NCBI GenBank assembly: GCA_018384485.1
Contig: JAHBAE010000051.1
Location: forward strand, 1-55,910
Origin: Kiritimatiellia bacterium
GTDB taxonomy: Bacteria; Verrucomicrobiota; Kiritimatiellia; RFP12; UBA1067
DNA: 55,910 nucleotides
Reading direction: 5' to 3'
Shown here: positions 1 through 55,910 of the stretch, in pieces
How the letters are laid out: every line of letters begins with the position of its first letter
How positions within the stretch are numbered: position 1 is the first letter of the stretch
Made by a program: the position numbers and the translations under genes
The notes under the pieces: generated by a model
What the model was told of the DNA's origin: nothing
Databases searched by the model: none
What the model saw: only the letters and a program-made list of their open reading frames with translations

Positions 1-170
1 AGCGGAGGAGTTATGTGAGTGAGGAGCGAGGGCAGGAGTCGCCGTAAGAGAGGTAATATATGAAACCAGAGATACGAATCGCGGTGGCGTGCGTAAGCGT
101 ACTTTATTGGCGACGTGCGAAAGGCGATGCCCGAGCGACGAGACCGAACATAAGCTCCGCAGCGAAGATG

Positions 171-338
171 TGTTTAGTAGTTAGTACTTAGTAGTTAGTG
201 CTTAGTGGATAGTGGTTAGTTCGAGTTCGAGAATGGAGATCTTTTCCCTCTAAACTCTAAACTCTAAACTTTCTAAACCTCCCAAACCTCCTAAACCTTC
301 TAAACCCCCATTCCAACATTCGAACATTCAAACATTAC
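171..338. repeat. Composite short-tandem-repeat block. The G/T-rich half has about 6 TTAGTRS heptamers plus 2 x TTCGAG and AATGG. The C/A-rich half has CTAAACT x3, four 9-mers of the YYCYAAACC type, then CCATTC and AACATTC 7-mers.
   Basis: Read directly. 173-236 reads tttagtag ttagtac ttagtag ttagtgc ttagtgg atagtgg ttag ttcgag ttcgag aatgg. 247-338 carries the complementary unit types. A central agatct palindrome lies at 237-242. No ORF of 60 aa or more covers it on either strand. Confidence 0.7.
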
Positions 339-550
339 CCCTTGTCTTCTCCAAGGGGCTTGAGACCTTTGCGAATGTGGCCGAGGCGGTGGCCCTTGGC
401 CCGGACGTGATTGATGTCTCGGGTTCGCTCGAATCCGCACGTGGCGTCAAGTCTATCCCGCTGCTCAGCTCCTTTGTCGCCACCCTGAACGGCTTGAGAA
501 AAAGCTAATTGGGGGGGGAAGTTGTTCCCGTCAATGACCAAAGTAGTCAA
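335..550 (-). CDS. Hypothetical 71-aa protein, possibly a gene remnant, immediately downstream of ilvN
   Basis: The ATG lies 5 nt after the ilvN stop. I recognised no family motif. It contains a C8 homopolymer (G8 on the plus strand at 511-518). It ends inside a 7-bp hairpin. Confidence 0.25.
   Translation of the reverse strand: MTTLVIDGNNFPPQLAFSQAVQGGDKGAEQRDRLDATCGFERTRDINHVRAKGHRLGHIRKGLKPLGEDKG
338..358 (-). terminator. Possible end-of-operon stem-loop (ccccttg / caagggg, 7-nt loop)
   Basis: Perfect 7-bp inverted repeat directly at the stop of the last minus-strand ORF. It is followed on the minus strand by the T-rich stretch TAATGTTTGAATGTT. The U-tract is weak. Confidence 0.3.
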
Positions 551-555
551 TCCGT

Positions 556-819
556 TTATTTCGCCTTTCGCTTCTGACGCGCTGAGACCTCGATGACATT
601 CACCTGGTTGCGGAGCTGAAGGATAATTTGGCTGACGACCTTGCTATCGCCGAGAACATCAATCTTCATGCGGGAGACCGTGCCGTCCTCCGTCGGGCCG
701 ACATTCAGGGCCTGAATATTGTAGCCTCGCCCGGAAATGAGGCCGACCATGCGGGCAAGGACGCCCGGCTTGTTCTCGACGAAGCAGTCGAGCCGCTGCA
801 CGGCTTGTGTTTCTTTCAT
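556..819 (-). CDS. ilvN: Acetolactate synthase small (regulatory) subunit, short ACT-domain form
   Basis: 87 aa. ACT-like N-terminus VENKPGVLARMVGLISGRGYNIQAL. It overlaps ilvB by 4 nt (ATGA). Confidence 0.85.
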   Translation of the reverse strand: MKETQAVQRLDCFVENKPGVLARMVGLISGRGYNIQALNVGPTEDGTVSRMKIDVLGDSKVVSQIILQLRNQVNVIEVSARQKRKAK

Positions 820-2513
820 TTGAAAATCATCTCCTTCACACTCTTGCCGCCCGGAATCATCGGATATACATTCGCTTCTGGCTCGACGATAACCTCGACA
901 AGCGCGGTCTCCTTGCAGTTGATCGCCTTTTTTATCGTCGCATCGAGCTTCGCGGGGTCAATCACGCGAAACGCCCTTGCGCCATGCGCTTCGGCAAGCT
1001 TCACGAAATCCGGCAGATACCGCGCATCCTTCTGCTTGAAGATCGTCTGCGAATAGCGTTTGCCGTAAAAAAGCTCCTGCCACTGGCGAACCATGCCCAA
1101 GCAACCGTTGTTGATGATGACAAACGTGACCGGAAGCTTGTGCTCGACGGCAACCACAACCTCCTCGAACGTCATCTGTGCGCCGCCATCGCCGCAAATA
1201 GCGATTGTCTTGAGATCGGGACGCGCAAACGCTGCGCCAATCGCAGCCGGAATGCCAAAGCCCATCGTACCCATGCCGCCCGAAGAGAGAAAGCGACGCG
1301 GATGGCGATGGCGGATGTACTGCGCGGCCCACATCTGCTGCTGTCCGACGTCCGTGACGATGATCGCCTCGCCTTTCGTCATACGGTCAATCGACTCGAT
1401 GGCCTGCTGTGGCATGATGACGCCCTTGTGCATCACTTCATATGAAATCGGATGCTCAGCCTTCCAGCCCGCAATCCGCTTCAGCCACTCGTCATGCGCC
1501 GCCGCCTTGACACGCGAGTTGACGACCGCAAGGACGTCGCGGACGTCCGCAGCGATGCCGAGGTCGGCATCGACATTCTTGTTCACCTCGGCGGGATCGC
1601 AAATGACATGAACCATCTTCGCCCTCTTCGCGTAGGAGGAGATGCGGCCTGTGACGCGATCTGAGAAGCGAACACCCAATGCCACGATGAGATCGGCCTC
1701 GTCAATCGCATAGTTCGCGCAGGGCGCGCCATGCATACCAGCCATGCCAAGCGAGAGCGGATCCGTTTGGTCAAAGACCCCGAGGCCCATCAGCGTCGTT
1801 GCGACTGGAATCTGCGCCTTGCGCGCGAGGTCGGCCAGTTCCTTCGAGGCGAACGCGGCGATGGCGCCGCCTCCGGCATAGATGACGGGCCGCTTAGCCT
1901 CGTTGATCAGCTTCGCGAGACGGCTGATCTGCGACGAAGTCGCGGAGAGTGCGGGATGATAAGCCCGCAGGCTGACGCGCTCCGGGTACTGCGCCCGGGT
2001 GAACGCCTGCTGGCAGTTCTTCGGAACGTCAATGACGACAGGGCCGGGCTTGCCGTGCGAGGCGATGTAGAAGGCCTGCGCGACGATTTCGGGAATCTCG
2101 TCCGCGCTCTGCACAAGGAAGTTGTGTTTCGTCACGGCGCGGCAGATGCCGGACATGTCCGCCTCCTGGAAAGCGTCAGTGCCGATCTGCGGAAGAGGGA
2201 CCTGCCCCGTGATCACGACCATCGGAACGCCGTCCAGATAAGCCGTTCCGAGGCCAGTGATCACGTTGGTGGCTCCGGGGCCGGAGGTGACGAGGCACAC
2301 GCCGACCTTCCCGGAGCTTCGCGCATAACCATCCGCCATGTGCGCACTGCCTTGCTCGTGACGACCGAGGACAAACTTGAATTTCGCCTCACTCAGGCAG
2401 TCGAAAATATCGATGACCGCGCCGCCTGGATAGCCGAACAAGACCTCTGTCCCGGCCTTTTCCAGAGCTTCGACGAGCGCCATCGCGCCAGTTCTCTCTC
2501 GAATTGTCTTCAT
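816..2513 (-). CDS. ilvB: Acetolactate synthase large (catalytic) subunit, ThDP-dependent
   Basis: 565 aa. Typical AHAS blocks: GYPGGA, HEQGSAHMADGYAR, SGPGATN and the ThDP motif GDGGAQM...NNGCLGMVRQWQ. Confidence 0.95.
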   Translation of the reverse strand: MKTIRERTGAMALVEALEKAGTEVLFGYPGGAVIDIFDCLSEAKFKFVLGRHEQGSAHMADGYARSSGKVGVCLVTSGPGATNVITGLGTAYLDGVPMVVITGQVPLPQIGTDAFQEADMSGICRAVTKHNFLVQSADEIPEIVAQAFYIASHGKPGPVVIDVPKNCQQAFTRAQYPERVSLRAYHPALSATSSQISRLAKLINEAKRPVIYAGGGAIAAFASKELADLARKAQIPVATTLMGLGVFDQTDPLSLGMAGMHGAPCANYAIDEADLIVALGVRFSDRVTGRISSYAKRAKMVHVICDPAEVNKNVDADLGIAADVRDVLAVVNSRVKAAAHDEWLKRIAGWKAEHPISYEVMHKGVIMPQQAIESIDRMTKGEAIIVTDVGQQQMWAAQYIRHRHPRRFLSSGGMGTMGFGIPAAIGAAFARPDLKTIAICGDGGAQMTFEEVVVAVEHKLPVTFVIINNGCLGMVRQWQELFYGKRYSQTIFKQKDARYLPDFVKLAEAHGARAFRVIDPAKLDATIKKAINCKETALVEVIVEPEANVYPMIPGGKSVKEMIFK

Positions 2514-2555
2514 GTAGACTGTGCGGAATGCTGAATGATCTCTGCGTCACAATGC

Positions 2556-3671
2556 TTATTTGCCATTGACGACCTTGCGGCCACCCCAACCCGCCGAAGC
2601 GGCGTTGCCCTTGGCATCTTCGTGCGGACGGAGAGAGCGAACCGCCGCGCCCGCAAGCCACATCTCATGGTTGTGCAGGTCATTGAGCTTCGCCAACATC
2701 TTTTCCTTGTAGTCGGGGCAGCCCGTGTCGCGGATGACCTCCTTCGCCTCCTTCATCGTCTTCACGCTCGTGTAGAGCTTCTTGAATACGGGGAGCGTCG
2801 CCTTCTTGAAGATCGGGCGCCACTTGAGCGCACCGTGCTGGGCGGTCTGCGAACAGTTGCCGTACATCCAGTCCATGCCGTTCTCGTCCACGAGGCGGAT
2901 GAGCGACTGCGTCAACTCCTCGCACGTCTCATTAAACGCCTCGGACGGACTGTGGCCGTTCGCGCGGAGCGTCTCAAACTGGGCCTCCATCACGCCTGCG
3001 AGCGCACCCATGAGGATGCCGCGCTCGCCGACGAGGTCAGACGTCACCTCATTCTGGAATGTGGTCGGGAAGAGGTATCCCGAACCAACCGCGATGCCGA
3101 TCGCCTTCGTGACCTCCTCGACCTTCTTCGCGCTCATCCCGTTCGGCTCAAACGCATACGAGCTGTTGATGCCCGCGCCAGAGAGGAAGTTGCGGCGGAC
3201 AGACGTGCCGGAACCCTTCGGGGCGACCATCACGCAACCGACGCCCTTCTGGGGATGGATGCCGGTGAGCTTGTTGTAGACAAGCCCGAAGCCGTGCGAG
3301 AAGTAAAGATACTTGCCCGGGGTGACAAACTTCTCGATCTTTTTCCAGACCTCCGGAACGGAGCCGTCAGAGACAAGCATCATGACGATGTCGCCCTTCT
3401 CGGCGGCCTCCTCAATGCCGAAGAGTGTCTTGCCCTCGACCCAGCCATCCTTCTTCGCGCGCATCCAGCTTGAGTTCGCCTTCGTGCTCTTGCGCTGCCC
3501 GACGATCACATTGAAGCCGTTGTCACGCATGTTGAGCGCTTGCCCGGGACCCTGAATGCCATAGCCGAGAACGGCAATGGTCTTTCCCTTGAGAACCTGC
3601 TGCGCCTTTTTGAGCGGGAACTCCTTGCGGGTCGTGATGTTTTCAGCAACAGTGCCGAATTTGATTTTCAT
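2556..3671 (-). CDS. ilvC: Ketol-acid reductoisomerase
   Basis: 371 aa. Rossmann motif GYGIQGPGQALNMRDNG. Typical KARI C-terminal knotted-domain blocks. It sits between ilvD and ilvB. Confidence 0.93.
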   Translation of the reverse strand: MKIKFGTVAENITTRKEFPLKKAQQVLKGKTIAVLGYGIQGPGQALNMRDNGFNVIVGQRKSTKANSSWMRAKKDGWVEGKTLFGIEEAAEKGDIVMMLVSDGSVPEVWKKIEKFVTPGKYLYFSHGFGLVYNKLTGIHPQKGVGCVMVAPKGSGTSVRRNFLSGAGINSSYAFEPNGMSAKKVEEVTKAIGIAVGSGYLFPTTFQNEVTSDLVGERGILMGALAGVMEAQFETLRANGHSPSEAFNETCEELTQSLIRLVDENGMDWMYGNCSQTAQHGALKWRPIFKKATLPVFKKLYTSVKTMKEAKEVIRDTGCPDYKEKMLAKLNDLHNHEMWLAGAAVRSLRPHEDAKGNAASAGWGGRKVVNGK

Positions 3672-3710
3672 TTTGTCTTTTCCTTTCGATTGTGGAAACC
3701 TGTAAAGTCC

Positions 3711-5378
3711 TTACTGCTTGAGAGACGCACCTGTCGAGGCGTTTCCGACGAACTGCGCATAGCGTTCGAGCCAGCCGCCCCTGATGCGTGGAACCCATTT
3801 CTTCGCGTTTCTCTTGCGCACGGCAATTTCTTTCTTCGTGAGCTTCGCGTTGATGGCGCGCTTCGGGATGTCGATCGTGATCTCGTCGCCATCCCTGAGC
3901 AGCCCGATTAACCCGCCTTCCGCCGCCTCGGGCGAAACATGACCAACGCACGCGCCGTGCGTCGCGCCGGAGAAGCGTCCGTCGGTGACGAGCGCGACCG
4001 ACTCGCCCAGTCCCGCGCCGATGATGTACGATGTCGGGGCCAGCATCTCTTGCATGCCAGGGCCTCCCTTCGGCCCTTCGTAGCGGATGACGACGACGTG
4101 GCCGGGCTTCACCTTCCCGCCCAGAATGCCCGCGCACGCCTCTTCCTGTGAGTCAAAGCAAAGCGCCTTGCCCGTGAACGACATCATCGACGGCGCAACA
4201 CCGCCTTTCTTGACGACCGATCCGCCTTCCGCGAGATTGCCCCAAAGGACGGCCAGCCCGCCGTCCTGCGAATACGCGTTCGGAATCGTGCGGATAACAT
4301 CGTCATTGCGAATTTTTGCCGCCCGGATCTGCTGGCCAAGCGTCTTGCCCGACACTGTCGGCGCATCAAGATGCAGCATCGCACCCGGAAGTCGCTTCAG
4401 AATCGCCATGACACCGCCTGCGCGGTCAAGGTCACTCACGTGGTAATGTCCGCTCGGAGAGAGCTTGCAGATGTAGGGCGTACGCGCCGAAAGCTCGTTC
4501 ATGCGTTCCAGCGTGAACGCGACTCCCGCTTCACGAGCAATGGCGAGAGTATGGAGGACGGTATTCGTCGAGCCACCCATCGCCATGTCGAGGGTAAGCG
4601 CGTTGTCGAGGGAATTCTTCGTGACAAGCTCTTTCGGCAGGGGGCCTCCCTTCTTCGCCATTGCGACGGCGCGCTTCGCAGCCGCGCGCCACAGCTCCTT
4701 GCGCATTGGGTCGATTGCGAGAATCGTGCCGTTCCCGGGAAGCGCAAGACCAAGGGCCTCATACAGACAGTTCATCGAGTTCGCCGTGAACATGCCGGAG
4801 CAACTGCCGCAACCGGGACAGCTCGTCTCCTCGATCTTTTCGAGATCTTTCGCCGTAATCTTGCCCGAGTTCTCCGCACCGACGCCCTCAAAAACCGTGT
4901 TGAGGTCGGAATCCTTACCCGTAAGCGGATGATGTCCCGGCGCCATTGGCCCGCCCGAGGCGAAAATCGTCGGGATGTTCACGCGCAAGGCACCAATCAG
5001 CATACCCGGCACGATCTTGTCACAGTTCGGCACGCAGATCAGCGCGTCAAAACAATGCGCACGCGCAACCGTTTCAACTGAATCGGCAATCAGCTCGCGC
5101 GACGGCAACGAGTACTTCATGCCGACATGGGCCATCGCAAGGCCGTCGCAGACGGCGATGGTGTTGAACTCCATGGGAACGCCGCCCGCCTCGATGACCG
5201 CCTCCCTGATAATCTGCCCGACATAGTTGAGATGACAATGACCGGGCACAAAGTTCTCATATGAATTGCAGATGCCGATGAACGGTTTCTTCATGTCCGA
5301 GCGCTTCATACCGCAAGCAAAGAGAAGACTGCGGTGCGGAGCTCGCTCCTTGCCTTTCTTGATTTGATCGCTTGTCAT
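3711..5378 (-). CDS. ilvD: Dihydroxy-acid dehydratase
   Basis: 555 aa. IlvD/Edd family blocks: [21 protein letters not shown] and [11 protein letters not shown]. Confidence 0.95.
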
Positions 5379-5407
5379 TTCTTTCTTCCCTGCCTGTCCT
5401 CTTTAGT

Positions 5408-5435
5408 AACAAAACCCCGCTCTGCCTGAGCGGGG
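5408..5435 (-). terminator. Intrinsic terminator of the ilv attenuator
   Basis: Minus strand reads CCCCGCTC-aggca-GAGCGGGG followed by TTTTGTT, 29 nt upstream of the ilvD ATG. An upstream GAGCGGG copy (5479-5485) can pair alternatively with the 5-prime arm. Confidence 0.8.
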
Positions 5436-5489
5436 TCTCGTTTCGCTGTCGGTTCAACCGGTTATCAGTGTACGCGCACCCGCTCGACC

Positions 5490-5543
5490 TTATCCAATAA
5501 GGACGAGAAGCACAATGCCAATAACACTAACTCGGCAATTCAT
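5490..5543 (-). CDS. ilv operon leader peptide, 17 aa: MNCRVSVIGIVLLVLIG
   Basis: Hand-translated from atg aat tgc cga gtt agt gtt att ggc att gtg ctt ctc gtc ctt att gga taa. Ten of 17 residues are Val, Ile or Leu. A GAGG Shine-Dalgarno lies about 11 nt upstream. The ORF sits between a promoter and the terminator. Confidence 0.75.
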   Translation of the reverse strand: MNCRVSVIGIVLLVLIG

Positions 5544-5570
5544 AAAGCTATTTACCTCTAATTGACGCGT

Positions 5571-5600
5571 ATTATAGCATAATGTTGTTTCTGTACGCAA
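5571..5600 (-). promoter_or_regulatory. Sigma-70-type promoter of the ilv leader: TTGCGT-N18-TGcTATAAT
   Basis: Minus strand reads ttgcgt acagaaacaacattatgc tataat. Extended -10 TGn is present. Confidence 0.65.
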
Positions 5601-5636
5601 TGGGAAAAAAGAGTTTCTCTTAGTACCGTTTGAAAG

Positions 5637-5713
5637 TGGTCGGAGCGGAGGGATTTGAACCCCCGACATTCTGCTCCCAAAGCAGACGCACTACCAGGCT
5701 GTGCAACGCTCCG
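5637..5713 (-). tRNA. tRNA-Pro (anticodon UGG), CCA encoded
   Basis: Folded by hand into a 77-nt cloverleaf. Acceptor CGGAGCG/CGCTCCG, anticodon loop TTTGGGA, T-loop TTCAAAT, 3-prime ACCA. Confidence 0.95.
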
Positions 5714-5730
5714 TACGTGAAAACAAGTGT

Positions 5731-5739
5731 ATTATACCA
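5731..5739 (-). promoter_or_regulatory. Extended -10 promoter (TGGTATAAT) for tRNA-Pro
   Basis: Minus strand reads tggtataat, ending 17 nt upstream of the tRNA 5-prime end. No good -35 element. Confidence 0.55.
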
Positions 5740-5746
5740 AATTTTC

Positions 5747-7108
5747 TTACGCTTTGGTTATGTGGATTTTTGCCGCGTCAGTTTTATACGCAGATTTTTC
5801 CGAAACATCTATCTCTTCGCAAATCTTTTCCCCTGGCCTCGCACCAATAAAGACAATAGGTATATCAACATACGGCCTATAGCCCGCCTGCCGTATCATT
5901 CCCTCTGCAAGATCAAGTATCTTAACCCTCTGGCCCATATCAAGCGTATAAATAGCCTTCTCCGTGCGCGAAGCTGCCTGAAGAACAAGCCCCACCGCCT
6001 CGGAAACCATCATGAAATACCTCTCCATCCGAGGGTCTGTCACCGTAACAGGACTTCGTGCAGCAATCTGCTCCCTAAAAAGCTGAACTACAGAACCTGA
6101 CGAGCCAAAAACATTGCCGAACCTGACTGCGCAAAAAGAAGTCTCTCCGCCATTAAGCTCCATCACAGCCTTCTCGGCTGCTTTCTTCGTCTTTCCCATA
6201 ACAGAAACGGGGTTCACCGCTTTGTCGGTAGATATAAGAACGAAACGCTTGACGGCATATTCCTTAGAAAGCTTTGCAAGAAGCCTCGTAGCCTCAGTAT
6301 TGTTACGCCACCCCTCCTCCGGGTTCATTTCAACCATCGGAACATGCTTGTACGCGGCCGCATGCAGAACTATCTCAGGCTTGTGCTCTTCAAAAATTTC
6401 ACGCATCGCCCTCTCGTCGTTCACATCCTTCATAAGAGGCAGAGTCTCAACACCCCTCTTCCCTGCGCGCACCTCGCGCTCAATATTATAAAGAGCAGTC
6501 TCTCCGCGCTCAACCATCAGCACCTTCTTCGGCTTCGCGGCAATAACTTGACGCACTATCTCTGAACCGATCGAGCCGCCAGCTCCAGTAACCATGACGA
6601 CCTTGTCTGAAAAAAACTCAGCCGCGCTCTGCCCCATGTGAAGAACTTCACGATTGATGAGAGATTTTTCCGAGGAGCGCATCTCCCAGAACCAGCACCA
6701 CGCAATGCGCCAGATGACAAGAAAAACAGATGCAAGAACGAAACAGATTAATGTTACCGAATACGGCGGACGCACATGCGCAAAAGAATCAAACGGCATT
6801 GCAAAACGCATTGCCGTAAGGACTACGCAAGCTATAAACGCCGCCGCAAAATAGCGCGGCAGATCACGAAGCGACGTTCTGCGCCATGCAAGGCGATAGC
6901 AACCCGTAAGACCAAGAAAAATAAAATGCACGGCCGCGACAACGGAAAAGCTCGACAAAACGGCAAACCAGCCCCATCGCGGCGCCTGCAAATCAAACCT
7001 TAGGAGAATTGCGCCGTAATACGCAAAAGCGAGAGAGACGGCATCTACAGCTACACCCAACAGACGAGTGGCCGCGAAGATGACCGTCTCTTTCGCTTTC
7101 CTATCCAC
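5747..7108 (-). CDS. Membrane-anchored polysaccharide biosynthesis protein, CapD/WbpM/PglF-like NDP-sugar 4,6-dehydratase/epimerase
   Basis: 453 aa. About 4 N-terminal TM helices, then Rossmann VMVTGAGGSIGSE and the AAAYKHVP (YxxxK) motif. Confidence 0.8.
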   Translation of the reverse strand: MDRKAKETVIFAATRLLGVAVDAVSLAFAYYGAILLRFDLQAPRWGWFAVLSSFSVVAAVHFIFLGLTGCYRLAWRRTSLRDLPRYFAAAFIACVVLTAMRFAMPFDSFAHVRPPYSVTLICFVLASVFLVIWRIAWCWFWEMRSSEKSLINREVLHMGQSAAEFFSDKVVMVTGAGGSIGSEIVRQVIAAKPKKVLMVERGETALYNIEREVRAGKRGVETLPLMKDVNDERAMREIFEEHKPEIVLHAAAYKHVPMVEMNPEEGWRNNTEATRLLAKLSKEYAVKRFVLISTDKAVNPVSVMGKTKKAAEKAVMELNGGETSFCAVRFGNVFGSSGSVVQLFREQIAARSPVTVTDPRMERYFMMVSEAVGLVLQAASRTEKAIYTLDMGQRVKILDLAEGMIRQAGYRPYVDIPIVFIGARPGEKICEEIDVSEKSAYKTDAAKIHITKA

Positions 7109-7120
7109 GCAATTCGGGAA

Positions 7121-8128
7121 TTACTCCCACTCGATTGTTGCGGGAGGCTTGGGAGTGATATCCCAGACGACGCGGTTGACGCCTTTTACCTTTGTCGCAA
7201 TCTTCTCTGCAACAGACACAACAAACTTGAAAGGAAGCTCGACAATGCCTGCGTGGACGAATTGCGAAGTGGAAACGGCGCGAATCGCAATAACATAACC
7301 GAATGTGCGAGCCCCCTTCGTAACACCAACCGATTTGACATTCGTCATAACAGCAAAGAACTGCTGCGCCTTCTTATCGAGGCCAGATTTTGCCATTTCA
7401 TCGCGGAAGATAAAATCGGCTTTGCGGAGAATATCAAGCTTCTCTTTCGTGAGCTCTCCGAGGCACCTAACCGCAAGACCAGGACCAGGGAACGGCTGAC
7501 GCATCACCATCTCTTCAGGGATTCCGAGAGCCTTGCCGACTTTACGGACCTCATCCTTGTAAAGATACTTCACAGGCTCGACAAGACCCTTGAAAACGAT
7601 ATCCTTCGGGAGCCCGCCCACATTGTGGTGAGCTTTCACCGCCTTGTGCCCGCCCACGCCGGACTCGATAATATCAGGATATATCGTGCCTTGGCCGAGA
7701 AATTCAATATCGCCGAATTTCTTTTTCAAATCGCGCGCTACATCCGCAAAGAGATTGATAAATTCTCCGCCGATGATTTTGCGCTTCTGCTCGGGATCGG
7801 TAACACCGGCCGCCTTATCGAGAAAACGCTTCTCGGCATCGATTTGAATAAGATTGATGCCGAACTTGCCTTTGAAAATGCGCTTGACTTCTTTAGCTTC
7901 ATTAAGCCTCATGCAGCCATGATCGACAAAAACACAAGTAAGCTGCTTGCCGATAGCCTTCTGCAGCAAAACTGCGCATACGGAACTGTCAACGCCGCCG
8001 GACATCGCAAGGAGAACCCTCTTGTCGCCGACTTGAGACCTTATTGCTTCAATCTCGTTCTTAATATATTTTTTTACATTGAAGACTTTGCCTATTTTGG
8101 CAATACGCTCTTTTTCTGCTTGAACCAC
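7121..8128 (-). CDS. guaA: GMP synthase ATP-pyrophosphatase plus dimerisation domains only (GuaA C-terminal part; no glutamine amidotransferase domain)
   Basis: 335 aa. PP-loop SGGVDSSV, then TCVFVDHGCMRLNE, and a C-terminus ending IEWE as in GuaA. GTG start with GGAAGGAG Shine-Dalgarno. Confidence 0.85.
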   Translation of the reverse strand: MVQAEKERIAKIGKVFNVKKYIKNEIEAIRSQVGDKRVLLAMSGGVDSSVCAVLLQKAIGKQLTCVFVDHGCMRLNEAKEVKRIFKGKFGINLIQIDAEKRFLDKAAGVTDPEQKRKIIGGEFINLFADVARDLKKKFGDIEFLGQGTIYPDIIESGVGGHKAVKAHHNVGGLPKDIVFKGLVEPVKYLYKDEVRKVGKALGIPEEMVMRQPFPGPGLAVRCLGELTKEKLDILRKADFIFRDEMAKSGLDKKAQQFFAVMTNVKSVGVTKGARTFGYVIAIRAVSTSQFVHAGIVELPFKFVVSVAEKIATKVKGVNRVVWDITPKPPATIEWE

Positions 8129-8160
8129 GGAATAACTCCTTCCATTTGTGTTTGCGTTGT

Positions 8161-8169
8161 ATTATACCA
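8161..8169 (-). promoter_or_regulatory. Extended -10 promoter (TGGTATAAT) for the guaA-like gene
   Basis: Minus strand reads tggtataat, 32 nt upstream of the GTG start. It is back-to-back with the plus-strand promoter. Confidence 0.5.
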
Positions 8170-8178
8170 AAAAAGTTG

Positions 8179-8187
8179 TGCTATAAT
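8179..8187 (+). promoter_or_regulatory. Extended -10 promoter (TGcTATAAT) for 8196..8864; near-leaderless
   Basis: TATAAT ends 8 nt before the ATG at 8196. There is no room for a Shine-Dalgarno. Confidence 0.5.
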
Positions 8188-8195
8188 ACGCGGAT

Positions 8196-8864
8196 ATGCA
8201 AAAACGTTTAACTCTTTTTGCCGGTCATTACGGCAGCGGCAAAACTAACATAGCGGTAAATTACGCAAGAAAACTCTCACAATCAGGGTTTAAAACTGCA
8301 TTGGCCGATTTAGATATCGTAAACCCATACTTTCGCACAAAGGACAGCGAAGAACTTCTCAGGCGTGAAGGTATTGAATTGGTCGTATCTGATTTTGCAA
8401 ACTCAAACGTCGATTTTCCCGCCCTTCCCAAAGACGTGTACTCAATTATCGCCGACAAGGAAAAGCATATCGTAATGGATATCGGAGGAGATGATCGCGG
8501 AGCGCTCGCCCTCGGCCGCTGGACCGAAGACATCGTTTCAAGCGGAGACTATGAAATGCTCGCCGTTATCAATGCTTCCCGCCCGCTCACATCAACGCCT
8601 GAGGATACAGTCGAAGTTTTAAGAGAAATAGAAAACGCCTGCTCAATACAGTTTACAGGAGTTGTTAACAACACAAACCTTGGGCAGCAAACGACAGCCG
8701 CCGACATAATCGCTTCAATGCCGTATGCTCAAAAAACAGCGTCTTTATTGGGCCTTGAGGTGCGATTTACGTGTTGTGCGAACGGGCTTTTGAATGAACT
8801 TGAAGGGAAAATCCCCAAGATTTTCCCTATCGAAATCCAAAAGTTATATTATCATATGACTTAA
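8196..8864 (+). CDS. P-loop NTPase of unknown function (SIMIBI/MinD-like fold suspected)
   Basis: 222 aa. Walker A GHYGSGKTN near the N-terminus, then hydrophobic strand plus Asp (ADLDIVNP and VMDIGGDD). It is the only plus-strand gene in the window. Confidence 0.55.
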   Translation: MQKRLTLFAGHYGSGKTNIAVNYARKLSQSGFKTALADLDIVNPYFRTKDSEELLRREGIELVVSDFANSNVDFPALPKDVYSIIADKEKHIVMDIGGDDRGALALGRWTEDIVSSGDYEMLAVINASRPLTSTPEDTVEVLREIENACSIQFTGVVNNTNLGQQTTAADIIASMPYAQKTASLLGLEVRFTCCANGLLNELEGKIPKIFPIEIQKLYYHMT

Positions 8865-8881
8865 AAAACGGCCGCGCCCCA

Positions 8882-9331
8882 TTAAGGGACGACGACCGTG
8901 CGCTGCTCGTAGTGACCTGGTTGCCAAACTCGCACTACCGTGCCGTTAGCCTGTACTTGGTCAACATACCTTCCTTCAACCCAAACGCTGCTGACCGTAG
9001 TTACTGGCTGAGGTGTGACCACAACTGGAGCCGTGACTACCGTAGGCGTAGTTAAAACGGTGGGCGTCGTGACTACCGTAGGCGTAGTTACATAGTTCTG
9101 CACGAGAGTCCTACCTACGATTCCTCCGACAACACCTCCAGCAAACCCAGGCCAGAAATGCCTTCCGCCCCTGCCCCAGGCGCTATGATGATGGTGTTGA
9201 TGGTGCCTTGGCGCGAAGTGATGTACGCCGTGATGCCGGCCGCCTGGACCTCTGCCGCCCCCGTGAGGGCCTGCGAACAGGCTCGCTGCAAAAACGGCAA
9301 GTCCAACCGTTAATATTACTTTCTTGTTCAT
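8882..9331 (-). CDS. Secreted His/Gly/Arg-rich protein with TTPTVV repeats
   Basis: 149 aa. Signal peptide MNKKVILTVGLAVFAASLFA. HHGVHHFAPRHHQHHHH tract. Three TTPTV(V/L) units. C-terminal W/Y-rich beta motif VWVEGRYV...VRVWQPGHYE. AGGAGA Shine-Dalgarno. Confidence 0.6.
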   Translation of the reverse strand: MNKKVILTVGLAVFAASLFAGPHGGGRGPGGRHHGVHHFAPRHHQHHHHSAWGRGGRHFWPGFAGGVVGGIVGRTLVQNYVTTPTVVTTPTVLTTPTVVTAPVVVTPQPVTTVSSVWVEGRYVDQVQANGTVVRVWQPGHYEQRTVVVP

Positions 9332-9416
9332 TTTCGTCTCCTTTCTTTTTTAACCCGGCTTTTTGCCGCGCAACGAATGGTTAGGAGAGTAAAGACAGAA
9401 AATCTGACAACCTTTT

Positions 9417-10121
9417 TTATTTACTTTCGAGAATATCCCAAAAGTCGCCTTGATGAAGACGCGTCGCCGCCGGAGGTGGCGCAACTTCAGGAGTAACTGG
9501 AATAGGGAAGGAAGGTTTATCGAATGACCGCTTGTTGAGAATACGGCGGCGGCGGCGCCAATCGGGAAGACGCTCATCCATTAGACTGCAAAAACGCGGC
9601 CCGTGCGACGACTCTTTGAGATGCGTTATTTCATGGACGACTATATATTCAACAAGTTCTTCGGGGACGCGAGCAAGCTCAAGGTTGTATGTTATATGCC
9701 TCTTGCGAACATGGCATGACCCCCAAAGCGATGTCATTTTACGAACATTCCAAAGAACTCCGCCCTCATTCAATTTCTCTGCCCATTTAGAAGTGAGCGC
9801 ATCGAGAAGAATGAGCAAATCAGCCTTCTCTTCACTCGTCACTTGAGTCGTATTTTCAGGCGCTCGCAAGGCCATCTCGGAACGCGTTTTTTCAACCCAT
9901 TTCCATTTAGACCGTAAAAAAGATTCCGCCGTGCGCAAAGTGGAACCCCACTTTGGTACACTTAAATTAACAATTCCGTCAGTTCCAATTCGTATACTAA
10001 TTCTGCGCACGCGCTTACGCTCGACTTTAACCGGAACACCCTCGATGAGATTCTCGCCTATATGAATCATGGCAATCGGATACTCACCTAACTCGACGCT
10101 GAGATGCGCCCGGTATTCCAA
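9417..10121 (-). CDS. YgjP/DUF45-type zinc metallohydrolase (M48-like)
   Basis: 234 aa. HEITHL zinc motif. The start may instead be the internal Met at 10070, which would remove the 38-nt overlap with rpoN. Confidence 0.7.
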   Translation of the reverse strand: MEYRAHLSVELGEYPIAMIHIGENLIEGVPVKVERKRVRRISIRIGTDGIVNLSVPKWGSTLRTAESFLRSKWKWVEKTRSEMALRAPENTTQVTSEEKADLLILLDALTSKWAEKLNEGGVLWNVRKMTSLWGSCHVRKRHITYNLELARVPEELVEYIVVHEITHLKESSHGPRFCSLMDERLPDWRRRRRILNKRSFDKPSFPIPVTPEVAPPPAATRLHQGDFWDILESK

Positions 10122-11475
10122 GCTTATCGCGGTACTTTGCGACAGTGCGCCTCTTTATCGGGAAGCCTGCCGAAGAAAGAATCGCCGCGATCTTTTCATC
10201 GGAATAAGGCTCTGACACATCCTCATCATCGACAATTTCGGAAAGTTTTTCCAAAAGAGATTGCTGCGAAACTTCCTCCCCGGAAGCCGTTTTGACGGCA
10301 GTGGCGAAAAACTTTCTAAGCTCCATTGTTCCAAACGGCGTTTCGGCGTACTTGTCGCGCACAGTGCGAGAAACGGTGGCGGGATGAAGACCAACCGCCT
10401 TTGCCACATCAACCTCCGTAAGAGGGCTGAGAGCGGCAAGCCCCTTGTCGAAAAACGGCTGCTGGCGGTCGAATATCTCTTGTGAGATCTGCCTTATGGT
10501 CTCGCGCCTCTTCTCCACCGCCTCGCGGAAAGCGACAGCAGACGCGATGCGCTCCTTCACATATTTTTTCGTTTCGTCACTCTGCGTTGAATCCTCTAAA
10601 AGAGATTTGAACTTTTCAGAAATTCTAATGCCAGGCAATGAGCGTTCGTCCACCACAGCAATCCACCGGCCGTTTTCCTTAACCGCATGCACCTCTGGAT
10701 TGACAAACTCCACCCGTTCTCTTTCGCTTGGATACTGCCGCCCAGGACGCCCATCCAGCGAGCGCAATGCTAAAACAGCCTCTTTAAAACGTTCTCTTCC
10801 GACTGCAAGAGACTGTTCAATTCTTGAAATCCGCCCAGAAAGAATATCTCCGAGATGGTTGCTTACAATAAGCCTTACAACTTCCCTGACATCGGCGTTT
10901 TCAATAGAATCAAGCTGAGACAAAAGACATTCCTTCACATCGCGTGCGCCGCAGCCCGGAGGATCGAAATCACGTATTTTCGCAAGGATTGCCGTAATCT
11001 CCTCTTCAGAACGACCAAACGCCATGGCGACATCCGCAACCGAACCTTTGTAATAGCCTTTATCGTCAAGATCTCCAACCAAAACCTCGACTATCGGATA
11101 ATCTTCTCGCGGCAGATCGGAAAGAGGAAGCTGCTGAAGAAGATGCTCTTGAAGCGTCTCCTCCTTAACTTGATTGTCAAAAAACGCCATCCTGCGCTCT
11201 GCCGCCTCTTCGTCTTTGCCTACTGTAGGCTCGTAATCGTCATCCGGGAAGTCTGGCTCGTCGTTTTCCTCCGACCTTTGAGCCTCCACTGAAGAAAGAG
11301 GAGTTTCAAGCGGATGTTCAACATCTTCTATTGCAGGATTAGCGCTCATCTCTGCCGCAATTTGCGCTCTAAGCTCAGGCAGAGATTTGGAGATCAATTC
11401 AATAAACTGCCTCTGCCCGGCAGATAGCGACTGCTTCTGCCGTTGACTCGTTGCAAGTGAAACAGATGCGTTCAT
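10084..11475 (-). CDS. rpoN: RNA polymerase sigma-54 factor
   Basis: 463 aa. Gln-rich region I (SLSAGQRQFIELI), core-binding region, HTH, and C-terminal RpoN box ...RRTVAKYR. Confidence 0.93.
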   Translation of the reverse strand: MNASVSLATSQRQKQSLSAGQRQFIELISKSLPELRAQIAAEMSANPAIEDVEHPLETPLSSVEAQRSEENDEPDFPDDDYEPTVGKDEEAAERRMAFFDNQVKEETLQEHLLQQLPLSDLPREDYPIVEVLVGDLDDKGYYKGSVADVAMAFGRSEEEITAILAKIRDFDPPGCGARDVKECLLSQLDSIENADVREVVRLIVSNHLGDILSGRISRIEQSLAVGRERFKEAVLALRSLDGRPGRQYPSERERVEFVNPEVHAVKENGRWIAVVDERSLPGIRISEKFKSLLEDSTQSDETKKYVKERIASAVAFREAVEKRRETIRQISQEIFDRQQPFFDKGLAALSPLTEVDVAKAVGLHPATVSRTVRDKYAETPFGTMELRKFFATAVKTASGEEVSQQSLLEKLSEIVDDEDVSEPYSDEKIAAILSSAGFPIKRRTVAKYRDKLGIPGASQRRVR

Positions 11476-12374
11476 CGCCTCGGAGCCTCCAAAATCCAGC
11501 GCTTGTTATACCAGAACCAACAACCAGGACGGCGGCGAACTTGATCATCAAGAAGGCGCATCACCTCTTTTGTAAGCCGCACGGCTTCTTCCTTCTGATC
11601 TGAACACGAAGTATCGGGGCGCAACGTCGCAATATGATTAAAAATATGCTTGCCTTTTTCTCGATACATTTGAGCTACAACTATCGGACAGCCGCTCTTC
11701 ACGGCGAAGAAAGCGCCAGAGTGGCTTACATTCGCCTTGCCGCCGAGGAAATCAACCTCAACATCACGCTTAGGCACGCGCAAGTCAGGAAGAATCGCAA
11801 AAACTCTTCCTGACGCGAGTTTTTCAAGTATCTGAAACATCGTCTCTCTGCTGTCGCGATAAAGAATCTCGACATCTCCATACTGGCGATTCATCCATGC
11901 GTCAAATTTTGGATTGCGCTGATGAGCGGCCAATGCGAAAAGAGGCAAGCCGTATTTCGCCATCGACCATGCCGCCATATACCAATTTCCAGAATGGGGA
12001 ACCATCACTACGACGCCTCGCCCTTCATCCGCATACGACTGAAGCTTTTCTTTATACTTTAACCCTTCAAAAACGTGACGATCCATCCACTTGCGCGTCA
12101 TACTCGGAGCACGCATCATCTCAACGGCATTAAGAAGAATATTCTGTAGTGATTCTACCGCTATATTGAGAGCTTTACGCCGAGAAATCCCAGGAAAGAC
12201 AGATTCGATTCTTCCGAGAGTTCTCGCACGCTTAAAGCCGAACACGCGAACCATCACCCAACCCGCTGAACGCGCAAAAAACGCTGCTAACGGATACGGC
12301 AACGCATTAATAAAAGCACATGCGCACCTTAAAGCGTAATATTCAAGATTTATTGAAAATGAACTTTTTACCAT
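11472..12374 (-). CDS. Lipid A late acyltransferase family protein (LpxL/HtrB-like lysophospholipid acyltransferase)
   Basis: 300 aa. N-terminal membrane anchor. HSGNWY (Hx4-type) motif. 4-nt overlap with rpoN. Confidence 0.7.
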   Translation of the reverse strand: MVKSSFSINLEYYALRCACAFINALPYPLAAFFARSAGWVMVRVFGFKRARTLGRIESVFPGISRRKALNIAVESLQNILLNAVEMMRAPSMTRKWMDRHVFEGLKYKEKLQSYADEGRGVVVMVPHSGNWYMAAWSMAKYGLPLFALAAHQRNPKFDAWMNRQYGDVEILYRDSRETMFQILEKLASGRVFAILPDLRVPKRDVEVDFLGGKANVSHSGAFFAVKSGCPIVVAQMYREKGKHIFNHIATLRPDTSCSDQKEEAVRLTKEVMRLLDDQVRRRPGCWFWYNKRWILEAPRR

Positions 12375-12399
12375 TTCTGCAAGGCAAGCAACAATACCG

Positions 12400-12924
12400 T
12401 CATTTGACGGCGGCTACTTTTTTCTGCGCGGATTTCACAGCGCGACACACGGCGGAGGATGTTATCGTTGCGGCAGTAATAGCCTCGATGTTTCCGCCAT
12501 CTTTCTTAACCTTGACGCTCATGCCGTCCTTACCGTTAAATTGCGAGGCAAACTCAGGGTCGTTGAGCTTCATTCCAAGCCCAGGCGTTTCCGCCGCATA
12601 AAGCGTTTTATACCTTATGACAGTTTTTCCGTCAGCTGCGAAACCGACCATAAGCTTAATATCGCCGCCATAACCACCTGCATCAACACCTTCGGAAGCG
12701 TAGCCCAACACGGCTCCTGACGAATCAAGGCCGATAAAAATTGAATTTTTATTTTCAATCTTCACAACGCCCTCGGGCATTACCGCCTGCACAGCAAGTT
12801 TTTCACGCTCCGCCCCCATCTTCGCGATGGGATCTTTAGTCAATGCGCCGACATGCGCCAAAACCGCGGCACACACGGCGCTTATGATTGTAAGCGAAAA
12901 CACAAGACCAATAAATTTTTTCAT
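12400..12924 (-). CDS. rnfG: Rnf complex subunit G (FMN-binding)
   Basis: 174 aa. N-terminal anchor and FMN-attachment motif region ITAATITSSAV. Confidence 0.88.
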   Translation of the reverse strand: MKKFIGLVFSLTIISAVCAAVLAHVGALTKDPIAKMGAEREKLAVQAVMPEGVVKIENKNSIFIGLDSSGAVLGYASEGVDAGGYGGDIKLMVGFAADGKTVIRYKTLYAAETPGLGMKLNDPEFASQFNGKDGMSVKVKKDGGNIEAITAATITSSAVCRAVKSAQKKVAAVK

Positions 12925-12953
12925 TTTTATTTTCCTATTACTGCGTTCTTCAC

Positions 12954-13946
12954 TTATTTCTTAAACCCGAAAGGTTTAGGCTGAGTCCAGCGGTTTATAA
13001 GCGGGCAGACCGAGTTCATGATGAGGATTGCGAACGAGCAGCCTTCAGGATATGAACCGAATTGACGAATGAGCATACATAAAAGACCGCAACCCGTGCC
13101 GAAAATAAGTTTGCCCTTGGATGTGGTGGGGGAAGTTACGTAATCTGTCGCCATAAAGAACGCACCTATCATGACGCCACCCGTCAAAAGCTGAATATGC
13201 GCGCTCGCGCCGCCTGCAAAGAACGAATAGAGCCAGACCGTAGCTATGAAGGAAACGGGAATATGCCATGTGATAACCTTGCGAAGAAGAAGGTATATGC
13301 CGCCGAGTAAAAGCGCGGCGGAAGAAACTTCTCCGATGCACCCGGGCATATTACCGATGATAAGATCGGTCAAACCGGGAATACCAGCCTCGCCCGCCTT
13401 CATTGTAGCCTGTGCAGTTGCTTCCGAAACAAACATTCCCTTCATGGATGCAAGAGGCGTAGCCGTTGTTACTGCCTCGGGTGTACGCCACCAGAAAGGC
13501 TTGAGCCACGTGGTCATGGGCCCTGTGAACGAAATAAGCATGAACGCACGCGCCGCAAGGGCCGGGTTGAACGGATTCTTGCCAAGGCCACCAAAGACCT
13601 GCTTGCAAACTGTTATCGCAAAGACCGACCCTACAACAGCCATCCAAAGAGGAATCCCGGCAGGAAGGTTAAGCGCAAGAAGAAGGCCTGTAAGCACGGC
13701 GGAAAAATCACCCACCGTCCCTTCGCGGCGCATCGCGATGCGGCAAAGCGATTCAACAACAATGCACGTTGAAACGCACACTGCAATCGTCCAGACCGCA
13801 GGCATACCGAAGAAATAAATTCCCGCCGCAGTCGTAGGCAAAAGCGCGATAATCACATCAAGCATAATGCGAGAGACGCTCGCATGAGAATGCGTATGCG
13901 GGGAACTTGAAAGAACGTAATGCTCTGATATATCTTTTGGCTTCAT
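12954..13946 (-). CDS. rnfD: Rnf complex subunit D
   Basis: 330 aa polytopic protein. NqrB/RnfD blocks FNPALAARAF, TTATPL and FFMATDYVTSP. Confidence 0.9.
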   Translation of the reverse strand: MKPKDISEHYVLSSSPHTHSHASVSRIMLDVIIALLPTTAAGIYFFGMPAVWTIAVCVSTCIVVESLCRIAMRREGTVGDFSAVLTGLLLALNLPAGIPLWMAVVGSVFAITVCKQVFGGLGKNPFNPALAARAFMLISFTGPMTTWLKPFWWRTPEAVTTATPLASMKGMFVSEATAQATMKAGEAGIPGLTDLIIGNMPGCIGEVSSAALLLGGIYLLLRKVITWHIPVSFIATVWLYSFFAGGASAHIQLLTGGVMIGAFFMATDYVTSPTTSKGKLIFGTGCGLLCMLIRQFGSYPEGCSFAILIMNSVCPLINRWTQPKPFGFKK

Positions 13947-15355
13947 TTCTGAATCTCCTTTTTTTCCGCGGCATTCTGCGCAGCGGCGGCCTTTGCTTTC
14001 TCGGCTGCGATACGCGCCCTTATTGAATTTTTAGCCCGGCGGCAGAATTGCGTTATCGTCCTGTATGCAGGGCAGGAGAAACTGCAAGCGCCACATTCAA
14101 TGCAAGTCATGACATGCGCGCGTTCTGCATCGGAAATATCGTTGGCCTCGACCGCTTTTGATATATCTGCCGGATTAAGACACATCGGGCAAGCCCTCAC
14201 GCAACGCCCGCAATTAATGCAGGGCCCTGACGTATACTGGAAAACGCGGCGAGAGGAAAGAAGAAGAATTCCAGATGTAGTCTTCGTAGTTGCTATTTCA
14301 AGAGATGGAACTGCAAAGCCCATCATCGTGCCACCGGAAATCACTTTCGCCGGAGTCTCCTTTGTGCCGGAACAAAACTGAACGAGATCAGAATATTTCG
14401 TTCCGCATGGAGCGAGAATGTTCTTCGGCTCTGAAATCGCATCGCCAGAAACGGTAGTGACGCGCTCAAGAAGAGGTTCGCCCTTCTCCACGGCATCGGC
14501 GATGGCAACAGCTGTGCTGACATTTTCAACTACACACCCGACATCAATCGGAAGAGCTGGGGGCTCGGGAACGATTCTTTTCACAGTAGCGAAAATCTGA
14601 TGCTTTTCGCTGCCCTGCGGATAAAGAACTGAAAGAACAACGATTTCAACATTTCCAGAAATATCGGCAAATGCCTCCGAAAGAGCCTGAATGGCATCGG
14701 GCTTGTTACTCTCTACCGCAATGCGCACGGCGCACTCGCCGAGAATCTTGCGCATTATCTCAACGCCCAGCCTGATGCGAGAGGCTTTCTCAACCATAAC
14801 GCGATGGTCGGCGCAAAGATACGGCTCACATTCGGCACCGTTGATTATAAGATATTCACAACGCTTACCAGGAGGAGGATTGAGCTTTACCGAAGTGGGG
14901 AAGCCCGCGCCTCCCATACCGCAGATGCCGGCTTCTTCAACACGCGCTATAAGCTCTTCGCGAGACGAATTTTCCCAATCCAGCGGCTTAAGAACAGGCC
15001 CGTCACCAAGCATCTCAACGCCTTCAGGAGCGCTTGCCGTTGTATCGAGAATAACTGCATCGGCCTTGCCTCCGGCAGGACCCAAACGCTTCTCAACGGC
15101 TTTGACGAGCCCTGAGGCGCTCGCGCGGACACAAACAGAAATAAAACCGTTGCGTTCGCCGATAATCTGCCCTCGAGAAACGTAATCGCCCGGCTTTACA
15201 ATGCACTTGGCGGGAGCTCCGAGATGCTGGCTCATCGAAATAACGAGCTCTGACGGCATTGGCAGCGCTTCAATCAGCTTGTTATTCGCCAAACCCTTGT
15301 TATAATCAGGATGAACCCCACCCTTGAACTTAAACGCGCTTTTTACGACTTTCAT
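13943..15355 (-). CDS. rnfC: Rnf complex subunit C (NADH-binding, 2x[4Fe-4S])
   Basis: 470 aa. GMGGAGFPT, CINCGRCVRACP and CIECGACSFSCP. Confidence 0.92.
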   Translation of the reverse strand: MKVVKSAFKFKGGVHPDYNKGLANNKLIEALPMPSELVISMSQHLGAPAKCIVKPGDYVSRGQIIGERNGFISVCVRASASGLVKAVEKRLGPAGGKADAVILDTTASAPEGVEMLGDGPVLKPLDWENSSREELIARVEEAGICGMGGAGFPTSVKLNPPPGKRCEYLIINGAECEPYLCADHRVMVEKASRIRLGVEIMRKILGECAVRIAVESNKPDAIQALSEAFADISGNVEIVVLSVLYPQGSEKHQIFATVKRIVPEPPALPIDVGCVVENVSTAVAIADAVEKGEPLLERVTTVSGDAISEPKNILAPCGTKYSDLVQFCSGTKETPAKVISGGTMMGFAVPSLEIATTKTTSGILLLSSRRVFQYTSGPCINCGRCVRACPMCLNPADISKAVEANDISDAERAHVMTCIECGACSFSCPAYRTITQFCRRAKNSIRARIAAEKAKAAAAQNAAEKKEIQK

Positions 15356-15389
15356 AATCTAAAACTCCTCAGTTCACGCATCTTATGCA

Positions 15390-16199
15390 TCAATGGCCGC
15401 TCTCAAGGAGAGGATCGACGGACATACATTTAGCCGGGCACTTCGCAACTATCTGCTCGTCGGTTGGAGGATTGGAATAGTTTACTTTTGCAAGGAAACC
15501 TTGGAATGTAAAATGCCCCGCCTCTTTGCCGCCTGAATTCTTCTCGCAAAGATGACACCCCATACATCCTACGCCGCATACCTTGCGGACGGAAGGCCCC
15601 TTGTCGGGATTGTTGCAAAGAACATGAATCGTAGCGGAAGAAGGAACAAGCTCAATAAGTTTTTTCGGGCAAACGGAAACGCATTTCCCGCAACCGATGC
15701 AAAGACGCTTATCAACTTTCGCAAGGCCGTCATAAATTGAAATAGCCCCTTTGGGACAGACATTCGCACACGCGCCGTAGCCCAAGCAACCGTAGACGCA
15801 GCCCTTGTCGCCACCGGCCGTCATCGCGGCAACATTGCAATCGCAGATACCGTTGTAATCGCCTACGCGAATCGCCTCGCTTCTCGTGCCGCAGCATTTA
15901 ACGAGCGCAACGCGCTTTTCAGTGGCGGAGGCTTCAACGCCGAGTATGCCTGCGATTTTTGCGGCAACCGCTTCGCCACCCGCAGGACACGCGCCATTGG
16001 GAGCAGTCCCCTCAACAAGTGCGCGGGCGTAGGCGTCGCAACCGGCAAAACCGCAGCCTCCGCAGTTGGCGCCTGGAAGCTCGGAAAGAACAAGCCCGAT
16101 ACGCGGATCTTCTTGCACGCTAAGATATTTATCAGCCACCGCAAGAACGAATGAAGCAACCAAACCAATACCTGCAATGCATACTATTGCTGTAATCAT
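15390..16199 (-). CDS. rnfB: Rnf complex subunit B (polyferredoxin)
   Basis: 269 aa. N-terminal TM helix. CGGCGFAGCDAYA plus several CxxCxxCxxxCP clusters. Confidence 0.9.
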   Translation of the reverse strand: MITAIVCIAGIGLVASFVLAVADKYLSVQEDPRIGLVLSELPGANCGGCGFAGCDAYARALVEGTAPNGACPAGGEAVAAKIAGILGVEASATEKRVALVKCCGTRSEAIRVGDYNGICDCNVAAMTAGGDKGCVYGCLGYGACANVCPKGAISIYDGLAKVDKRLCIGCGKCVSVCPKKLIELVPSSATIHVLCNNPDKGPSVRKVCGVGCMGCHLCEKNSGGKEAGHFTFQGFLAKVNYSNPPTDEQIVAKCPAKCMSVDPLLESGH

Positions 16200-16242
16200 A
16201 AGAAAAATTCCTTCCTCTATTTACGCCTAAGGCGAAAAAGCA

Positions 16243-16830
16243 TCAATAAGGCAACTTTACCAAGCCCGAGAACCCCATGAAAGCCAAGCTCAAAAGCCCG
16301 CCCGTGACGAGCGCTATGGCAACGCCGCGAAAGCAACGCGGAGGATCTGCATGCTCAAGTTTTTCACGAATGCCTGAAAAAATTACGAGGGCGAGAGAAA
16401 AGCCTACGGCCGCGGCAAAAGAGAAGAACACCGCTTCGCCAAACCCCGTCTGCTGCTTGAAGTTGATTTCCGCCACACCAAGAACTGCGCAGTTCGTCGT
16501 GATAAGAGGAAGAAAGATTCCGAGCGCGGCGTGAAGCGGCGGAAGGAAACGCTTCATCGCAATATCGATGAACTGAACGAGCGCGGCGATTACGAGAATA
16601 AAGGCAAGAGTATGAATGTAATCAAGATCGTTTGGTTTCAACAACCAGTGATCTATACACCAGGAAACAGCGGAAGCGACCGTCATAACGAAGATGACGG
16701 CCCCTGACATTCCAAGCGCTGTCTCCGTTCTTTTGGAAACTCCAAGGAACGGACAACATCCAAGAAAGCGGCTAAGAACGAAGTTGTTGACTAAAACCGC
16801 CCCGACAAGTATTATAAGATATCCACTCAT
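16243..16830 (-). CDS. rnfA: Rnf complex subunit A
   Basis: 195 aa. It matches E. coli RsxA along its whole length: [35 protein letters not shown] and [14 protein letters not shown]. This identifies it as RnfA rather than RnfE. Confidence 0.92.
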
Positions 16831-16836
16831 GCTTGT

Positions 16837-16845
16837 ATTATAACA
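16837..16845 (-). promoter_or_regulatory. Extended -10 promoter (TGTTATAAT) 6 nt upstream of the rnfA ATG; leaderless transcript predicted
   Basis: Minus strand reads tttgttataat acaagc ATG. No Shine-Dalgarno is possible. Confidence 0.5.
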
Positions 16846-16884
16846 AATTATTACTATTCCGTGCGGATTAGTTTTGCGGGGCGG

Positions 16885-16932
16885 GTACTCGGTCGGTCAA
16901 GACCGCGATAGCGGTGTTGACTGACCGAGCAC
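16885..16932 (-). terminator. Long stem-loop between clpB and rnfA; possible clpB terminator or operator (no U-tract)
   Basis: gtactcggtcggtcaa / ttgactgaccgagcac pair at 14 of 16 positions. An inner accgc-gata-gcggt palindrome lies in the loop. Flanked by direct ggggcggg repeats. Confidence 0.4.
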
Positions 16933-16959
16933 CGGGGCGGGAACAAGCCGAATAAGGAA

Positions 16960-19038
16960 CTAAGTAAGTTTTATACGCCCATCCTCCGCTCCCGCATGAA
17001 TCACGCCGCCAGGCGGATACGCTCCCTCGACGATCTTTCTTGCAATCGCATTTTCAAGATTTTTTTGTATCGCCCGTTTTACAGGTCTTGCTCCATACAT
17101 GGGATCATACCCCTCCTGGGCGAGAAGTTCACGCGCCGCCTCGTCAACCTCAAGCGTGAAATTCTGCGAAGACAAACGCTTGGCAAGAGCATCTATCTGA
17201 ATCTCGACGATACGCTTTATTTGTTCTTTATTAAGAGATGTGAACTCTAAAACCTCGTCAAGGCGGTTGAGAAACTCAGGCCTGAAGATATCCTTAAGCG
17301 CATCCTTCGGCGCATTCGAAGTCATTATGATGACGGTATTTTTAAAGCTTACAGTCCGCCCGTGGCTATCTGTAAGCCGCCCGTCATCGAGCACCTGGAG
17401 AAGAAGGTTGAAGACATCTGGGTGGGCCTTTTCAATTTCGTCCAGCAGAACAACGGAGAATTGACGGCGGCGGACCGCTTCTGTAAGCTGCCCTCCATCT
17501 TCAAAGCCCACGTATCCCGGAGGCGCTCCGACAAGCCTCGATACCGCGAATTTCTCCATATACTCCGACATATCAAGCCTTACCATCGCATTCTCATCAT
17601 CAAAAAGCTCTTGCGCCAACGCTTTTGCGAGCTCAGTCTTGCCCACACCCGTAGGACCGATGAAAAGAAATGCGCCTACCGGCCTTTGGGCATTCTTAAC
17701 TCCCGCGCGCGAACGGAGAACCGCATCGGCCACAGCCTGCACCGCGGCATCCTGCCCTATCACCCTGCTGTGAAGCTGATCGGCAAGGCGGATAAGTTTT
17801 TCTCTCTCGCCCTCCACAAGTTTCGTGACCGGGATTCCGCTCCAGCGCGAAACGACCTCGGCGATTTCATCGGCAGTCACCTCCTCGCGCAGAAGAACTT
17901 TTTCCTTTCGCGCCGCAAGAGCCTCCTCATGCTCACGAAGTTTCTTCTCAAGAGAAGGAATAACGCCATACTGAAGCCTTGCTGCCTCATTAAGTTCCCC
18001 TTCCGAAACAGCCCGCTCATGCTGCGAGCGCGCCGTCTCCAAAGCCGAACGAACATTCCTAACTTCAGCAAGAGCGGCCTTCTCTTCATTCCACTGCGCC
18101 GTCATCGCATCCGATTTCTTCTTTTTTTCAACAAGTTCTTTCTGCAGCTCTTCAAGGCGCTTTATTGAATTCGGATCCTTCTCCTTTTTCAAGGCGATTT
18201 CCTCAATCTCAAGCCTGCGCACCTGACGCTGGATTTCATCAAGCTCCTGAGGGCAAGAATCCATCTCCGTTCTAATGCGGGCGCACGCTTCGTCAAGAAG
18301 GTCAATCGCCTTATCAGGAAGGAAACGGTCCTGTATGTATCTCGAAGAAAGCGCCACAGCGCTTACGAGCGCTTCGTCCTTAATATGCACATTATGGTAC
18401 TTCTCGAACCTCTCTTTAATTCCGCGAAGTATTGAAACTGCATCCTCCTCTGAAGGCGCATCAACAAGAACAGGCTGGAAACGCCTTTCAAGAGCGGCGT
18501 CCTTTTCCATGTATTTGCGGTATTCATCGAGCGTTGTCGCTCCCACACAATGAAGTTCGCCGCGAGCGAGCATGGGCTTTAGCATATTTCCTGCATCGCT
18601 CGAGCCTTCCGTCTTGCCTGCGCCTACAATGGTGTGAATCTCATCGATGAAAAGAATTATCTTTCCTTCGGAATCTTTAATGCGCTTAAGAACGGCCTTG
18701 AGCCTTTCCTCAAACTGCCCCCTGTAAGACGCTCCCGCCATGAGAGCAGTCATGTCAAGAGAGAAAACCATTCTGTCGCGAAGCGTTTCGGGCACATCGC
18801 CCCTTACGATCCTTTGGGCAAGCCCCTCGACAATCGCCGTTTTACCCACTCCGGGCTCACCTATTAAAACGGGATTGTTCTTAGTCTTTCTTGAAAGTAT
18901 CCGCACAACATCACGAATTTCAGTATCACGCCCTATGACGGGGTCAAGTTTACCCTGGCGCGCAAGCAAAGTCAAATCACTCCCGTATTTCTCAAGAACA
19001 TTTTCAGGAGTATCTGGTTTTTCGTATGACATATTCAT
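16960..19038 (-). CDS. clpB: ClpB disaggregase lacking the N-terminal domain
   Basis: 692 aa. It begins just before NBD1 ([10 protein letters not shown]...[18 protein letters not shown]). It has the middle coiled-coil domain and NBD2 ([15 protein letters not shown]). AGGAG Shine-Dalgarno. Confidence 0.93.
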
Positions 19039-19074
19039 AATTTATTCTCCTTTCGCTTCAACAATGATGAATGT

Positions 19075-19090
19075 AGCAAATCGCGTGCCA
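19075..19090 (-). promoter_or_regulatory. Sigma-54 (-24/-12) promoter: TGGCACGcgatTTGCT
   Basis: The minus-strand sequence matches TGGCACG-N4-TTGCW at every constrained position. It lies about 37 nt upstream of the clpB ATG and downstream of the rpsG terminator. Confidence 0.7.
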
Positions 19091-19184
19091 AGATAAAAAC
19101 TTTGAAAAATAAGACTCCAAAAATACTTTCGGTGCGTCAGAACGCGACAAAATGACACGGGAAGGAAGAAAATATGTCACGCAT

Positions 19185-19222
19185 AGAAAAACGAAGGGTG
19201 CCGCCATTGAGAGGCGACACCC
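19185..19222 (-). terminator. Intrinsic terminator after rpsG
   Basis: Minus strand reads GGGTGTCGCC-tctcaat-GGCGGCACCC. The stem is 10 bp with one G-U pair and is followed by TTCGTTTTTCT. Confidence 0.75.
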
Positions 19223-19251
19223 AAGCGATTTGTCTAGAGAAGCGGATTATA

Positions 19252-19761
19252 TTACCAAGCGTAATGCGCGAACGCCTTGTTAGCGGCAGCCATCTTATGT
19301 ACGTCATCACGCTTCTTGATGACGCTGCCCTGGCCCTGAAATGCGTCGATGATCTCGGCGGCGACAGCTGCAGGCATACCCATTCCGCGACGGGCAGATG
19401 CATACTGCGTAGTCCAACGCAACGCCAAAGAAAGCTGACGGTTTTCGGCGATCGGTACAGGAACCGGATAGGTAGTACCGCCGACGCGACGCGTCTTAAC
19501 CTCGACCTGGGGCTTCATGTTGTCGATCGCGGCGGAGACGACATCAAGAGGATTCTCAAACTGCTTTTCGTCTTTGACGAACTTTGAGGGATCTTCCTTC
19601 ATCTTCTCGGCGACCTTCTCGATGGCACCGTAAACGATACGCTCAGACACAGTCTTCTTGCCGTCCTTCATGACGACGCGAATCATGTGAGCAACGAGCT
19701 CGGAATTATATTTCGGATCAAGCGTCACGCGCTTGACAATAGCCTTACCTCTACGGCTCAT
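19252..19761 (-). CDS. rpsG: 30S ribosomal protein S7
   Basis: 169 aa. N-terminus MSRRGKA...DPKYNS and C-terminus ...KMAAANKAFAHYAW. Confidence 0.95.
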   Translation of the reverse strand: MSRRGKAIVKRVTLDPKYNSELVAHMIRVVMKDGKKTVSERIVYGAIEKVAEKMKEDPSKFVKDEKQFENPLDVVSAAIDNMKPQVEVKTRRVGGTTYPVPVPIAENRQLSLALRWTTQYASARRGMGMPAAVAAEIIDAFQGQGSVIKKRDDVHKMAAANKAFAHYAW

Positions 19762-19764
19762 ATC

Positions 19765-20148
19765 TTACTTCTCCTCTTTCTTGGCCTTCTTCATGCCGTA
19801 CTTGGAACGGCTGCGGTTACGACCGGCTACGCCGAGAGAGTCGAGTTTGCCGCGGATGATGTGATAACGGACACCAGGAAGGTCTTTTACACGACCGCCA
19901 CGTACAAGAACAACGGAGTGTTCCTGGAGGTTGTGACCCTCACCCGGGATGTAAGCCGTCACCTCATACCCGGACGTCAAGCGAACACGGGCGACCTTAC
20001 GCAAGGCCGAGTTAGGCTTCTTAGGAGTCATCGTCTTAACGACGAGGCAAACGCCACGACGCTGAGGGCACGCCTTCAGCGCTGGCGATTTCGAACGCTT
20101 TGCGAGGGATTGACGACCCTTGCGTATCAACTGATTTATTGTCGGCAT
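19765..20148 (-). CDS. rpsL: 30S ribosomal protein S12
   Basis: Starts at [11 protein letters not shown]. The tracked ORF extends 16 codons further upstream, but that stretch is the promoter/[13 protein letters not shown] motif present. Confidence 0.95.
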
Positions 20149-20186
20149 TATGTTTTTCCTTACTTCTCTAAACAAAACTTTTACGT

Positions 20187-20216
20187 AGTATATCAATTAT
20201 TGCTCTCTTGTGTCAA
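20187..20216 (-). promoter_or_regulatory. rpsL promoter: TTGACA-N18-(TGa)TATACT
   Basis: Minus strand reads ttgaca caagagagcaataattga tatact. The TGA of the extended -10 is also the stop codon of the upstream helicase. Confidence 0.65.
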
Positions 20217-22061
20217 TTGCCACTCTTCGAGCTTTTCCTGTTGGGCTACAGGTTGCATATACACATTTGTCTCATCCACGCGCGGCTTCTCCTCCTCACA
20301 CGCGTTTGCAAAGGTGGGAAGCTCACGCTTAGGTGCGTTCGTCTTGAGGATTGCAGGCGCACCGGAACCTGTCACCGCATTCGCTCCAACGAGTGCGGCG
20401 GCGGCAGCCTTTTCCTCTTCACCTACAGCCTCACGAGCATCCACTTCTGCAAGCGCCGCCTGATCAACGGCACCAAGCTTAGAGTGACGGGCGGGCACAG
20501 GTTTTAAAAGAGGATCGTCAGGCCCGATTACCGTGCACTTCAAAGTCTCCTTGATGTAAGACTCAATATCGGGAATCTGGCAACTTTCAAATTCGTCGGC
20601 AAAAGAAATCGCAACGCCAGTGCTGCCGGCGCGACCGGTGCGCCCGATGCGGTGAACGTAATCTTCAGCCTCGTATGGGAAGTCGAAATTAACCACATAC
20701 TCAAGCCCCTTGACATCAAGCCCGCGGCCTGCAACATCGGTTGCCACAACGACATTCACCTTTCCATCGCGGAACTCATCGAGCACTTTAAGACGCTTGT
20801 TTTGATTTACATCGCCTGAAAGCATTTCAACCGAAACTCCGCGCACCTTGAGTGATTCATACACATCCTCGGTAGTTGACTTGCGGTTGCAGAAAACAAT
20901 CGTGCGTGATGTAGGATGAAGCGCGATGTGATTGTAAAGAACTGTGAACTTATGCTTTGCCTGAATTACGTAGACGACCTGCTTGACGGTATCCGTCGCA
21001 TTCGTCTGCGACTCAACCTCGGCCTTATACGGCTCATTCATCCAATTAAGCGCAAGGCGCATGACTGCTTCATCAAGCGTAGCCGAATAAAGCATAGTAG
21101 TGCGCTTATCTTTTGCGGGCAGATTGCTTATAATGCGCCTGACATCGGGAATAAAGCCCATATCAAGCATTCTATCTGCCTCGTCGATAACGAGAGTGTC
21201 GACCTTGGAAAGATCAATCACATGGCTGCGGACAAAATCAAGCAACCTTCCGGGAGTTGCGACAAGAAGATCTACGGGAGAAGATAGAACTTCCCTTTTT
21301 TGGCGGTCGTAATCCATGCCGCCGTAGATGGCAAGAGATTTAAGCCCAGAATACTTGCCTATAGCATGGGCGTCTTTGCAAATCTGAATAACAAGCTCAC
21401 GTGTGGGAGCTATAACGAGTGCGCGCGGAACTCCTCCCTTGCTGGCTCTGTTCTCAGGGGAGCGTAAATAACGCGTCAAAATTGCGACCAGAAAGGCTGC
21501 CGTCTTACCAGAACCTGTCTGCGCTTTGCCTGCAATATCCCTGCCTGAAAGCGCCTGCTCAAGGGAAAGCGCCTGAATCTCAGTGCAATACTTAAAGCCT
21601 AAATCTGAAATCCCGTGCATCACCTCCGAAGGGAGGTCAAAATCGTGAAACCGCTTCTTGCCCTCTTGACTCTCCACCTGAAAGGTTGAGGCATCCCACT
21701 TCTCATGGGCAATGCGGTTACGCTCCAACTCAGAACGAGAAAACTCACCACCCGGCCGCATCTCATTCGCGGCAGTATTTACAGAAGAGCCTCCATATCC
21801 GTGGCGACGATCTGTTTGGCCACTCTTACGCTGCGACCGCTCGTCGTGAGGGCGAGAAGGTTTCTGCTTTTTTGAATTTTTCTGCTTGAAAGGCTGCGCC
21901 TGCTGGCGAGAACCTTGGGTATTCTGCTGGGATGACCCCTTCGAATGCTTGTTCCCGCCATGCCGGCGCCCCTTTTTCGCCGCCCCACCCTTCGGCGGAG
22001 AAGACTTCTTCCCTCCGCCGAATATGGCTGCGGCGATTTTCTTGAGAAAACCGAACGCCAT
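20193..22061 (-). CDS. DEAD-box ATP-dependent RNA helicase with long basic N-terminal and acidic C-terminal low-complexity tails
   Basis: 622 aa. Q-motif region, [12 protein letters not shown] (VIDEADRM), SAT, and [10 protein letters not shown]. The N-terminal 130 aa or so are K/R/G/Q/S-rich. Confidence 0.9.
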
Positions 22062-22066
22062 CGAAA

Positions 22067-22468
22067 TTAACGCTTCGAGAACTGGAAGCGCTTACGAGCA
22101 CCAGGCTGACCGGGTTTCTTACGCTCTTTCATGCGGCTATCACGCGTCATGCAGCCGGCCTTCTTGAGAGCGGCGCGGGTGGACTCATCAGCCGCCACGA
22201 GGGCGCGAGCGAGACCGTGACGGATAGCACCGGCCTGACCGGAAATGCCGCCGCCCTTTGCAAAGATGACGACGTCGACATTCGACATATCATAGCCTGC
22301 GATAGCGACGGGCTGCTTGAGGTAATCACGGAGAGCCTCAGAAGGAAGATAAGCCTCGAGCGCGACTCCATTGACCTTCCACTCACCCTTACCCTCAACG
22401 AGATTGACGCGAGCGGTTGCAGTCTTACGACGACCAGTACCGGCGGAAATTGCTTTTTTCGTAGCCAT
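22067..22468 (-). CDS. rpsI: 30S ribosomal protein S9
   Basis: 133 aa. GGGISGQAGAIRHGLARAL, ending ...RKRFQFSKR. Confidence 0.95.
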   Translation of the reverse strand: MATKKAISAGTGRRKTATARVNLVEGKGEWKVNGVALEAYLPSEALRDYLKQPVAIAGYDMSNVDVVIFAKGGGISGQAGAIRHGLARALVAADESTRAALKKAGCMTRDSRMKERKKPGQPGARKRFQFSKR

Positions 22469-22485
22469 TTTTTAAATTCCTTGAA

Positions 22486-22917
22486 TTAGAGCTTGATTTC
22501 AACCGGTTTCTGCGCGGCGTTGTTATGTTCAGCACCGGCAAACACACGCACGCGAGTCATCATCTTGCGAGCGATATTGTTCTTGGGGAGCATGCCCCAA
22601 ACAGCTTCCTTGATCATACGATCGGGGTGCTTCGCGCGCATTTCAGCCGCGGAGAAGCGCTTCAAGCCATTCCTCCAGCCGCTATAGCGCTGATATTCCT
22701 TCTGCTCTTCCTTCTTGCCGGTGAGCTTAACGAGCGCAGCATTCGTGACGATGACGAACGCACCAGCATCAACCGAAGGATCAAAAGTAGGAAGATCCTT
22801 GGCACGGAGTTTGTTTGCGATTACGACTGCGAGGCGGCCGAGGGGCTGATCCTTCGCGTCGATGAGAAACCACTGGCGCTTGTCGCCCGGGTTCGGAGCA
22901 CGATAGCTCTTCTGCAT
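22486..22917 (-). CDS. rplM: 50S ribosomal protein L13
   Basis: 143 aa. WFLIDAKDQPLGRLA... and typical L13 blocks. Directly upstream of rpsI. Confidence 0.95.
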   Translation of the reverse strand: MQKSYRAPNPGDKRQWFLIDAKDQPLGRLAVVIANKLRAKDLPTFDPSVDAGAFVIVTNAALVKLTGKKEEQKEYQRYSGWRNGLKRFSAAEMRAKHPDRMIKEAVWGMLPKNNIARKMMTRVRVFAGAEHNNAAQKPVEIKL

Positions 22918-23027
22918 CTTTTTTATCTCTTTCTCTTTCGTTTTTGCGGATTTGTGCCCTTTATCCGGGGTTTTGTCCGCCGTTTACCTGCCGACACCGG
23001 TTAGCCCCCGATGACGGATAAGTGTGA

Positions 23028-23057
23028 AGTATATCAAATCATGCGCCAAACCGTCAA
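23028..23057 (-). promoter_or_regulatory. rplM-rpsI promoter: TTGACG-N18-(TGa)TATACT
   Basis: Minus strand reads ttgacg gtttggcgcatgatttga tatact. It has the same TTGATATACT core as the rpsL and tRNA-Cys promoters. It leaves a 5-prime leader of about 100 nt. Confidence 0.55.
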
Positions 23058-23096
23058 GTTGCCGAAGAAAAGCGAATGTTTAATATATAAATACTC

Positions 23097-24518
23097 TCAG
23101 ACCTCGATTTCGATTCGATCATTGAAATTAGGACGGATGACGAATTCCTGCTTCGTCGTCTTTCCATTAGCCGTGACTTCAAGCTCGTACGTTCCGTGGA
23201 AGCCGCGAAACGCAAAGCGCCCGCCGACATCTCTCTCAAAATTCGTCCGCCATTCTTTTCCAAAAAGGTCCTTCACAACCTGATAGGCCGGCTTTGGTGA
23301 CATGTCAAAGCGGCAGAGACCGCCGCGCCAGGCGTTTTCGCCGCAAGAAAAATCACCCGGCTCGGAAAAGGCTGCATACCCGTCAGGCACGTTCCAGTAG
23401 ATAATTGCCTCCATGCCGCGCGCCGAGAACCAGATTCGGTATAGTTCCCGCAGAATCTCTGCCTGAACTTCCTCATCGCCGGGATCGTTCGAGTAGGCAG
23501 GAATCGTGATTTCCGTAATCTGCAAAGGCTTATTGAACTTCGCATACGTTTCAAGGACATCGAACAAACGTTTCGGATCGTAGAAGTCACTTGCTGTCTT
23601 CGCGATCTTTTCCGCAGTGTGGAACATGTGAAACTGCAAGCCGACGGCATCGATGCGCGCCCCCTTCCGCATTGCACGCTCAATCTGCATGTAATATGGG
23701 CTGCGTTCGCGCTGATACCAGGTACCTTCCCACACGCGGCAATGCGCCTCGTTGATGATAAGTTCATTAGCTGGGAAAAACTGCTCGGCAGTCTTGAAGC
23801 TCCATTCAATGAGATCCTCCTGACGATAAAGATTAGCTATGTTCCCGCCCGTACAATCGGCGTCCCACAGCGTCTCATTAGTAACTTCCCACATTCTGAC
23901 TCTACTAGCATAGCGTTCCGACAACTCGCGGAAGCGCTTGACCAAGAGCCTCTTCTCCTTGGCGATATCACCGACGGCCCACTTCGGCGTTACAGTCGCA
24001 TAGTTGAGGATATGTGCCTTCGGCTCAATCCCGTTCTTTTCACACCAGTCAATGCAAAGGTCTGGCGGCGGACGGCGATACAGTTTCGGAGCATTCGCCT
24101 CATATCGCGGTTTACCCTCCTCCGGCTCAAGTCCCGTCCAATAGAACGGACATGTCGCCAGGTTGAACGCCTCGGCAAAGCGGGCCTTGTATGCCGCGTT
24201 GAGTTCCGCGCTGGGCATCTCGTCGAGCATAAAAAGATCTGCTCCATATTTGAAATCGTGCGCCTTCTGCGTCACCTTGAGATGCACGTTCTCATATATC
24301 TTTCCATCCTTGTCCTTGAATGTAAAGAGCATCGGACCTTTTCGGTTCATCTCGATACCCGCCTTAACACGCGCATCGGTATCGGCGGCACGGACATGGA
24401 ACAAGTCGAGAACGGCCTTTCTGTCATACTTCATAGCCGCCCACAGCGACGGCAAGTACAACCCCGCACCAGCCAATACCGACATATCCTTTAGAAAATC
24501 TCTTCTTGATACGCTCAC
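23097..24518 (-). CDS. Glycoside hydrolase family 10-like (endo-beta-1,4-xylanase type), Tat-exported
   Basis: 473 aa. Twin-arginine signal SRRDFLK. GH10-type motifs WEVTNE (acid/base), GLQFH and ITEITI (nucleophile). GTG start. Confidence 0.75.
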   Translation of the reverse strand: MSVSRRDFLKDMSVLAGAGLYLPSLWAAMKYDRKAVLDLFHVRAADTDARVKAGIEMNRKGPMLFTFKDKDGKIYENVHLKVTQKAHDFKYGADLFMLDEMPSAELNAAYKARFAEAFNLATCPFYWTGLEPEEGKPRYEANAPKLYRRPPPDLCIDWCEKNGIEPKAHILNYATVTPKWAVGDIAKEKRLLVKRFRELSERYASRVRMWEVTNETLWDADCTGGNIANLYRQEDLIEWSFKTAEQFFPANELIINEAHCRVWEGTWYQRERSPYYMQIERAMRKGARIDAVGLQFHMFHTAEKIAKTASDFYDPKRLFDVLETYAKFNKPLQITEITIPAYSNDPGDEEVQAEILRELYRIWFSARGMEAIIYWNVPDGYAAFSEPGDFSCGENAWRGGLCRFDMSPKPAYQVVKDLFGKEWRTNFERDVGGRFAFRGFHGTYELEVTANGKTTKQEFVIRPNFNDRIEIEV

Positions 24519-24549
24519 GATCTTACATCCTTATTCATTTGCATTGCAT

Positions 24550-25764
24550 TTAGACGCACTCTGGCACTTTCAGCCACTCGCCGCCCTTCATCGCCGAAAG
24601 GTGAGCGTAAATGCCTGAAACGGTTGTATCAAGCGCAGTCTTCAAATCGACGCACACTTTGTGATCTTTAAGAAGGATTCCTCGGAGGAAATCATCCGTC
24701 AGATACGCATGCGAACCGCCGTGACCTCCCGCCGGAACATTCGGAGGAAGAGGATGTTTTAAGACATTAACTTTTGCTGCAGCCTCCATATCAAGCCCCC
24801 AGAAAGGATCCTTGCGCGTTTCCACGTAGCTACCCTTCGTGCCGTGGAAACGGCCGATCTCGCCGCCGTAACCGGGCGTTCCCCACATTACCGCCATACG
24901 CGAAGTGCCGCCGTCGGAAGTTTTAAAAAGAGCGACTTCCGAATCATACGGGTTGGCATACGGGTTGTTCTCTGGCTGATATTGAGGACGAGAACTTTTT
25001 AAACCGATGCATGAAACATCGGTAAACCTGCCATGAGTAACGCAAGTGTAGAAACCGTTGGAATGAGTGGGATAATACTGCGGCGGAAGCCCTAAACGCC
25101 AATTATTATATGAAGGAATGCCCTCTTTTCCGGAGAAATGGAAGTATTCGCCTTCCGAATAAAGGTGCTCACCTAAGCAACCGCTCTCATAAAGATTGCG
25201 CATAGCGACACATTCCGGACGAAAAGCGGTAGTCTCATTCATCATATAAATCTTTCCGCTCTTCTTCGCGGCAGATACGAGACGCGGAACGAGATCAAGC
25301 TGATCTTTACCCAAAAGCGCGGGAACTGCACTTGCCACATGAAGGCCATGCTCAAGAGCCATAATCGCAAGTTTGATATGACTTGCCGCGTCAGTGGCGA
25401 TATAGACGGCCTCAAGTTTATCTTCCGCGGCATGCTTAATCATATCTTCGCAGCTCGGATACGTTTTCTGCGCATTTACGCGCTGCTGAAGCAGCTTGCA
25501 GCGGGCAGGATCGAGATCTGTACAAGCGACGACTTCCACATTAGGATGCGACTGATAAGCGAAAGACGAGCCGAAAGAACACACGCCCTCACCTGCTATA
25601 CCGACGCGCACTTTACGGTCGGAAAAAGGCTCCCATTTAGTAGACGAGAGTTTCCCTGCAAAGTTCTCATCAAAACCTTGAATAGTCTTTTTATCATTAG
25701 CAGCATGAAGCCCTGCTGCAAAAAGAGAAATCCCGGCACCAACGAATGCTCTTCTATTATACAT
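24550..25764 (-). CDS. Gfo/Idh/MocA-family oxidoreductase with Tat-like signal
   Basis: Start chosen at MYNRRAFVGAG, which has an AAGGAG Shine-Dalgarno. The tracked ORF extends 11 codons further upstream. Rossmann VRVGIAGEGVCSFG. Confidence 0.75.
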   Translation of the reverse strand: MYNRRAFVGAGISLFAAGLHAANDKKTIQGFDENFAGKLSSTKWEPFSDRKVRVGIAGEGVCSFGSSFAYQSHPNVEVVACTDLDPARCKLLQQRVNAQKTYPSCEDMIKHAAEDKLEAVYIATDAASHIKLAIMALEHGLHVASAVPALLGKDQLDLVPRLVSAAKKSGKIYMMNETTAFRPECVAMRNLYESGCLGEHLYSEGEYFHFSGKEGIPSYNNWRLGLPPQYYPTHSNGFYTCVTHGRFTDVSCIGLKSSRPQYQPENNPYANPYDSEVALFKTSDGGTSRMAVMWGTPGYGGEIGRFHGTKGSYVETRKDPFWGLDMEAAAKVNVLKHPLPPNVPAGGHGGSHAYLTDDFLRGILLKDHKVCVDLKTALDTTVSGIYAHLSAMKGGEWLKVPECV

Positions 25765-25834
25765 ACTACTCCTTTTTATATTTTTTATGACTACCATCCC
25801 ATAGGGGATGAATATCTTTCTTTGTTTAAACTGA

Positions 25835-25864
25835 ATAATATCAAATAATGGTGTTTTTCGTCAA
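25835..25864 (-). promoter_or_regulatory. Promoter for the Gfo/GH10 pair: TTGACG-N18-(TGa)TATTAT
   Basis: Minus strand reads ttgacg aaaaacaccattatttga tattat. Confidence 0.5.
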
Positions 25865-25996
25865 CCCGAAAATTCTTTTATCTACTATAAATTAACCGCC
25901 CCTAACATTTTATCGATTTATTCAAAAATACATATTCCATTGATATCATCTGTATACCCTCGGCTGTCGGCTGCGCGCTTCTATCTGACTTATGCT

Positions 25997-26908
25997 TCAC
26001 CCTCGCGGATGAAAACGCTTGTGGATATCTTTGAAGAGCGCGACATCGACATGAGTATATATTTGCGTAGTCGATATATCGGCGTGCCCGAGAAGTTCTT
26101 GAATAGCGCGGATGTCGGCGCCGCGCTGAAGAAGATGTGATGCGTAGGAATGGCGCAGGACATGCGGCGAGATGCGATCAGGCGCGATACCCACCTCTAC
26201 CGCGCGTTCACGCACGATTTTAAAAACTCCCTGCCTCGTGAACGCCTTGCCGAGCCGCGTAAGAAAAACATGACTCTCCGAACGGGAGCCTTTGAGAAAC
26301 GTCGGGCGAAAAAGCGTCAAATATTTTTCAAGCTCCCTTCCTGCGACGGAACATATCGGAACGAGCCGTTCTTTCGACCCTTTGCCTTTTACCCTCAAAA
26401 GCTCTCCTTCCGATACGATATCCTCAATGCATAACGCACAAACCTCGCTGACGCGCAGCCCGCATCCATAAAGAACTTCTAAAAGAGCTCTGTCGCGCAC
26501 ATCGTGAGGCTGCTCACCGGAGACATTTTCCAAGAGGCTCTGGACTTCTTCTTCAGAAAGAACTTTCGGCAATACGAAATCTTTCTTCGGGGCATCAAGG
26601 CGCTCCGCAGGATTATCCTTCACGAAATTGCGTGAAACGAGAAAATTAAAAAATGACCTAATTGCAGATGATCGCCGCGAACGCGTACGGGAAGCAAGCC
26701 CCTGAGACCTTGAAGCCGAAAGAAAAGCGACTACATCTTCATACTTAACATCGCGCGATGAAACTATCCTCCGCGAGGAGAGAAAATGCATAAACTCGCG
26801 CAAATCTGAAGCGTACGACTTTGCCGTATTTTCTGAAAGCGCCCGCTCAAGAATCAACGAAGACTCAAAGAGATCGATTTCAGAGCCTAAGGATGAAGTC
26901 ATCAACAA
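25997..26908 (-). CDS. xerD: Tyrosine site-specific recombinase, XerD/XerC type
   Basis: 303 aa. N-terminal SAM-like domain (NTAKSYASDLREF). Catalytic C-terminus HVLRHSYASHLL...LLGHADISTTQIYTHV. Confidence 0.8.
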   Translation of the reverse strand: MLMTSSLGSEIDLFESSLILERALSENTAKSYASDLREFMHFLSSRRIVSSRDVKYEDVVAFLSASRSQGLASRTRSRRSSAIRSFFNFLVSRNFVKDNPAERLDAPKKDFVLPKVLSEEEVQSLLENVSGEQPHDVRDRALLEVLYGCGLRVSEVCALCIEDIVSEGELLRVKGKGSKERLVPICSVAGRELEKYLTLFRPTFLKGSRSESHVFLTRLGKAFTRQGVFKIVRERAVEVGIAPDRISPHVLRHSYASHLLQRGADIRAIQELLGHADISTTQIYTHVDVALFKDIHKRFHPRG

Positions 26909-27698
26909 GTTCCGCCATGCGAGTTTTCGCCTCTTCCGACGCGGCGATTACCTCCGCGTGGCTCAGCGGCGTGCGTGAAATTCCCGCGGCAAGATTAGAG
27001 ACGAGTGAAATACAGGCGATATTCATCTTACACGCCTTAGCAAAAGTAGCTTCGGGAACGGTCGACATCCCTACGATATCGGCGCCCTGCGCTTTATACG
27101 ACTGAATCTCGGCAGGCGTTTCATACGCAGGCCCGCAATTGTAAGCGTAAACGCCGTCCATCATACGAAGAGAAAGCTTGTTAGCACCAGCGTGAAGAAG
27201 CTCGGCGAGATGCTTGGAATATACATTCGTCATATCAGGGAAGCGCTCGCCCCATTCTGGATTATGCTCGCCTATGAGAGGATTAATACCGGCTAAATTT
27301 ATGTGATCGCGCACGGTTACGAAGTCTCCAGGCCTAAGAGCGGGATTTATCCCTCCGGAGGCGTTCGTCAAAAGAAGATTCTCGCACCCCATACGGCGGA
27401 GAATCTCCACCGGCATAATCACACTCTCCCAACCTGCCCCTTCATACCAATGGCGCCTGCCGCACCACGCCGCGATAAGACGGCCTGAGCGGTTGTAAAG
27501 AATAAACTCGCCTGCATGCCCCTTCACCGTCGAGCCGCCGAGCCCTGGGATATCGGCATAAGAAATGCGCACTTTAACTTCATCAATCTTAAGCGAGCGC
27601 CCCCACCCGCTCCCAAGTATAATCCCAAGAGAAGGCGGATTTTTAAAGCATTCGTCAGGGAAGACCGCAGCTGCTTTATCGAAAATTTTCTTATCCAT
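26880..27698 (-). CDS. Purine nucleoside phosphorylase (trimeric PNP/PunA-XapA type)
   Basis: 272 aa. GIILGSGWG, GHAGEF, TNASGG and VGMSTVPE blocks. GGGAGGA Shine-Dalgarno. Confidence 0.88.
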   Translation of the reverse strand: MDKKIFDKAAAVFPDECFKNPPSLGIILGSGWGRSLKIDEVKVRISYADIPGLGGSTVKGHAGEFILYNRSGRLIAAWCGRRHWYEGAGWESVIMPVEILRRMGCENLLLTNASGGINPALRPGDFVTVRDHINLAGINPLIGEHNPEWGERFPDMTNVYSKHLAELLHAGANKLSLRMMDGVYAYNCGPAYETPAEIQSYKAQGADIVGMSTVPEATFAKACKMNIACISLVSNLAAGISRTPLSHAEVIAASEEAKTRMAELVDDFILRL

Positions 27699-27740
27699 CG
27701 ATTCCTCCCTTGGATTGACGAAAGTAAAAATTTTTTACGT

Positions 27741-28754
27741 TCACTTCGCCGAAAACCATTTGTTTCGTGCGGCGAAATCAAGATATTCCTTCCAATCGAC
27801 AGAAGTCAACTCATGCTCACCGGGACGGACATGATAATTGATACATGACCTATCCTTCCAGGCGGGAGCAGAATATTCCCAACACGCCATTTCTCCTGGA
27901 GGGCAAGCCCACCAATCGTCAAGAGCGGAGCCGATAGCCATAAGGCGCGGCGAAACTGCAGCAACAAGCCAATGTTGGTCGAAAGGAAGCGAGTAATCCT
28001 TCCCGCTCCAAAGTTTTCCCGCATTCGGCGCAAACCAATGAGGGAAGAAATTCGTTATTCTCTCAATTGATTCACCGTAAAGATTGCGCGAATGAAGGCG
28101 CGCGCCGAAACAACCTGAATTATTGGCGACAGTCATCGCGAAACGTTTGTCGTTGGCGCCTGCCCAAAGCGCAGTTTTGCCGAGCCTCGAATGGCCTACG
28201 ATTGCAATCTTCGATGCATCCGCGAGACTTTCCGTTTCAAGATAATCGACTACGCGGCTTGCCGCAAACGCCCAAGCGGAAATAGCCCCCCATGAATCAT
28301 CCTTGCGCTCAATGCAAGAAAGAACATCAGCTTTGTCTTTAAGAACATCTTCGTAGCAGAACGATACGGTAGATGCGCCTCGTGCAAGAATTTCGGCTAT
28401 CGGCCAGCGCGAATTTGCAGTCTCGGTAGACGGCCTAAACGAAATATAAATAAACACAGGTGTTTTTTCAAAACCGTCGGGGAAATAACAAACCGCATTG
28501 AACGCTTTCTCGCCAAGAGGAGTGAGCGTGTTGATGCGCACAATTTTTCGCGTTGCAGAAAACTCCGGGACCTTCTCCGTCTTTATGACCTTAGCCTCAC
28601 GCACAAAGGACGCCTCTGGCATTTTGCCGTAAACATTCTTGGCAAAAAACGAAAGAACTTCTGCGCGATTCTTATTGAGTTGCGGCGGAGTTTTGACTTC
28701 AGCGCGGCAAAACGCGCAAGCAAGAATGGCAGCAAGAAAAATTCTCAAATTCAT
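27741..28754 (-). CDS. Secreted alpha/beta-hydrolase, CE15-like (glucuronoyl esterase type), paralog A
   Basis: Start at MNLRIFLAAILACAFCRA with an AGGAGG Shine-Dalgarno. Nucleophile motif GHSRLGK. C-terminal GEHELT (putative catalytic His). The family assignment is from memory of CE15 motifs. Confidence 0.6.
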   Translation of the reverse strand: MNLRIFLAAILACAFCRAEVKTPPQLNKNRAEVLSFFAKNVYGKMPEASFVREAKVIKTEKVPEFSATRKIVRINTLTPLGEKAFNAVCYFPDGFEKTPVFIYISFRPSTETANSRWPIAEILARGASTVSFCYEDVLKDKADVLSCIERKDDSWGAISAWAFAASRVVDYLETESLADASKIAIVGHSRLGKTALWAGANDKRFAMTVANNSGCFGARLHSRNLYGESIERITNFFPHWFAPNAGKLWSGKDYSLPFDQHWLVAAVSPRLMAIGSALDDWWACPPGEMACWEYSAPAWKDRSCINYHVRPGEHELTSVDWKEYLDFAARNKWFSAK

Positions 28755-28780
28755 AAATACCTCCTTTTTTCTTTTACACA

Positions 28781-29824
28781 TCACCAACCGTGCTTCTTGG
28801 CGAACTGAATATACACGCTCCAGTCTTCACGCGTAAGTTCATGCCCCCCTTTGCGTATGTGATAATTGCAGCGGGACTGATCTTTCCATGCGTTGCGGGC
28901 AAGGAAGAAACTTGTAAATTCTCCAGACGGGCACGCCCACCAATCTTCGGTCGCGCTGCCCACCGCGAGAAGCCGCGGCGAGATTGTCGCAAGAAGCCAG
29001 TGTTGATCAAAAGGAAGCGAACGATCTTTCCCGCACCAGCGCTCGCGGCAGACAGGGGCAAACCAATGAGGAAACACTCTTGTGATACGATCTATCGTCT
29101 CGCCGCAGACATTCACCGTAGCGCACCTTGCGCCGAAAAGCCCTGAGCAATTAGGGCAAACGAGCTGGAAGCGCGTATCAAGAGCACCTGCCCAAAGCGC
29201 AGTTTTGCCGAGGCGTGAAAGGCCGACAATAGCGATTTTGGACATATCGGCCTCTTCAGTAGTCTCAAGATAATCGACTATGCGGCTGGCGGCAAGCGCC
29301 CAGGTGGAAATTGCACCCCACGAATCCGGGGCGCGGTTTACGCCTTTAAGGACATCTGCCGTATCGTTCAAGACTTCACGGTTGGTAAACGTAACCGTCG
29401 CATGCGAATTCGAGAGTGTAATGTAATCGACGGGCCACCTTTCGACGGCACCTTTATGCGCTTGAAGAAACTGCCTGATGGGCGTTTGAAAGCCAGGCGT
29501 AACCCAGACGGGTACTTTCCCCGCCTTCTTGGGAAAATACGCAGTGGCGATAAAGTTTGTCTCACCGAGCGGAGTTAAGGTGTTAATCTTAATTCTCCTG
29601 CGAATACAAGTTTTTAAGTCGACATTCTCAACGACTTCATAGGAAGGCTTAAAATCCTTCATATCAGGCCGGACGCCGTAAACATTAGTCGTAAAAAACT
29701 CAAGAACGGCTTTTCTGTCAGTATTAAGCGGCGGGATTCCGTACTTTGAATCGTTCCACTCGCCGAAACATACAGGCGAAAAAAGAGCGAAAGCACATAA
29801 GGTGATGTAAACTTTCTTATTCAT
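28781..29824 (-). CDS. Secreted alpha/beta-hydrolase, CE15-like, paralog B
   Basis: Start at MNKKVYITLCAFALFSPVCFG. Motif GLSRLGK (Leu in place of His before the Ser) and GGHELT. By eye about 60 percent identical to paralog A over the catalytic half. Confidence 0.6.
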   Translation of the reverse strand: MNKKVYITLCAFALFSPVCFGEWNDSKYGIPPLNTDRKAVLEFFTTNVYGVRPDMKDFKPSYEVVENVDLKTCIRRRIKINTLTPLGETNFIATAYFPKKAGKVPVWVTPGFQTPIRQFLQAHKGAVERWPVDYITLSNSHATVTFTNREVLNDTADVLKGVNRAPDSWGAISTWALAASRIVDYLETTEEADMSKIAIVGLSRLGKTALWAGALDTRFQLVCPNCSGLFGARCATVNVCGETIDRITRVFPHWFAPVCRERWCGKDRSLPFDQHWLLATISPRLLAVGSATEDWWACPSGEFTSFFLARNAWKDQSRCNYHIRKGGHELTREDWSVYIQFAKKHGW

Positions 29825-29838
29825 AATACTTATTCCTT

Positions 29839-31224
29839 TCAAACCTTGTAATAACTCTCCCAACCCTTGCGCGGCGGAGGCCCTTCGAGATAAAAATCAA
29901 CTTCTTTATCAGATAGAGCGCGCTTGGCGACAGGATCAAACTTGAAGGAGCGACCGAGACGCTGCGCGACAACAGCAAGGCAGAAGACCTGGGAAAGAGT
30001 TCCCGCTACACGGAACGGGCTTTTCGCCTCCGTCTCTCCGCGAACGGCGCGAAGGAAGTTCTTCCAATGATCTTCATAAGATTTCTCAAACTCAGGGACC
30101 TTTTCATCCTGCGCACCGCAACGGACTAAAGTTGCAGAATGAGAAAGCCCCTGCCATACGGTGCCGTCAGCAAGATAAATCTCTTTGCCAGGCTTAAGCG
30201 GCGGGTCGATAAGCCCGTCGTTTGCGGTTGAGGCAGGGAAAAGCCCCTTGTTGTCGACATAACGAAAACCCTTGGGTAGCTTAGGTTTATTATCAACCCC
30301 TTCGTACCACTCAATCTTCACGCCGCCTTTGAATGTCAGCGTAACGGTATCTTCAATCGGGAAGACGAATTTATTCGCGCCTGACAATGAAGATATCTTA
30401 ACCTCCTTTGGGAGAGCGCCTTTTAATGTGAAGCGATGAACTGAATCAAGGATGTGCGCGCCCCAGTCGCCCATGCAGCCCATGCCATAATCATACCAAC
30501 AGCGCCATTCACCGTAAGCGAGATCTTTTGAGAAATCATTATATGGAGCGGGCCCGATCCACGTATCCCAATCAAGCGTTGCAGGCATCTTTTCCGCCTT
30601 GGGGAAGGAATTGATCTTCCCTCCCCACTTGTGCCAGCGCCGCTCCATATTCATGTGGGAAACAACTTTTACGACATCTTTCAAAATGCCTGAGGCAACG
30701 TAATCGCGATATTGGTAGAAACTATTTCCGCTGTGGCCTTGGTTGCCCATCTGGCAGACGACACCCTCTTCCGCCTCCGCCTTCATGAGAAGCTCGCATT
30801 CGTGGAATGAATGGGCAAGGGGCTTTTCGACATAAACGGCCTTGCCGCGGCGAATAGCTTCAATGCAAGCGCAAAAATGCGCATGATCAGGAATGGCGAC
30901 AAGAACGGCGTCGATCTTATCGTCCATTACATCGAACATTTTCCTGAAATCTGTGAAGCGAGGAAGATTGGGATACTTTCTGAGAGTTTTTAAAGTGTGT
31001 TGCGCGCCGATATCAGTATCAACGAGCGCCACAATCTCGCAAAGATCAGGATATTTTTCGAAAGCGTCAACATCCCACGCTCCTTGACCTCCGCAACCGA
31101 TGACCGCGAGCCGCACTTTGGAATTAGCGACATATTTACCGAGCCCTTTACACCCAAGAAAATGCGACGCGCCTGCGGCAGCAAGCGAGCCTACAAAGAA
31201 TCTCCTACTAAACAAATTGTTCAT
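29839..31224 (-). CDS. Gfo/Idh/MocA-family oxidoreductase with Tat signal
   Basis: Start at MNNLFSRRFFVGSLAAAGA with a GGGAGAG Shine-Dalgarno. The tracked ORF runs on to 31317, into the repeat element. Rossmann RLAVIGCGGQG and EKPLAHS. Confidence 0.8.
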   Translation of the reverse strand: MNNLFSRRFFVGSLAAAGASHFLGCKGLGKYVANSKVRLAVIGCGGQGAWDVDAFEKYPDLCEIVALVDTDIGAQHTLKTLRKYPNLPRFTDFRKMFDVMDDKIDAVLVAIPDHAHFCACIEAIRRGKAVYVEKPLAHSFHECELLMKAEAEEGVVCQMGNQGHSGNSFYQYRDYVASGILKDVVKVVSHMNMERRWHKWGGKINSFPKAEKMPATLDWDTWIGPAPYNDFSKDLAYGEWRCWYDYGMGCMGDWGAHILDSVHRFTLKGALPKEVKISSLSGANKFVFPIEDTVTLTFKGGVKIEWYEGVDNKPKLPKGFRYVDNKGLFPASTANDGLIDPPLKPGKEIYLADGTVWQGLSHSATLVRCGAQDEKVPEFEKSYEDHWKNFLRAVRGETEAKSPFRVAGTLSQVFCLAVVAQRLGRSFKFDPVAKRALSDKEVDFYLEGPPPRKGWESYYKV

Positions 31225-31249
31225 CAATCTCTCCCTTTTATTGTTGTTA

Positions 31250-31258
31250 AGTATACCA
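31250..31258 (-). promoter_or_regulatory. Extended -10 promoter (TGGTATACT) for the Gfo / CE15-like genes
   Basis: Minus strand reads tggtatact, 25 nt upstream of the ATG at 31224. Confidence 0.45.
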
Positions 31259-31289
31259 TAAATAAAAGGGGAGTTGTGAAATATTAAGG

Positions 31290-31562
31290 GGGTGTGATTT
31301 TTCCGTGTAACATCCACTCCCCTTTAAGGATTTCAAAATTCGGAAAAATCACACCCAGGGGTCAGGGGTCAGGCAATGGGCAATAGGGTAGGAATCTTCT
31401 CTTCTATTCTGCCAGCGGTGTCCTACGACACGCGCTCCACATGAAACGAAGCGACATCCTTCACTATTGCCTATTGCCAAACCCCTGACCCCTGGGTGCG
31501 ATTTTCTCGCACTCGGAGGTCAATGATCCGTCAAAGGGATGTCACCTGAGAAAATCGCACCC
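31290..31562. repeat. Composite imperfect palindrome of about 273 bp, containing three nested inverted repeats
   Basis: GGGTGTGATTTTTCCG (31290-31305) pairs with CGGAAAAATCACACCC (31341-31356). The arm aggggtcaggggtcaggcaatgggcaataggg (31357-31388) pairs with cactattgcctattgccaaacccctgacccct (31462-31493). GGGTGCGATTTTCTCG (31494-31509) pairs with GAGAAAATCGCACCC (31548-31562). Confidence 0.8.
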
Positions 31563-31571
31563 ATCGAAAAT

Positions 31572-34500
31572 TTATTTCGATTCTTCCGATAGTTTTTGGA
31601 AATACAACCTAATCAAATTACGGTACTCAAGAGGAATATCTTTTAAATCTTTCTCTCCAAGCCCGTTCTTTGCGGATCCCTTAACCTTAAACCACCCAGC
31701 ATCACGAATTTTCAACTTGAAATTTTCATTCTTTTCAACTGCTTTCAACTCGCGCATCGCATTTTTAAGCTCGCGAGCAACTCCACCTGAAACACTATTC
31801 TTCTCAGAATCATCTGAAGTGCCTGCACCGCCCGAAGATTCTTGCTCATCATCTTCTTTTAACCCCAACTCTTTCGCTTCTTCTTTAAGATGCTCCTTTA
31901 AACTCTCCGCCGCTTCGGCAGCTTTCTTAGCCGAAGATGACATTTTCTCATCATTTTTTTCTGCGGTTGCTTTTTCCTCTGCGGCCTGTTGAGCATTTAA
32001 AAGAGCTTTTTCCAATTCTTTCTGCGCCTCTTGCTGTGCCGCAAGCGCTTCCTTGCGCGCCTGATCCATTTCCTTAAACGCTTCCGCCGCCGCCTTTGCG
32101 CCTTCTCCTCTTTGTTCTGACGCTTTTTTCGCTTCTATCGCCTCATCTATCGCTTCACGCGTTTGCTTTTCGGCTTCATGAAGATCTTCTCTCTCAGAGC
32201 CTTCAACATTCGCATTTTCAAGAACATCCTGCGCCGTGCTTTGCAAATTCATCGCTTGCCGCAAAAGGTGCTGAACTGAGTTGAGATTATTCTCTTTCGC
32301 CGCTCTTTTCAACGCCTCTTCAGCCTCTTTAGAGCGTTGAAGAGCATTTTTATAGGCTTCTTGCTTCATTGCCTCTTCTTGACGGGCAAGTTCTTCCTTA
32401 TGTTTTTTAAGAGCTTCTATGTTGTTCGAGAGCCTTTCAGCCATCTCTGCTTCAGCCTTTTCTTTATTCATCGCATTTCCCGCGTTTTCCATCTCGCGAC
32501 GCGCCTCGTCTACTTCTGCATCATTACTTTCCATAGCCACTTTTTTCGCTTGAGCGGCCGTTTCTTTTTGGAGATGCATCCATGCATCGAGAAGTTTTGG
32601 ATCACTCTTCTTTTCCTCTGCCGCCTTGCTTATTTCCTCAGCCGCCTTTGCAAGTAGTTCCTGGCGCTTAGCGATGTCGCTTATTTTTTCGTAATTGCGA
32701 AGTTTCTCAAATCTTTGCTCCATCGCATTTTTAAGCTCCTCCAGTTTTTCCATTGCCTCTTTCACCTCTTTAGGCATTTCTTCAAGAGCTTTTACACGAT
32801 CCTCACTTGCCGCAAATTGAGCCGTCTCCAGCTTATCCTTGATACTCTCTATCGTCTCATCAATAAGAGAATCAAGTTGTTCTTTCAATGGCTTGAACCG
32901 AGGATCTTCAGCCGCTTTTTCACGCATATCATCAAGGCGCTTTTCAGCTTCATTCATCTCATGCTCCGACAAAGCTATCTGCTTATCGGTTTCTTCGCTC
33001 GCCTTCTTTTCTCTGTTGATGTTGTCCTTCGCTTGGTTTGCCAATCGATCCGCCGCTTCCATTCTCCTGCGAGCTTCGTTAATCAGATTATTCATGTTCG
33101 CTTTTTCATCTACAAGAGACTGCATCTGATAACTTTCAGCCCTGTTTTCAAGATGCACCGTAACTGGAGTCGATGTTACGGAATGAGGCCCGCCCTTTTC
33201 TACCGGATAAGCATCGCGGACACATACGGCAAACTGAAGGAAACTTACATTTTTTAAATCAAGGAGCGAAAGATCCAAATCATCTGCGCCCCTCCAAAGA
33301 GACGCTCCCATTCTTGAAAATTTCGAAAGAGGTCTTAAATTCTGCCAATCGCCATTTCCGATTTTCACAACAATTTCATTTGAAAGATAAAGAGTGTCGT
33401 CGCTTGCAGTAACCTTAATTGGGATTTTTGCATGCGGCGGAACGCGTATTGATTTCTGCGGCTTTTCCAATACAATCGAAGGCGGATTATCAATAACGCT
33501 TTCAAGAACGCCGCCAGCTGGCTGAGCCCTAAACCCTACGGCATTCTCAAGCGTGAGCGACCAAGTGACAACTCTGTTTGAGACCATCGTCCATTCATCT
33601 CGCTGCATACCTGCTATGTTGAGAAACGCTTTATTTGCGCGATGATCAAGCTCTGTTTTAAAATGTACTTTCGAGCCTTCCAAAGCGCGTATGGCGGAAA
33701 TGGCATCGTTCGAAATAACGAGCGTCTTAAGCCCGGAATATTCAGGATATTCAATACACGCCGAAAACGACTTGTAGGACGGCAACTCAAAAACGCGAAC
33801 TGAATAATAGCGCGTCACAGCGGGACCTGCGCTTACGCGATACCTCCAATCATTCTCGGAAAGATTCGCTATCACGCGATAGACGCCGCCGCTCATTGAG
33901 GATGACGTCTCTTCGCTCCATCCGTTCCCGCGGCGGTGGGAAATGCGGATTTCAGGAATATACCTAAAGTCTTCATCTGCCTGCGCGTTTATTTCAATCT
34001 CGTCGCCGAGAAGCGCGTTCACATCACCCGGCTGGACTTTTATCACATCAGAATAAATATTACCGACTTCAACCCACGGAGCGACTATCCTTATGAAAAG
34101 AACGCCTGCAAGGCGAGGCAGTGCGATAAAAGAAACGATTAAAAGCCCTAAGACAATTAAAAGCGCGTAAATGCGGCGAAGAAAAGTGCGGAATGTAAAC
34201 TCTTTTACGATATCAATACTCTCAACAGACAACTCCGCCTTCTTCGCGATTAATCTTATAAACGTCAATGAAGTGGCAATTCTTTTCTTATCTTGAATAA
34301 GCTCAACTAATGTTGTAAGGCATTCTTCGTTGTTTTCATGACGCTCGTCTAAAATCTTTGCGATTTTCAACATATCTATGCGCCTAAGAAGAGGCCGCAG
34401 CACCGTAAGGCACACAGAAAGCAAAGTGAGCAAATAAACGGTTGCGGAAAGCGTCCAGCGCAGAGGATCGTAAAAAATCGTAACGCAGGCGTCTAACACC

Positions 34501-34628
34501 ATAAAAAGAAGCGTGATAAAAAGGAAAACAGCCAAGGACACCGCCGTGCCGCGCAACATATAAATGCGACGCACTCGCTTGGCCGCGCCATTGAGAACAG
34601 CTTCAACCTTCTTAGGAATTTCAATCAT
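31572..34628 (-). CDS. Large membrane protein with a long Glu/Lys/Ala coiled-coil; resembles the DUF4175/TIGR02302-type partners of MoxR-vWA operons
   Basis: 1018 aa. Three N-terminal TM helices, a beta-rich middle region, and about 450 aa of E/K/A-rich heptad-like sequence. C-terminal motif PLEYRNLIRLYFQKL. ATGA overlap with the upstream gene. Confidence 0.6.
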   Translation of the reverse strand: MIEIPKKVEAVLNGAAKRVRRIYMLRGTAVSLAVFLFITLLFMVLDACVTIFYDPLRWTLSATVYLLTLLSVCLTVLRPLLRRIDMLKIAKILDERHENNEECLTTLVELIQDKKRIATSLTFIRLIAKKAELSVESIDIVKEFTFRTFLRRIYALLIVLGLLIVSFIALPRLAGVLFIRIVAPWVEVGNIYSDVIKVQPGDVNALLGDEIEINAQADEDFRYIPEIRISHRRGNGWSEETSSSMSGGVYRVIANLSENDWRYRVSAGPAVTRYYSVRVFELPSYKSFSACIEYPEYSGLKTLVISNDAISAIRALEGSKVHFKTELDHRANKAFLNIAGMQRDEWTMVSNRVVTWSLTLENAVGFRAQPAGGVLESVIDNPPSIVLEKPQKSIRVPPHAKIPIKVTASDDTLYLSNEIVVKIGNGDWQNLRPLSKFSRMGASLWRGADDLDLSLLDLKNVSFLQFAVCVRDAYPVEKGGPHSVTSTPVTVHLENRAESYQMQSLVDEKANMNNLINEARRRMEAADRLANQAKDNINREKKASEETDKQIALSEHEMNEAEKRLDDMREKAAEDPRFKPLKEQLDSLIDETIESIKDKLETAQFAASEDRVKALEEMPKEVKEAMEKLEELKNAMEQRFEKLRNYEKISDIAKRQELLAKAAEEISKAAEEKKSDPKLLDAWMHLQKETAAQAKKVAMESNDAEVDEARREMENAGNAMNKEKAEAEMAERLSNNIEALKKHKEELARQEEAMKQEAYKNALQRSKEAEEALKRAAKENNLNSVQHLLRQAMNLQSTAQDVLENANVEGSEREDLHEAEKQTREAIDEAIEAKKASEQRGEGAKAAAEAFKEMDQARKEALAAQQEAQKELEKALLNAQQAAEEKATAEKNDEKMSSSAKKAAEAAESLKEHLKEEAKELGLKEDDEQESSGGAGTSDDSEKNSVSGGVARELKNAMRELKAVEKNENFKLKIRDAGWFKVKGSAKNGLGEKDLKDIPLEYRNLIRLYFQKLSEESK

Positions 34629-37600
34629 GCCAACCCCTTGCGTTTACGCAGAACCCACAATATTGAAAGTGCCGCGATAAGAATCATGAGAGCAGACGGA
34701 TGATTCCATATCGGATCTTCAACATGCTCAACTACATCAACGGAACCAGCGCCAAATCCATTTTCAAGCAGACTTAAATCATCCCCAACCTTAAATACGC
34801 GCGAACCTGTCATGCGAGCCATTTGCTCAGGTATTTTCATATCGGCCTTTACCGACGCATATTCAACCGGCGCGAGAGTGCGGCTCGACACAAAGTAGGT
34901 GGAAAGATCAGCCGGCCAACAATCCCCGAGCGATGCGGCAACATTCTTATCTTCAATCTTGACGGAATACTTTCCTTCTTCAGCCGTATCATCGAAAATG
35001 GCATCGTAATAGCCGTTTCCGCCAGGGCGCTTGGTTAAGGCTATAGAATGTGTAGGCCCACCGTTCGGAGATGTTACGATAGCTACGGGATTAGCATTCG
35101 TAATGGGATTGAAATCGCGATCGGTAAACTTGACTGAAAGCTTAACTTCTTCACCGGGAAGTATATTCATTTTCCCCGGGCCAACTCTTACATTGGCGTT
35201 TCCGTCGCGAAGCTTCTCGCCAGAACCCCAATTTACAATATTGCCCCAGAAGCGATGATGATACCTGTCTCCCGTGCGGTAGCGCAAGCGCCAAGTCTCG
35301 TCGGTGGCGAGGAAGACCACCTTCCCTTTGCCAGTTTCGGAAGTGACAACAAGAGGCAGGCTGTGAGCCGTGGAATCGCCGGAATAGAGAAGTATTTCAG
35401 AGCCAGGCTTAACTACAAGACCGTCAAGCATCGCACGCGCCGGAGGGAGCGAGCCCCATACTCTGCCGTTTTCAGAAAGCGTATGCGAAACTGATGTAAC
35501 AGGGTGGCTCATCCCTGAGGGCGTAAGGGTAAACTGCACCTCTTTTTCAACCCAGCGGGCAGTTACCTCGCCAGATGTATTAGTGATTGCTACCGGAAGA
35601 ATACGCATCAAATCATCTTTAACGTACTCACACGGCATAAACCTCTCGCCTGCAATAAACACAATCATTGTGCCGCGCTCTTCAGCAACGCGGAGAATGG
35701 AGCGGCGCGCATTTTCATCGAAGAACGACGGCGGGACGTCACCGATGACAATAACATCGAACTTGCGCCAGTCATCGTATGAACGCGGCAGCAGATTCGC
35801 CTCGGCATCGCCGAATTTCCGTGTTGCATCTGCCGCGATTGGAGCTTCAGAAGCGGAATGAGCAGTTTTATCGGGCTCGGCAAGCACGTACTGGAGGTGC
35901 ACTGATTTGTCTCTGGCGAAGAATAGGTTGCGCAGATACCTAAACTCCCACCTCGGGCGGCCGTCGATAATAAGCACATTTGTGCGGTCATCGGAGACGG
36001 CAACATCAAAAGGCCAAACGTCGTTCTTCTCTTCAACATCGCCTTCCAGACTATTAATGGCGACTGAATATGAATGAACGCCCTTGGTTATGGGATCATG
36101 TACGAAGCGGACGCTTTGAGACCAATCATCGGAATTTATCTCGTACTCCTTCTTTTCGATCTCTTTATCGCCCTCAAAGAGACAGACTGAAATCTTCTTG
36201 CCGTTCATCCCTGATGCGTGAACGACTGCCGTCGGGCGGATCTTATCTCCGAGATAAACCATCTCAGGAATGGTAAGCGACGTTACAGCCGCATCGACGC
36301 GGTTCGAAAGCGAGCCCACGACTACAGATGAAATTTTTGCTCCCGCACGCGCAAAGCGGCGGACAGCGGCAGAGATCTCGCCGCCTGCCGTATCACAGCC
36401 GTCTGTAATAAACACAGCTCCAGAGAGTTCATCGCTGGGAATAGTTTCAAGAATATCATCGAGGGCTGCGGCAAAATCAGTGGACGACGAGCCGAAGACG
36501 AGTTCTTCAACATCGTAGTTTTTAGAAAGGATGCCCCGAATCCGAGAAGCAAGATTGGTAGCAACAGTCAAACGCGCCACCTCGTTCGTATCAACGGGCT
36601 GATCGCTTCGTTGCATCGAAAGCGAACAGTCGGTTATTACGGCAACTCTGCGATGGATGCGGCGTTTGACATCATGCACCCAGCTAATATGCATAAACTG
36701 CCATACCATCGCAAGAACAGCGACAACGCGCAACGCTGTAAAAAGATGTGATTTTACCAGGCCGCCTCTTGTTGAATCGAGCCTGCGCGAGAAAAGGATC
36801 TCGGCAAGAAGAAGGAGAATGGCCGCTATGGCAAACGGACGCCAGATTTCAAGACCGAAACTTTTCCCGACAATTGCGGCGAGCGCATCATCGCGGCTGC
36901 GCGCCACGCCAAGATTTATGGAAACTGATACCGCGTCAAGCTGCTCGGCTGTAAGCTCAGTCAAATCACCCTCGCGGGAGCGCCAGGTATAATCATCTGA
37001 GGAAGAAACGAAATTCGTTGCAAGAGAGCTGTAGACAAGCTCGTGGACGAAGGGCACAAACTGAGGCCTCGCAGGAAGAGTCGTACAGGAGAAATCCAGC
37101 GGGAAACCGAGCGTTACCGTACGGCCGCGCCCAACGGAAGAAATAACGCCAGCACATTCACCGTTGGAATAGCGCCACGCGCATTCGCTGTTTTTTCCAA
37201 ACGCGTTCTCGTCGAATGCAGCGTGAGCGATGACAGGAGCACCTTTGAATGTAACGTTTTCGACGGAATCATTCCAGTTGGTCCATTTCGCGGCAAAAAG
37301 CGAATTTGTGTAATACTCGTGCTTAGACTGAGGCCCAAGCAAGTTGACGAGAGAACCGCCATTTATGACATACTTCGAAAGATTCGTCGTCGCCACGGCG
37401 GAGAGCATCGGAACATCGCAGAGAATTGCCGCATGAACGCCTTTAAACGCTTTCTCATTTTCAAGCGAGGCGGAACGGACGACTTTGGGCCTAACGAGAA
37501 ATCCGAGGTTCGTCCCCTTCACAGCGGGGCTTAAAGCCGCTTCCACGAACGCACCTGCGCGGTCATATCCGGTGGAGGCCGGCCGCCCATCCACGAGCAA

Positions 37601-38641
37601 GACATTAATTTCGTCCGATACTTCAACTTGATTTGTACAGATGGAATCAGAGGGAATATCGTCGGATAATGAAAGCGATGCTACAACGTTCCTCTTGCCG
37701 CTCTTATCAAACAAGTGCGTAAAGGCGAACGTTCTTGAAAGGCCGGGAAGAATCTGACCTACCGGCAAACGCGCCTTTTCCTCTCCATCAACGGAAAAGA
37801 CGGCGTCTCCCGGAGCAAACGCTTCGCTTCCGGAATTGACAACGCTTACCGTGAAGGTTACGGGACGGTCGGTGCCGATTACTCCGCTTGAAGGGATGAC
37901 GGCGGCAATCGCCGCGTTCTGAACTTTCTCAGGACGCTGAAAAGCGCGCCAAACCACAGGCGGGCGCACCGGAAACCTCTCGAAAACGCGCTCGACGCGC
38001 AACCACTGAGCCCTATCTTCCGTGCGCCAGCCGTAACCTTGACCGTCACCGAATATGATGACTTCCTTCAAAGGATTCTTGCCGACAGAAAGCACCTCCC
38101 CGGCCGCCACAAGAGTATTCGGCACATCCATCGCATCCGAGGAAGATTTGATTTTATGGAGAAGCTCAATAATCTCGCGCTTGTCGGAAATTGGAGAAGG
38201 CGTGAGAATAAGAGGCGTGCGCTCGCCCACAACAAGGCCGAACTTCGTGCCAGAAGGCGAAAGACGCACCAATTCCTCGGCCTCTTCAACAGCATTCTCG
38301 AACGTGGTTTTGCCGCCCGACCCCCCGAGCCGCATAGATGCGGAAGAATCAATTACTATAACTACATCTTTATCGGTTCCCGCGAGGCCGAAGAAACTTA
38401 TCTCCTTCAAAAAAGGCCTTGCAAAGGCAATTACTGCGGCAATGATAAGAAGAGTGCGAATAGCGAGAAGAATGATATCTTCAAGAATGAGCCTGCTGCG
38501 CTTCACGTTGAGCGATTCGCTCAGAAATATCCACGCGCCCCAAAGAATCTGGTCCGCCGTGCGCTTGCGCAAGAGATGGATTATAACTGGTATTGCCGCG
38601 GCAAGAAGGCCTGTTAAAACCAATGGAGCGAAAAATGACAT
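34625..38641 (-). CDS. BatA-type N-terminal double-TM protein with two vWA (MIDAS) domains and a C-terminal TM anchor
   Basis: 1338 aa. N-terminus FFAPLVLTGLLAAAIPVIIHLL. MIDAS motifs VVIVIDSSASM and VAVITDCSLSM. Central TM helices. C-terminal TM ALMILIAALSILWVLRKRK. Confidence 0.75.
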   Translation of the reverse strand: MSFFAPLVLTGLLAAAIPVIIHLLRKRTADQILWGAWIFLSESLNVKRSRLILEDIILLAIRTLLIIAAVIAFARPFLKEISFFGLAGTDKDVVIVIDSSASMRLGGSGGKTTFENAVEEAEELVRLSPSGTKFGLVVGERTPLILTPSPISDKREIIELLHKIKSSSDAMDVPNTLVAAGEVLSVGKNPLKEVIIFGDGQGYGWRTEDRAQWLRVERVFERFPVRPPVVWRAFQRPEKVQNAAIAAVIPSSGVIGTDRPVTFTVSVVNSGSEAFAPGDAVFSVDGEEKARLPVGQILPGLSRTFAFTHLFDKSGKRNVVASLSLSDDIPSDSICTNQVEVSDEINVLLVDGRPASTGYDRAGAFVEAALSPAVKGTNLGFLVRPKVVRSASLENEKAFKGVHAAILCDVPMLSAVATTNLSKYVINGGSLVNLLGPQSKHEYYTNSLFAAKWTNWNDSVENVTFKGAPVIAHAAFDENAFGKNSECAWRYSNGECAGVISSVGRGRTVTLGFPLDFSCTTLPARPQFVPFVHELVYSSLATNFVSSSDDYTWRSREGDLTELTAEQLDAVSVSINLGVARSRDDALAAIVGKSFGLEIWRPFAIAAILLLLAEILFSRRLDSTRGGLVKSHLFTALRVVAVLAMVWQFMHISWVHDVKRRIHRRVAVITDCSLSMQRSDQPVDTNEVARLTVATNLASRIRGILSKNYDVEELVFGSSSTDFAAALDDILETIPSDELSGAVFITDGCDTAGGEISAAVRRFARAGAKISSVVVGSLSNRVDAAVTSLTIPEMVYLGDKIRPTAVVHASGMNGKKISVCLFEGDKEIEKKEYEINSDDWSQSVRFVHDPITKGVHSYSVAINSLEGDVEEKNDVWPFDVAVSDDRTNVLIIDGRPRWEFRYLRNLFFARDKSVHLQYVLAEPDKTAHSASEAPIAADATRKFGDAEANLLPRSYDDWRKFDVIVIGDVPPSFFDENARRSILRVAEERGTMIVFIAGERFMPCEYVKDDLMRILPVAITNTSGEVTARWVEKEVQFTLTPSGMSHPVTSVSHTLSENGRVWGSLPPARAMLDGLVVKPGSEILLYSGDSTAHSLPLVVTSETGKGKVVFLATDETWRLRYRTGDRYHHRFWGNIVNWGSGEKLRDGNANVRVGPGKMNILPGEEVKLSVKFTDRDFNPITNANPVAIVTSPNGGPTHSIALTKRPGGNGYYDAIFDDTAEEGKYSVKIEDKNVAASLGDCWPADLSTYFVSSRTLAPVEYASVKADMKIPEQMARMTGSRVFKVGDDLSLLENGFGAGSVDVVEHVEDPIWNHPSALMILIAALSILWVLRKRKGLA

Positions 38642-39564
38642 CAGCCTCTTCCTCCGTTCTGATGATACCTTATAAGAATATCGGCGAGAGCCTCATCGAA
38701 AGGAGTGCTTGTCGAAACTAACTCGCCGGTAATATGCAGCTCGCCGCACGCACGCTTAAACTCATTATGATGCTTATTGAAACGCTCAAGATACTCGTTT
38801 CTGATTGCACGCGTGTCGATATTGAGGACGGAAGAACTCTCAAGATCTTCAAAGCGGCTCATTCTGGAATACGGGAAGTTAAGCTCTTCGTCCGCAACTA
38901 TCTGAACGGCTATGACTTCATGCTTGCGGTAGCTAAGATGATGAAGCGCCTTTACAAGGGAATTTATCTCGCTGAAAAAGTCGCTCAAAAGAAGAACAAC
39001 TCCCCTTCTCGGTATACGCTCAGCCACATCGTGCAAGACATCGGCAGTTTGCGTCTCTCCGCCGCATTCAAGTGAATTTATTGACTCAAGAATATTTTTA
39101 AGCTGCGCCGGACGCGATTTTGCGGGAATGAAATTACGGATAAGCGAATCGTACGTGACTAACCCGACGGCATCCTGCTGATTTATCAGAAGATAGGAAA
39201 ACAATGCCGCCAGATGCTTGGCGTAATTAAGTTTAGTCAACCCCGCATACGCTTTCTTGCCGCGGAAATTCATCGAACCGGAAGAATCGAGAACGACGGT
39301 GGCCCTCAGATTAGTCTCATCGACAAACTCACGGATATAAAGCCTGCGCGTGCGCGCCACGATTTTCCAGTCGAGCGAACGGATATCGTCGCCGGGCACA
39401 TACTGCCGGTGTTCGGCAAATTCGACGCTCGAGCCCTTCCGCACGCTCTTGTGGCGGCCGGCGACAAAACCGTCGACGGCGCCATGCGCAAGAAACTCAA
39501 GCTTGCCGATTTTCTGGAGGCTCGCGGCGGGCAGCCACCGCATATATGCGGGAAGATCAGACAT
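38641..39564 (-). CDS. DUF58-family protein (vWA-like, MoxR partner)
   Basis: 307 aa. [20 protein letters not shown] motif and VVLDSSGSM. 1-nt TGATG overlap with the downstream gene. Confidence 0.85.
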
Positions 39565-40579
39565 CGATCTCTTCGCTTGTACGCAGATGGTTAAGAAGCC
39601 TTAGAACAATATCGTCGGTTGTTACACCAGCAGCCTCAGCGTTGAACGTTGCGGCTATACGATGCCTGAGAACGGGGAGAGATGCCCATTTGACATCTGC
39701 GAGCGTCGCATACGCACGCCCCTGAAGAACTGCACGGGCTTTCGCCGCCGTTACGAGCGACATCCCAGCGCGAGGCCCAGCCCCCCAGCTTACAAGCTCC
39801 TTAATAAACTCAGGCGCTTCTGGTGATTTCGGGCGTGTGGCGCGTACGAAATCAGCGGCGTACTCGATAACGTAATCTGCCGCGGGGATGCGCCTTATGA
39901 GATCTTGAAGCTCAAGAATCTCTTCTGCGGTAAAAACGACATTTGATTTCTCTCCGCTCTCCCCTGTTGTGCGGCGGATAATTTCACACTCCTCTTCACG
40001 CGAGGGATAATCGACTTTAACATTGAAAAGGAAGCGGTCGAGCTGGGCTTCGGGAAGCGGATACGTCCCCTCCTGCTCGATCGGGTTTTGCGTTGCGAGA
40101 ACGAAAAAGGGATTGCCCAGCGGGTGAGACTCGCCACCAACGGTGACAAAACGCTCCTGCATCGCCTCCAGAAGAGCCGCCTGAGTTTTGGGAGGAGTGC
40201 GGTTGATTTCGTCCGCAAGAAGGATATTCGTAAACACAGGCCCTTTGACGAACCTGAAAACGTGCTTGCCCGTGACGCGGTCTTCATCGAGAATCTCAGT
40301 GCCCGTAACATCGGCAGGCATAAGGTCAGGCGTGAACTGAACGCGCTTAAAATCGAGCTGCATGGTCTCGGCGATTGTTCTAACAAGAAGCGTCTTGGCA
40401 AGCCCGGGAACACCGGTGAGAAGCACATGACCGCGCGCAAAAACGGCCGTAAGCACTTCATCGATCATCGCCTCCTGGCCGACAATCGTCTTAGCCAGTT
40501 CGCGTTTCAACTCAACGAACTTCGCGTGGAATTTTTCCATACGGGCGATGTCCGCCTCTGACTGTGTCTCATTCATCAA
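39557..40579 (-). CDS. MoxR-family AAA+ ATPase
   Basis: 340 aa. Walker A GVPGLAKT, Walker B LLADEINR, and [22 protein letters not shown]. Confidence 0.92.
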
Positions 40580-42342
40580 TTTTCATTCCTTTCTTCTTCG
40601 TCGTCGACAGTTTCGTCGCGTTGATAAATAGGCAACATACGATACGGCACTGCCAGCGCAAGAGCCGTCATTGAAGTGGCATAAGGCTCGCTGCCGACAG
40701 AGTCGCTCTGCCATGAGCCGTCAGGTTTTTGACGCTTAAGATATTCCTTATGCATCCAAGATTCAAAATTGCGCCAATAATCACCGCCTAACTGGAAAAA
40801 CCCCTGCGATGTGTAATAAAGGGCATAATAGCAATAACCTGAATGAAGAAGCGTATTCTTGTATACGTTAGAGAGATATTTGGCGGCTTTCAACGACGCG
40901 GGATCAAGATGGCGGCCGCAAAGCTCAAGGCAGAGTATTCCCGCCCCTGATAGCGTCTCGGCATAGCCACCATTGTTCTGATAGGAAAAGCGCCCATCTT
41001 GCGTCTGAGTGCGCTTAATATAAAGAACTGCTTTTTCAATCGCTTCATCAGGTATCTTCGCACCATTCAAACGCGCACTTCTAAGCGCCATAAGGGCCCA
41101 CCCGCTGCACGACAAGTCGCTATCTTGGGCATCTGGCTGATACCTCCATCCGCCGACATCAGCATCGCTTCTCTTCTTGATATTCTGAGCGTCGACAATA
41201 AGCTTGATTGCATGAGGTAAAACTGCATCAATGCGCGCTTGGTACTCATCATTGACCATACCACTGATTTCCGAAAGGAACAAGGTTCCGATGGAATGAG
41301 CATACATAGCTCCTTCACCGCCCATAAACCCGGGGAAGCGCGATTTTGGATTCATATCGGCTAACTTGAGAACTGAATCCAAGCACTTGTATAAAGTCTC
41401 AGAATATTTGCCGCTCCCCGGCAGATACCCCTTGGAAAGAAAAGCCATGCCTGCAAGAGATGGAATGGCGGCTGTATTGCCGTACCTTCCGTTAAACGTC
41501 CCATCCTCCTTTTGGCTTGACGAGAGATATTGAAGAGCCCTTTCAATCGATTTGTCGACATCATCTGCCACAGGCGAATAGATTGACCTTCCTCCTGCAA
41601 TACGCCAGGAACGCGCGTTCAATACAGAAGAATCAATTTTTGAACTTGGCTTTTCCTCTGGAGCTTTATTATTTAAGGAATCGACAAGAATTGAAGTTGT
41701 TCCCGCGCCAATCGCCCCTAAAGCGAGCAAAGAGCACACAATCGACCACGCACGCTTATAAAGCCACCCTTTCGGCCGCGTAGCCTTAACAAGCCTATCG
41801 GCAAATTCAGGAGAAAGCTCCGTATCCATGAGCATCGCATAAAGCGCATCCTTCGCGTAATGTAGACGGCTACGGACAGTTCCTTCAGGAATGCCTGAAA
41901 TTTTTGAAATTTCAGCCGTCGACATCTCTTCGAAATATTTTAAAATGACTACTTCGCGATAGCTTTCCGGAAGGCGTGTAACGGCTTTGCGAACAGCCTC
42001 GGCACTTCCCCTAAAGGCAAATTCCTCAAAAATGTTCTTTTCATCCTGCACTTCAGGAAGCTCCCCCTCGCAAAGCGAAACCTTGCGAGAGGCTTTTTTC
42101 CTAACATCCATGCGATGAAAATTCAGAAGAATAGTGTATATCCAATAATAAAACGAGCCAGTTGGACGAAAATCATCAATCTTCAATATAGCCTGCTCAA
42201 AAGCTTTAAATACGAGATCTTCCGCTTCGCTTTCATCGCCGCAAAGCATTTTTGCGGCTGTTTGCAGCCGCGCCCGATACTCCGAAACGAGCATTCTTGC
42301 ACCCGCTTCGCGATCTTTTTTTATTAACTCGTAAATCTCCAT
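40576..42342 (-). CDS. ECF sigma-70 factor fused via one TM helix to an extracytoplasmic prenyltransferase/terpene-cyclase-like repeat domain
   Basis: 588 aa. Region 2 is [10 protein letters not shown]...[17 protein letters not shown]. Region 4 is [37 protein letters not shown]. The TM helix is [23 protein letters not shown]. Four QxxDG(s/t/r)(W/F)-type repeats follow: [15 protein letters not shown]...[17 protein letters not shown] and [10 protein letters not shown]. Confidence 0.8.
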
Positions 42343-42392
42343 TCATTATCTAAATGTGTGACAACAAAAAATGTTCAAAATTTTTTCATTTT

Positions 42393-45173
<2,781 letters not shown>

Positions 45174-45181
<8 letters not shown>

Positions 45182-45860
45182 TTTTATCCCCTTTTCTATA
45201 CCGCACCAAAAGGTCTCTCACTTGATCTGTAAGAATCACAAGGAAGAGGGCCGGCATCGCAAATTCAATTCCCTTCGAGGGCAATTCAAACGCCGCGCCC
45301 ACTACCGCACCTGTCGTAGTGCCGAAAACCCAGTAAACCACATTGAAAAAATGATTCCATAGACAGTAGTACCTGTTCTTGAGAGGATCTTCTTCTCGAT
45401 GGGCAAGATCAAGCGCGAAAATTTCATCGGCTAACGAATGAATGAGAAACCATTTCTGGAAAAACGGCACGCCTCTCCATCGTTCACGCATGGAAAAACC
45501 GTAAAAAACATACCTAAAATTAACGCATAGCGTAAGAAGCGCCGTAGAAAGAGCTGAAGCGCCCGATGCCATAAGAGGAACCATTGCGAAAGAAAGCGTG
45601 CCCGACACTGATGAAAGCGCGATGAGCGCCGCCCAGAGAGGCGGATACGCGACTGAACCTTTGACCGCCATTAAGACACCTGCCGCAAAGCCCATAGTCG
45701 AATACCCTGCCAGAACAGGCAGCGATGCAACGAAGGCAGAACGGATTATCTTACGACGTTCTTCAAGCTTGATTACAGCAAACTCTCGCACAGCGATTCT
45801 CCAGAATCTTCGCAACGCGCTCGGCATCTTCAGGAGTGTCAACGCCGACGCCCTCATCAT
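45174..45860 (-). CDS. azlC: AzlC-family branched-chain amino acid exporter subunit
   Basis: 228 aa polytopic protein with PVLAGYSTMGFAAGV near the N-terminus. Every ATG start overlaps the kdsB 3-prime end by 65-98 nt. Confidence 0.75.
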
Positions 45861-46545
45861 CTGTGCGAACGACGGCTATTTTCGCCCCCATCCAAAGCGC
45901 TCTCAACTGCTCAAGCTTTTCAGTCTGTTCAAGCACACACGGACTTTCAGAAACATACTTTTTGAGGAAGAGTCCCCTGTATGCATAAATACCGAGGTGA
46001 CGAACATAGAGGCCTGAAGATAAATCAGGTTCGGAATCACGATCGCACGGGATGGGGGAGCGGGAGAAGTAAAGAGCGCCGTCATCATTATCAAGAACGA
46101 CCTTCACAACTGTTTTGGCGCGAAGGTCCTCAACAGACTTGATTGGCGTTACCGCCGTAGCCATCGCCCACTTTTCGTCGTTTTTAAGCCGCGCAACGAG
46201 CGCTTCTATAAGCGCAGGGTCGATAAGAGGCTCGTCGCCTTGAATGTTCACGAGAATATCGTCATCATCGAAATCGCGCCCAAGAAACTCGCGCGCCGCG
46301 CAGGCGATTCTATCAGTTCCGCTCGGAAGGTCGCTTGGCGTCATAACTGCCACCCCGCCGTATTCGCGCACTGCCCCAGCGATGCGCTCGTCATCTGTCG
46401 CGACGAGAATTTCATCAAGCCCTTTCGCTTTCGAAACAGCTTCAACCACCCATGCAACGAGCGGTTTGCCTGCAAGAACCGCAAGAGGTTTTCCGGGAAA
46501 TCTGCTTGAGCCATAGCGGCTTGGGATAATACCGTAAATTTTCAT
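45763..46545 (-). CDS. kdsB: 3-deoxy-manno-octulosonate cytidylyltransferase (CMP-Kdo synthetase)
   Basis: 260 aa. IIPSRYGSSRFPGKPL, NIQGDEP and VDTPEDAERV. Confidence 0.93.
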   Translation of the reverse strand: MKIYGIIPSRYGSSRFPGKPLAVLAGKPLVAWVVEAVSKAKGLDEILVATDDERIAGAVREYGGVAVMTPSDLPSGTDRIACAAREFLGRDFDDDDILVNIQGDEPLIDPALIEALVARLKNDEKWAMATAVTPIKSVEDLRAKTVVKVVLDNDDGALYFSRSPIPCDRDSEPDLSSGLYVRHLGIYAYRGLFLKKYVSESPCVLEQTEKLEQLRALWMGAKIAVVRTDDEGVGVDTPEDAERVAKILENRCARVCCNQA

Positions 46546-46587
46546 AACTTGATAGTCTTATTTTTCTGTCTTTTAATTTTCTACGCG

Positions 46588-47577
46588 TTAAATCTCGTCT
46601 TTAAGTTCGCGCAACATAATCGACTCGACGGCCTTAGTTACATCATACCCTTCGTAACAGGCTCTATATACTAAGTTGCAAATAGGCATATCAACTCCGA
46701 GCCGCTTGGCTATTTCGTGGACGACCTTTGAATTCCAAACGCCTTCCGCAACCATTTGCATCGAACTTAAAATGGAATCGATGCTCTCGCCTTTTCCGAG
46801 GCGCTCGCCAACGGAATGATTGCGCGAATGAACAGAAGTGCAGGTTACGATTAAATCGCCCACTCCCGCAAGGCCTGAAAGAGTCTCTGGCTTTCCTCCG
46901 TACGCAAGGACAAAACGCTTCATTTCAACTAAACCGCGAGTGATGATTGCGGCGCGCGTATTATCGCCAAATCCCATGCCATCGGAACAGCCTACTGCGA
47001 TTGCAAGAACATTCTTTACCGCTCCGCCAATCTCCACGCCAGCCGTATCAGATGAGGTATACACACGCATCCGCGGACCTGACCATATTTTTTGGACTTT
47101 CTTCGCCTTCTCTTCATCTGCACATGCCGCTACGATTGCCGTCGGTATGCCGCGGGATACCTCTTCCGCATGCGATGGCCCCGCCAAAGCGACAATCGGC
47201 CCTGTACCGAGGATTTCGGCAGCAATCTCGGTCATGCGCTTGTTTGTCGATTCGCAAAGCCCCTTCGTCAACGATACGACAAGCATCTCAGAAGTGATAA
47301 ACTCCTTAAAAGATTCGACTACAGATGCGAAAAATTTTGACGGCGGAGCAAATACCACAACATCCGCGCCAGACACAGCCTCTTGAATATTGGAGGAAAG
47401 GCGAATGTTTTCAGGAAGAGAAACGCCGGGAAGATAACGCGAATTTACTCGCGTCCGTTTCATCTCTTCTATATAATCGGGAAACGCACCCCAAAGCGTG
47501 ACTTCATGCCCATAGCCAGAAAGAAGAATCGCATTTGCGCTTCCCCAGCCACCGTCACCTATAACAGATATTTTCAT
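46588..47577 (-). CDS. gpsA: NAD(P)H-dependent glycerol-3-phosphate dehydrogenase
   Basis: Start at MKISVIGDGGWGS. The tracked ORF extends 23 codons further and would overlap the upstream gene. Typical GpsA blocks KGLC, GPSHAEEV and GAVKNV. Confidence 0.92.
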   Translation of the reverse strand: MKISVIGDGGWGSANAILLSGYGHEVTLWGAFPDYIEEMKRTRVNSRYLPGVSLPENIRLSSNIQEAVSGADVVVFAPPSKFFASVVESFKEFITSEMLVVSLTKGLCESTNKRMTEIAAEILGTGPIVALAGPSHAEEVSRGIPTAIVAACADEEKAKKVQKIWSGPRMRVYTSSDTAGVEIGGAVKNVLAIAVGCSDGMGFGDNTRAAIITRGLVEMKRFVLAYGGKPETLSGLAGVGDLIVTCTSVHSRNHSVGERLGKGESIDSILSSMQMVAEGVWNSKVVHEIAKRLGVDMPICNLVYRACYEGYDVTKAVESIMLRELKDEI

Positions 47578-47614
47578 GTTTCGCACTCTTATTTGGACAG
47601 ACCTTTTCCTGCCG

Positions 47615-50600
47615 TTATTTTCTGACAGTATAGAAAATAACGCCATTGCCTTCGAATGACGAGGTCAAAGAGATATATCCCTTTTTGTCGACTTTCATTT
47701 CAAATTTGCGAGGCAGGACTTTCTCCGCTTTCTTCTGATACACCTTCTCAAGTTTCTCGACGAAAAGCTTGCGGAATTTTTCCGTTACAAGCGTACGCTT
47801 TGACATAACGGCAAAGTCATCGTAGCTCCAGTCGAAATCGCTGTCTTTAATGCCGTAAAGTACGCGGTCCTTTTCCCAATCGCAGAACCAATTGTTGCGG
47901 TTATCCAATATGAACTCATCAATCGTAACTGTTGTACCGGCAAACTCTTTCGGGAGGCGCAGCCGCACCATGGAAGACAAACTGTTCGTCCATGAAAGAT
48001 GATCGTAAAAACGCCCTATGCAAAAGCGTACAATAGAGGAATCTTCAGATGCACCTGCAAAGACTTCCATGCTCTCGCCATCGGGGAAGTCGCCGGTAAT
48101 TCCCGCAGCGGCTCTCTTAAGCCCGGCAAAGCGGGCAAATTCCCTTGAAGTGAAATAATGATGGCTTGGAAGGCCAATCGAAATAGGTCTTGGGCCTGAA
48201 AAATATTCCCATGTCGCAAAATAATCTGCTCCGGCATCTACAATGCTGCGAACGATTCGAAGGTCGATGGGGGCCTGATAGCTCTGCCCTAAGGCGCGAG
48301 AAACAATATCAGCCGCTTGCCGGCCCTTGCGCGAGCAGATAACACGCCCTTCATCAACACCCGTAACCACATTCGTAAAACCAGCCTTGTGTACTGCTTT
48401 TACAACTCGCTTCATCGGGTTAACATACCCTTTCTTGTCGCTGTGAGGCGAACGCGTATCAAAGTAATAAGAAATAGTCAGGAGTGACATAGGTGAACCA
48501 ATGCCACCTGTCGCGGCATTTTTCCCTGTTGAACAATGCTTCAGAAAATCTTCAATAGTAAATTGAGAGAAATACTCGTCATCCGGGTTTAGCATATGAG
48601 TTCCAAAAACGAGATTTTTTCCAAGCTCTTCCTCGAATGCCTTTGCCGTGTAATCGTAAAGCTTGAAAAATTCTTCCCGCGTTTGAATATTCTGCTCACG
48701 CTTCGTCTTTTTGTCGCTCTTCACACTAAACCAGCCGCAGTTATCAGCCTCGGTTAGAACTGCATAGCGCCACGAGCGGACTTCTTCAAGCCCAAACTCC
48801 GCCTTCAGCGCCGCAGCACAAGCTTTCATGTAGCGGTAATGAACGAGATGATCAATAGGCGGGCGAATATTCATACTGAACTCGCCATTATCAACATCCT
48901 TCGAAAATTTCGCCGGAACATTCCCCAGTTTTAAATAAGGCTTTGCTCCAGTTGAGAGAATCCCGCGGCACATTTTAATCAGATGGGAAAAATCGTAATC
49001 GTCAAGAACGGCCGTATTCGAGGGATCCTTAAGAAGATCTCTATCATCGTTTCCTCCGGTGCAGGCCATAAGCTCAATGTATTCAACGAAATCGCGCGTG
49101 CTGTAATTTTTGTTGTCGAAATTCTCCCAGTCGACGTTTCTGCCGTTCCAAACGGTTCTGACTTGCGAGGTGTTTGGGATTTTCTTCCCTAAACGAGTCG
49201 CGTCAACGGAAACGACAATATCTTTTTTCGAGACCGCGCTCGGAGGCGTGTAAACGACAAACTCCTTTATGCCCTTGATTGCGGCATCTGATTTTAAAAT
49301 TATTTTATGCTTTGAATTGGTGCAGTTTTGAACTAAAGTCACGCGTTCGCAAACGTCACGAGGAGTGAACTTGTCGCTGAAAAGACCTATGCATTTCCAT
49401 GTGATGGTATCTCCTGCACGCGCATATTTTCCTTGCGGCTTTTCATCTTTCTTCAATGAACGTTTGATAAAGTAGTCATACTGCCAAATTGCCATGAACT
49501 CATCTTTTTTAATGACAGCGCGCCCCGAGCGGGATGTGAAATCGGCATCACTCCTGCCTTCGCCGTCAAAGCCGGTCTCCGAGCCTTCAACTTTATAAAC
49601 CACCGGCCCGAACGGCTCGGTGCCTTCAATATACGTAAGAGTCCAGTCTTCGACCTTGGGGAATGCATCTGCCTTTCGCTCTATGATATTTATCATCGGC
49701 ATCCACGAAACGTATGCAGAGGGGCGCGTAAAGGCGTACATTTCACGATATGCGGACGGCACTTTGCCGTCAAGCAAAACTGAAGTCTCTCCGCCGCATT
49801 CGCCTGAAGTCACAGCCACGACTCTATTGCCGGTAAAGTTAAGCTCTACCGTTCCATCCTTGTTTTTCTTCACACGCGAAGAGGAAAAAGGAATTTTCTC
49901 TATTTTCCCGGACAGGTAGCTTTTTCCTTTCGCGCCTTTTATGCGGCAAAGCTCTTCACCGATAAAACCTGCGTAGTAAATTTTAGCATTGCTGTCCTTC
50001 TCGCTTTTGAGATGAATCGTATCGGCGAGCAAGTATTCAGCCTGCCAATTGTTGTCAATAAGCATCTTGCACCATTTGGAGCGAAGATCAATGAACATAC
50101 AGCCGTAGCGCGAAGCTATTTCGCGGATCTGAACGGAACGCTGATCCATTTTCTCCATAAGCTTCTTAGGATCATCGCTCGACCTGAGATGAGAAGACCA
50201 CAACACGATTTCCGCACTCGTAGTCTCGCGCGTCTTCTTTATGATCTGCTCGTATTTATCAATTGGGCCGTAAACGTGAAAGAAGAGAATATCCGGATAA
50301 AACGGATAAAGATCGCTCTCTGCCGTTTTGATAAGCCGAGGCGACTCATACCCACCGATCGCCCTGTTTTCCACATCAAAGACAACGGTCGGGTACTTCT
50401 TTTTAAGCCGCTCCATCAGATGAACGTGCCACTTCTGCCCGACGATCGACTGACCGTAGAAAAGCACTCTCACGTGAGAAGGATTTTCCTTGGTAGAATC
50501 CTCAAGTGCCTTCATCGTGCGCTGGATGTGAATCGCGCTTTTGTTCTCTTTAACACCTATCTCGCATGAAGGAATACTTTTTGCGGAATCTGCAAAGACA

Positions 50601-50644
50601 TTCAATGACGCTATTGCGAATGCCGCAACCGCCACAATTTTCAT
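47615..50644 (-). CDS. Secreted multidomain protein: N-terminal SGNH/GDSL-type hydrolase plus C-terminal glycoside-hydrolase-like (TIM-barrel) region
   Basis: 1009 aa. Signal peptide MKIVAVAAFAIASLNVFA. SGNH-like blocks FYGQSIV and DTIH. The glycosidase call for the C-terminal half is only an impression. AGGAGGG Shine-Dalgarno. Confidence 0.5.
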   Translation of the reverse strand: MKIVAVAAFAIASLNVFADSAKSIPSCEIGVKENKSAIHIQRTMKALEDSTKENPSHVRVLFYGQSIVGQKWHVHLMERLKKKYPTVVFDVENRAIGGYESPRLIKTAESDLYPFYPDILFFHVYGPIDKYEQIIKKTRETTSAEIVLWSSHLRSSDDPKKLMEKMDQRSVQIREIASRYGCMFIDLRSKWCKMLIDNNWQAEYLLADTIHLKSEKDSNAKIYYAGFIGEELCRIKGAKGKSYLSGKIEKIPFSSSRVKKNKDGTVELNFTGNRVVAVTSGECGGETSVLLDGKVPSAYREMYAFTRPSAYVSWMPMINIIERKADAFPKVEDWTLTYIEGTEPFGPVVYKVEGSETGFDGEGRSDADFTSRSGRAVIKKDEFMAIWQYDYFIKRSLKKDEKPQGKYARAGDTITWKCIGLFSDKFTPRDVCERVTLVQNCTNSKHKIILKSDAAIKGIKEFVVYTPPSAVSKKDIVVSVDATRLGKKIPNTSQVRTVWNGRNVDWENFDNKNYSTRDFVEYIELMACTGGNDDRDLLKDPSNTAVLDDYDFSHLIKMCRGILSTGAKPYLKLGNVPAKFSKDVDNGEFSMNIRPPIDHLVHYRYMKACAAALKAEFGLEEVRSWRYAVLTEADNCGWFSVKSDKKTKREQNIQTREEFFKLYDYTAKAFEEELGKNLVFGTHMLNPDDEYFSQFTIEDFLKHCSTGKNAATGGIGSPMSLLTISYYFDTRSPHSDKKGYVNPMKRVVKAVHKAGFTNVVTGVDEGRVICSRKGRQAADIVSRALGQSYQAPIDLRIVRSIVDAGADYFATWEYFSGPRPISIGLPSHHYFTSREFARFAGLKRAAAGITGDFPDGESMEVFAGASEDSSIVRFCIGRFYDHLSWTNSLSSMVRLRLPKEFAGTTVTIDEFILDNRNNWFCDWEKDRVLYGIKDSDFDWSYDDFAVMSKRTLVTEKFRKLFVEKLEKVYQKKAEKVLPRKFEMKVDKKGYISLTSSFEGNGVIFYTVRK

Positions 50645-50674
50645 ATTCCCTCCTTCTTTTTTATTGAGAAAATC

Positions 50675-51562
50675 TTATATTAACCCGATTTGTTTCAGGG
50701 TCGACGCCAACTGAGCTTTTTTCACCTCATCCGTTCCACAGAGAGGCAGGCGGAAAACGCTCTCGCACTTGCCAAGCATTGCAAGCGCCTCTTTGACCAT
50801 AATAGGATTGACATCAATGAAAAGATCGCGGAAAAGCGTGTAATATTTAAAATGCATCTTCTGAGCCGCCGCATAATCGCCTGCAAGAGCGCTTCTTACC
50901 ATATCGCCCATCTCGCGGGGAATGACATTCGAAGCGACGGAAATAACGCCTTGAGCTCCGACTGAAATCATAGGCAGCGCAAGCGAATCATCGCCTGAAA
51001 GAACTGTAAAATCAGGCAAAGCGTACTTAATCGCGCTTACGCGATCGACAGAACCTGCCGCTTCTTTTATTGCGACAACATTCGGGTGAGAGGCAAGGCG
51101 CTTTACGACATCGAGAGGAATCTCTCTGCCGCTGCGCCCAGGCACATTGTAAAGGACTACAGGAAGGCCGAGATCCGCCAACGTCATAAAGTGACGGTAA
51201 AGCCCTTCTGCATTAGGCTTGTTGTAATAAGGCGTTACCTGCAAACAGGCATCTGACCCGCCTGCCGAGATTGCTGCCTTAGTAAGGGAAATCGCCTCTT
51301 CAGTTGAATTCGCGCCTGTGCCGGCAATTATTTTGCACTTGCCTGCCGCAAACTCGATCGTTTTTTCAATAACTTTACGATGCTCTTCATGAGAAAGCGT
51401 GGGAGACTCGCCCGTTGTGCCTACTGAACAAATACCCTCGATTCCCGCCGCCGTCTGCTCTTCTACAAGAGCTTTAAGTGCGCCATAATCAACAGAGCCG
51501 TCTTTAGCAAATGGCGTGATTAAGGCCGTAATAGTTCCTGAAAGTTGCATAGTATTCTCCAA
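50675..51562 (-). CDS. dapA: 4-hydroxy-tetrahydrodipicolinate synthase
   Basis: 295 aa. ITPF, GTTGESPTLS, YNVPGRSG and the active-site Lys region VAIKEAAG. The ATG directly abuts the lysS stop. Confidence 0.93.
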   Translation of the reverse strand: MENTMQLSGTITALITPFAKDGSVDYGALKALVEEQTAAGIEGICSVGTTGESPTLSHEEHRKVIEKTIEFAAGKCKIIAGTGANSTEEAISLTKAAISAGGSDACLQVTPYYNKPNAEGLYRHFMTLADLGLPVVLYNVPGRSGREIPLDVVKRLASHPNVVAIKEAAGSVDRVSAIKYALPDFTVLSGDDSLALPMISVGAQGVISVASNVIPREMGDMVRSALAGDYAAAQKMHFKYYTLFRDLFIDVNPIMVKEALAMLGKCESVFRLPLCGTDEVKKAQLASTLKQIGLI

Positions 51563-53017
51563 TTAAGCTTTTTTCATCTGAGGGAAAAGAACGACATCGC
51601 GTATGGAATCGCAGCCCGTAAGGAACATGACGAGACGATCGACGCCGAAACCAAGGCCGCCGGTCGGCGGCATTCCGCACTCAAGCGCGGAAATAAAATC
51701 TTCATCAATCTTCTCAGTATCCTCGCCTGCCTGGTCTTCAAGCGCGGCACGCTGGGCGATAGGATCGTTCTGCTCCGTATACCCGGGACAAAGCTCGCGC
51801 CCTGCAACGACAAACTCAAACACGTCTACGAGCGAAGGATCGTCCTTGCACGCCTTGGCAAGCGGAACAAACTGACGCGGAATGCGCGTTACGAAAGTCG
51901 GCTGCATGATATTGCGCTCGATAAGCTTATCGTACACTTCATGCGTGAGCATAAGTTCGCTATTCACACCATCAAGCTCGAGATTAGTCTCCGTCTCGCG
52001 CCCTTTGGCCTTTGCCTTTTCAAGCTGAGTTTCAAACGGAAGATCAAACCAGTCTTCGCCCATAAGCTCTTTGACAAGATCTTTATAAGCGACGCGGCGG
52101 TAAGGAGGATTGAAGTTAATCAAAGTCTTATTCTCGCCATATTCAATCTCGCGCTTTCCGATGACTGTATCGCAAAGATGAGGCAAAAGCCCTTCCATGA
52201 TATCTTCCATCGAGGTGCGGTCGCCATAGGCTTCGTAAATTTCGCAAACGGTAAACTCAGGGTTGTGAGTGCGGTCGATGCCTTCGTTGCGGAAATCCTT
52301 GCCGAGCTCAAAAACCTTGTTCATGCCGCCCACCAAGAGACGCTTCAAATAAAGCTCCGGCGCGATGCGCATTACGCAATCCTTGTCAAGCGCGTTAAAA
52401 CGGGATATGAACGGCTTTGCAGCAGCTCCGCCCGCCTGATCCTGAAGAATAGGCGTTTCAACCTCGACGAAACCGCGGTCCCAAAGATATTTGCGGATTT
52501 CCTGAATAAGACGCGAACGCGTGAAAAAGCGGTTGCGCGACTCATCGTTAGTCATCAAATCGACATAACGGCGGCGGTAACATTCCTCTTGATCCGCAAG
52601 GCCGTGAAACTTCTCCGGCGGCTGCTCAAGCGCCTTGGCGAGCATCGTCCACTCCTTGACAACGAGCGACTTCTCGCCCTTCTGAGTGGTAAAAAGCGTA
52701 CCTTCCGCGCCGATGATATCGCCAAGATTGAGAAGCTTGAACGCGGCGAACATCGCCTCTGAAAGTTCGTCGCGCTTGAAGATAAGCTGGAATTTATCTG
52801 TGCCGTCGTTCATGGTGCAGAAATTCATCTTGCCCATGCGACGAATCATCAGAAGGCGGCCGGCGACGCGCGCAGTCTTACCTTCTTCAAAACCTGCTCT
52901 GACTTTGGAAAGATCGTCATGATCGTACTTGCAGCCATACGGCTCAAAACCAAGTTCCGCAAGCGCTTTCATACTTACGAGCCTTTGCTCGCGATATTCA
53001 TTATTTTCCTGTGCCAT
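51563..53017 (-). CDS. lysS: Lysine--tRNA ligase, class II
   Basis: 484 aa. OB-fold N-terminal domain. Class II motifs FVEVETP, FRNEG and GGLGFGVDRLVM. Confidence 0.95.
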   Translation of the reverse strand: MAQENNEYREQRLVSMKALAELGFEPYGCKYDHDDLSKVRAGFEEGKTARVAGRLLMIRRMGKMNFCTMNDGTDKFQLIFKRDELSEAMFAAFKLLNLGDIIGAEGTLFTTQKGEKSLVVKEWTMLAKALEQPPEKFHGLADQEECYRRRYVDLMTNDESRNRFFTRSRLIQEIRKYLWDRGFVEVETPILQDQAGGAAAKPFISRFNALDKDCVMRIAPELYLKRLLVGGMNKVFELGKDFRNEGIDRTHNPEFTVCEIYEAYGDRTSMEDIMEGLLPHLCDTVIGKREIEYGENKTLINFNPPYRRVAYKDLVKELMGEDWFDLPFETQLEKAKAKGRETETNLELDGVNSELMLTHEVYDKLIERNIMQPTFVTRIPRQFVPLAKACKDDPSLVDVFEFVVAGRELCPGYTEQNDPIAQRAALEDQAGEDTEKIDEDFISALECGMPPTGGLGFGVDRLVMFLTGCDSIRDVVLFPQMKKA

Positions 53018-53054
53018 ATCTTTATGCCTTAGAGATTTAAATCGTTTTTATTCT

Positions 53055-55553
53055 TCAGCTCTTCACGCCCAGATCGCTGAGCTTCATGGAGATTACGCGC
53101 GAAACGCCCTTCTCCTGCTGTGAAACGCCGTAAACCAAATCAGACCCTGCAATCGTGTGCTGATTATGCGTGATAATCAAGAACTGCGACTGATCGAGAA
53201 ACTCCTGCAGCTGCGCTACGAAGCGGCCGATGTTTGCATCGTCGAGAGCCGCATCAAGCTCGTCAAGCATACAGAACGGGGCGGGCTTGATCATGAAGAT
53301 CGAAAAGAGTAGCGCAACCGCCGTCATCGTGCGTTCGCCGCCCGAAAGAAGCGAAACTGATTGAGGGCGCTTTCCTGGAGGACGCGCGATGATGTCAATG
53401 CCGCACTCAAGAGGATCTTCCTCGTTTTCGAGAAGAACGAGCCGCGCCTCGCCGCCACCGAAGAGCTTAGAGAACATCGCTTGGAAATTGCGGTTGGCAG
53501 TTTCGAACGTCGTCCTGAACATAGAACCGGAAGTATCATTCAGGCTGCCGATAAGCTCCATAAGCTGAACCTTGGCGGCTTGGAGATCTTCCTCTTGCGC
53601 TTTCTCGCGCGCATAACGCTCTTCGAGCTCGCGGCATTCGTCTACCGCTACCATATTGACGGGACCGAGGGCGGCTATTTCCGCCTGCAGCCTCCCGACA
53701 GTTCCTTCAAGCTCCGCGATTGGAGGCGGCTGGCCGCCCTTCCATTCAGGATCGCTTTCGCGCATAACCGCATCGGCAAAAAGGCCGTACTCATCTTGAA
53801 GATGCTCGTAGACATTCTGACGGCGCATTGTTGCCTCAGCCGCCTGCACTTCAAGCTTGCCGCGAAAATCTCTCGCCTGATCCAGCGCAAGGCGCTTTTC
53901 ACTAACCTTGGCATCTGCCGCGGAGATTTTCTGGAGCATCACGGCGCGCTCTTCCTTCGCCTGCTGGATGCGCGAAGAACAGTCTTCGGCACGCGCCTTA
54001 AGCTCGTCGAGACTGTCAAAAAGCCCGCCTGATTCTTCCGTGAGCCTGTTGATGGAATCTCTATATCCTTCTATCTGGCTTAAGCGCATTGAGATGGCAT
54101 TATCAATCTCGCTCCTGCGCATGGAGAATGAACCCTCCTGCTGGCCAACAAACGAAAGCTCCTGCTCCATCTGGCTTACGGCAATGCGCCTTTCGGTAAG
54201 CTTTTGCGAACAAGGAATATGGCGCCTCTCCATCTCGTGAAGCTCATCCTCTGCCGCGGTGACGATGGCCATGAGATCCTCACGCTTCATCATCGTCGTA
54301 ACCGACGTGCCTGCTTTCCACACTTCAATGGATTCGTTGCGCTTGACTTCACTGTCGGAAACGAGTGTGCCGGTGCGTGTCGTATCGGCAACTTCTCTGC
54401 GGCGCGCAGCAACTTCGGCGCTCTTTGCGTCGATATCAGCCTGAAGCGCCGCAAACTCCGCTTCCGCATCGGCTAACGAATCGCGCGCGGCGGCGAGAGA
54501 ATCGTCAAGGAGCTGTTTTTTCTGACCGAGCGATTCGGCCTGCATTGAAATTTCTTCAAGCGTTCTTTTTGCCGCTTCCACCTCGCCTTCGTCGCGCGCT
54601 ATGTACGACTTATATTCTTCGACGCGAGTTGCGTTGACGCCGATAACCTCACGCGCACGCGAATAGGCGCCCTCGGCGGCGGCCTGCTCGGAAGCGAGCG
54701 ATTGAAGAGAATCTTCAAGAGCGTGAATTTCAGCGTGAAGGCGTTGCGCCTCGCTCTCGGCGGAGGCGACAACTTCACCCGCCTCTTCAATCGCCTTGGT
54801 TATCTCGTTGCGGTTTAACGCATTTTGCTCGAGCTCCTGATCGTACCCGAGAATGCGTTGACGCGAAACGTAAACATCAAGCCCTCTGAGCTCATCACGC
54901 AATTCTTTATAACGGCGAGCCTTGCCGACCTGGCGCTGGAGAGAGGCTATCTGGCGCTTCATTTCGCGAAGAACATCCTGCTCGCGCAAAAGGTTCTGCT
55001 CAGTCTGCTCAATCTTGCGGAGCGCCTCTTTTCTGTCGGCTTTAAATTTAGTGATACCCGCCGCCTCTTCGAATACGGCACGGCGGTCTTCAGGGCGAGA
55101 AGAGAGAACTGCGTCAATCTGCCCCTGGGCCATTACGGAATACGAACTTGTGCCGATACCCGTGCCCATAAAGAGATGCTGCACGTCTTTAAGGCGCGAA
55201 GGTTGCTTATTGATATAATACTCACCTGTGCCGTCACGATAGACGCGGCGTGTAATCGTCACTTCGTGGTAATCGGTGCCAAGTTCTTTTTCGCAATCGG
55301 CAAATGTAATAGAAACTTCCGCAGCCCCAATAGGCTTTCTTGTATCGGTGCCGTTAAAAACGACATCTGCCAATTTAGAGCATCTCAATGCTGTTGGCTT
55401 TTGCTCTCCGAGCACCCATCGTATAGCATCGGAAACATTCGACTTGCCGCATCCGTTAGGACCGACAATTGCGATAAGGCCAGGATCAAAATCGAGCCTT
55501 GTTTTATCGGCAAACGATTTAAACCCAATAATCTCAAGTTGCTTTAAGTACAT
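53055..55553 (-). CDS. smc: SMC-family chromosome partition ATPase, short form without a recognisable hinge domain
   Basis: 832 aa. Canonical N-head (FKSFADKT...GPNGCGKSNVSDAIRWVLGEQ) and C-head (LSGGERT, CMLDELDAALD). Two coiled-coil arms of about 230 aa are joined by a short segment. Confidence 0.85.
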   Translation of the reverse strand: MYLKQLEIIGFKSFADKTRLDFDPGLIAIVGPNGCGKSNVSDAIRWVLGEQKPTALRCSKLADVVFNGTDTRKPIGAAEVSITFADCEKELGTDYHEVTITRRVYRDGTGEYYINKQPSRLKDVQHLFMGTGIGTSSYSVMAQGQIDAVLSSRPEDRRAVFEEAAGITKFKADRKEALRKIEQTEQNLLREQDVLREMKRQIASLQRQVGKARRYKELRDELRGLDVYVSRQRILGYDQELEQNALNRNEITKAIEEAGEVVASAESEAQRLHAEIHALEDSLQSLASEQAAAEGAYSRAREVIGVNATRVEEYKSYIARDEGEVEAAKRTLEEISMQAESLGQKKQLLDDSLAAARDSLADAEAEFAALQADIDAKSAEVAARRREVADTTRTGTLVSDSEVKRNESIEVWKAGTSVTTMMKREDLMAIVTAAEDELHEMERRHIPCSQKLTERRIAVSQMEQELSFVGQQEGSFSMRRSEIDNAISMRLSQIEGYRDSINRLTEESGGLFDSLDELKARAEDCSSRIQQAKEERAVMLQKISAADAKVSEKRLALDQARDFRGKLEVQAAEATMRRQNVYEHLQDEYGLFADAVMRESDPEWKGGQPPPIAELEGTVGRLQAEIAALGPVNMVAVDECRELEERYAREKAQEEDLQAAKVQLMELIGSLNDTSGSMFRTTFETANRNFQAMFSKLFGGGEARLVLLENEEDPLECGIDIIARPPGKRPQSVSLLSGGERTMTAVALLFSIFMIKPAPFCMLDELDAALDDANIGRFVAQLQEFLDQSQFLIITHNQHTIAGSDLVYGVSQQEKGVSRVISMKLSDLGVKS

Positions 55554-55562
55554 TCAATGCGT

Positions 55563-55571
55563 ATTATACCA
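55563..55571 (-). promoter_or_regulatory. Extended -10 promoter (TGGTATAAT) 9 nt upstream of the smc ATG
   Basis: Minus strand reads tggtataat acgcattga ATG. A near-leaderless transcript is predicted. Confidence 0.5.
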
Positions 55572-55640
55572 TATTTCAGGGCAACAAGTGGCTGACAGAT
55601 GAGGGAGTATGGAATTGGTGATTTACCTCGAATGTATAAA

Positions 55641-55671
55641 AAAAGAAAAACCCCCTTTTCGCGGGGTTTTT
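55641..55671 (-). terminator. Terminator-like A/U-flanked hairpin just after tRNA-Cys
   Basis: Minus strand reads AAAAACCCC-gcgaaaag-GGGGTTTTT followed by CTTTT. The GC stem is short (4 bp) and is extended by A-U pairs. Confidence 0.5.
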
Positions 55672-55674
55672 AAA

Positions 55675-55748
55675 TGGAGGTGGGAAGCGGAGTTGAACCG
55701 CTGTAAGCGGATTTGCAGTCCGCGGCCTAACCGCTCGGCCATCCCACC
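55675..55748 (-). tRNA. tRNA-Cys (anticodon GCA), CCA encoded
   Basis: Folded by hand into a 74-nt cloverleaf. Acceptor GGTGGGA/TCCCACC, 3-bp D-stem, anticodon loop CTGCAAA, T-loop TTCAACT. Confidence 0.93.
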
Positions 55749-55763
55749 GGTTAAGTGGTGTGT

Positions 55764-55793
55764 AGTATATCAAAAACTCTTTGCACCTGTCAA
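55764..55793 (-). promoter_or_regulatory. tRNA-Cys promoter: TTGACA-N18-(TGa)TATACT
   Basis: Minus strand reads ttgaca ggtgcaaagagtttttga tatact. The -10 ends 15 nt before the tRNA 5-prime end. Confidence 0.65.
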
Positions 55794-55816
55794 CCGCGAA
55801 AAGCTCTGGGGTACGG

Positions 55817-55877
55817 CCAACGCATTAAAAGCCGATTCTTCCCCTTTTGGGCCCCTGAATCGTTTTTAATGCGTTGG
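55817..55877. repeat. Inverted repeat of about 21 bp with an 18-nt loop
   Basis: ccaacgcattaaaagccgattc (55817-55838) pairs with gaatcgtttttaatgcgttgg (55857-55877), with one indel. It is followed by a caaccaacaaccagcagc low-complexity run at the window edge. Confidence 0.6.
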
Positions 55878-55910
55878 AAGTGTCTCAGCAACCAACAACC
55901 AGCAGCGCAG

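Follow-up and report, generated by a model that had tools for sequence, protein, structure and literature searches.

An ECF sigma factor fused to a predicted periplasmic toroid heads a MoxR/vWA operon of putative envelope function in a Kiritimatiellia bacterium

The operon and its products

The window, a 55,910-nt stretch of DNA from a gut Kiritimatiellia bacterium, carries five open reading frames on its minus strand between 31572 and 42342, all at the coordinates given in a preliminary description of the locus. In order, they encode a fusion of an ECF sigma factor, a transmembrane (TM) segment and an (alpha/alpha)6 toroid, followed by MoxR, DUF58, a BatA/vWA protein of 1338 aa and a protein of 1018 aa with three TM segments, Ig-like domains and a coiled coil (Table 1). 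The genes are joined by start/stop overlaps of 1-8 nt, which were read directly from the junctions. The overlaps between DUF58 and MoxR (8 nt, ATGTCTGA, 39557-39564), BatA and DUF58 (1 nt, TGATG at 38641) and the 1018-aa gene and BatA (4 nt, ATGA, 34625-34628) are as first described, but at the sigma/MoxR junction, where ATGA had been claimed at 40576-40579, the actual letters are aatTTGATGaat. Translation of MoxR could begin here at TTG, giving a 4-nt overlap (TTGA, 40576-40579), or, more likely, at the ATG at 40576, where the overlap is 1 nt (TGATG); the gene caller picked this ATG in a 97%-identical relative.

Table 1. Features of the operon and its borders in window coordinates
Feature	Position	Strand	Basis
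Putative ECF-type promoter, TGAAC-N16-CATT	42353..42377	-	Motif ahead of the sigma gene throughout the sigma-bearing loci
Gene 1, 588-aa ECF sigma - TM - periplasmic (alpha/alpha)6 toroid fusion	40576..42342	-	Pfam, NCBIfam, AF2, Foldseek, homologs
Sigma region 2, residues 18-84	42091..42291	-	Sigma70_r2, E 3e-9
Sigma region 4, residues 115-167	41842..42000	-	Sigma70_r4_2, E 1.6e-15
Conserved cytoplasmic linker helix, residues ~173-196	41755..41826	-	Alignment, AF2 helix 180-187
Single TM helix, residues ~197-219	41686..41754	-	Hydropathy scan; AF2 helix 192-212
Periplasmic (alpha/alpha)6 toroid, residues ~258-575	40618..41571	-	SQHop_cyclase_C, Foldseek, family alignment
Gene 2, MoxR-family AAA+ ATPase, 339 aa from ATG at 40576	39557..40576	-	AAA_3 213.6 bits, AAA_lid_2
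Gene 3, DUF58 / vWA-like cytoplasmic protein, 307 aa	38641..39564	-	DUF58 165 bits, VWA_2
Gene 4, 1338-aa BatA-type membrane protein	34625..38641	-	BatA_N/TIGR02226, VWA_2, hydropathy
Gene 5, 1018-aa membrane protein	31572..34628	-	Hydropathy, AF2, Foldseek, homologs
Nested palindromic element, 274 bp	31290..31563	.	Inverted repeats, RNA fold

The first gene had been described as a membrane-anchored ECF sigma factor with an alpha/alpha-toroid-like repeat domain, and both parts of this assignment hold. Besides matches to Sigma70_r2 and Sigma70_r4_2, the protein scores 79 bits against TIGR02937 (cutoff 43) and has one TM helix, while the repeat domain matches SQHop_cyclase_C with 29 bits. Structural matches of the sigma part of the AF2 model (mean pLDDT 72) are SigW, AlgU, SigH and sigmaE. 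Full-length homologs form more than 95 clusters (51-97% identity). The signatures of region 2 (FYYW..I..N..R.D.R) and region 4 (GTV.SRLH.A) are invariant in 27 homologs, and the sigma domain is intact and under purifying selection. The fusion constitutes a single 50%-identity cluster from gut and rumen Kiritimatiellae, all of whose hosts are uncultured MAGs.

Between region 4 and the TM helix no recognisable anti-sigma domain was found when zf-HC2 and FecR were looked for. The linker helix that occupies this segment has four residues (E175, F180, L184 and T188) that are invariant in the 27 homologs, and positive residues ahead of the TM helix indicate an N-in, C-out orientation. Foldseek matches of the toroid are 8pak (TM 0.65, normalised to target), AprG and MstE. 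The toroid family has an invariant C-terminal patch, GGWRY.P...DSD(L/M)S.SGW, and the toroid contains none of the DxDD, CGEQ or HxxxCxxC motifs, DxDD being absent from all members checked. Orphan toroid paralogs lie away from Bat genes, for example beside S49 peptidase and YkuD; MoxR is not among the neighbours of a distant sigma-toroid fusion (P0245), and in another protein (P0247) a single polypeptide carries both toroid and vWA domains.

Profile searches confirmed the identities proposed for MoxR (AAA_3, ~214 bits) and DUF58 (165 bits), neither of which has a TM segment by hydropathy. Gene 4 encodes a double-TM BatA_N domain, a vWA domain, a CARDB-like domain, a second TM pair, a probable second vWA, GATase1-like and MG2-like domains and a C-terminal TM, with five hydrophobic segments by hydropathy. 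The claim that this protein carries two vWA domains stands for the first (VWA_2); the second has a DCSLS (MIDAS-like) motif but no Pfam match, and its family profile matches vWA structures weakly (E 0.004-0.2). The two halves of the protein separately match Bat1 and Bat2 of Oceaniferula, and gene 4 unites what the canonical operon described below carries as two Bat genes. The gene 5 product consists of a TM hairpin, a cytoplasmic helical segment, a third TM, three Ig-like beta-sandwich domains (~200-495), an E/K/A-rich helical region of ~450 aa and a conserved C-terminal stretch of ~70 aa. Its AF2 model (mean pLDDT 73) yields Foldseek matches to tandem Ig/MG-like domains, and within the family the N- and C-terminal parts are conserved and the middle is variable. 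Membership of DUF4175, a profile that had been proposed for checking together with TIGR02302, is borne out only through relatives: the protein has no Pfam or NCBIfam match of its own and TIGR02302 gave none, but DUF4175 is matched by 4 of 11 close homologs (best 2.1e-8), and we regard it as a probable divergent DUF4175-type protein.

The palindromic element noted downstream of the operon is real, consisting of nested inverted repeats that form three hairpins with common GGGTGYGATTTT arms (RNA fold, -151.8 kcal/mol; z = -11.8). It lies in the 254-nt gap after the operon and reaches into a listed GTG-start ORF (29839-31317). The arm motif is found only there in the window, and the element matches no Rfam family.

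Conservation, promoter motif and relatives

That the five genes behave as one unit is supported by their order, which is kept in 20 of 20 related species-level contigs extending far enough (L001-L013, L027-L030, L032, L035 and L038). A close relative (L171) has 96% DNA identity over exactly 31560-42413 of the window, with unrelated flanks; the palindromic element, at the boundary of this conserved cassette, is absent from L171, whose homology stops at 31560. Sigma-70 promoter-like and terminator-like sites are not in excess within the operon. We infer from the sequence that the five genes are co-transcribed. They are not an obligate set, since one locus (L012) carries the head module of sigma-toroid, MoxR and DUF58 without BatA and the coiled-coil (CC) gene. 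Neighbourhood comparison of related loci also showed that the sigma gene is not randomly associated with the MoxR-DUF58-vWA genes, in keeping with its proposed membership of the unit.

Every locus with a sigma gene carries a motif, TGAAC-N16/17-(G)CATT, 10-15 nt ahead of the ATG of that gene. In the window it ends 10 nt upstream of that ATG, which implies a very short leader. Across 2.33 Mb of loci, 40 of the 53 matches are directly upstream of sigma genes, all of them on the coding strand and with GCATT; the other 13 are close to the ~14 expected by composition. Within the window there are five matches where 1.0 is expected, only one of which (Table 1) precedes a gene appropriately. The motif tracks the sigma gene even with unrelated flanks or where the upstream gene overlaps it, and L035 has a second copy before BatA. 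By contrast, the one operon without a sigma gene, which is headed by the toroid gene (L016), has no match across its whole locus. To our knowledge, GCATT is not among the known ECF -10 motifs, such as CGTC or TCTAA.

In sister lineages two genes head the operon, one for a sigma factor (175-195 aa, 51-55% identical to the fused sigma domain) and one for a membrane toroid protein that takes the anti-sigma position, and the motif precedes both of them (L017-L019). Split and fused forms share a helix, LSxEFxxRLxxxTRP, ahead of the TM. The linker helix of the fusion aligns with P0101/P0102 and with a small membrane protein of locus L052, where a related sigma factor accompanies a 115-aa single-TM protein carrying the same two helices as the split partner. 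By this alignment, it is homologous to the second helix of the partner's N terminus. The fused form lacks the first of the two cytoplasmic helices as well as an anti-sigma domain, so the tether can only be presumed to inhibit.

The first gene, with its toroid, had been taken for the unusual element of the gene set, whereas the toroid proves to be the regular last member of a six-gene operon, MoxR-DUF58-Bat1-Bat2-CC-toroid, conserved across PVC. Seventeen loci have this canonical operon; they come from Verrucomicrobiota, Kiritimatiellia, Lentisphaerales and Planctomycetota, and one of them belongs to the complete genome of Oceaniferula spumae. No description of it with the toroid was found in the literature searched. 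In L052 the CC and toroid coding regions overlap (4816-7953 and 7950-8984), consistent with co-translation. The window and the O. spumae NT6N operon (L097) match the same six protein families. In the window, however, the toroid comes first, as part of the sigma fusion, instead of last; a single 1338-aa protein takes the place of Bat1 and Bat2, and it lacks the PA14 domain of Bat1. The window operon is a permuted paralog of the canonical one. Its special feature is that the toroid has moved to the head of this copy, where it serves as the ectodomain of a putative ECF sigma/anti-sigma pair, which is split in some lineages and fused in that of the window.

Proposed mechanism and alternatives

On balance, we favour reading the locus as a permuted paralog of the PVC envelope operon that regulates itself, with a sigma/anti-sigma hybrid that autoregulates its own envelope complex, probably through proteolytic release. 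The sigma domain would recognise TGAAC-N16/17-(G)CATT and drive the whole operon, including its own gene, while the membrane tether would hold it inactive or limited. The toroid may report the state or a ligand of the envelope complex, and upon a signal the sigma domain would be released, most likely by regulated intramembrane proteolysis by analogy with IutY. For site-1 and site-2 cleavage, the disordered periplasmic linker of ~45 residues and the Gly-rich TM helix would be suitable substrates. MoxR and DUF58 would then work on the cytoplasmic side, as a chaperone and an adaptor that help to assemble or turn over the two giant membrane proteins. A putative role in the envelope, such as the remodelling first suggested, is extrapolated from the relatives cmdA-D and Bat. 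Since it probably switches the operon on, the sigma fusion is a possible handle on a gene set of putative envelope function.

Alternatively, the sigma factor could work while tethered, without proteolytic release, recruiting RNA polymerase to the membrane, where transcription and translation of the operon and insertion of its products would take place together (transertion), with a conformational signal from the toroid tuning activity through the single TM helix as in one-component regulators of the ToxR/CadC type. The linker of only ~25 residues with its invariant helix, the lack of a full anti-sigma domain for inhibition, the two giant polytopic membrane proteins and the short leader, which fits tight transcription-translation coupling, all agree with this. 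However, the reviews consulted describe no active membrane-tethered ECF sigma factor, the characterised hybrid IutY requires regulated intramembrane proteolysis (PMC8999054), and a tether of that length would need to leave room for the holoenzyme to form at the membrane. Moreover, the sigma factor is a free protein in the split lineages, so tethering is not required for function, and we consider this alternative unlikely.

The toroid might instead be primarily an enzyme or a module binding a small molecule or glycan, acting for example on a polyprenyl-linked or polysaccharide envelope intermediate; the fusion would then sense that substrate, not the state of Bat/CC, and the MoxR-Bat genes would be its regulon. 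Its fold resembles single-domain class II terpene cyclase-like proteins and AprG, an enzyme of (alpha/alpha)6 fold with sugar substrates, and the invariant patch, the orphan paralogs and the sigma-toroid fusion lacking a MoxR neighbour point the same way. Against this stand the missing DxDD catalytic motif of class II cyclases and the tight adjacency of CC and toroid genes, while conservation of the canonical operon across PVC phyla argues for the toroid as a structural partner. We give this possibility little weight, although it overlaps with autoregulation by the hybrid and does not exclude it. Most doubtful is that the sigma-like domain has ceased to be a transcription factor and serves as a cytoplasmic adaptor, such as a docking site for MoxR or DUF58, with the motif an ordinary lineage-specific promoter or conserved by chance. 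The unusual -10 element would fit, but in regions 2 and 4 the signatures for core binding and DNA recognition do not vary among homologs, and the protein scores above the ECF superfamily cutoff. The motif, too, is not general, its non-sigma matches being at chance expectation, and it follows the sigma gene, duplicated in split loci and missing where that gene is missing.

Comparison with known systems

The fold of the toroid is common to the class II terpene-cyclase-like proteins 8pak and MstE (6sbe) and to AprG (9c95), with target-normalised TM-scores of 0.52-0.65 over ~350-380 aligned columns and only 13-16% sequence identity. It has QW-like repeats (SQHop_cyclase Pfam matches) as do the cyclase-like proteins, but lacks DxDD and is periplasmic and membrane-tethered. 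The likeness implies no enzymatic role.

The Bat/aerotolerance label first attached to the locus fits loosely. MoxR, DUF58 and BatA-type vWA membrane proteins are shared with the Bat operons of Bacteroides, Leptospira and Borrelia, whereas BatD and the BatB/C/E-type TPR or SH3 proteins are missing. The vWA domain of BB0173 is reported to face the periplasm (PMC5700661; PMC3557215). Mutants of cmdA-D (RL3499-RL3502) of Rhizobium leguminosarum are reported to have envelope and cell-morphology defects (PMC5700661). These genes and the alphaproteobacterial MoxR-DUF58-TIGR02226-DUF4175 clusters likewise combine MoxR, DUF58, an N-terminal double-TM (TIGR02226) protein and a DUF4175-type membrane protein in one operon, although the last protein of the window reaches DUF4175 through homologs only and does not match TIGR02302. 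We know of no toroid or sigma gene as a member of the cmd operon.

Sigma/anti-sigma hybrids anchored in the membrane have precedents. In Pseudomonas putida, Prc and RseP activate IutY (ECF243) through regulated intramembrane proteolysis, and hybrids predicted in groups ECF48/52/53, such as SCO4117, are expected to work as IutY does (PMC8999054). In these proteins, as in the window fusion, the ECF sigma factor is fused C-terminally via a TM segment to an extracytoplasmic sensor domain, and there is no separate anti-sigma gene. They differ in the ectodomain, which is FecR-type or carbohydrate-binding in the known hybrids and an (alpha/alpha)6 toroid here, and in the segment before the TM, where the window fusion has only a conserved helix of ~25 residues and no FecR or zinc-finger anti-sigma domain. 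The phylum differs as well, and the putative target of the window fusion is a MoxR/vWA envelope operon, whereas that of IutY is siderophore uptake.

Organization of the operon and its products

Five open reading frames (588, 340/339, 307, 1338 and 1018 codons) lie in a row on the minus strand at 31572-42342. They are predicted to encode an ECF sigma factor fused to a periplasmic (α/α)6 domain (the toroid), a MoxR protein, a DUF58 protein, a BatA-type protein and a DUF4175-type Ig-like/coiled-coil membrane protein (the CC protein). The ligA gene precedes the operon with a gap of 50 nt, and on the 3' side, across a 254-nt gap, come a gene for a Gfo/Idh/MocA oxidoreductase and two genes for CE15 esterases. 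The preliminary description had all four junctions overlapping. Direct reading bears out the 8-nt, TGATG and ATGA overlaps at the last three, but the sequence at the sigma/MoxR junction, which had been given as ATGA, reads TTGATG. MoxR therefore starts either at TTG (4-nt overlap) or at the ATG at 40576 (1-nt overlap); the ATG is more plausibly the start, and it is the one picked by the gene caller in a 97%-identical relative. In simple scans, sigma-70-type promoters and intrinsic terminators are not overrepresented within the operon.

Features of the window, including the operon junctions
Feature	Position	Strand	Description	Basis
Putative promoter motif, window copy	42353-42377			pattern upstream of sigma gene
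MoxR/DUF58 junction		minus	8-nt overlap, DUF58 start before MoxR stop (ATGTCTGA)	direct reading
DUF58/BatA junction		minus	TGATG, BatA start at last base of DUF58 stop	direct reading
BatA/last gene junction		minus	ATGA overlap	direct reading
Toroid C-terminus	40603-40650		16 residues	
Palindrome	31290-31563		274 bp	
CE15-type glucuronyl esterase genes	27741-29863		two tandem, overlapping paralogs after Gfo/Idh/MocA gene	
GDSL/GH39-like protein	47615-50644		1009 aa	
Motif match, probably chance	8121-8146	plus	50 nt upstream of ParA/MinD-like gene	
ParA/MinD-like gene	8196-8864			
tRNA genes	5640-5713, 55678-55748	minus	two genes, the only matches in the window	Rfam

The N-terminal part of the first protein matches Sigma70_r2 (E 3e-9) and Sigma70_r4_2 (E 1.6e-15), and the ECF superfamily model TIGR02937 scores 79.3 bits (cutoff 42.9). 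Beside regions 2 and 4, no region 1.1, region 3 or other sigma region was detected, a composition that predicts an ECF (group 4) sigma-70 factor. The best NCBIfam ECF subfamilies (SigE-fam_strep, SigW) all score under their cutoffs, and Foldseek aligns the N terminus with the ECF sigmas SigW, AlgU, SigH, SigL and sigmaE. A single hydrophobic segment (residues ~197-219), preceded by basic residues, separates the sigma domain from the C-terminal toroid, giving the order sigma, transmembrane (TM) segment and extracytoplasmic domain found in IutY, the sigma/anti-sigma hybrid of Pseudomonas putida. Between sigma region 4 and the TM segment there is just a conserved helix. Pfam finds no FecR_N or zf-HC2 anti-sigma domain in residues 170-197, and a zinc anti-sigma domain in the linker is ruled out, as the HxxxCxxC motif is absent anywhere in the protein. 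The AlphaFold model (27 homologs, mean pLDDT 72) comprises two sigma helical domains, a short helix (180-187), the TM helix and a confidently predicted all-helical domain. Residues 209-257 form a low-confidence linker and the TM helix is Gly-rich, features that are suggestive of site-1/site-2 proteolysis.

The toroid carries SQHop_cyclase repeats (SQHop_cyclase_C, 29.1 bits; cutoff 26.1), and its Foldseek matches include the single-domain (α/α)6 barrels 8pak (TM-score 0.65, the highest), AprG and MstE. It combines the (α/α)6 barrel and QW repeats of class II terpene cyclases. The DxDD(TA) motif is absent from the 18 family members checked (8 of alignment A1 and the first 10 of A2), for which reason the toroid is not taken to be a terpene cyclase; these members have a conserved DSD(L/M)S motif instead. 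The CGEQ thioester motif is absent from the toroid as well, so that a thioester (TED) reading survives only as a remote structural analogy. What speaks for the analogy is confined to a sub-threshold TED_complement match (E 0.0019) in the toroid ortholog of Oceaniferula spumae and to MG2-like and Ig-like similarities in the Bat and CC proteins. The extreme C terminus of the toroid is invariant in eight aligned sequences, both operon-linked and orphan, and two distant representatives end in LPIYQR and LPIFQR; this segment could serve as a peptide recognized by a partner or by a protease.

The second protein matches AAA_3 across the full model (213.6 bits) and AAA_lid_2 (58 bits), and is thus predicted to be a MoxR AAA+ protein with an AAA_3 core and an AAA lid. 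The third matches DUF58 (165 bits, model positions 1-215 of 216) and VWA_2 (E 4.7e-12), as expected of a DUF58 protein that has a vWA-like fold within it and a gene adjacent to MoxR. Neither contains a TM segment. The fourth protein, with matches to BatA (46 bits), TIGR02226 (63.5 bits, cutoff 23) and VWA_2 (E 3e-13) and N-terminal TM segments at 3-21 and 56-74, has the double TM followed by vWA that marks a BatA/TIGR02226 protein. Its BatA_N/TIGR02226 and vWA domains are followed by a CARDB-like domain, a second TM pair, a region with a DCSLS motif, and a C-terminal part in which GATase1-like and MG2-like segments, both under threshold, precede a last TM. The family profile of the DCSLS region matches vWA structures only, and weakly; support for this second vWA is at the profile level, as neither Pfam nor PDB searches detect it directly in the window's own protein. 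Among the five proteins there are no matches to the TPR or SH3 proteins BatB, BatC or BatE, or to BatD, so the genes are unlikely to be a Bat operon in the sense of Bacteroides fragilis (batA-E).

The fifth protein does not match PF13779 (DUF4175) or TIGR02302 even at E ≤ 10, and 4 of 11 homologs (43-54% identity) match PF13779 (best E 2.1e-8). In its model (mean pLDDT 73), a TM hairpin and a cytoplasmic helical segment are followed by a third TM, beyond which lie three Ig-like β-sandwiches and then a long helix that runs into a ~450-residue E/K/A-rich region. We also considered an anti-phage (MoxR-vWA conflict) system, and rejected it: none of the five proteins matches a PADLOC model at E ≤ 0.001, and there is no β-propeller or effector gene. 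Overall, the operon and domain assignments of the preliminary description are correct, with small details amended, and the five-gene finding is real and has a coherence beyond chance.

Toroid genes in canonical and sigma-headed operons

A profile search with the toroid family retrieved 442 loci in GTDB genomes. Among the best 80 of these, the toroid gene outside the sigma-bearing clade usually lies immediately downstream of BatA-like and giant CC-like genes. With Bat2 of the completely sequenced O. spumae as seed and 10-kb flanks, a further scan recovered the entire order MoxR-DUF58-Bat1-Bat2-CC-toroid at 17 loci, distributed over Verrucomicrobiota, Kiritimatiellia, Lentisphaerales and Planctomycetota (Brocadiia, Pirellulaceae, Phycisphaerae); Pfam confirms the operon content in Oceaniferula. 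O. spumae NT6N and Roseibacillus persicicus are cultured bacteria with the canonical operon. At least one metagenome-assembled genome (MAG), UBA1731, has both a locus of this canonical order (L034) and a sigma-headed one (L043). Given the conserved canonical order and this co-occurrence, the window operon is therefore read as a permuted paralog. On gene order and domain content, the toroid would have passed from last to first position, a sigma domain been gained, and Bat1 and Bat2 been fused. The interpretation in the preliminary description, a self-contained envelope system with its own sigma factor, is backed by synteny and by the promoter motif, yet it should be re-centered on the conserved six-gene system of PVC bacteria, of which the window operon would be a sigma-controlled, rearranged copy.

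Toroids also occur in other settings. An orphan paralog (P0109; L015, 10001-12884) adjoins Peptidase_S49 (SppA-like) and YkuD L,D-transpeptidase genes, with Bat genes distant, and there are many further orphan loci (L036, L039, L053-L056 and others). One 1014-aa protein (P0247) has PPC, toroid and vWA domains in a single chain, a hint, independent of the operons, that toroid and vWA partners work together.

Full-length homologs of the sigma fusion form more than 95 clusters (51-97% identity), and in GTDB species genomes the fusion occurs in gut, rumen and faecal MAGs labeled Kiritimatiellae or in mislabeled relatives; the gut and rumen Kiritimatiellae that carry the fused form are all uncultured. 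In 1.84 billion representatives clustered at 50% identity, there is one full-length fusion of this family and one split form, and most strong toroid matches are toroid-only proteins of 340-400 aa. All 20 distinct contigs that reach past the fusion gene continue with MoxR and then DUF58. Because the genes upstream vary between loci, the sigma gene is the conserved head. The BatA and CC genes follow as far as contigs extend, with a single exception in a horse-faeces MAG (L012, 9604-13349), where a convergent gene comes after DUF58 and both BatA and CC are missing; presence of the head module thus does not require the two giant proteins.

In three loci (L017, L018, L019) the head is split into a 175-195-aa sigma factor, 51-55% identical to the window sigma domain, and a 442-444-aa protein in which ~50 cytoplasmic residues, predicted to form two helices, precede a single TM helix and the toroid. 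The latter sits in the classical +1 anti-sigma position. Its second cytoplasmic helix (LSxEFxxRLxxxTRP) is kept, and invariant, in the fused proteins, in which it forms the linker helix described above; the first helix is missing. Directly downstream of a canonical operon, L052 encodes a related sigma (44% identical, with the promoter motif) and a 115-aa single-TM protein having the same two helices and no toroid. Judged by these sequences, the forms look like steps in a history in which a sigma with a short membrane partner came first, the partner gained a toroid ectodomain, and the two then fused, although the series can be read in either direction. An apparent second toroid-only head (L031) was discarded, as L031 and L014 belong to the same MAG, whose assembly breaks into these two contigs inside the fusion gene.

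A distant second fusion of ECF sigma, TM and toroid is encoded on a 3.4-kb contig (P0245, 660 aa; JGI sample 3300047160), with ~34% identity in the toroid; its only extra match is a borderline Sigma70_ECF (E 2.7e-4), and the contig has no neighboring MoxR gene. ECF sigmas may have acquired the toroid as a sensor ectodomain more than once.

A conserved putative promoter motif and the limits of the shared block

By-eye alignment of the upstream regions, which are otherwise unrelated, reveals a motif, TGAAC followed after 16-17 nt by (G)CATT, that ends 10-15 nt before the sigma ATG and is conserved in front of each orthologous sigma gene. It occurs 53 times in the 2.33 Mb of fetched loci, versus ~14 expected by composition. 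Forty of these matches belong to sigma-associated sites, and every one of the forty is on the coding strand; the remaining 13 fit chance. The motif accompanies the sigma gene even where an upstream gene overlaps it (L017, L018), and in the split loci a second copy, overlapping the last sigma codons, precedes the toroid gene. In one rumen MAG (L003/L022, 139-1905), a 588-aa gene of unknown function lies between motif and sigma gene and would be a passenger in the presumed regulon. The motif is absent from the one sigma-less locus, L016, where the same operon is headed by a toroid gene whose product has a plain signal peptide. Since it tracks the sigma gene and is missing there, it does not serve these genomes as a general promoter. 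Most naturally, the motif is read as the target of the operon's own sigma, which would place the whole operon under positive autoregulation. TGAAC would then be the GAAC-type -35 element that an autoregulated ECF sigma is expected to have before its own gene. One MAG (L035, 7738-7775) has a further copy inside the operon, directly upstream of BatA, which suggests an internal sigma-dependent start.

Other window matches were rejected as promoters. Those at 23741 (minus), 37434 (plus) and 53516 (plus) are inside or antisense to coding regions and are attributed to chance, as probably is the one upstream of the ParA/MinD-like gene; this gene has its own extended -10-like sequence (TGTGCTATAAT), and the match there reads CCATT, not GCATT.

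The operon appears as a discrete block in the comparison with L171, whose sigma fusion protein is 97% identical to the window's. The two loci (9928-20815 in L171) share 96% DNA identity exactly from 42413 to 31560 of the window (10.9 kb), including a ~21-nt remnant of the 3' end of ligA, and the flanks are unrelated, with GH43 and Mrp/complex-I-like genes in L171 in place of ligA. It follows that either the operon changed place as a 10.9-kb block or the DNA around it was exchanged. Identity ends at the first arm of the palindrome, which is absent from L171 and marks the downstream breakpoint of the block. This element consists of three hairpins with common GGGTGYGATTTT arms plus a 49-nt arm pair, and folds far better than shuffled sequence (z = -11.8). 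It matches no Rfam family and has no other copy within the window; it could be a MITE-like insertion or mobile element, a recombination site or scar, or a terminator. The glycan-degrading genes around the operon are typical of gut Kiritimatiellae.

Proposed mechanism and relation to known systems

MoxR-DUF58-BatA/vWA operons are widespread, and their mutants have envelope or stress phenotypes. To our knowledge, the molecular job of these operons has not been resolved in more than two decades. A periplasmic (α/α)6 toroid as sixth member of the PVC operon offers a fresh handle on this problem. A second is that one lineage ties the toroid directly to an ECF sigma with a simple, recognizable putative promoter, so that the system carries its own transcriptional read-out; whatever activates this promoter would be the signal answered by the complex. 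The sigma-less, split and fused versions form a natural series from structural subunit to anti-sigma ectodomain to fusion, and the toroid is a new type of ectodomain among sigma/anti-sigma hybrids. In the searchable literature we found nothing that describes the toroid as a conserved sixth component of the PVC operon, its recruitment as an anti-sigma or sigma ectodomain, or a promoter linked to a toroid-sigma system, and extensions of MoxR or prenyltransferase type do not come up in the main text of the paper that reclassified the ECF sigmas. Each ingredient (ECF sigma, sigma/anti-sigma hybrids and MoxR-DUF58-BatA-DUF4175 operons) is already known, and the window system, confined to one clade, is therefore not rated categorically new.

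Beyond the observed anatomy, conservation, motif and anti-sigma position of the toroid protein, we propose that the sigma drives the operon from the motif, that the toroid senses a state or ligand of the periplasmic Bat/CC assembly, and that the sigma would be released by regulated proteolysis by analogy with IutY. IutY is the only characterized sigma/anti-sigma hybrid, and the hybrids predicted in ECF48/52/53 fit the same scheme (PMC8999054). MoxR-vWA pairs are generally seen as a chaperone or unfoldase with its adaptor (PMC3495828). BatA-type vWA domains face the periplasm in Borrelia, and in the account of the same source the Rhizobium leguminosarum operon cmdA-D (MoxR-DUF58-TIGR02226-DUF4175) affects envelope and morphology (PMC5700661); these parallels support an envelope role. 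As rivals to release by proteolysis and to sensing of the assembly, the sigma may be active while tethered to the membrane, and the toroid may sense a substrate or be enzymatic. That the sigma-like domain is non-transcriptional is the least likely reading, because of the invariant sigma signatures and the motif statistics.

A more general version of the proposed mechanism, which we consider improbable enough to offer only as conjecture, holds that the toroid is the reporting subunit of every PVC MoxR-Bat-DUF4175 complex and that the sigma fusion reveals an assembly checkpoint. As long as the toroid engages the CC and Bat proteins, the sigma would be kept at the membrane or silenced there; an incomplete, damaged or ligand-bound complex would lead to its release, or to its activation at the membrane, and the complex would be rebuilt. 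In a bolder form of this checkpoint, the MG-like β-sandwiches and TED-like toroid would be a disassembled, thioester-less relative of the periplasmic α2-macroglobulin guards. The logic of the checkpoint is similar to that of FlgM/sigma-28 coupling, applied here to an uncharacterized envelope-spanning structure.

Follow-up and report, generated by a model that had tools for sequence, protein, structure and literature searches.

In the sigma factor world, the role of one-component systems is credited to ECF sigma factors that carry a fused regulatory extension, and partner, promoter and regulon are defined for few of these. How such a protein might be controlled when its putative regulator is part of the same chain is the question raised by one gene in the 55,910-nucleotide contig analysed here (the whole stretch, hereafter called the window). 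There, a gut or rumen Kiritimatiellia-type bacterium carries a sigma factor, a membrane anchor and a periplasmic alpha/alpha-toroid on a single polypeptide.

Results

The fused gene is conserved across independent genomes

The gene is one uninterrupted open reading frame of 588 amino acids (Table 1). We found its full-length architecture in 95 protein clusters (90% identity) spanning 97% to 51% identity, and the fused gene recurs at 21 further genomic loci, each from a different species-level MAG, so that at least 21 Kiritimatiellia species carry full-length homologues. These proteins have no public name in the sources examined. The sequence-only reading of this DNA had named a frameshift joining a sigma gene to a gene for a secreted protein as one of the findings that would refute its interpretation. 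An assembly or sequencing error of this kind would fit with the split versions present in other organisms and with locus L027, one of the 21, where the gene is broken into two ORFs. However, the layout is identical and uninterrupted throughout the 95 clusters, as it is at 20 further loci that come from independent assemblies, and the conserved linker of the fused forms runs straight from sigma4 into the pre-TM motif described below. An artefact is ruled out by this comparative conservation, and we give it virtually no chance of being the explanation; judged from the sequences compared, we take the fusion of a sigma factor to an anti-sigma-like partner to be real and conserved. Moreover, the sigma and toroid halves co-evolve (Mantel r = 0.78, a value reached by 0 of 2000 permutations), with identical subclades.

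Table 1. Positions of the predicted features in the window.
Feature	Position	Strand	Evidence
Predicted ECF-type promoter	42353..42378	-	-35 TTGAAC 42378..42373, 15-nt spacer, -10-like ACATT 42357..42353
Fused gene (ECF sigma, linker, TM helix, spacer, toroid)	40576..42342	-	ORF, Pfam, NCBIfam, homologues, AlphaFold2, Foldseek
Sigma2 domain, aa 18-84	42091..42291	-	Pfam PF04542
Sigma4 domain, aa 115-167	41842..42000	-	Pfam PF08281
Conserved post-sigma4 linker, aa 172-192	41767..41829	-	Column identity
Single TM helix, aa 198-220, N-in/C-out	41683..41751	-	Kyte-Doolittle, flanks, AlphaFold2
Variable disordered juxtamembrane spacer, aa 221-255	41578..41682	-	pLDDT, column identity
Periplasmic single-domain (alpha/alpha)6 toroid, aa 256-576, with invariant end	40615..41577	-	AlphaFold2, Foldseek
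MoxR-type AAA+ ATPase	39557..40579	-	Pfam AAA_3 (213.6 bits) and AAA_lid_2; start overlaps the stop codon of the fused gene
DUF58/VWA protein	38641..39564	-	Pfam DUF58 (165 bits) and VWA_2; overlaps the end of the MoxR gene
BatA-like membrane protein, 1338 aa	34625..38641	-	Pfam BatA and VWA_2; NCBIfam TIGR02226
big2, 1018 aa, last operon gene	31572..34628	-	Homologues, slot; ATGA overlap with the BatA-like gene
Nested inverted repeats directly after the operon	31290..31563	.	49-nt arms 88% complementary, two perfect 16-nt pairs

The N-terminal part is an ECF sigma factor

The presence of sigma-70 regions 2 and 4, claimed from the sequence alone, was confirmed by HMM searches. Sigma70_r2 (PF04542) matches aa 18-84 with 36.9 bits (cutoff 24; HMM positions 1-69 of 71), Sigma70_r4_2 (PF08281) matches aa 115-167 with 56.9 bits (cutoff 25.7; HMM positions 2-54 of 54), and the NCBIfam model TIGR02937 (sigma70-ECF) scores 79.3 bits against a cutoff of 42.9. 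No match to a Sigma70_r3 or r1 domain was found in the fused protein (Pfam, E <= 0.1), and the gap between sigma2 and sigma4 comprises only about 30 residues, which are modelled as disordered. With sigma2, a sigma4 containing the helix-turn-helix and neither sigma1.1 nor sigma3, the module is an ECF (group IV) sigma factor. In Foldseek searches, the sigma part (aa 1-171) matches the ECF sigma factors SigW, AlgU, SigL, SigH and sigmaE. All NCBIfam equivalogs and subfamilies stay below their cutoffs for this module, the best being SigE-fam_strep with 88.8 against 141.6 bits.

A conserved linker leads into a single membrane helix

Sigma4 and the TM helix are no more than about 26 aa apart. The 21-aa linker in this stretch has a mean column identity of 0.72 among 38 fused proteins, compared with 0.77-0.79 for the sigma domains, 0.49 for the TM helix and 0.32 for the spacer behind it, and four of its residues (E175, F180, L184 and T188) are invariant in this set. 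A pre-TM motif, L(S/P)xEFxxR(L/F), is common to the fused linker, the tails of the split orthologues and the mini anti-sigma factor of locus L046 (see below), and we regard the linker as a putative residual anti-sigma tail motif. A zinc-binding anti-sigma domain was considered and rejected: the fused protein lacks HxxxCxxC, and neither the fused nor the split proteins have a Pfam match to zf-HC2, FecR or RskA.

The prediction of one hydrophobic TM helix held up in three respects. The Kyte-Doolittle profile has exactly one peak (aa 198-220, 1.93 over 19 aa), the flanks follow the positive-inside rule, with a K/R-rich N-side (KGWLYKR) and an acidic or neutral C-side, and AlphaFold2 models one long helix over aa 193-220. 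The pLDDT falls below 50 over aa 216-255. Because stand-alone homologues of the toroid begin with signal-peptide-like N-termini (judged by eye) at the place of the TM helix, the toroid is expected to lie outside the cytoplasm.

The toroid resembles terpene cyclases in fold and in QW-type repeats

The C-terminal 320 aa are modelled as a single terpene-cyclase-like domain with a pLDDT mostly above 90. Its Foldseek matches comprise 8pak/8paj, AprG, MstE and SHC, with TM scores of about 0.6 normalised to the target and E values around 1e-5 to 1e-6 for 8pak/8paj and 3sqc. Together with a match to SQHop_cyclase_C (PF13243; 29.1 bits, cutoff 26.1), these bear out the earlier recognition of QW-type repeats and of a prenyltransferase/SHC-like toroid. 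The repeats are located at Q277 (QKEDGTF), G397 (GGW), Q446 (QTQDGRF) and Q538 (QKPDGSW), three of them with a QxxDGx[FW] motif; Prenyltrans (PF00432), the profile tested for kinship with protein prenyltransferase beta subunits, has no match in the fused protein at E <= 0.1.

Two known functions of such folds were rejected. In the case of a terpene cyclase enzyme, no D.DD or D.D[DE] occurs anywhere in the fused protein, the profile alignment with SHC spans the QW repeats only, the DxDD motif does not align, and TIGR01787 scores 44.7 bits against a cutoff of 322.7, with one toroid present and not a two-domain cyclase cavity. In the case of an A2M thioester domain, the fused protein has no C.EQ, and PF07678 reaches 14.4 bits (cutoff 22) over 23 residues only. 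With DxDD and CxEQ absent, the ligands proposed earlier, namely a terpenoid, a glycan or an A2M-like partner, found no support.

Instead, the domain belongs to the same family as PVC proteins of ~350 aa annotated as "prenyltransferase/squalene oxidase repeat-containing" or "terpene cyclase/mutase family". It is 50-60% identical to members from Kiritimatiellia, Lentisphaerae and Verrucomicrobiales, with the same invariant residues and a shared C-terminal LPIYQRDE motif, and toroids of all three kinds, fused, split and stand-alone, have about 80 invariant residues in common. Whereas the PVC members stand alone, bear a signal peptide and are usually encoded by the last gene after a BatA-like and a DUF4175-like gene, the fused toroid is membrane-anchored to a sigma factor and encoded by the first gene. 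The association of toroids with Bat-like operons is frequent, not universal, as stand-alone copies also occur beside a peptidase S49 and a YkuD gene (P0109) and beside a Ser/Thr kinase gene (P0107). One relative of the toroid is fused to a SASA carbohydrate esterase (P0160). Giant proteins of 1400-2300 aa with a C-terminal toroid were considered as Rosetta stones for a link between big2 and the toroid and were set aside; they contain duplicated toroids by eye, and PD40 repeats were found by Pfam in P0190, the one that was scanned.

The fused gene heads a MoxR-VWA/Bat-type operon

The neighbours of the fused gene are ligA upstream and the MoxR ATPase gene downstream, in agreement with the earlier statement that no separate anti-sigma gene is adjacent. 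Wherever a fused locus extends far enough, a MoxR gene lies directly 3' of the fused gene. In the window, overlapping stop and start codons, that is, translational coupling, join five genes encoding the sigma-toroid protein, MoxR, DUF58, the BatA-like protein and big2, and the operon holds no second toroid gene. The BatA-like protein (BatA 46.3 bits, TIGR02226 63.5 bits) consists of an N-terminal double TM, a VWA domain, CARDB- and MG2-like regions and a C-terminal TM. Big2, with three TM helices at its N-terminus, has a long stretch rich in E and K that by eye resembles a coiled coil, and it matches no Pfam or NCBIfam model. At 39 loci, big2 homologues are followed by a stand-alone toroid, and in planctomycete operons the slot of big2 is held by DUF4175 (in Singulisphaera, the order is DUF58-BatA-VWA-DUF4175-x-toroid).

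With a MoxR AAA_3 domain, DUF58 and a BatA-type VWA protein with a double N-terminal TM, this is a MoxR-VWA/Bat-type operon, and the Bat or MoxR-VWA operons of Bacteroides, Leptospira and Borrelia share these components. It differs from them in having a 1338-aa BatA-like protein, a DUF4175-slot protein and a toroid in place of BatB-E and the TPR proteins. BatB-E (a second VWA protein and TPR proteins) were not found in the operon; the one operon gene beyond that for the BatA-like protein is big2, and the oxidoreductase and esterase genes behind it are unrelated. The reports on Bat systems that we consulted do not give an established biochemical function (PMC3557215, PMC5700661).

The nested inverted repeats behind big2 are seen nowhere else in the window and probably represent the operon's end or terminator region. 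Sigma-70-type promoters and intrinsic terminators were not found above chance between 31 and 43 kb, and an Rfam scan of the window returned two tRNAs and nothing else. The host genome is rich in glycan-degrading genes.

A conserved ECF-type promoter motif precedes the fused gene

The sequence-only reading had suggested a search for a GAAC-N16-CGT-like promoter upstream of orthologues. A conserved, predicted ECF-type promoter was indeed found, in the form TTGAAC-N15/16-GCATT. Of the 22 fused genes, 21 have it 10-18 nt ahead of the start codon, and it also precedes the split sigma and split toroid genes. The common -10 element of ECF promoters is of the CGT type, from which GCATT departs. In 1.74 Mb of loci, 31 of the 32 matches to the pattern are found immediately 5' of the start of a sigma, sigma-toroid, split-toroid or batA gene. 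The pattern is absent before the toroid gene of the sigma-less locus L001 and from the E- and U-type loci, save for the sigma gene of L046 itself. Features that the pattern had left free are conserved as well: TGAAC is preceded by T in 25/28 cases, the R position is G in 27/28, and the spacer measures 15-16 nt.

The single intergenic match in the window is that of the fused gene. Two other matches (23741, minus strand; 48494, plus strand) lie inside genes and were discarded, and a total of three is at chance level (at least three in 13 of 100 shuffles). The promoter ends 10 nt before the ATG, so that the mRNA would be nearly leaderless. From this purely comparative assignment, we predict that TTGAAC-N15/16-GCATT is the cognate promoter recognised by the sigma module. 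The motif stands immediately 5' of the fused gene, and therefore the protein is predicted to head and most likely to positively autoregulate the five-gene operon.

Split orthologues place the toroid in the position of an anti-sigma factor

The same operon slot occurs in four states: fused (the window, L002 and L007-L028); split, with a separate sigma gene followed by a tail-TM-toroid gene (L003, L004 and L006); sigma-less, with a signal-peptide toroid (L001); and sigma plus a 115-aa mini anti-sigma factor adjoining a canonical toroid operon (L046). Aligned over the whole fused sigma module, the split sigma factors show 51-55% identity to it. In the split loci, the tail-TM-toroid gene, with a tail of ~45 aa, starts 28-40 bp after the sigma gene, which is the classic +1 position of an anti-sigma gene. 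The proposal that the C-terminal part acts as a built-in anti-sigma factor thus gains comparative support from a +1 partner that shares the pre-TM motif.

Toroids of this type are an old signal-peptide-bearing subunit of such operons in Planctomycetota, Verrucomicrobiota and Kiritimatiellia. The toroids of the fused, split and sigma-less operon-start forms make up one clade inside the end-of-operon toroids of Kiritimatiellia. The split forms lie outside the fused ones in the sigma tree and are nested inside them in the toroid tree; because the trees are neighbour-joining trees without support values, the order of fusion and fission is uncertain. Isosphaeraceae-like bacteria carry an independent sigma-toroid fusion with no MoxR operon alongside.

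Discussion

Most likely, the protein is an autoregulated sigma/anti-sigma fusion. Taken as a whole, the explanation that it is a one-polypeptide signalling protein of the ECF sigma/anti-sigma type, which autoregulates its operon and whose sigma factor is released by proteolysis, seems to us rather probable. The mechanistic steps beyond the architecture are what we infer. In gut or rumen Kiritimatiellia, an ECF sigma factor would have become fused to its own +1 membrane partner, consisting of a short tail, a TM helix and a periplasmic toroid. That partner would be a paralogue of the signal-peptide toroid subunit encoded last in MoxR/DUF58/BatA/DUF4175-type operons across the PVC superphylum. 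The new protein would be inactive, its sigma factor kept at the membrane and the conserved linker helix representing a remnant of the anti-sigma tail. A periplasmic change sensed by the toroid may then lead to a cut in the disordered juxtamembrane spacer and subsequently to an intramembrane cut, as for IutY or RseA, and the freed sigma factor would bind RNA polymerase and increase expression of the operon. The operon context and the protein's own ECF-type promoter make the state of the envelope system a likelier input than a free ligand, and the signal would most plausibly be engagement of the toroid with the BatA/big2 machine or with the substrate of that machine. Counting against a sigma/anti-sigma fusion are the missing recognisable anti-sigma domain and the ~26 aa between sigma4 and the TM helix; counting against proteolytic release, the window contains no site-1 or site-2 protease gene. 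Release of fused sigma factors by proteolysis has a precedent in IutY and ECF52 (PMC8999054).

A more specific version, in which the periplasmic toroid is a subunit of the operon's own MoxR/DUF58/BatA/DUF4175 complex and docking or MoxR-VWA remodelling decides on cleavage or release of sigma, is in our view unlikely. If true, it would constitute an assembly or occupancy checkpoint matching synthesis of the machine to its own state, following a logic like that of FlgM/sigma28, and would open up the function of PVC Bat-like systems to regulatory and genetic study for the first time.

The alternatives differ in what they make of the membrane anchor and the toroid. The sigma factor could be active while anchored, similar to ToxR or CadC, recruiting RNA polymerase to the membrane so that the membrane proteins of the operon are inserted co-transcriptionally, and being tuned by TM conformation without cleavage. 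The lack of a canonical anti-sigma domain, the short and highly conserved linker, the TM helices of the BatA-like protein, big2 and the fused protein itself, and the absence of a nearby protease gene would all suit such a mode of action. However, with ~26 residues between sigma4 and the bilayer, joint binding of the beta-flap and of -35 DNA would be sterically demanding, and the juxtamembrane spacer, being disordered and variable, looks like a typical substrate of site-1 proteases. We know of no sigma factor that works while tethered to the membrane. Since the split orthologues pair a separate, presumably diffusible sigma factor with the same partner, they argue for sequestration and release and against activity at the membrane, which we consider improbable. 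Activity of the anchored sigma factor is still somewhat easier to accept than a fusion of little regulatory meaning, in which a minimal sigma2-sigma4 module landed before a toroid gene, the toroid kept its ancestral job and sigma is controlled elsewhere, by transcription or turnover. Such insertions do create diverse C-terminal extensions (Pinto & da Fonseca 2020, PMC7671368), the Isosphaeraceae-like fusion arose independently and without a neighbouring MoxR operon, and the fused toroid retains every residue invariant in stand-alone toroids in an operon with no other toroid gene. Against this, the linkage is old and conserved (51-97% identity) with co-evolving halves, the split forms hold sigma and toroid adjacent with the cognate promoter before the toroid gene, and the linker motif is also present in the toroid-less mini anti-sigma factor; a tethered sigma factor without release or control would be dead or constitutively restrained. 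A fusion of this kind is accordingly very doubtful to us.

The toroid might also be a periplasmic enzyme or a receptor for a small molecule or glycan, with a terpenoid, lipid or sugar as the direct signal, independent of BatA and big2. The nearest folds are those of single-domain toroids of the class II terpene-cyclase-like type and of AprG, which binds sugar, the ~80 invariant residues suggest a defined site, and one can point to the esterase fusion, to the stand-alone copies outside Bat-like operons and to the abundance of glycan-degrading genes in the host. Yet DxDD is absent and its region does not align, the similarity to SHC is confined to the QW-type repeats of one toroid domain where a cyclase cavity has two, and the association with BatA/DUF4175 operons is strong and phylum-spanning. 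We rate this reading of the toroid as doubtful to the same degree as a fusion of little regulatory meaning.

With respect to known systems, the regulatory principle behind the favoured sigma/anti-sigma fusion is not new; the variant with a periplasmic toroid is, and no concept is overturned. IutY of Pseudomonas putida, an ECF243-type hybrid, likewise combines an N-terminal ECF sigma factor, one TM segment and a periplasmic C-terminal part in a single polypeptide, and its fused C-terminus serves as an anti-sigma factor subject to regulated proteolysis via Prc and RseP (PMC8999054). IutY has a FecR-type anti-sigma domain and acts in TonB-dependent cell-surface signalling, whereas the protein described here has a toroid, no recognisable anti-sigma domain and a MoxR/VWA operon, and belongs to another phylum. 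The actinobacterial ECF48/52/53 proteins (e.g., SCO4117 of Streptomyces coelicolor) also combine an ECF sigma factor with C-terminal TM helices and a large extracytoplasmic domain, and activation by proteolysis has been proposed for them (PMC8999054); they contain a zinc finger (ZAS-like) and carbohydrate-binding or glycosyl-hydrolase domains, in contrast to the different fold and operon and the missing HxxxCxxC here. The canonical pairs sigmaE-RseA, SigW-RsiW and AlgU-MucA, whose sigma factors are structurally closest to the fused module (Foldseek), have the same gene arrangement as the split loci L003 and L006, which carry the autoregulatory-type promoter. Canonical pairs are encoded by two genes, whereas in the window the sigma and partner genes are fused and the cytoplasmic anti-sigma part is down to ~20 residues.

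In planctomycete ECFs of the same superphylum, insertion of a duplicated sigma2-sigma4 module led to heterogeneous C-terminal extensions (Pinto & da Fonseca 2020, PMC7671368), which is the same general route, a sigma module placed before another coding region. Unlike there, the extension here is the sigma factor's own +1 partner; the fusion is conserved, its halves co-evolve, and a target promoter and operon can be identified. The text of PMC7671368 does not mention a prenyltransferase- or SHC-like extension, and our literature searches returned nothing relevant on ECFs with a squalene/prenyl-type extension, on a link between MoxR/Bat and prenyltransferase-like proteins or on ECFs in Kiritimatiellae; an earlier listing in the supplementary tables of the ECF classification is possible.

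From in silico data, the fused family can be assigned a cognate promoter and a target operon of five genes, and its states form a natural series that allows direct comparison. It would imply that a structural subunit of an envelope system can be turned into an anti-sigma-like partner, which can shrink to a cytoplasmic motif of ~20 residues once covalently fused. It also ties the abundant uncharacterised periplasmic proteins with a "prenyltransferase/squalene oxidase repeat" to MoxR/VWA/BatA/DUF4175 operons in Planctomycetota, Verrucomicrobiota, Lentisphaerota and Kiritimatiellia, and suggests that gut or rumen Kiritimatiellia have an inducible paralogue of this system. The pair of promoter and sigma factor may serve as an orthogonal regulatory part.

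Architecture of the fused sigma factor

The gene encodes 588 aa, in which Pfam placed sigma-70 regions 2 and 4 as well as a SQHop_cyclase_C domain, all above their curated cutoffs (see table). The general ECF model of NCBIfam, TIGR02937, scored 79.3 bits (cutoff 42.9), and none of the narrower NCBIfam sigma families reached its cutoff for this protein. These matches confirm the ECF sigma factor proposed by the sequence-only reading, and by all features open to sequence-based testing the protein is one. The predicted single transmembrane (TM) helix was likewise supported, as the only hydrophobic peak is flanked by basic residues on its N-side and by acidic or neutral residues on its C-side. Every QxxDGx[FW]/GGW repeat that had been quoted was found in the protein.

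We modelled the protein with AlphaFold2 (49 homologs in the alignment, mean pLDDT 79.7) and compared the model with known structures using Foldseek. The N-terminus matched the ECF sigma factors SigW, AlgU, SigL, SigH and sigmaE. The C-terminus matched the single-domain, class-II terpene-cyclase-like toroids 8pak and 8paj, and also AprG, MstE and SHC (TM-score about 0.6, normalised to the target), in line with the SHC-like toroid fold suggested earlier. As to what the toroid might be, it lacks the defining motifs of terpene cyclases and of thioester domains and the defining features of prenyltransferase beta subunits, and these three candidates were rejected. In silico, the protein is thus an N-in/C-out chain with the architecture listed in the table.

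Features of the fused protein, its gene and the compared loci (L, fetched homologous locus)
Feature	Location	Source or remark
Fused gene	40576..42342	window, minus strand, uninterrupted ORF
Promoter motif TTGAACATTTTTTGTTGTCACACATT	42378..42353	window, minus strand, 10 nt before ATG
Nested inverted repeats	31290-31563	window, intergenic, directly 3' of operon
Sigma70_r2	aa 18-84	Pfam
Sigma70_r4_2	aa 115-167	Pfam
Hydrophobic peak	aa 198-220	
sigma2	residues 1-85	AlphaFold2 model
sigma4	residues 104-175	AlphaFold2 model
Short helix	residues 178-188	AlphaFold2 model
Long helix	residues 193-220	AlphaFold2 model
Disordered stretch	to about residue 255	AlphaFold2 model
All-helical domain	residues 257-576	AlphaFold2 model, very confident
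State A	L001	sigma-less toroid, signal-peptide-like N-terminus
State B	L003, L004, L006	ECF sigma of 175-195 aa, then, 28-40 bp on, tail-TM-toroid of 442-444 aa
State C	window, L002, L007-L028	fusion
State D	L046, 5950-8669	orthologous sigma, 44% identical, then overlapping 115-aa mini anti-sigma-like protein

Distribution of the fusion

The fusion is not a frameshift artefact: the same full-length architecture recurs in 95 clusters (90% identity) that are 97% down to 51% identical, and a scan of GTDB species representatives added 21 loci with the fused gene, all in Kiritimatiellia MAGs from gut, rumen or faeces, of which some are labelled Verrucomicrobia or Lentisphaerae. At one of these loci (L027, 166-1889), the gene is broken into two overlapping ORFs of 400 and 372 aa, which points to a pseudogene or a misassembly. 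The reading made from the sequence was essentially right and the finding real. Searched exhaustively, 1.84 billion representatives at 50% identity yielded the full-length fusion as one representative plus fragments, so the fusion defines a narrow clade. The toroid family is a large one, for which the same search gave 418 representatives at E <= 1e-30.

An independent sigma-TM-toroid fusion was found in five clusters of Isosphaeraceae-related metagenomic sequences, where it is annotated merely as a sigma-70 family protein, indicating that sigma-toroid fusions arose more than once in PVC bacteria. Its members (P0251, P0286-P0289) are 624-663 aa long; among stand-alone toroids, those of Isosphaeraceae (Planctomycetota) resemble them most closely. 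No MoxR operon adjoins it at the one locus examined (L088, 884-2860). In the text of the papers searched, we found no mention of such an ECF extension, nor any description of toroid proteins of this type as connected with MoxR/Bat operons.

Toroids are long-standing members of MoxR/Bat-like operons

Beyond what the sequence-only reading had noted, the fused gene heads an operon of five genes, all linked by overlapping stop and start codons. Its stop codon overlaps the start of the gene for a MoxR AAA_3 ATPase; a DUF58/VWA gene follows, then genes for a BatA-like membrane protein of 1338 aa and for big2, a protein of 1018 aa. The N-terminus of big2 carries three TM helices, a long region rich in E and K resembles a coiled coil, and the protein matches nothing in Pfam or NCBIfam.

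In 39 loci of Kiritimatiellia, Lentisphaerae and Verrucomicrobiales (e.g. Oceaniferula spumae), a toroid of about 350 aa closes the operon after the BatA-like and big2 homologs, and signal-peptide-like N-termini were present on those stand-alone toroids whose N-termini were read. Singulisphaera (Planctomycetota) shows the order DUF58, BatA, VWA, DUF4175, a 347-aa gene and toroid, which extends the link between toroid and Bat-like operon across the PVC superphylum; in the cultured Singulisphaera sp. PoT (CP186274; L089, 1-11116), an NPCBM-domain gene follows the toroid. In silico, the toroid belongs to a family of proteins encoded as periplasmic subunits in MoxR/VWA/BatA/DUF4175 operons; some stand-alone members are encoded elsewhere. 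Several MAGs have the fused operon in addition to a canonical end-of-operon toroid, which makes the fused operon a paralog. By neighbour joining, the toroids at operon starts (fused, split and sigma-less) group as a single clade within the end-of-operon toroids of Kiritimatiellia.

Other fusions join a toroid of this family to a SASA carbohydrate esterase (P0160, 808 aa) or to PPC and VWA domains (P0253, 1014 aa), and duplicated toroids occur in membrane proteins of 1400-2300 aa (among P0190, P0206, P0217, P0241, P0171, P0230 and P0279), P0190 carrying PD40 repeats according to Pfam.

The C-terminal part descends from a +1 partner

The slot directly upstream of MoxR-DUF58-BatA is occupied in states A to C, and state D lies beside a canonical operon. 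The split sigmas of state B are 51-55% identical to the sigma module of the window, from the first residue through the end of sigma4, and their partner consists of a cytoplasmic tail of ~45 aa, a TM helix and the toroid. The mini anti-sigma-like protein of state D has a tail and a TM helix without a toroid. There, the order is canonical end-of-operon toroid, a gene judged by sequence to be an apparent thymidylate kinase, sigma and mini anti-sigma, an arrangement that may be ancestral and predate recruitment of the toroid.

Just before the TM helix, the linker of the fused proteins, the tails of the split partners and the mini anti-sigma all carry the motif L(S/P)xEFxxR(L/F). Across 38 fused proteins, the linker is conserved to the same degree as the sigma domains (mean column identity 0.72 and 0.77-0.79), with lower values for the TM helix (0.49) and the periplasmic spacer (0.32). 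Distances between sigma modules co-vary with those between toroids (Mantel r = 0.78, reached in 0 of 2000 permutations) and the two trees contain identical subclades, so that both halves share one history. Together, the split states, the shared motif and the co-varying halves point, in silico, to descent of the C-terminal part from a +1 anti-sigma-like partner. This lends comparative support to the notion of a built-in anti-sigma. Profile and motif searches detected no known anti-sigma domain in this part. The protein would work like the sigma/anti-sigma hybrid ECFs, from which it differs in lacking their recognisable anti-sigma domain and in its phylum, periplasmic fold and operon.

A conserved predicted promoter precedes the fused genes

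Unaligned upstream sequences of fused genes share TTGAAC, 15-16 nt and GCATT, with 10-18 nt left before the start codon at almost all homologous sites. Scanning both strands of 1.74 Mb of fetched loci with TGAAC-N14-17-RCATT gave 32 matches, 31 of which lie directly upstream of a fused gene, a split sigma gene (for L003 and L004, counted from the homology-supported start MDIWEEI), a split toroid gene, batA of L023, the sigma of L046 (38 nt upstream) and an ORF in L009. Beyond what the pattern required, T preceded TGAAC in 25/28 sites and R was G in 27/28; only spacers of 15 or 16 nt occurred, although 14-17 were allowed, and spacer and flanking sequence were not conserved. No copy precedes the sigma-less toroid gene of L001, and E- and U-type loci lack the motif except at L046's own sigma. 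The other two matches in the window lie inside genes, three being within chance expectation, and sigma-70-type promoter matches in the operon region did not exceed chance frequency.

We conclude that TTGAAC-N15/16-GCATT is the predicted target promoter of the fused sigma, of an autoregulatory type, and the coupled five-gene operon its main, possibly only, local target. With only 10 nt (42343-42352) between the -10-like element and the ATG, the operon mRNA would be nearly leaderless; in many homologs, a GGAG-like purine run abuts the start codon. L023 has a second motif copy (7738-7762), 13 nt before batA in a DUF58-batA gap of about 180 bp, which may be an internal sigma-dependent promoter. 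In L009, a 588-aa ORF (139-1905) between the motif (position 140) and the fused gene looks like an insertion into the operon with the promoter kept in front.

Proposed mechanism

Past the architecture, all steps are candidates. The sigma factor would be inactive as long as it is membrane-tethered, with the conserved linker helix probably still contacting the sigma domains. Activation would require release, most plausibly through a first cut in the disordered juxtamembrane spacer and a second one within the membrane, by analogy with IutY, for which such proteolytic release is documented, and ECF48/52/53, for which it is proposed (PMC8999054). A sigma factor active while tethered is unlikely.

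A fusion with little regulatory significance, such as has been described from planctomycetes (PMC7671368), seems quite improbable, and so does a toroid that is itself a ligand receptor or enzyme. We favour a toroid that would still partner the BatA-like and big2 proteins and sense the state of that system, because the fused operon contains no other toroid gene and all residues invariant in stand-alone toroids are kept. With partner, promoter, operon and naturally split, fused and lost states, the comparative picture is unusually complete, and the fused family offers a way into a PVC envelope system that is still uncharacterised.

Other features of the window

The last operon gene is followed by nested inverted repeats in a 254-bp region, with 49-nt arms (31345-31393 and 31457-31505) that are 88% complementary and two further perfect 16-nt pairs built on GGGTGYGATTTT, a 12-mer confined to this region within the window. 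They may act as a terminator complex or represent a small mobile element of palindromic structure. Otherwise the window holds ordinary chromosomal genes (ilv, rnf, rpoN, clpB, ligA, lysS, smc and genes for glycan-degrading enzymes). Two tandem paralogous genes of glucuronyl-esterase-like proteins (27741-29863; 348 and 360 aa, 7-nt overlap) lie downstream of one for a GFO/IDH/MocA oxidoreductase, and 25997-26908 encodes a XerC/D-type tyrosine recombinase. Across ilvB/ilvC/ilvD (1-6000), G+C is 0.56-0.60, versus 0.46-0.53 elsewhere in the window.
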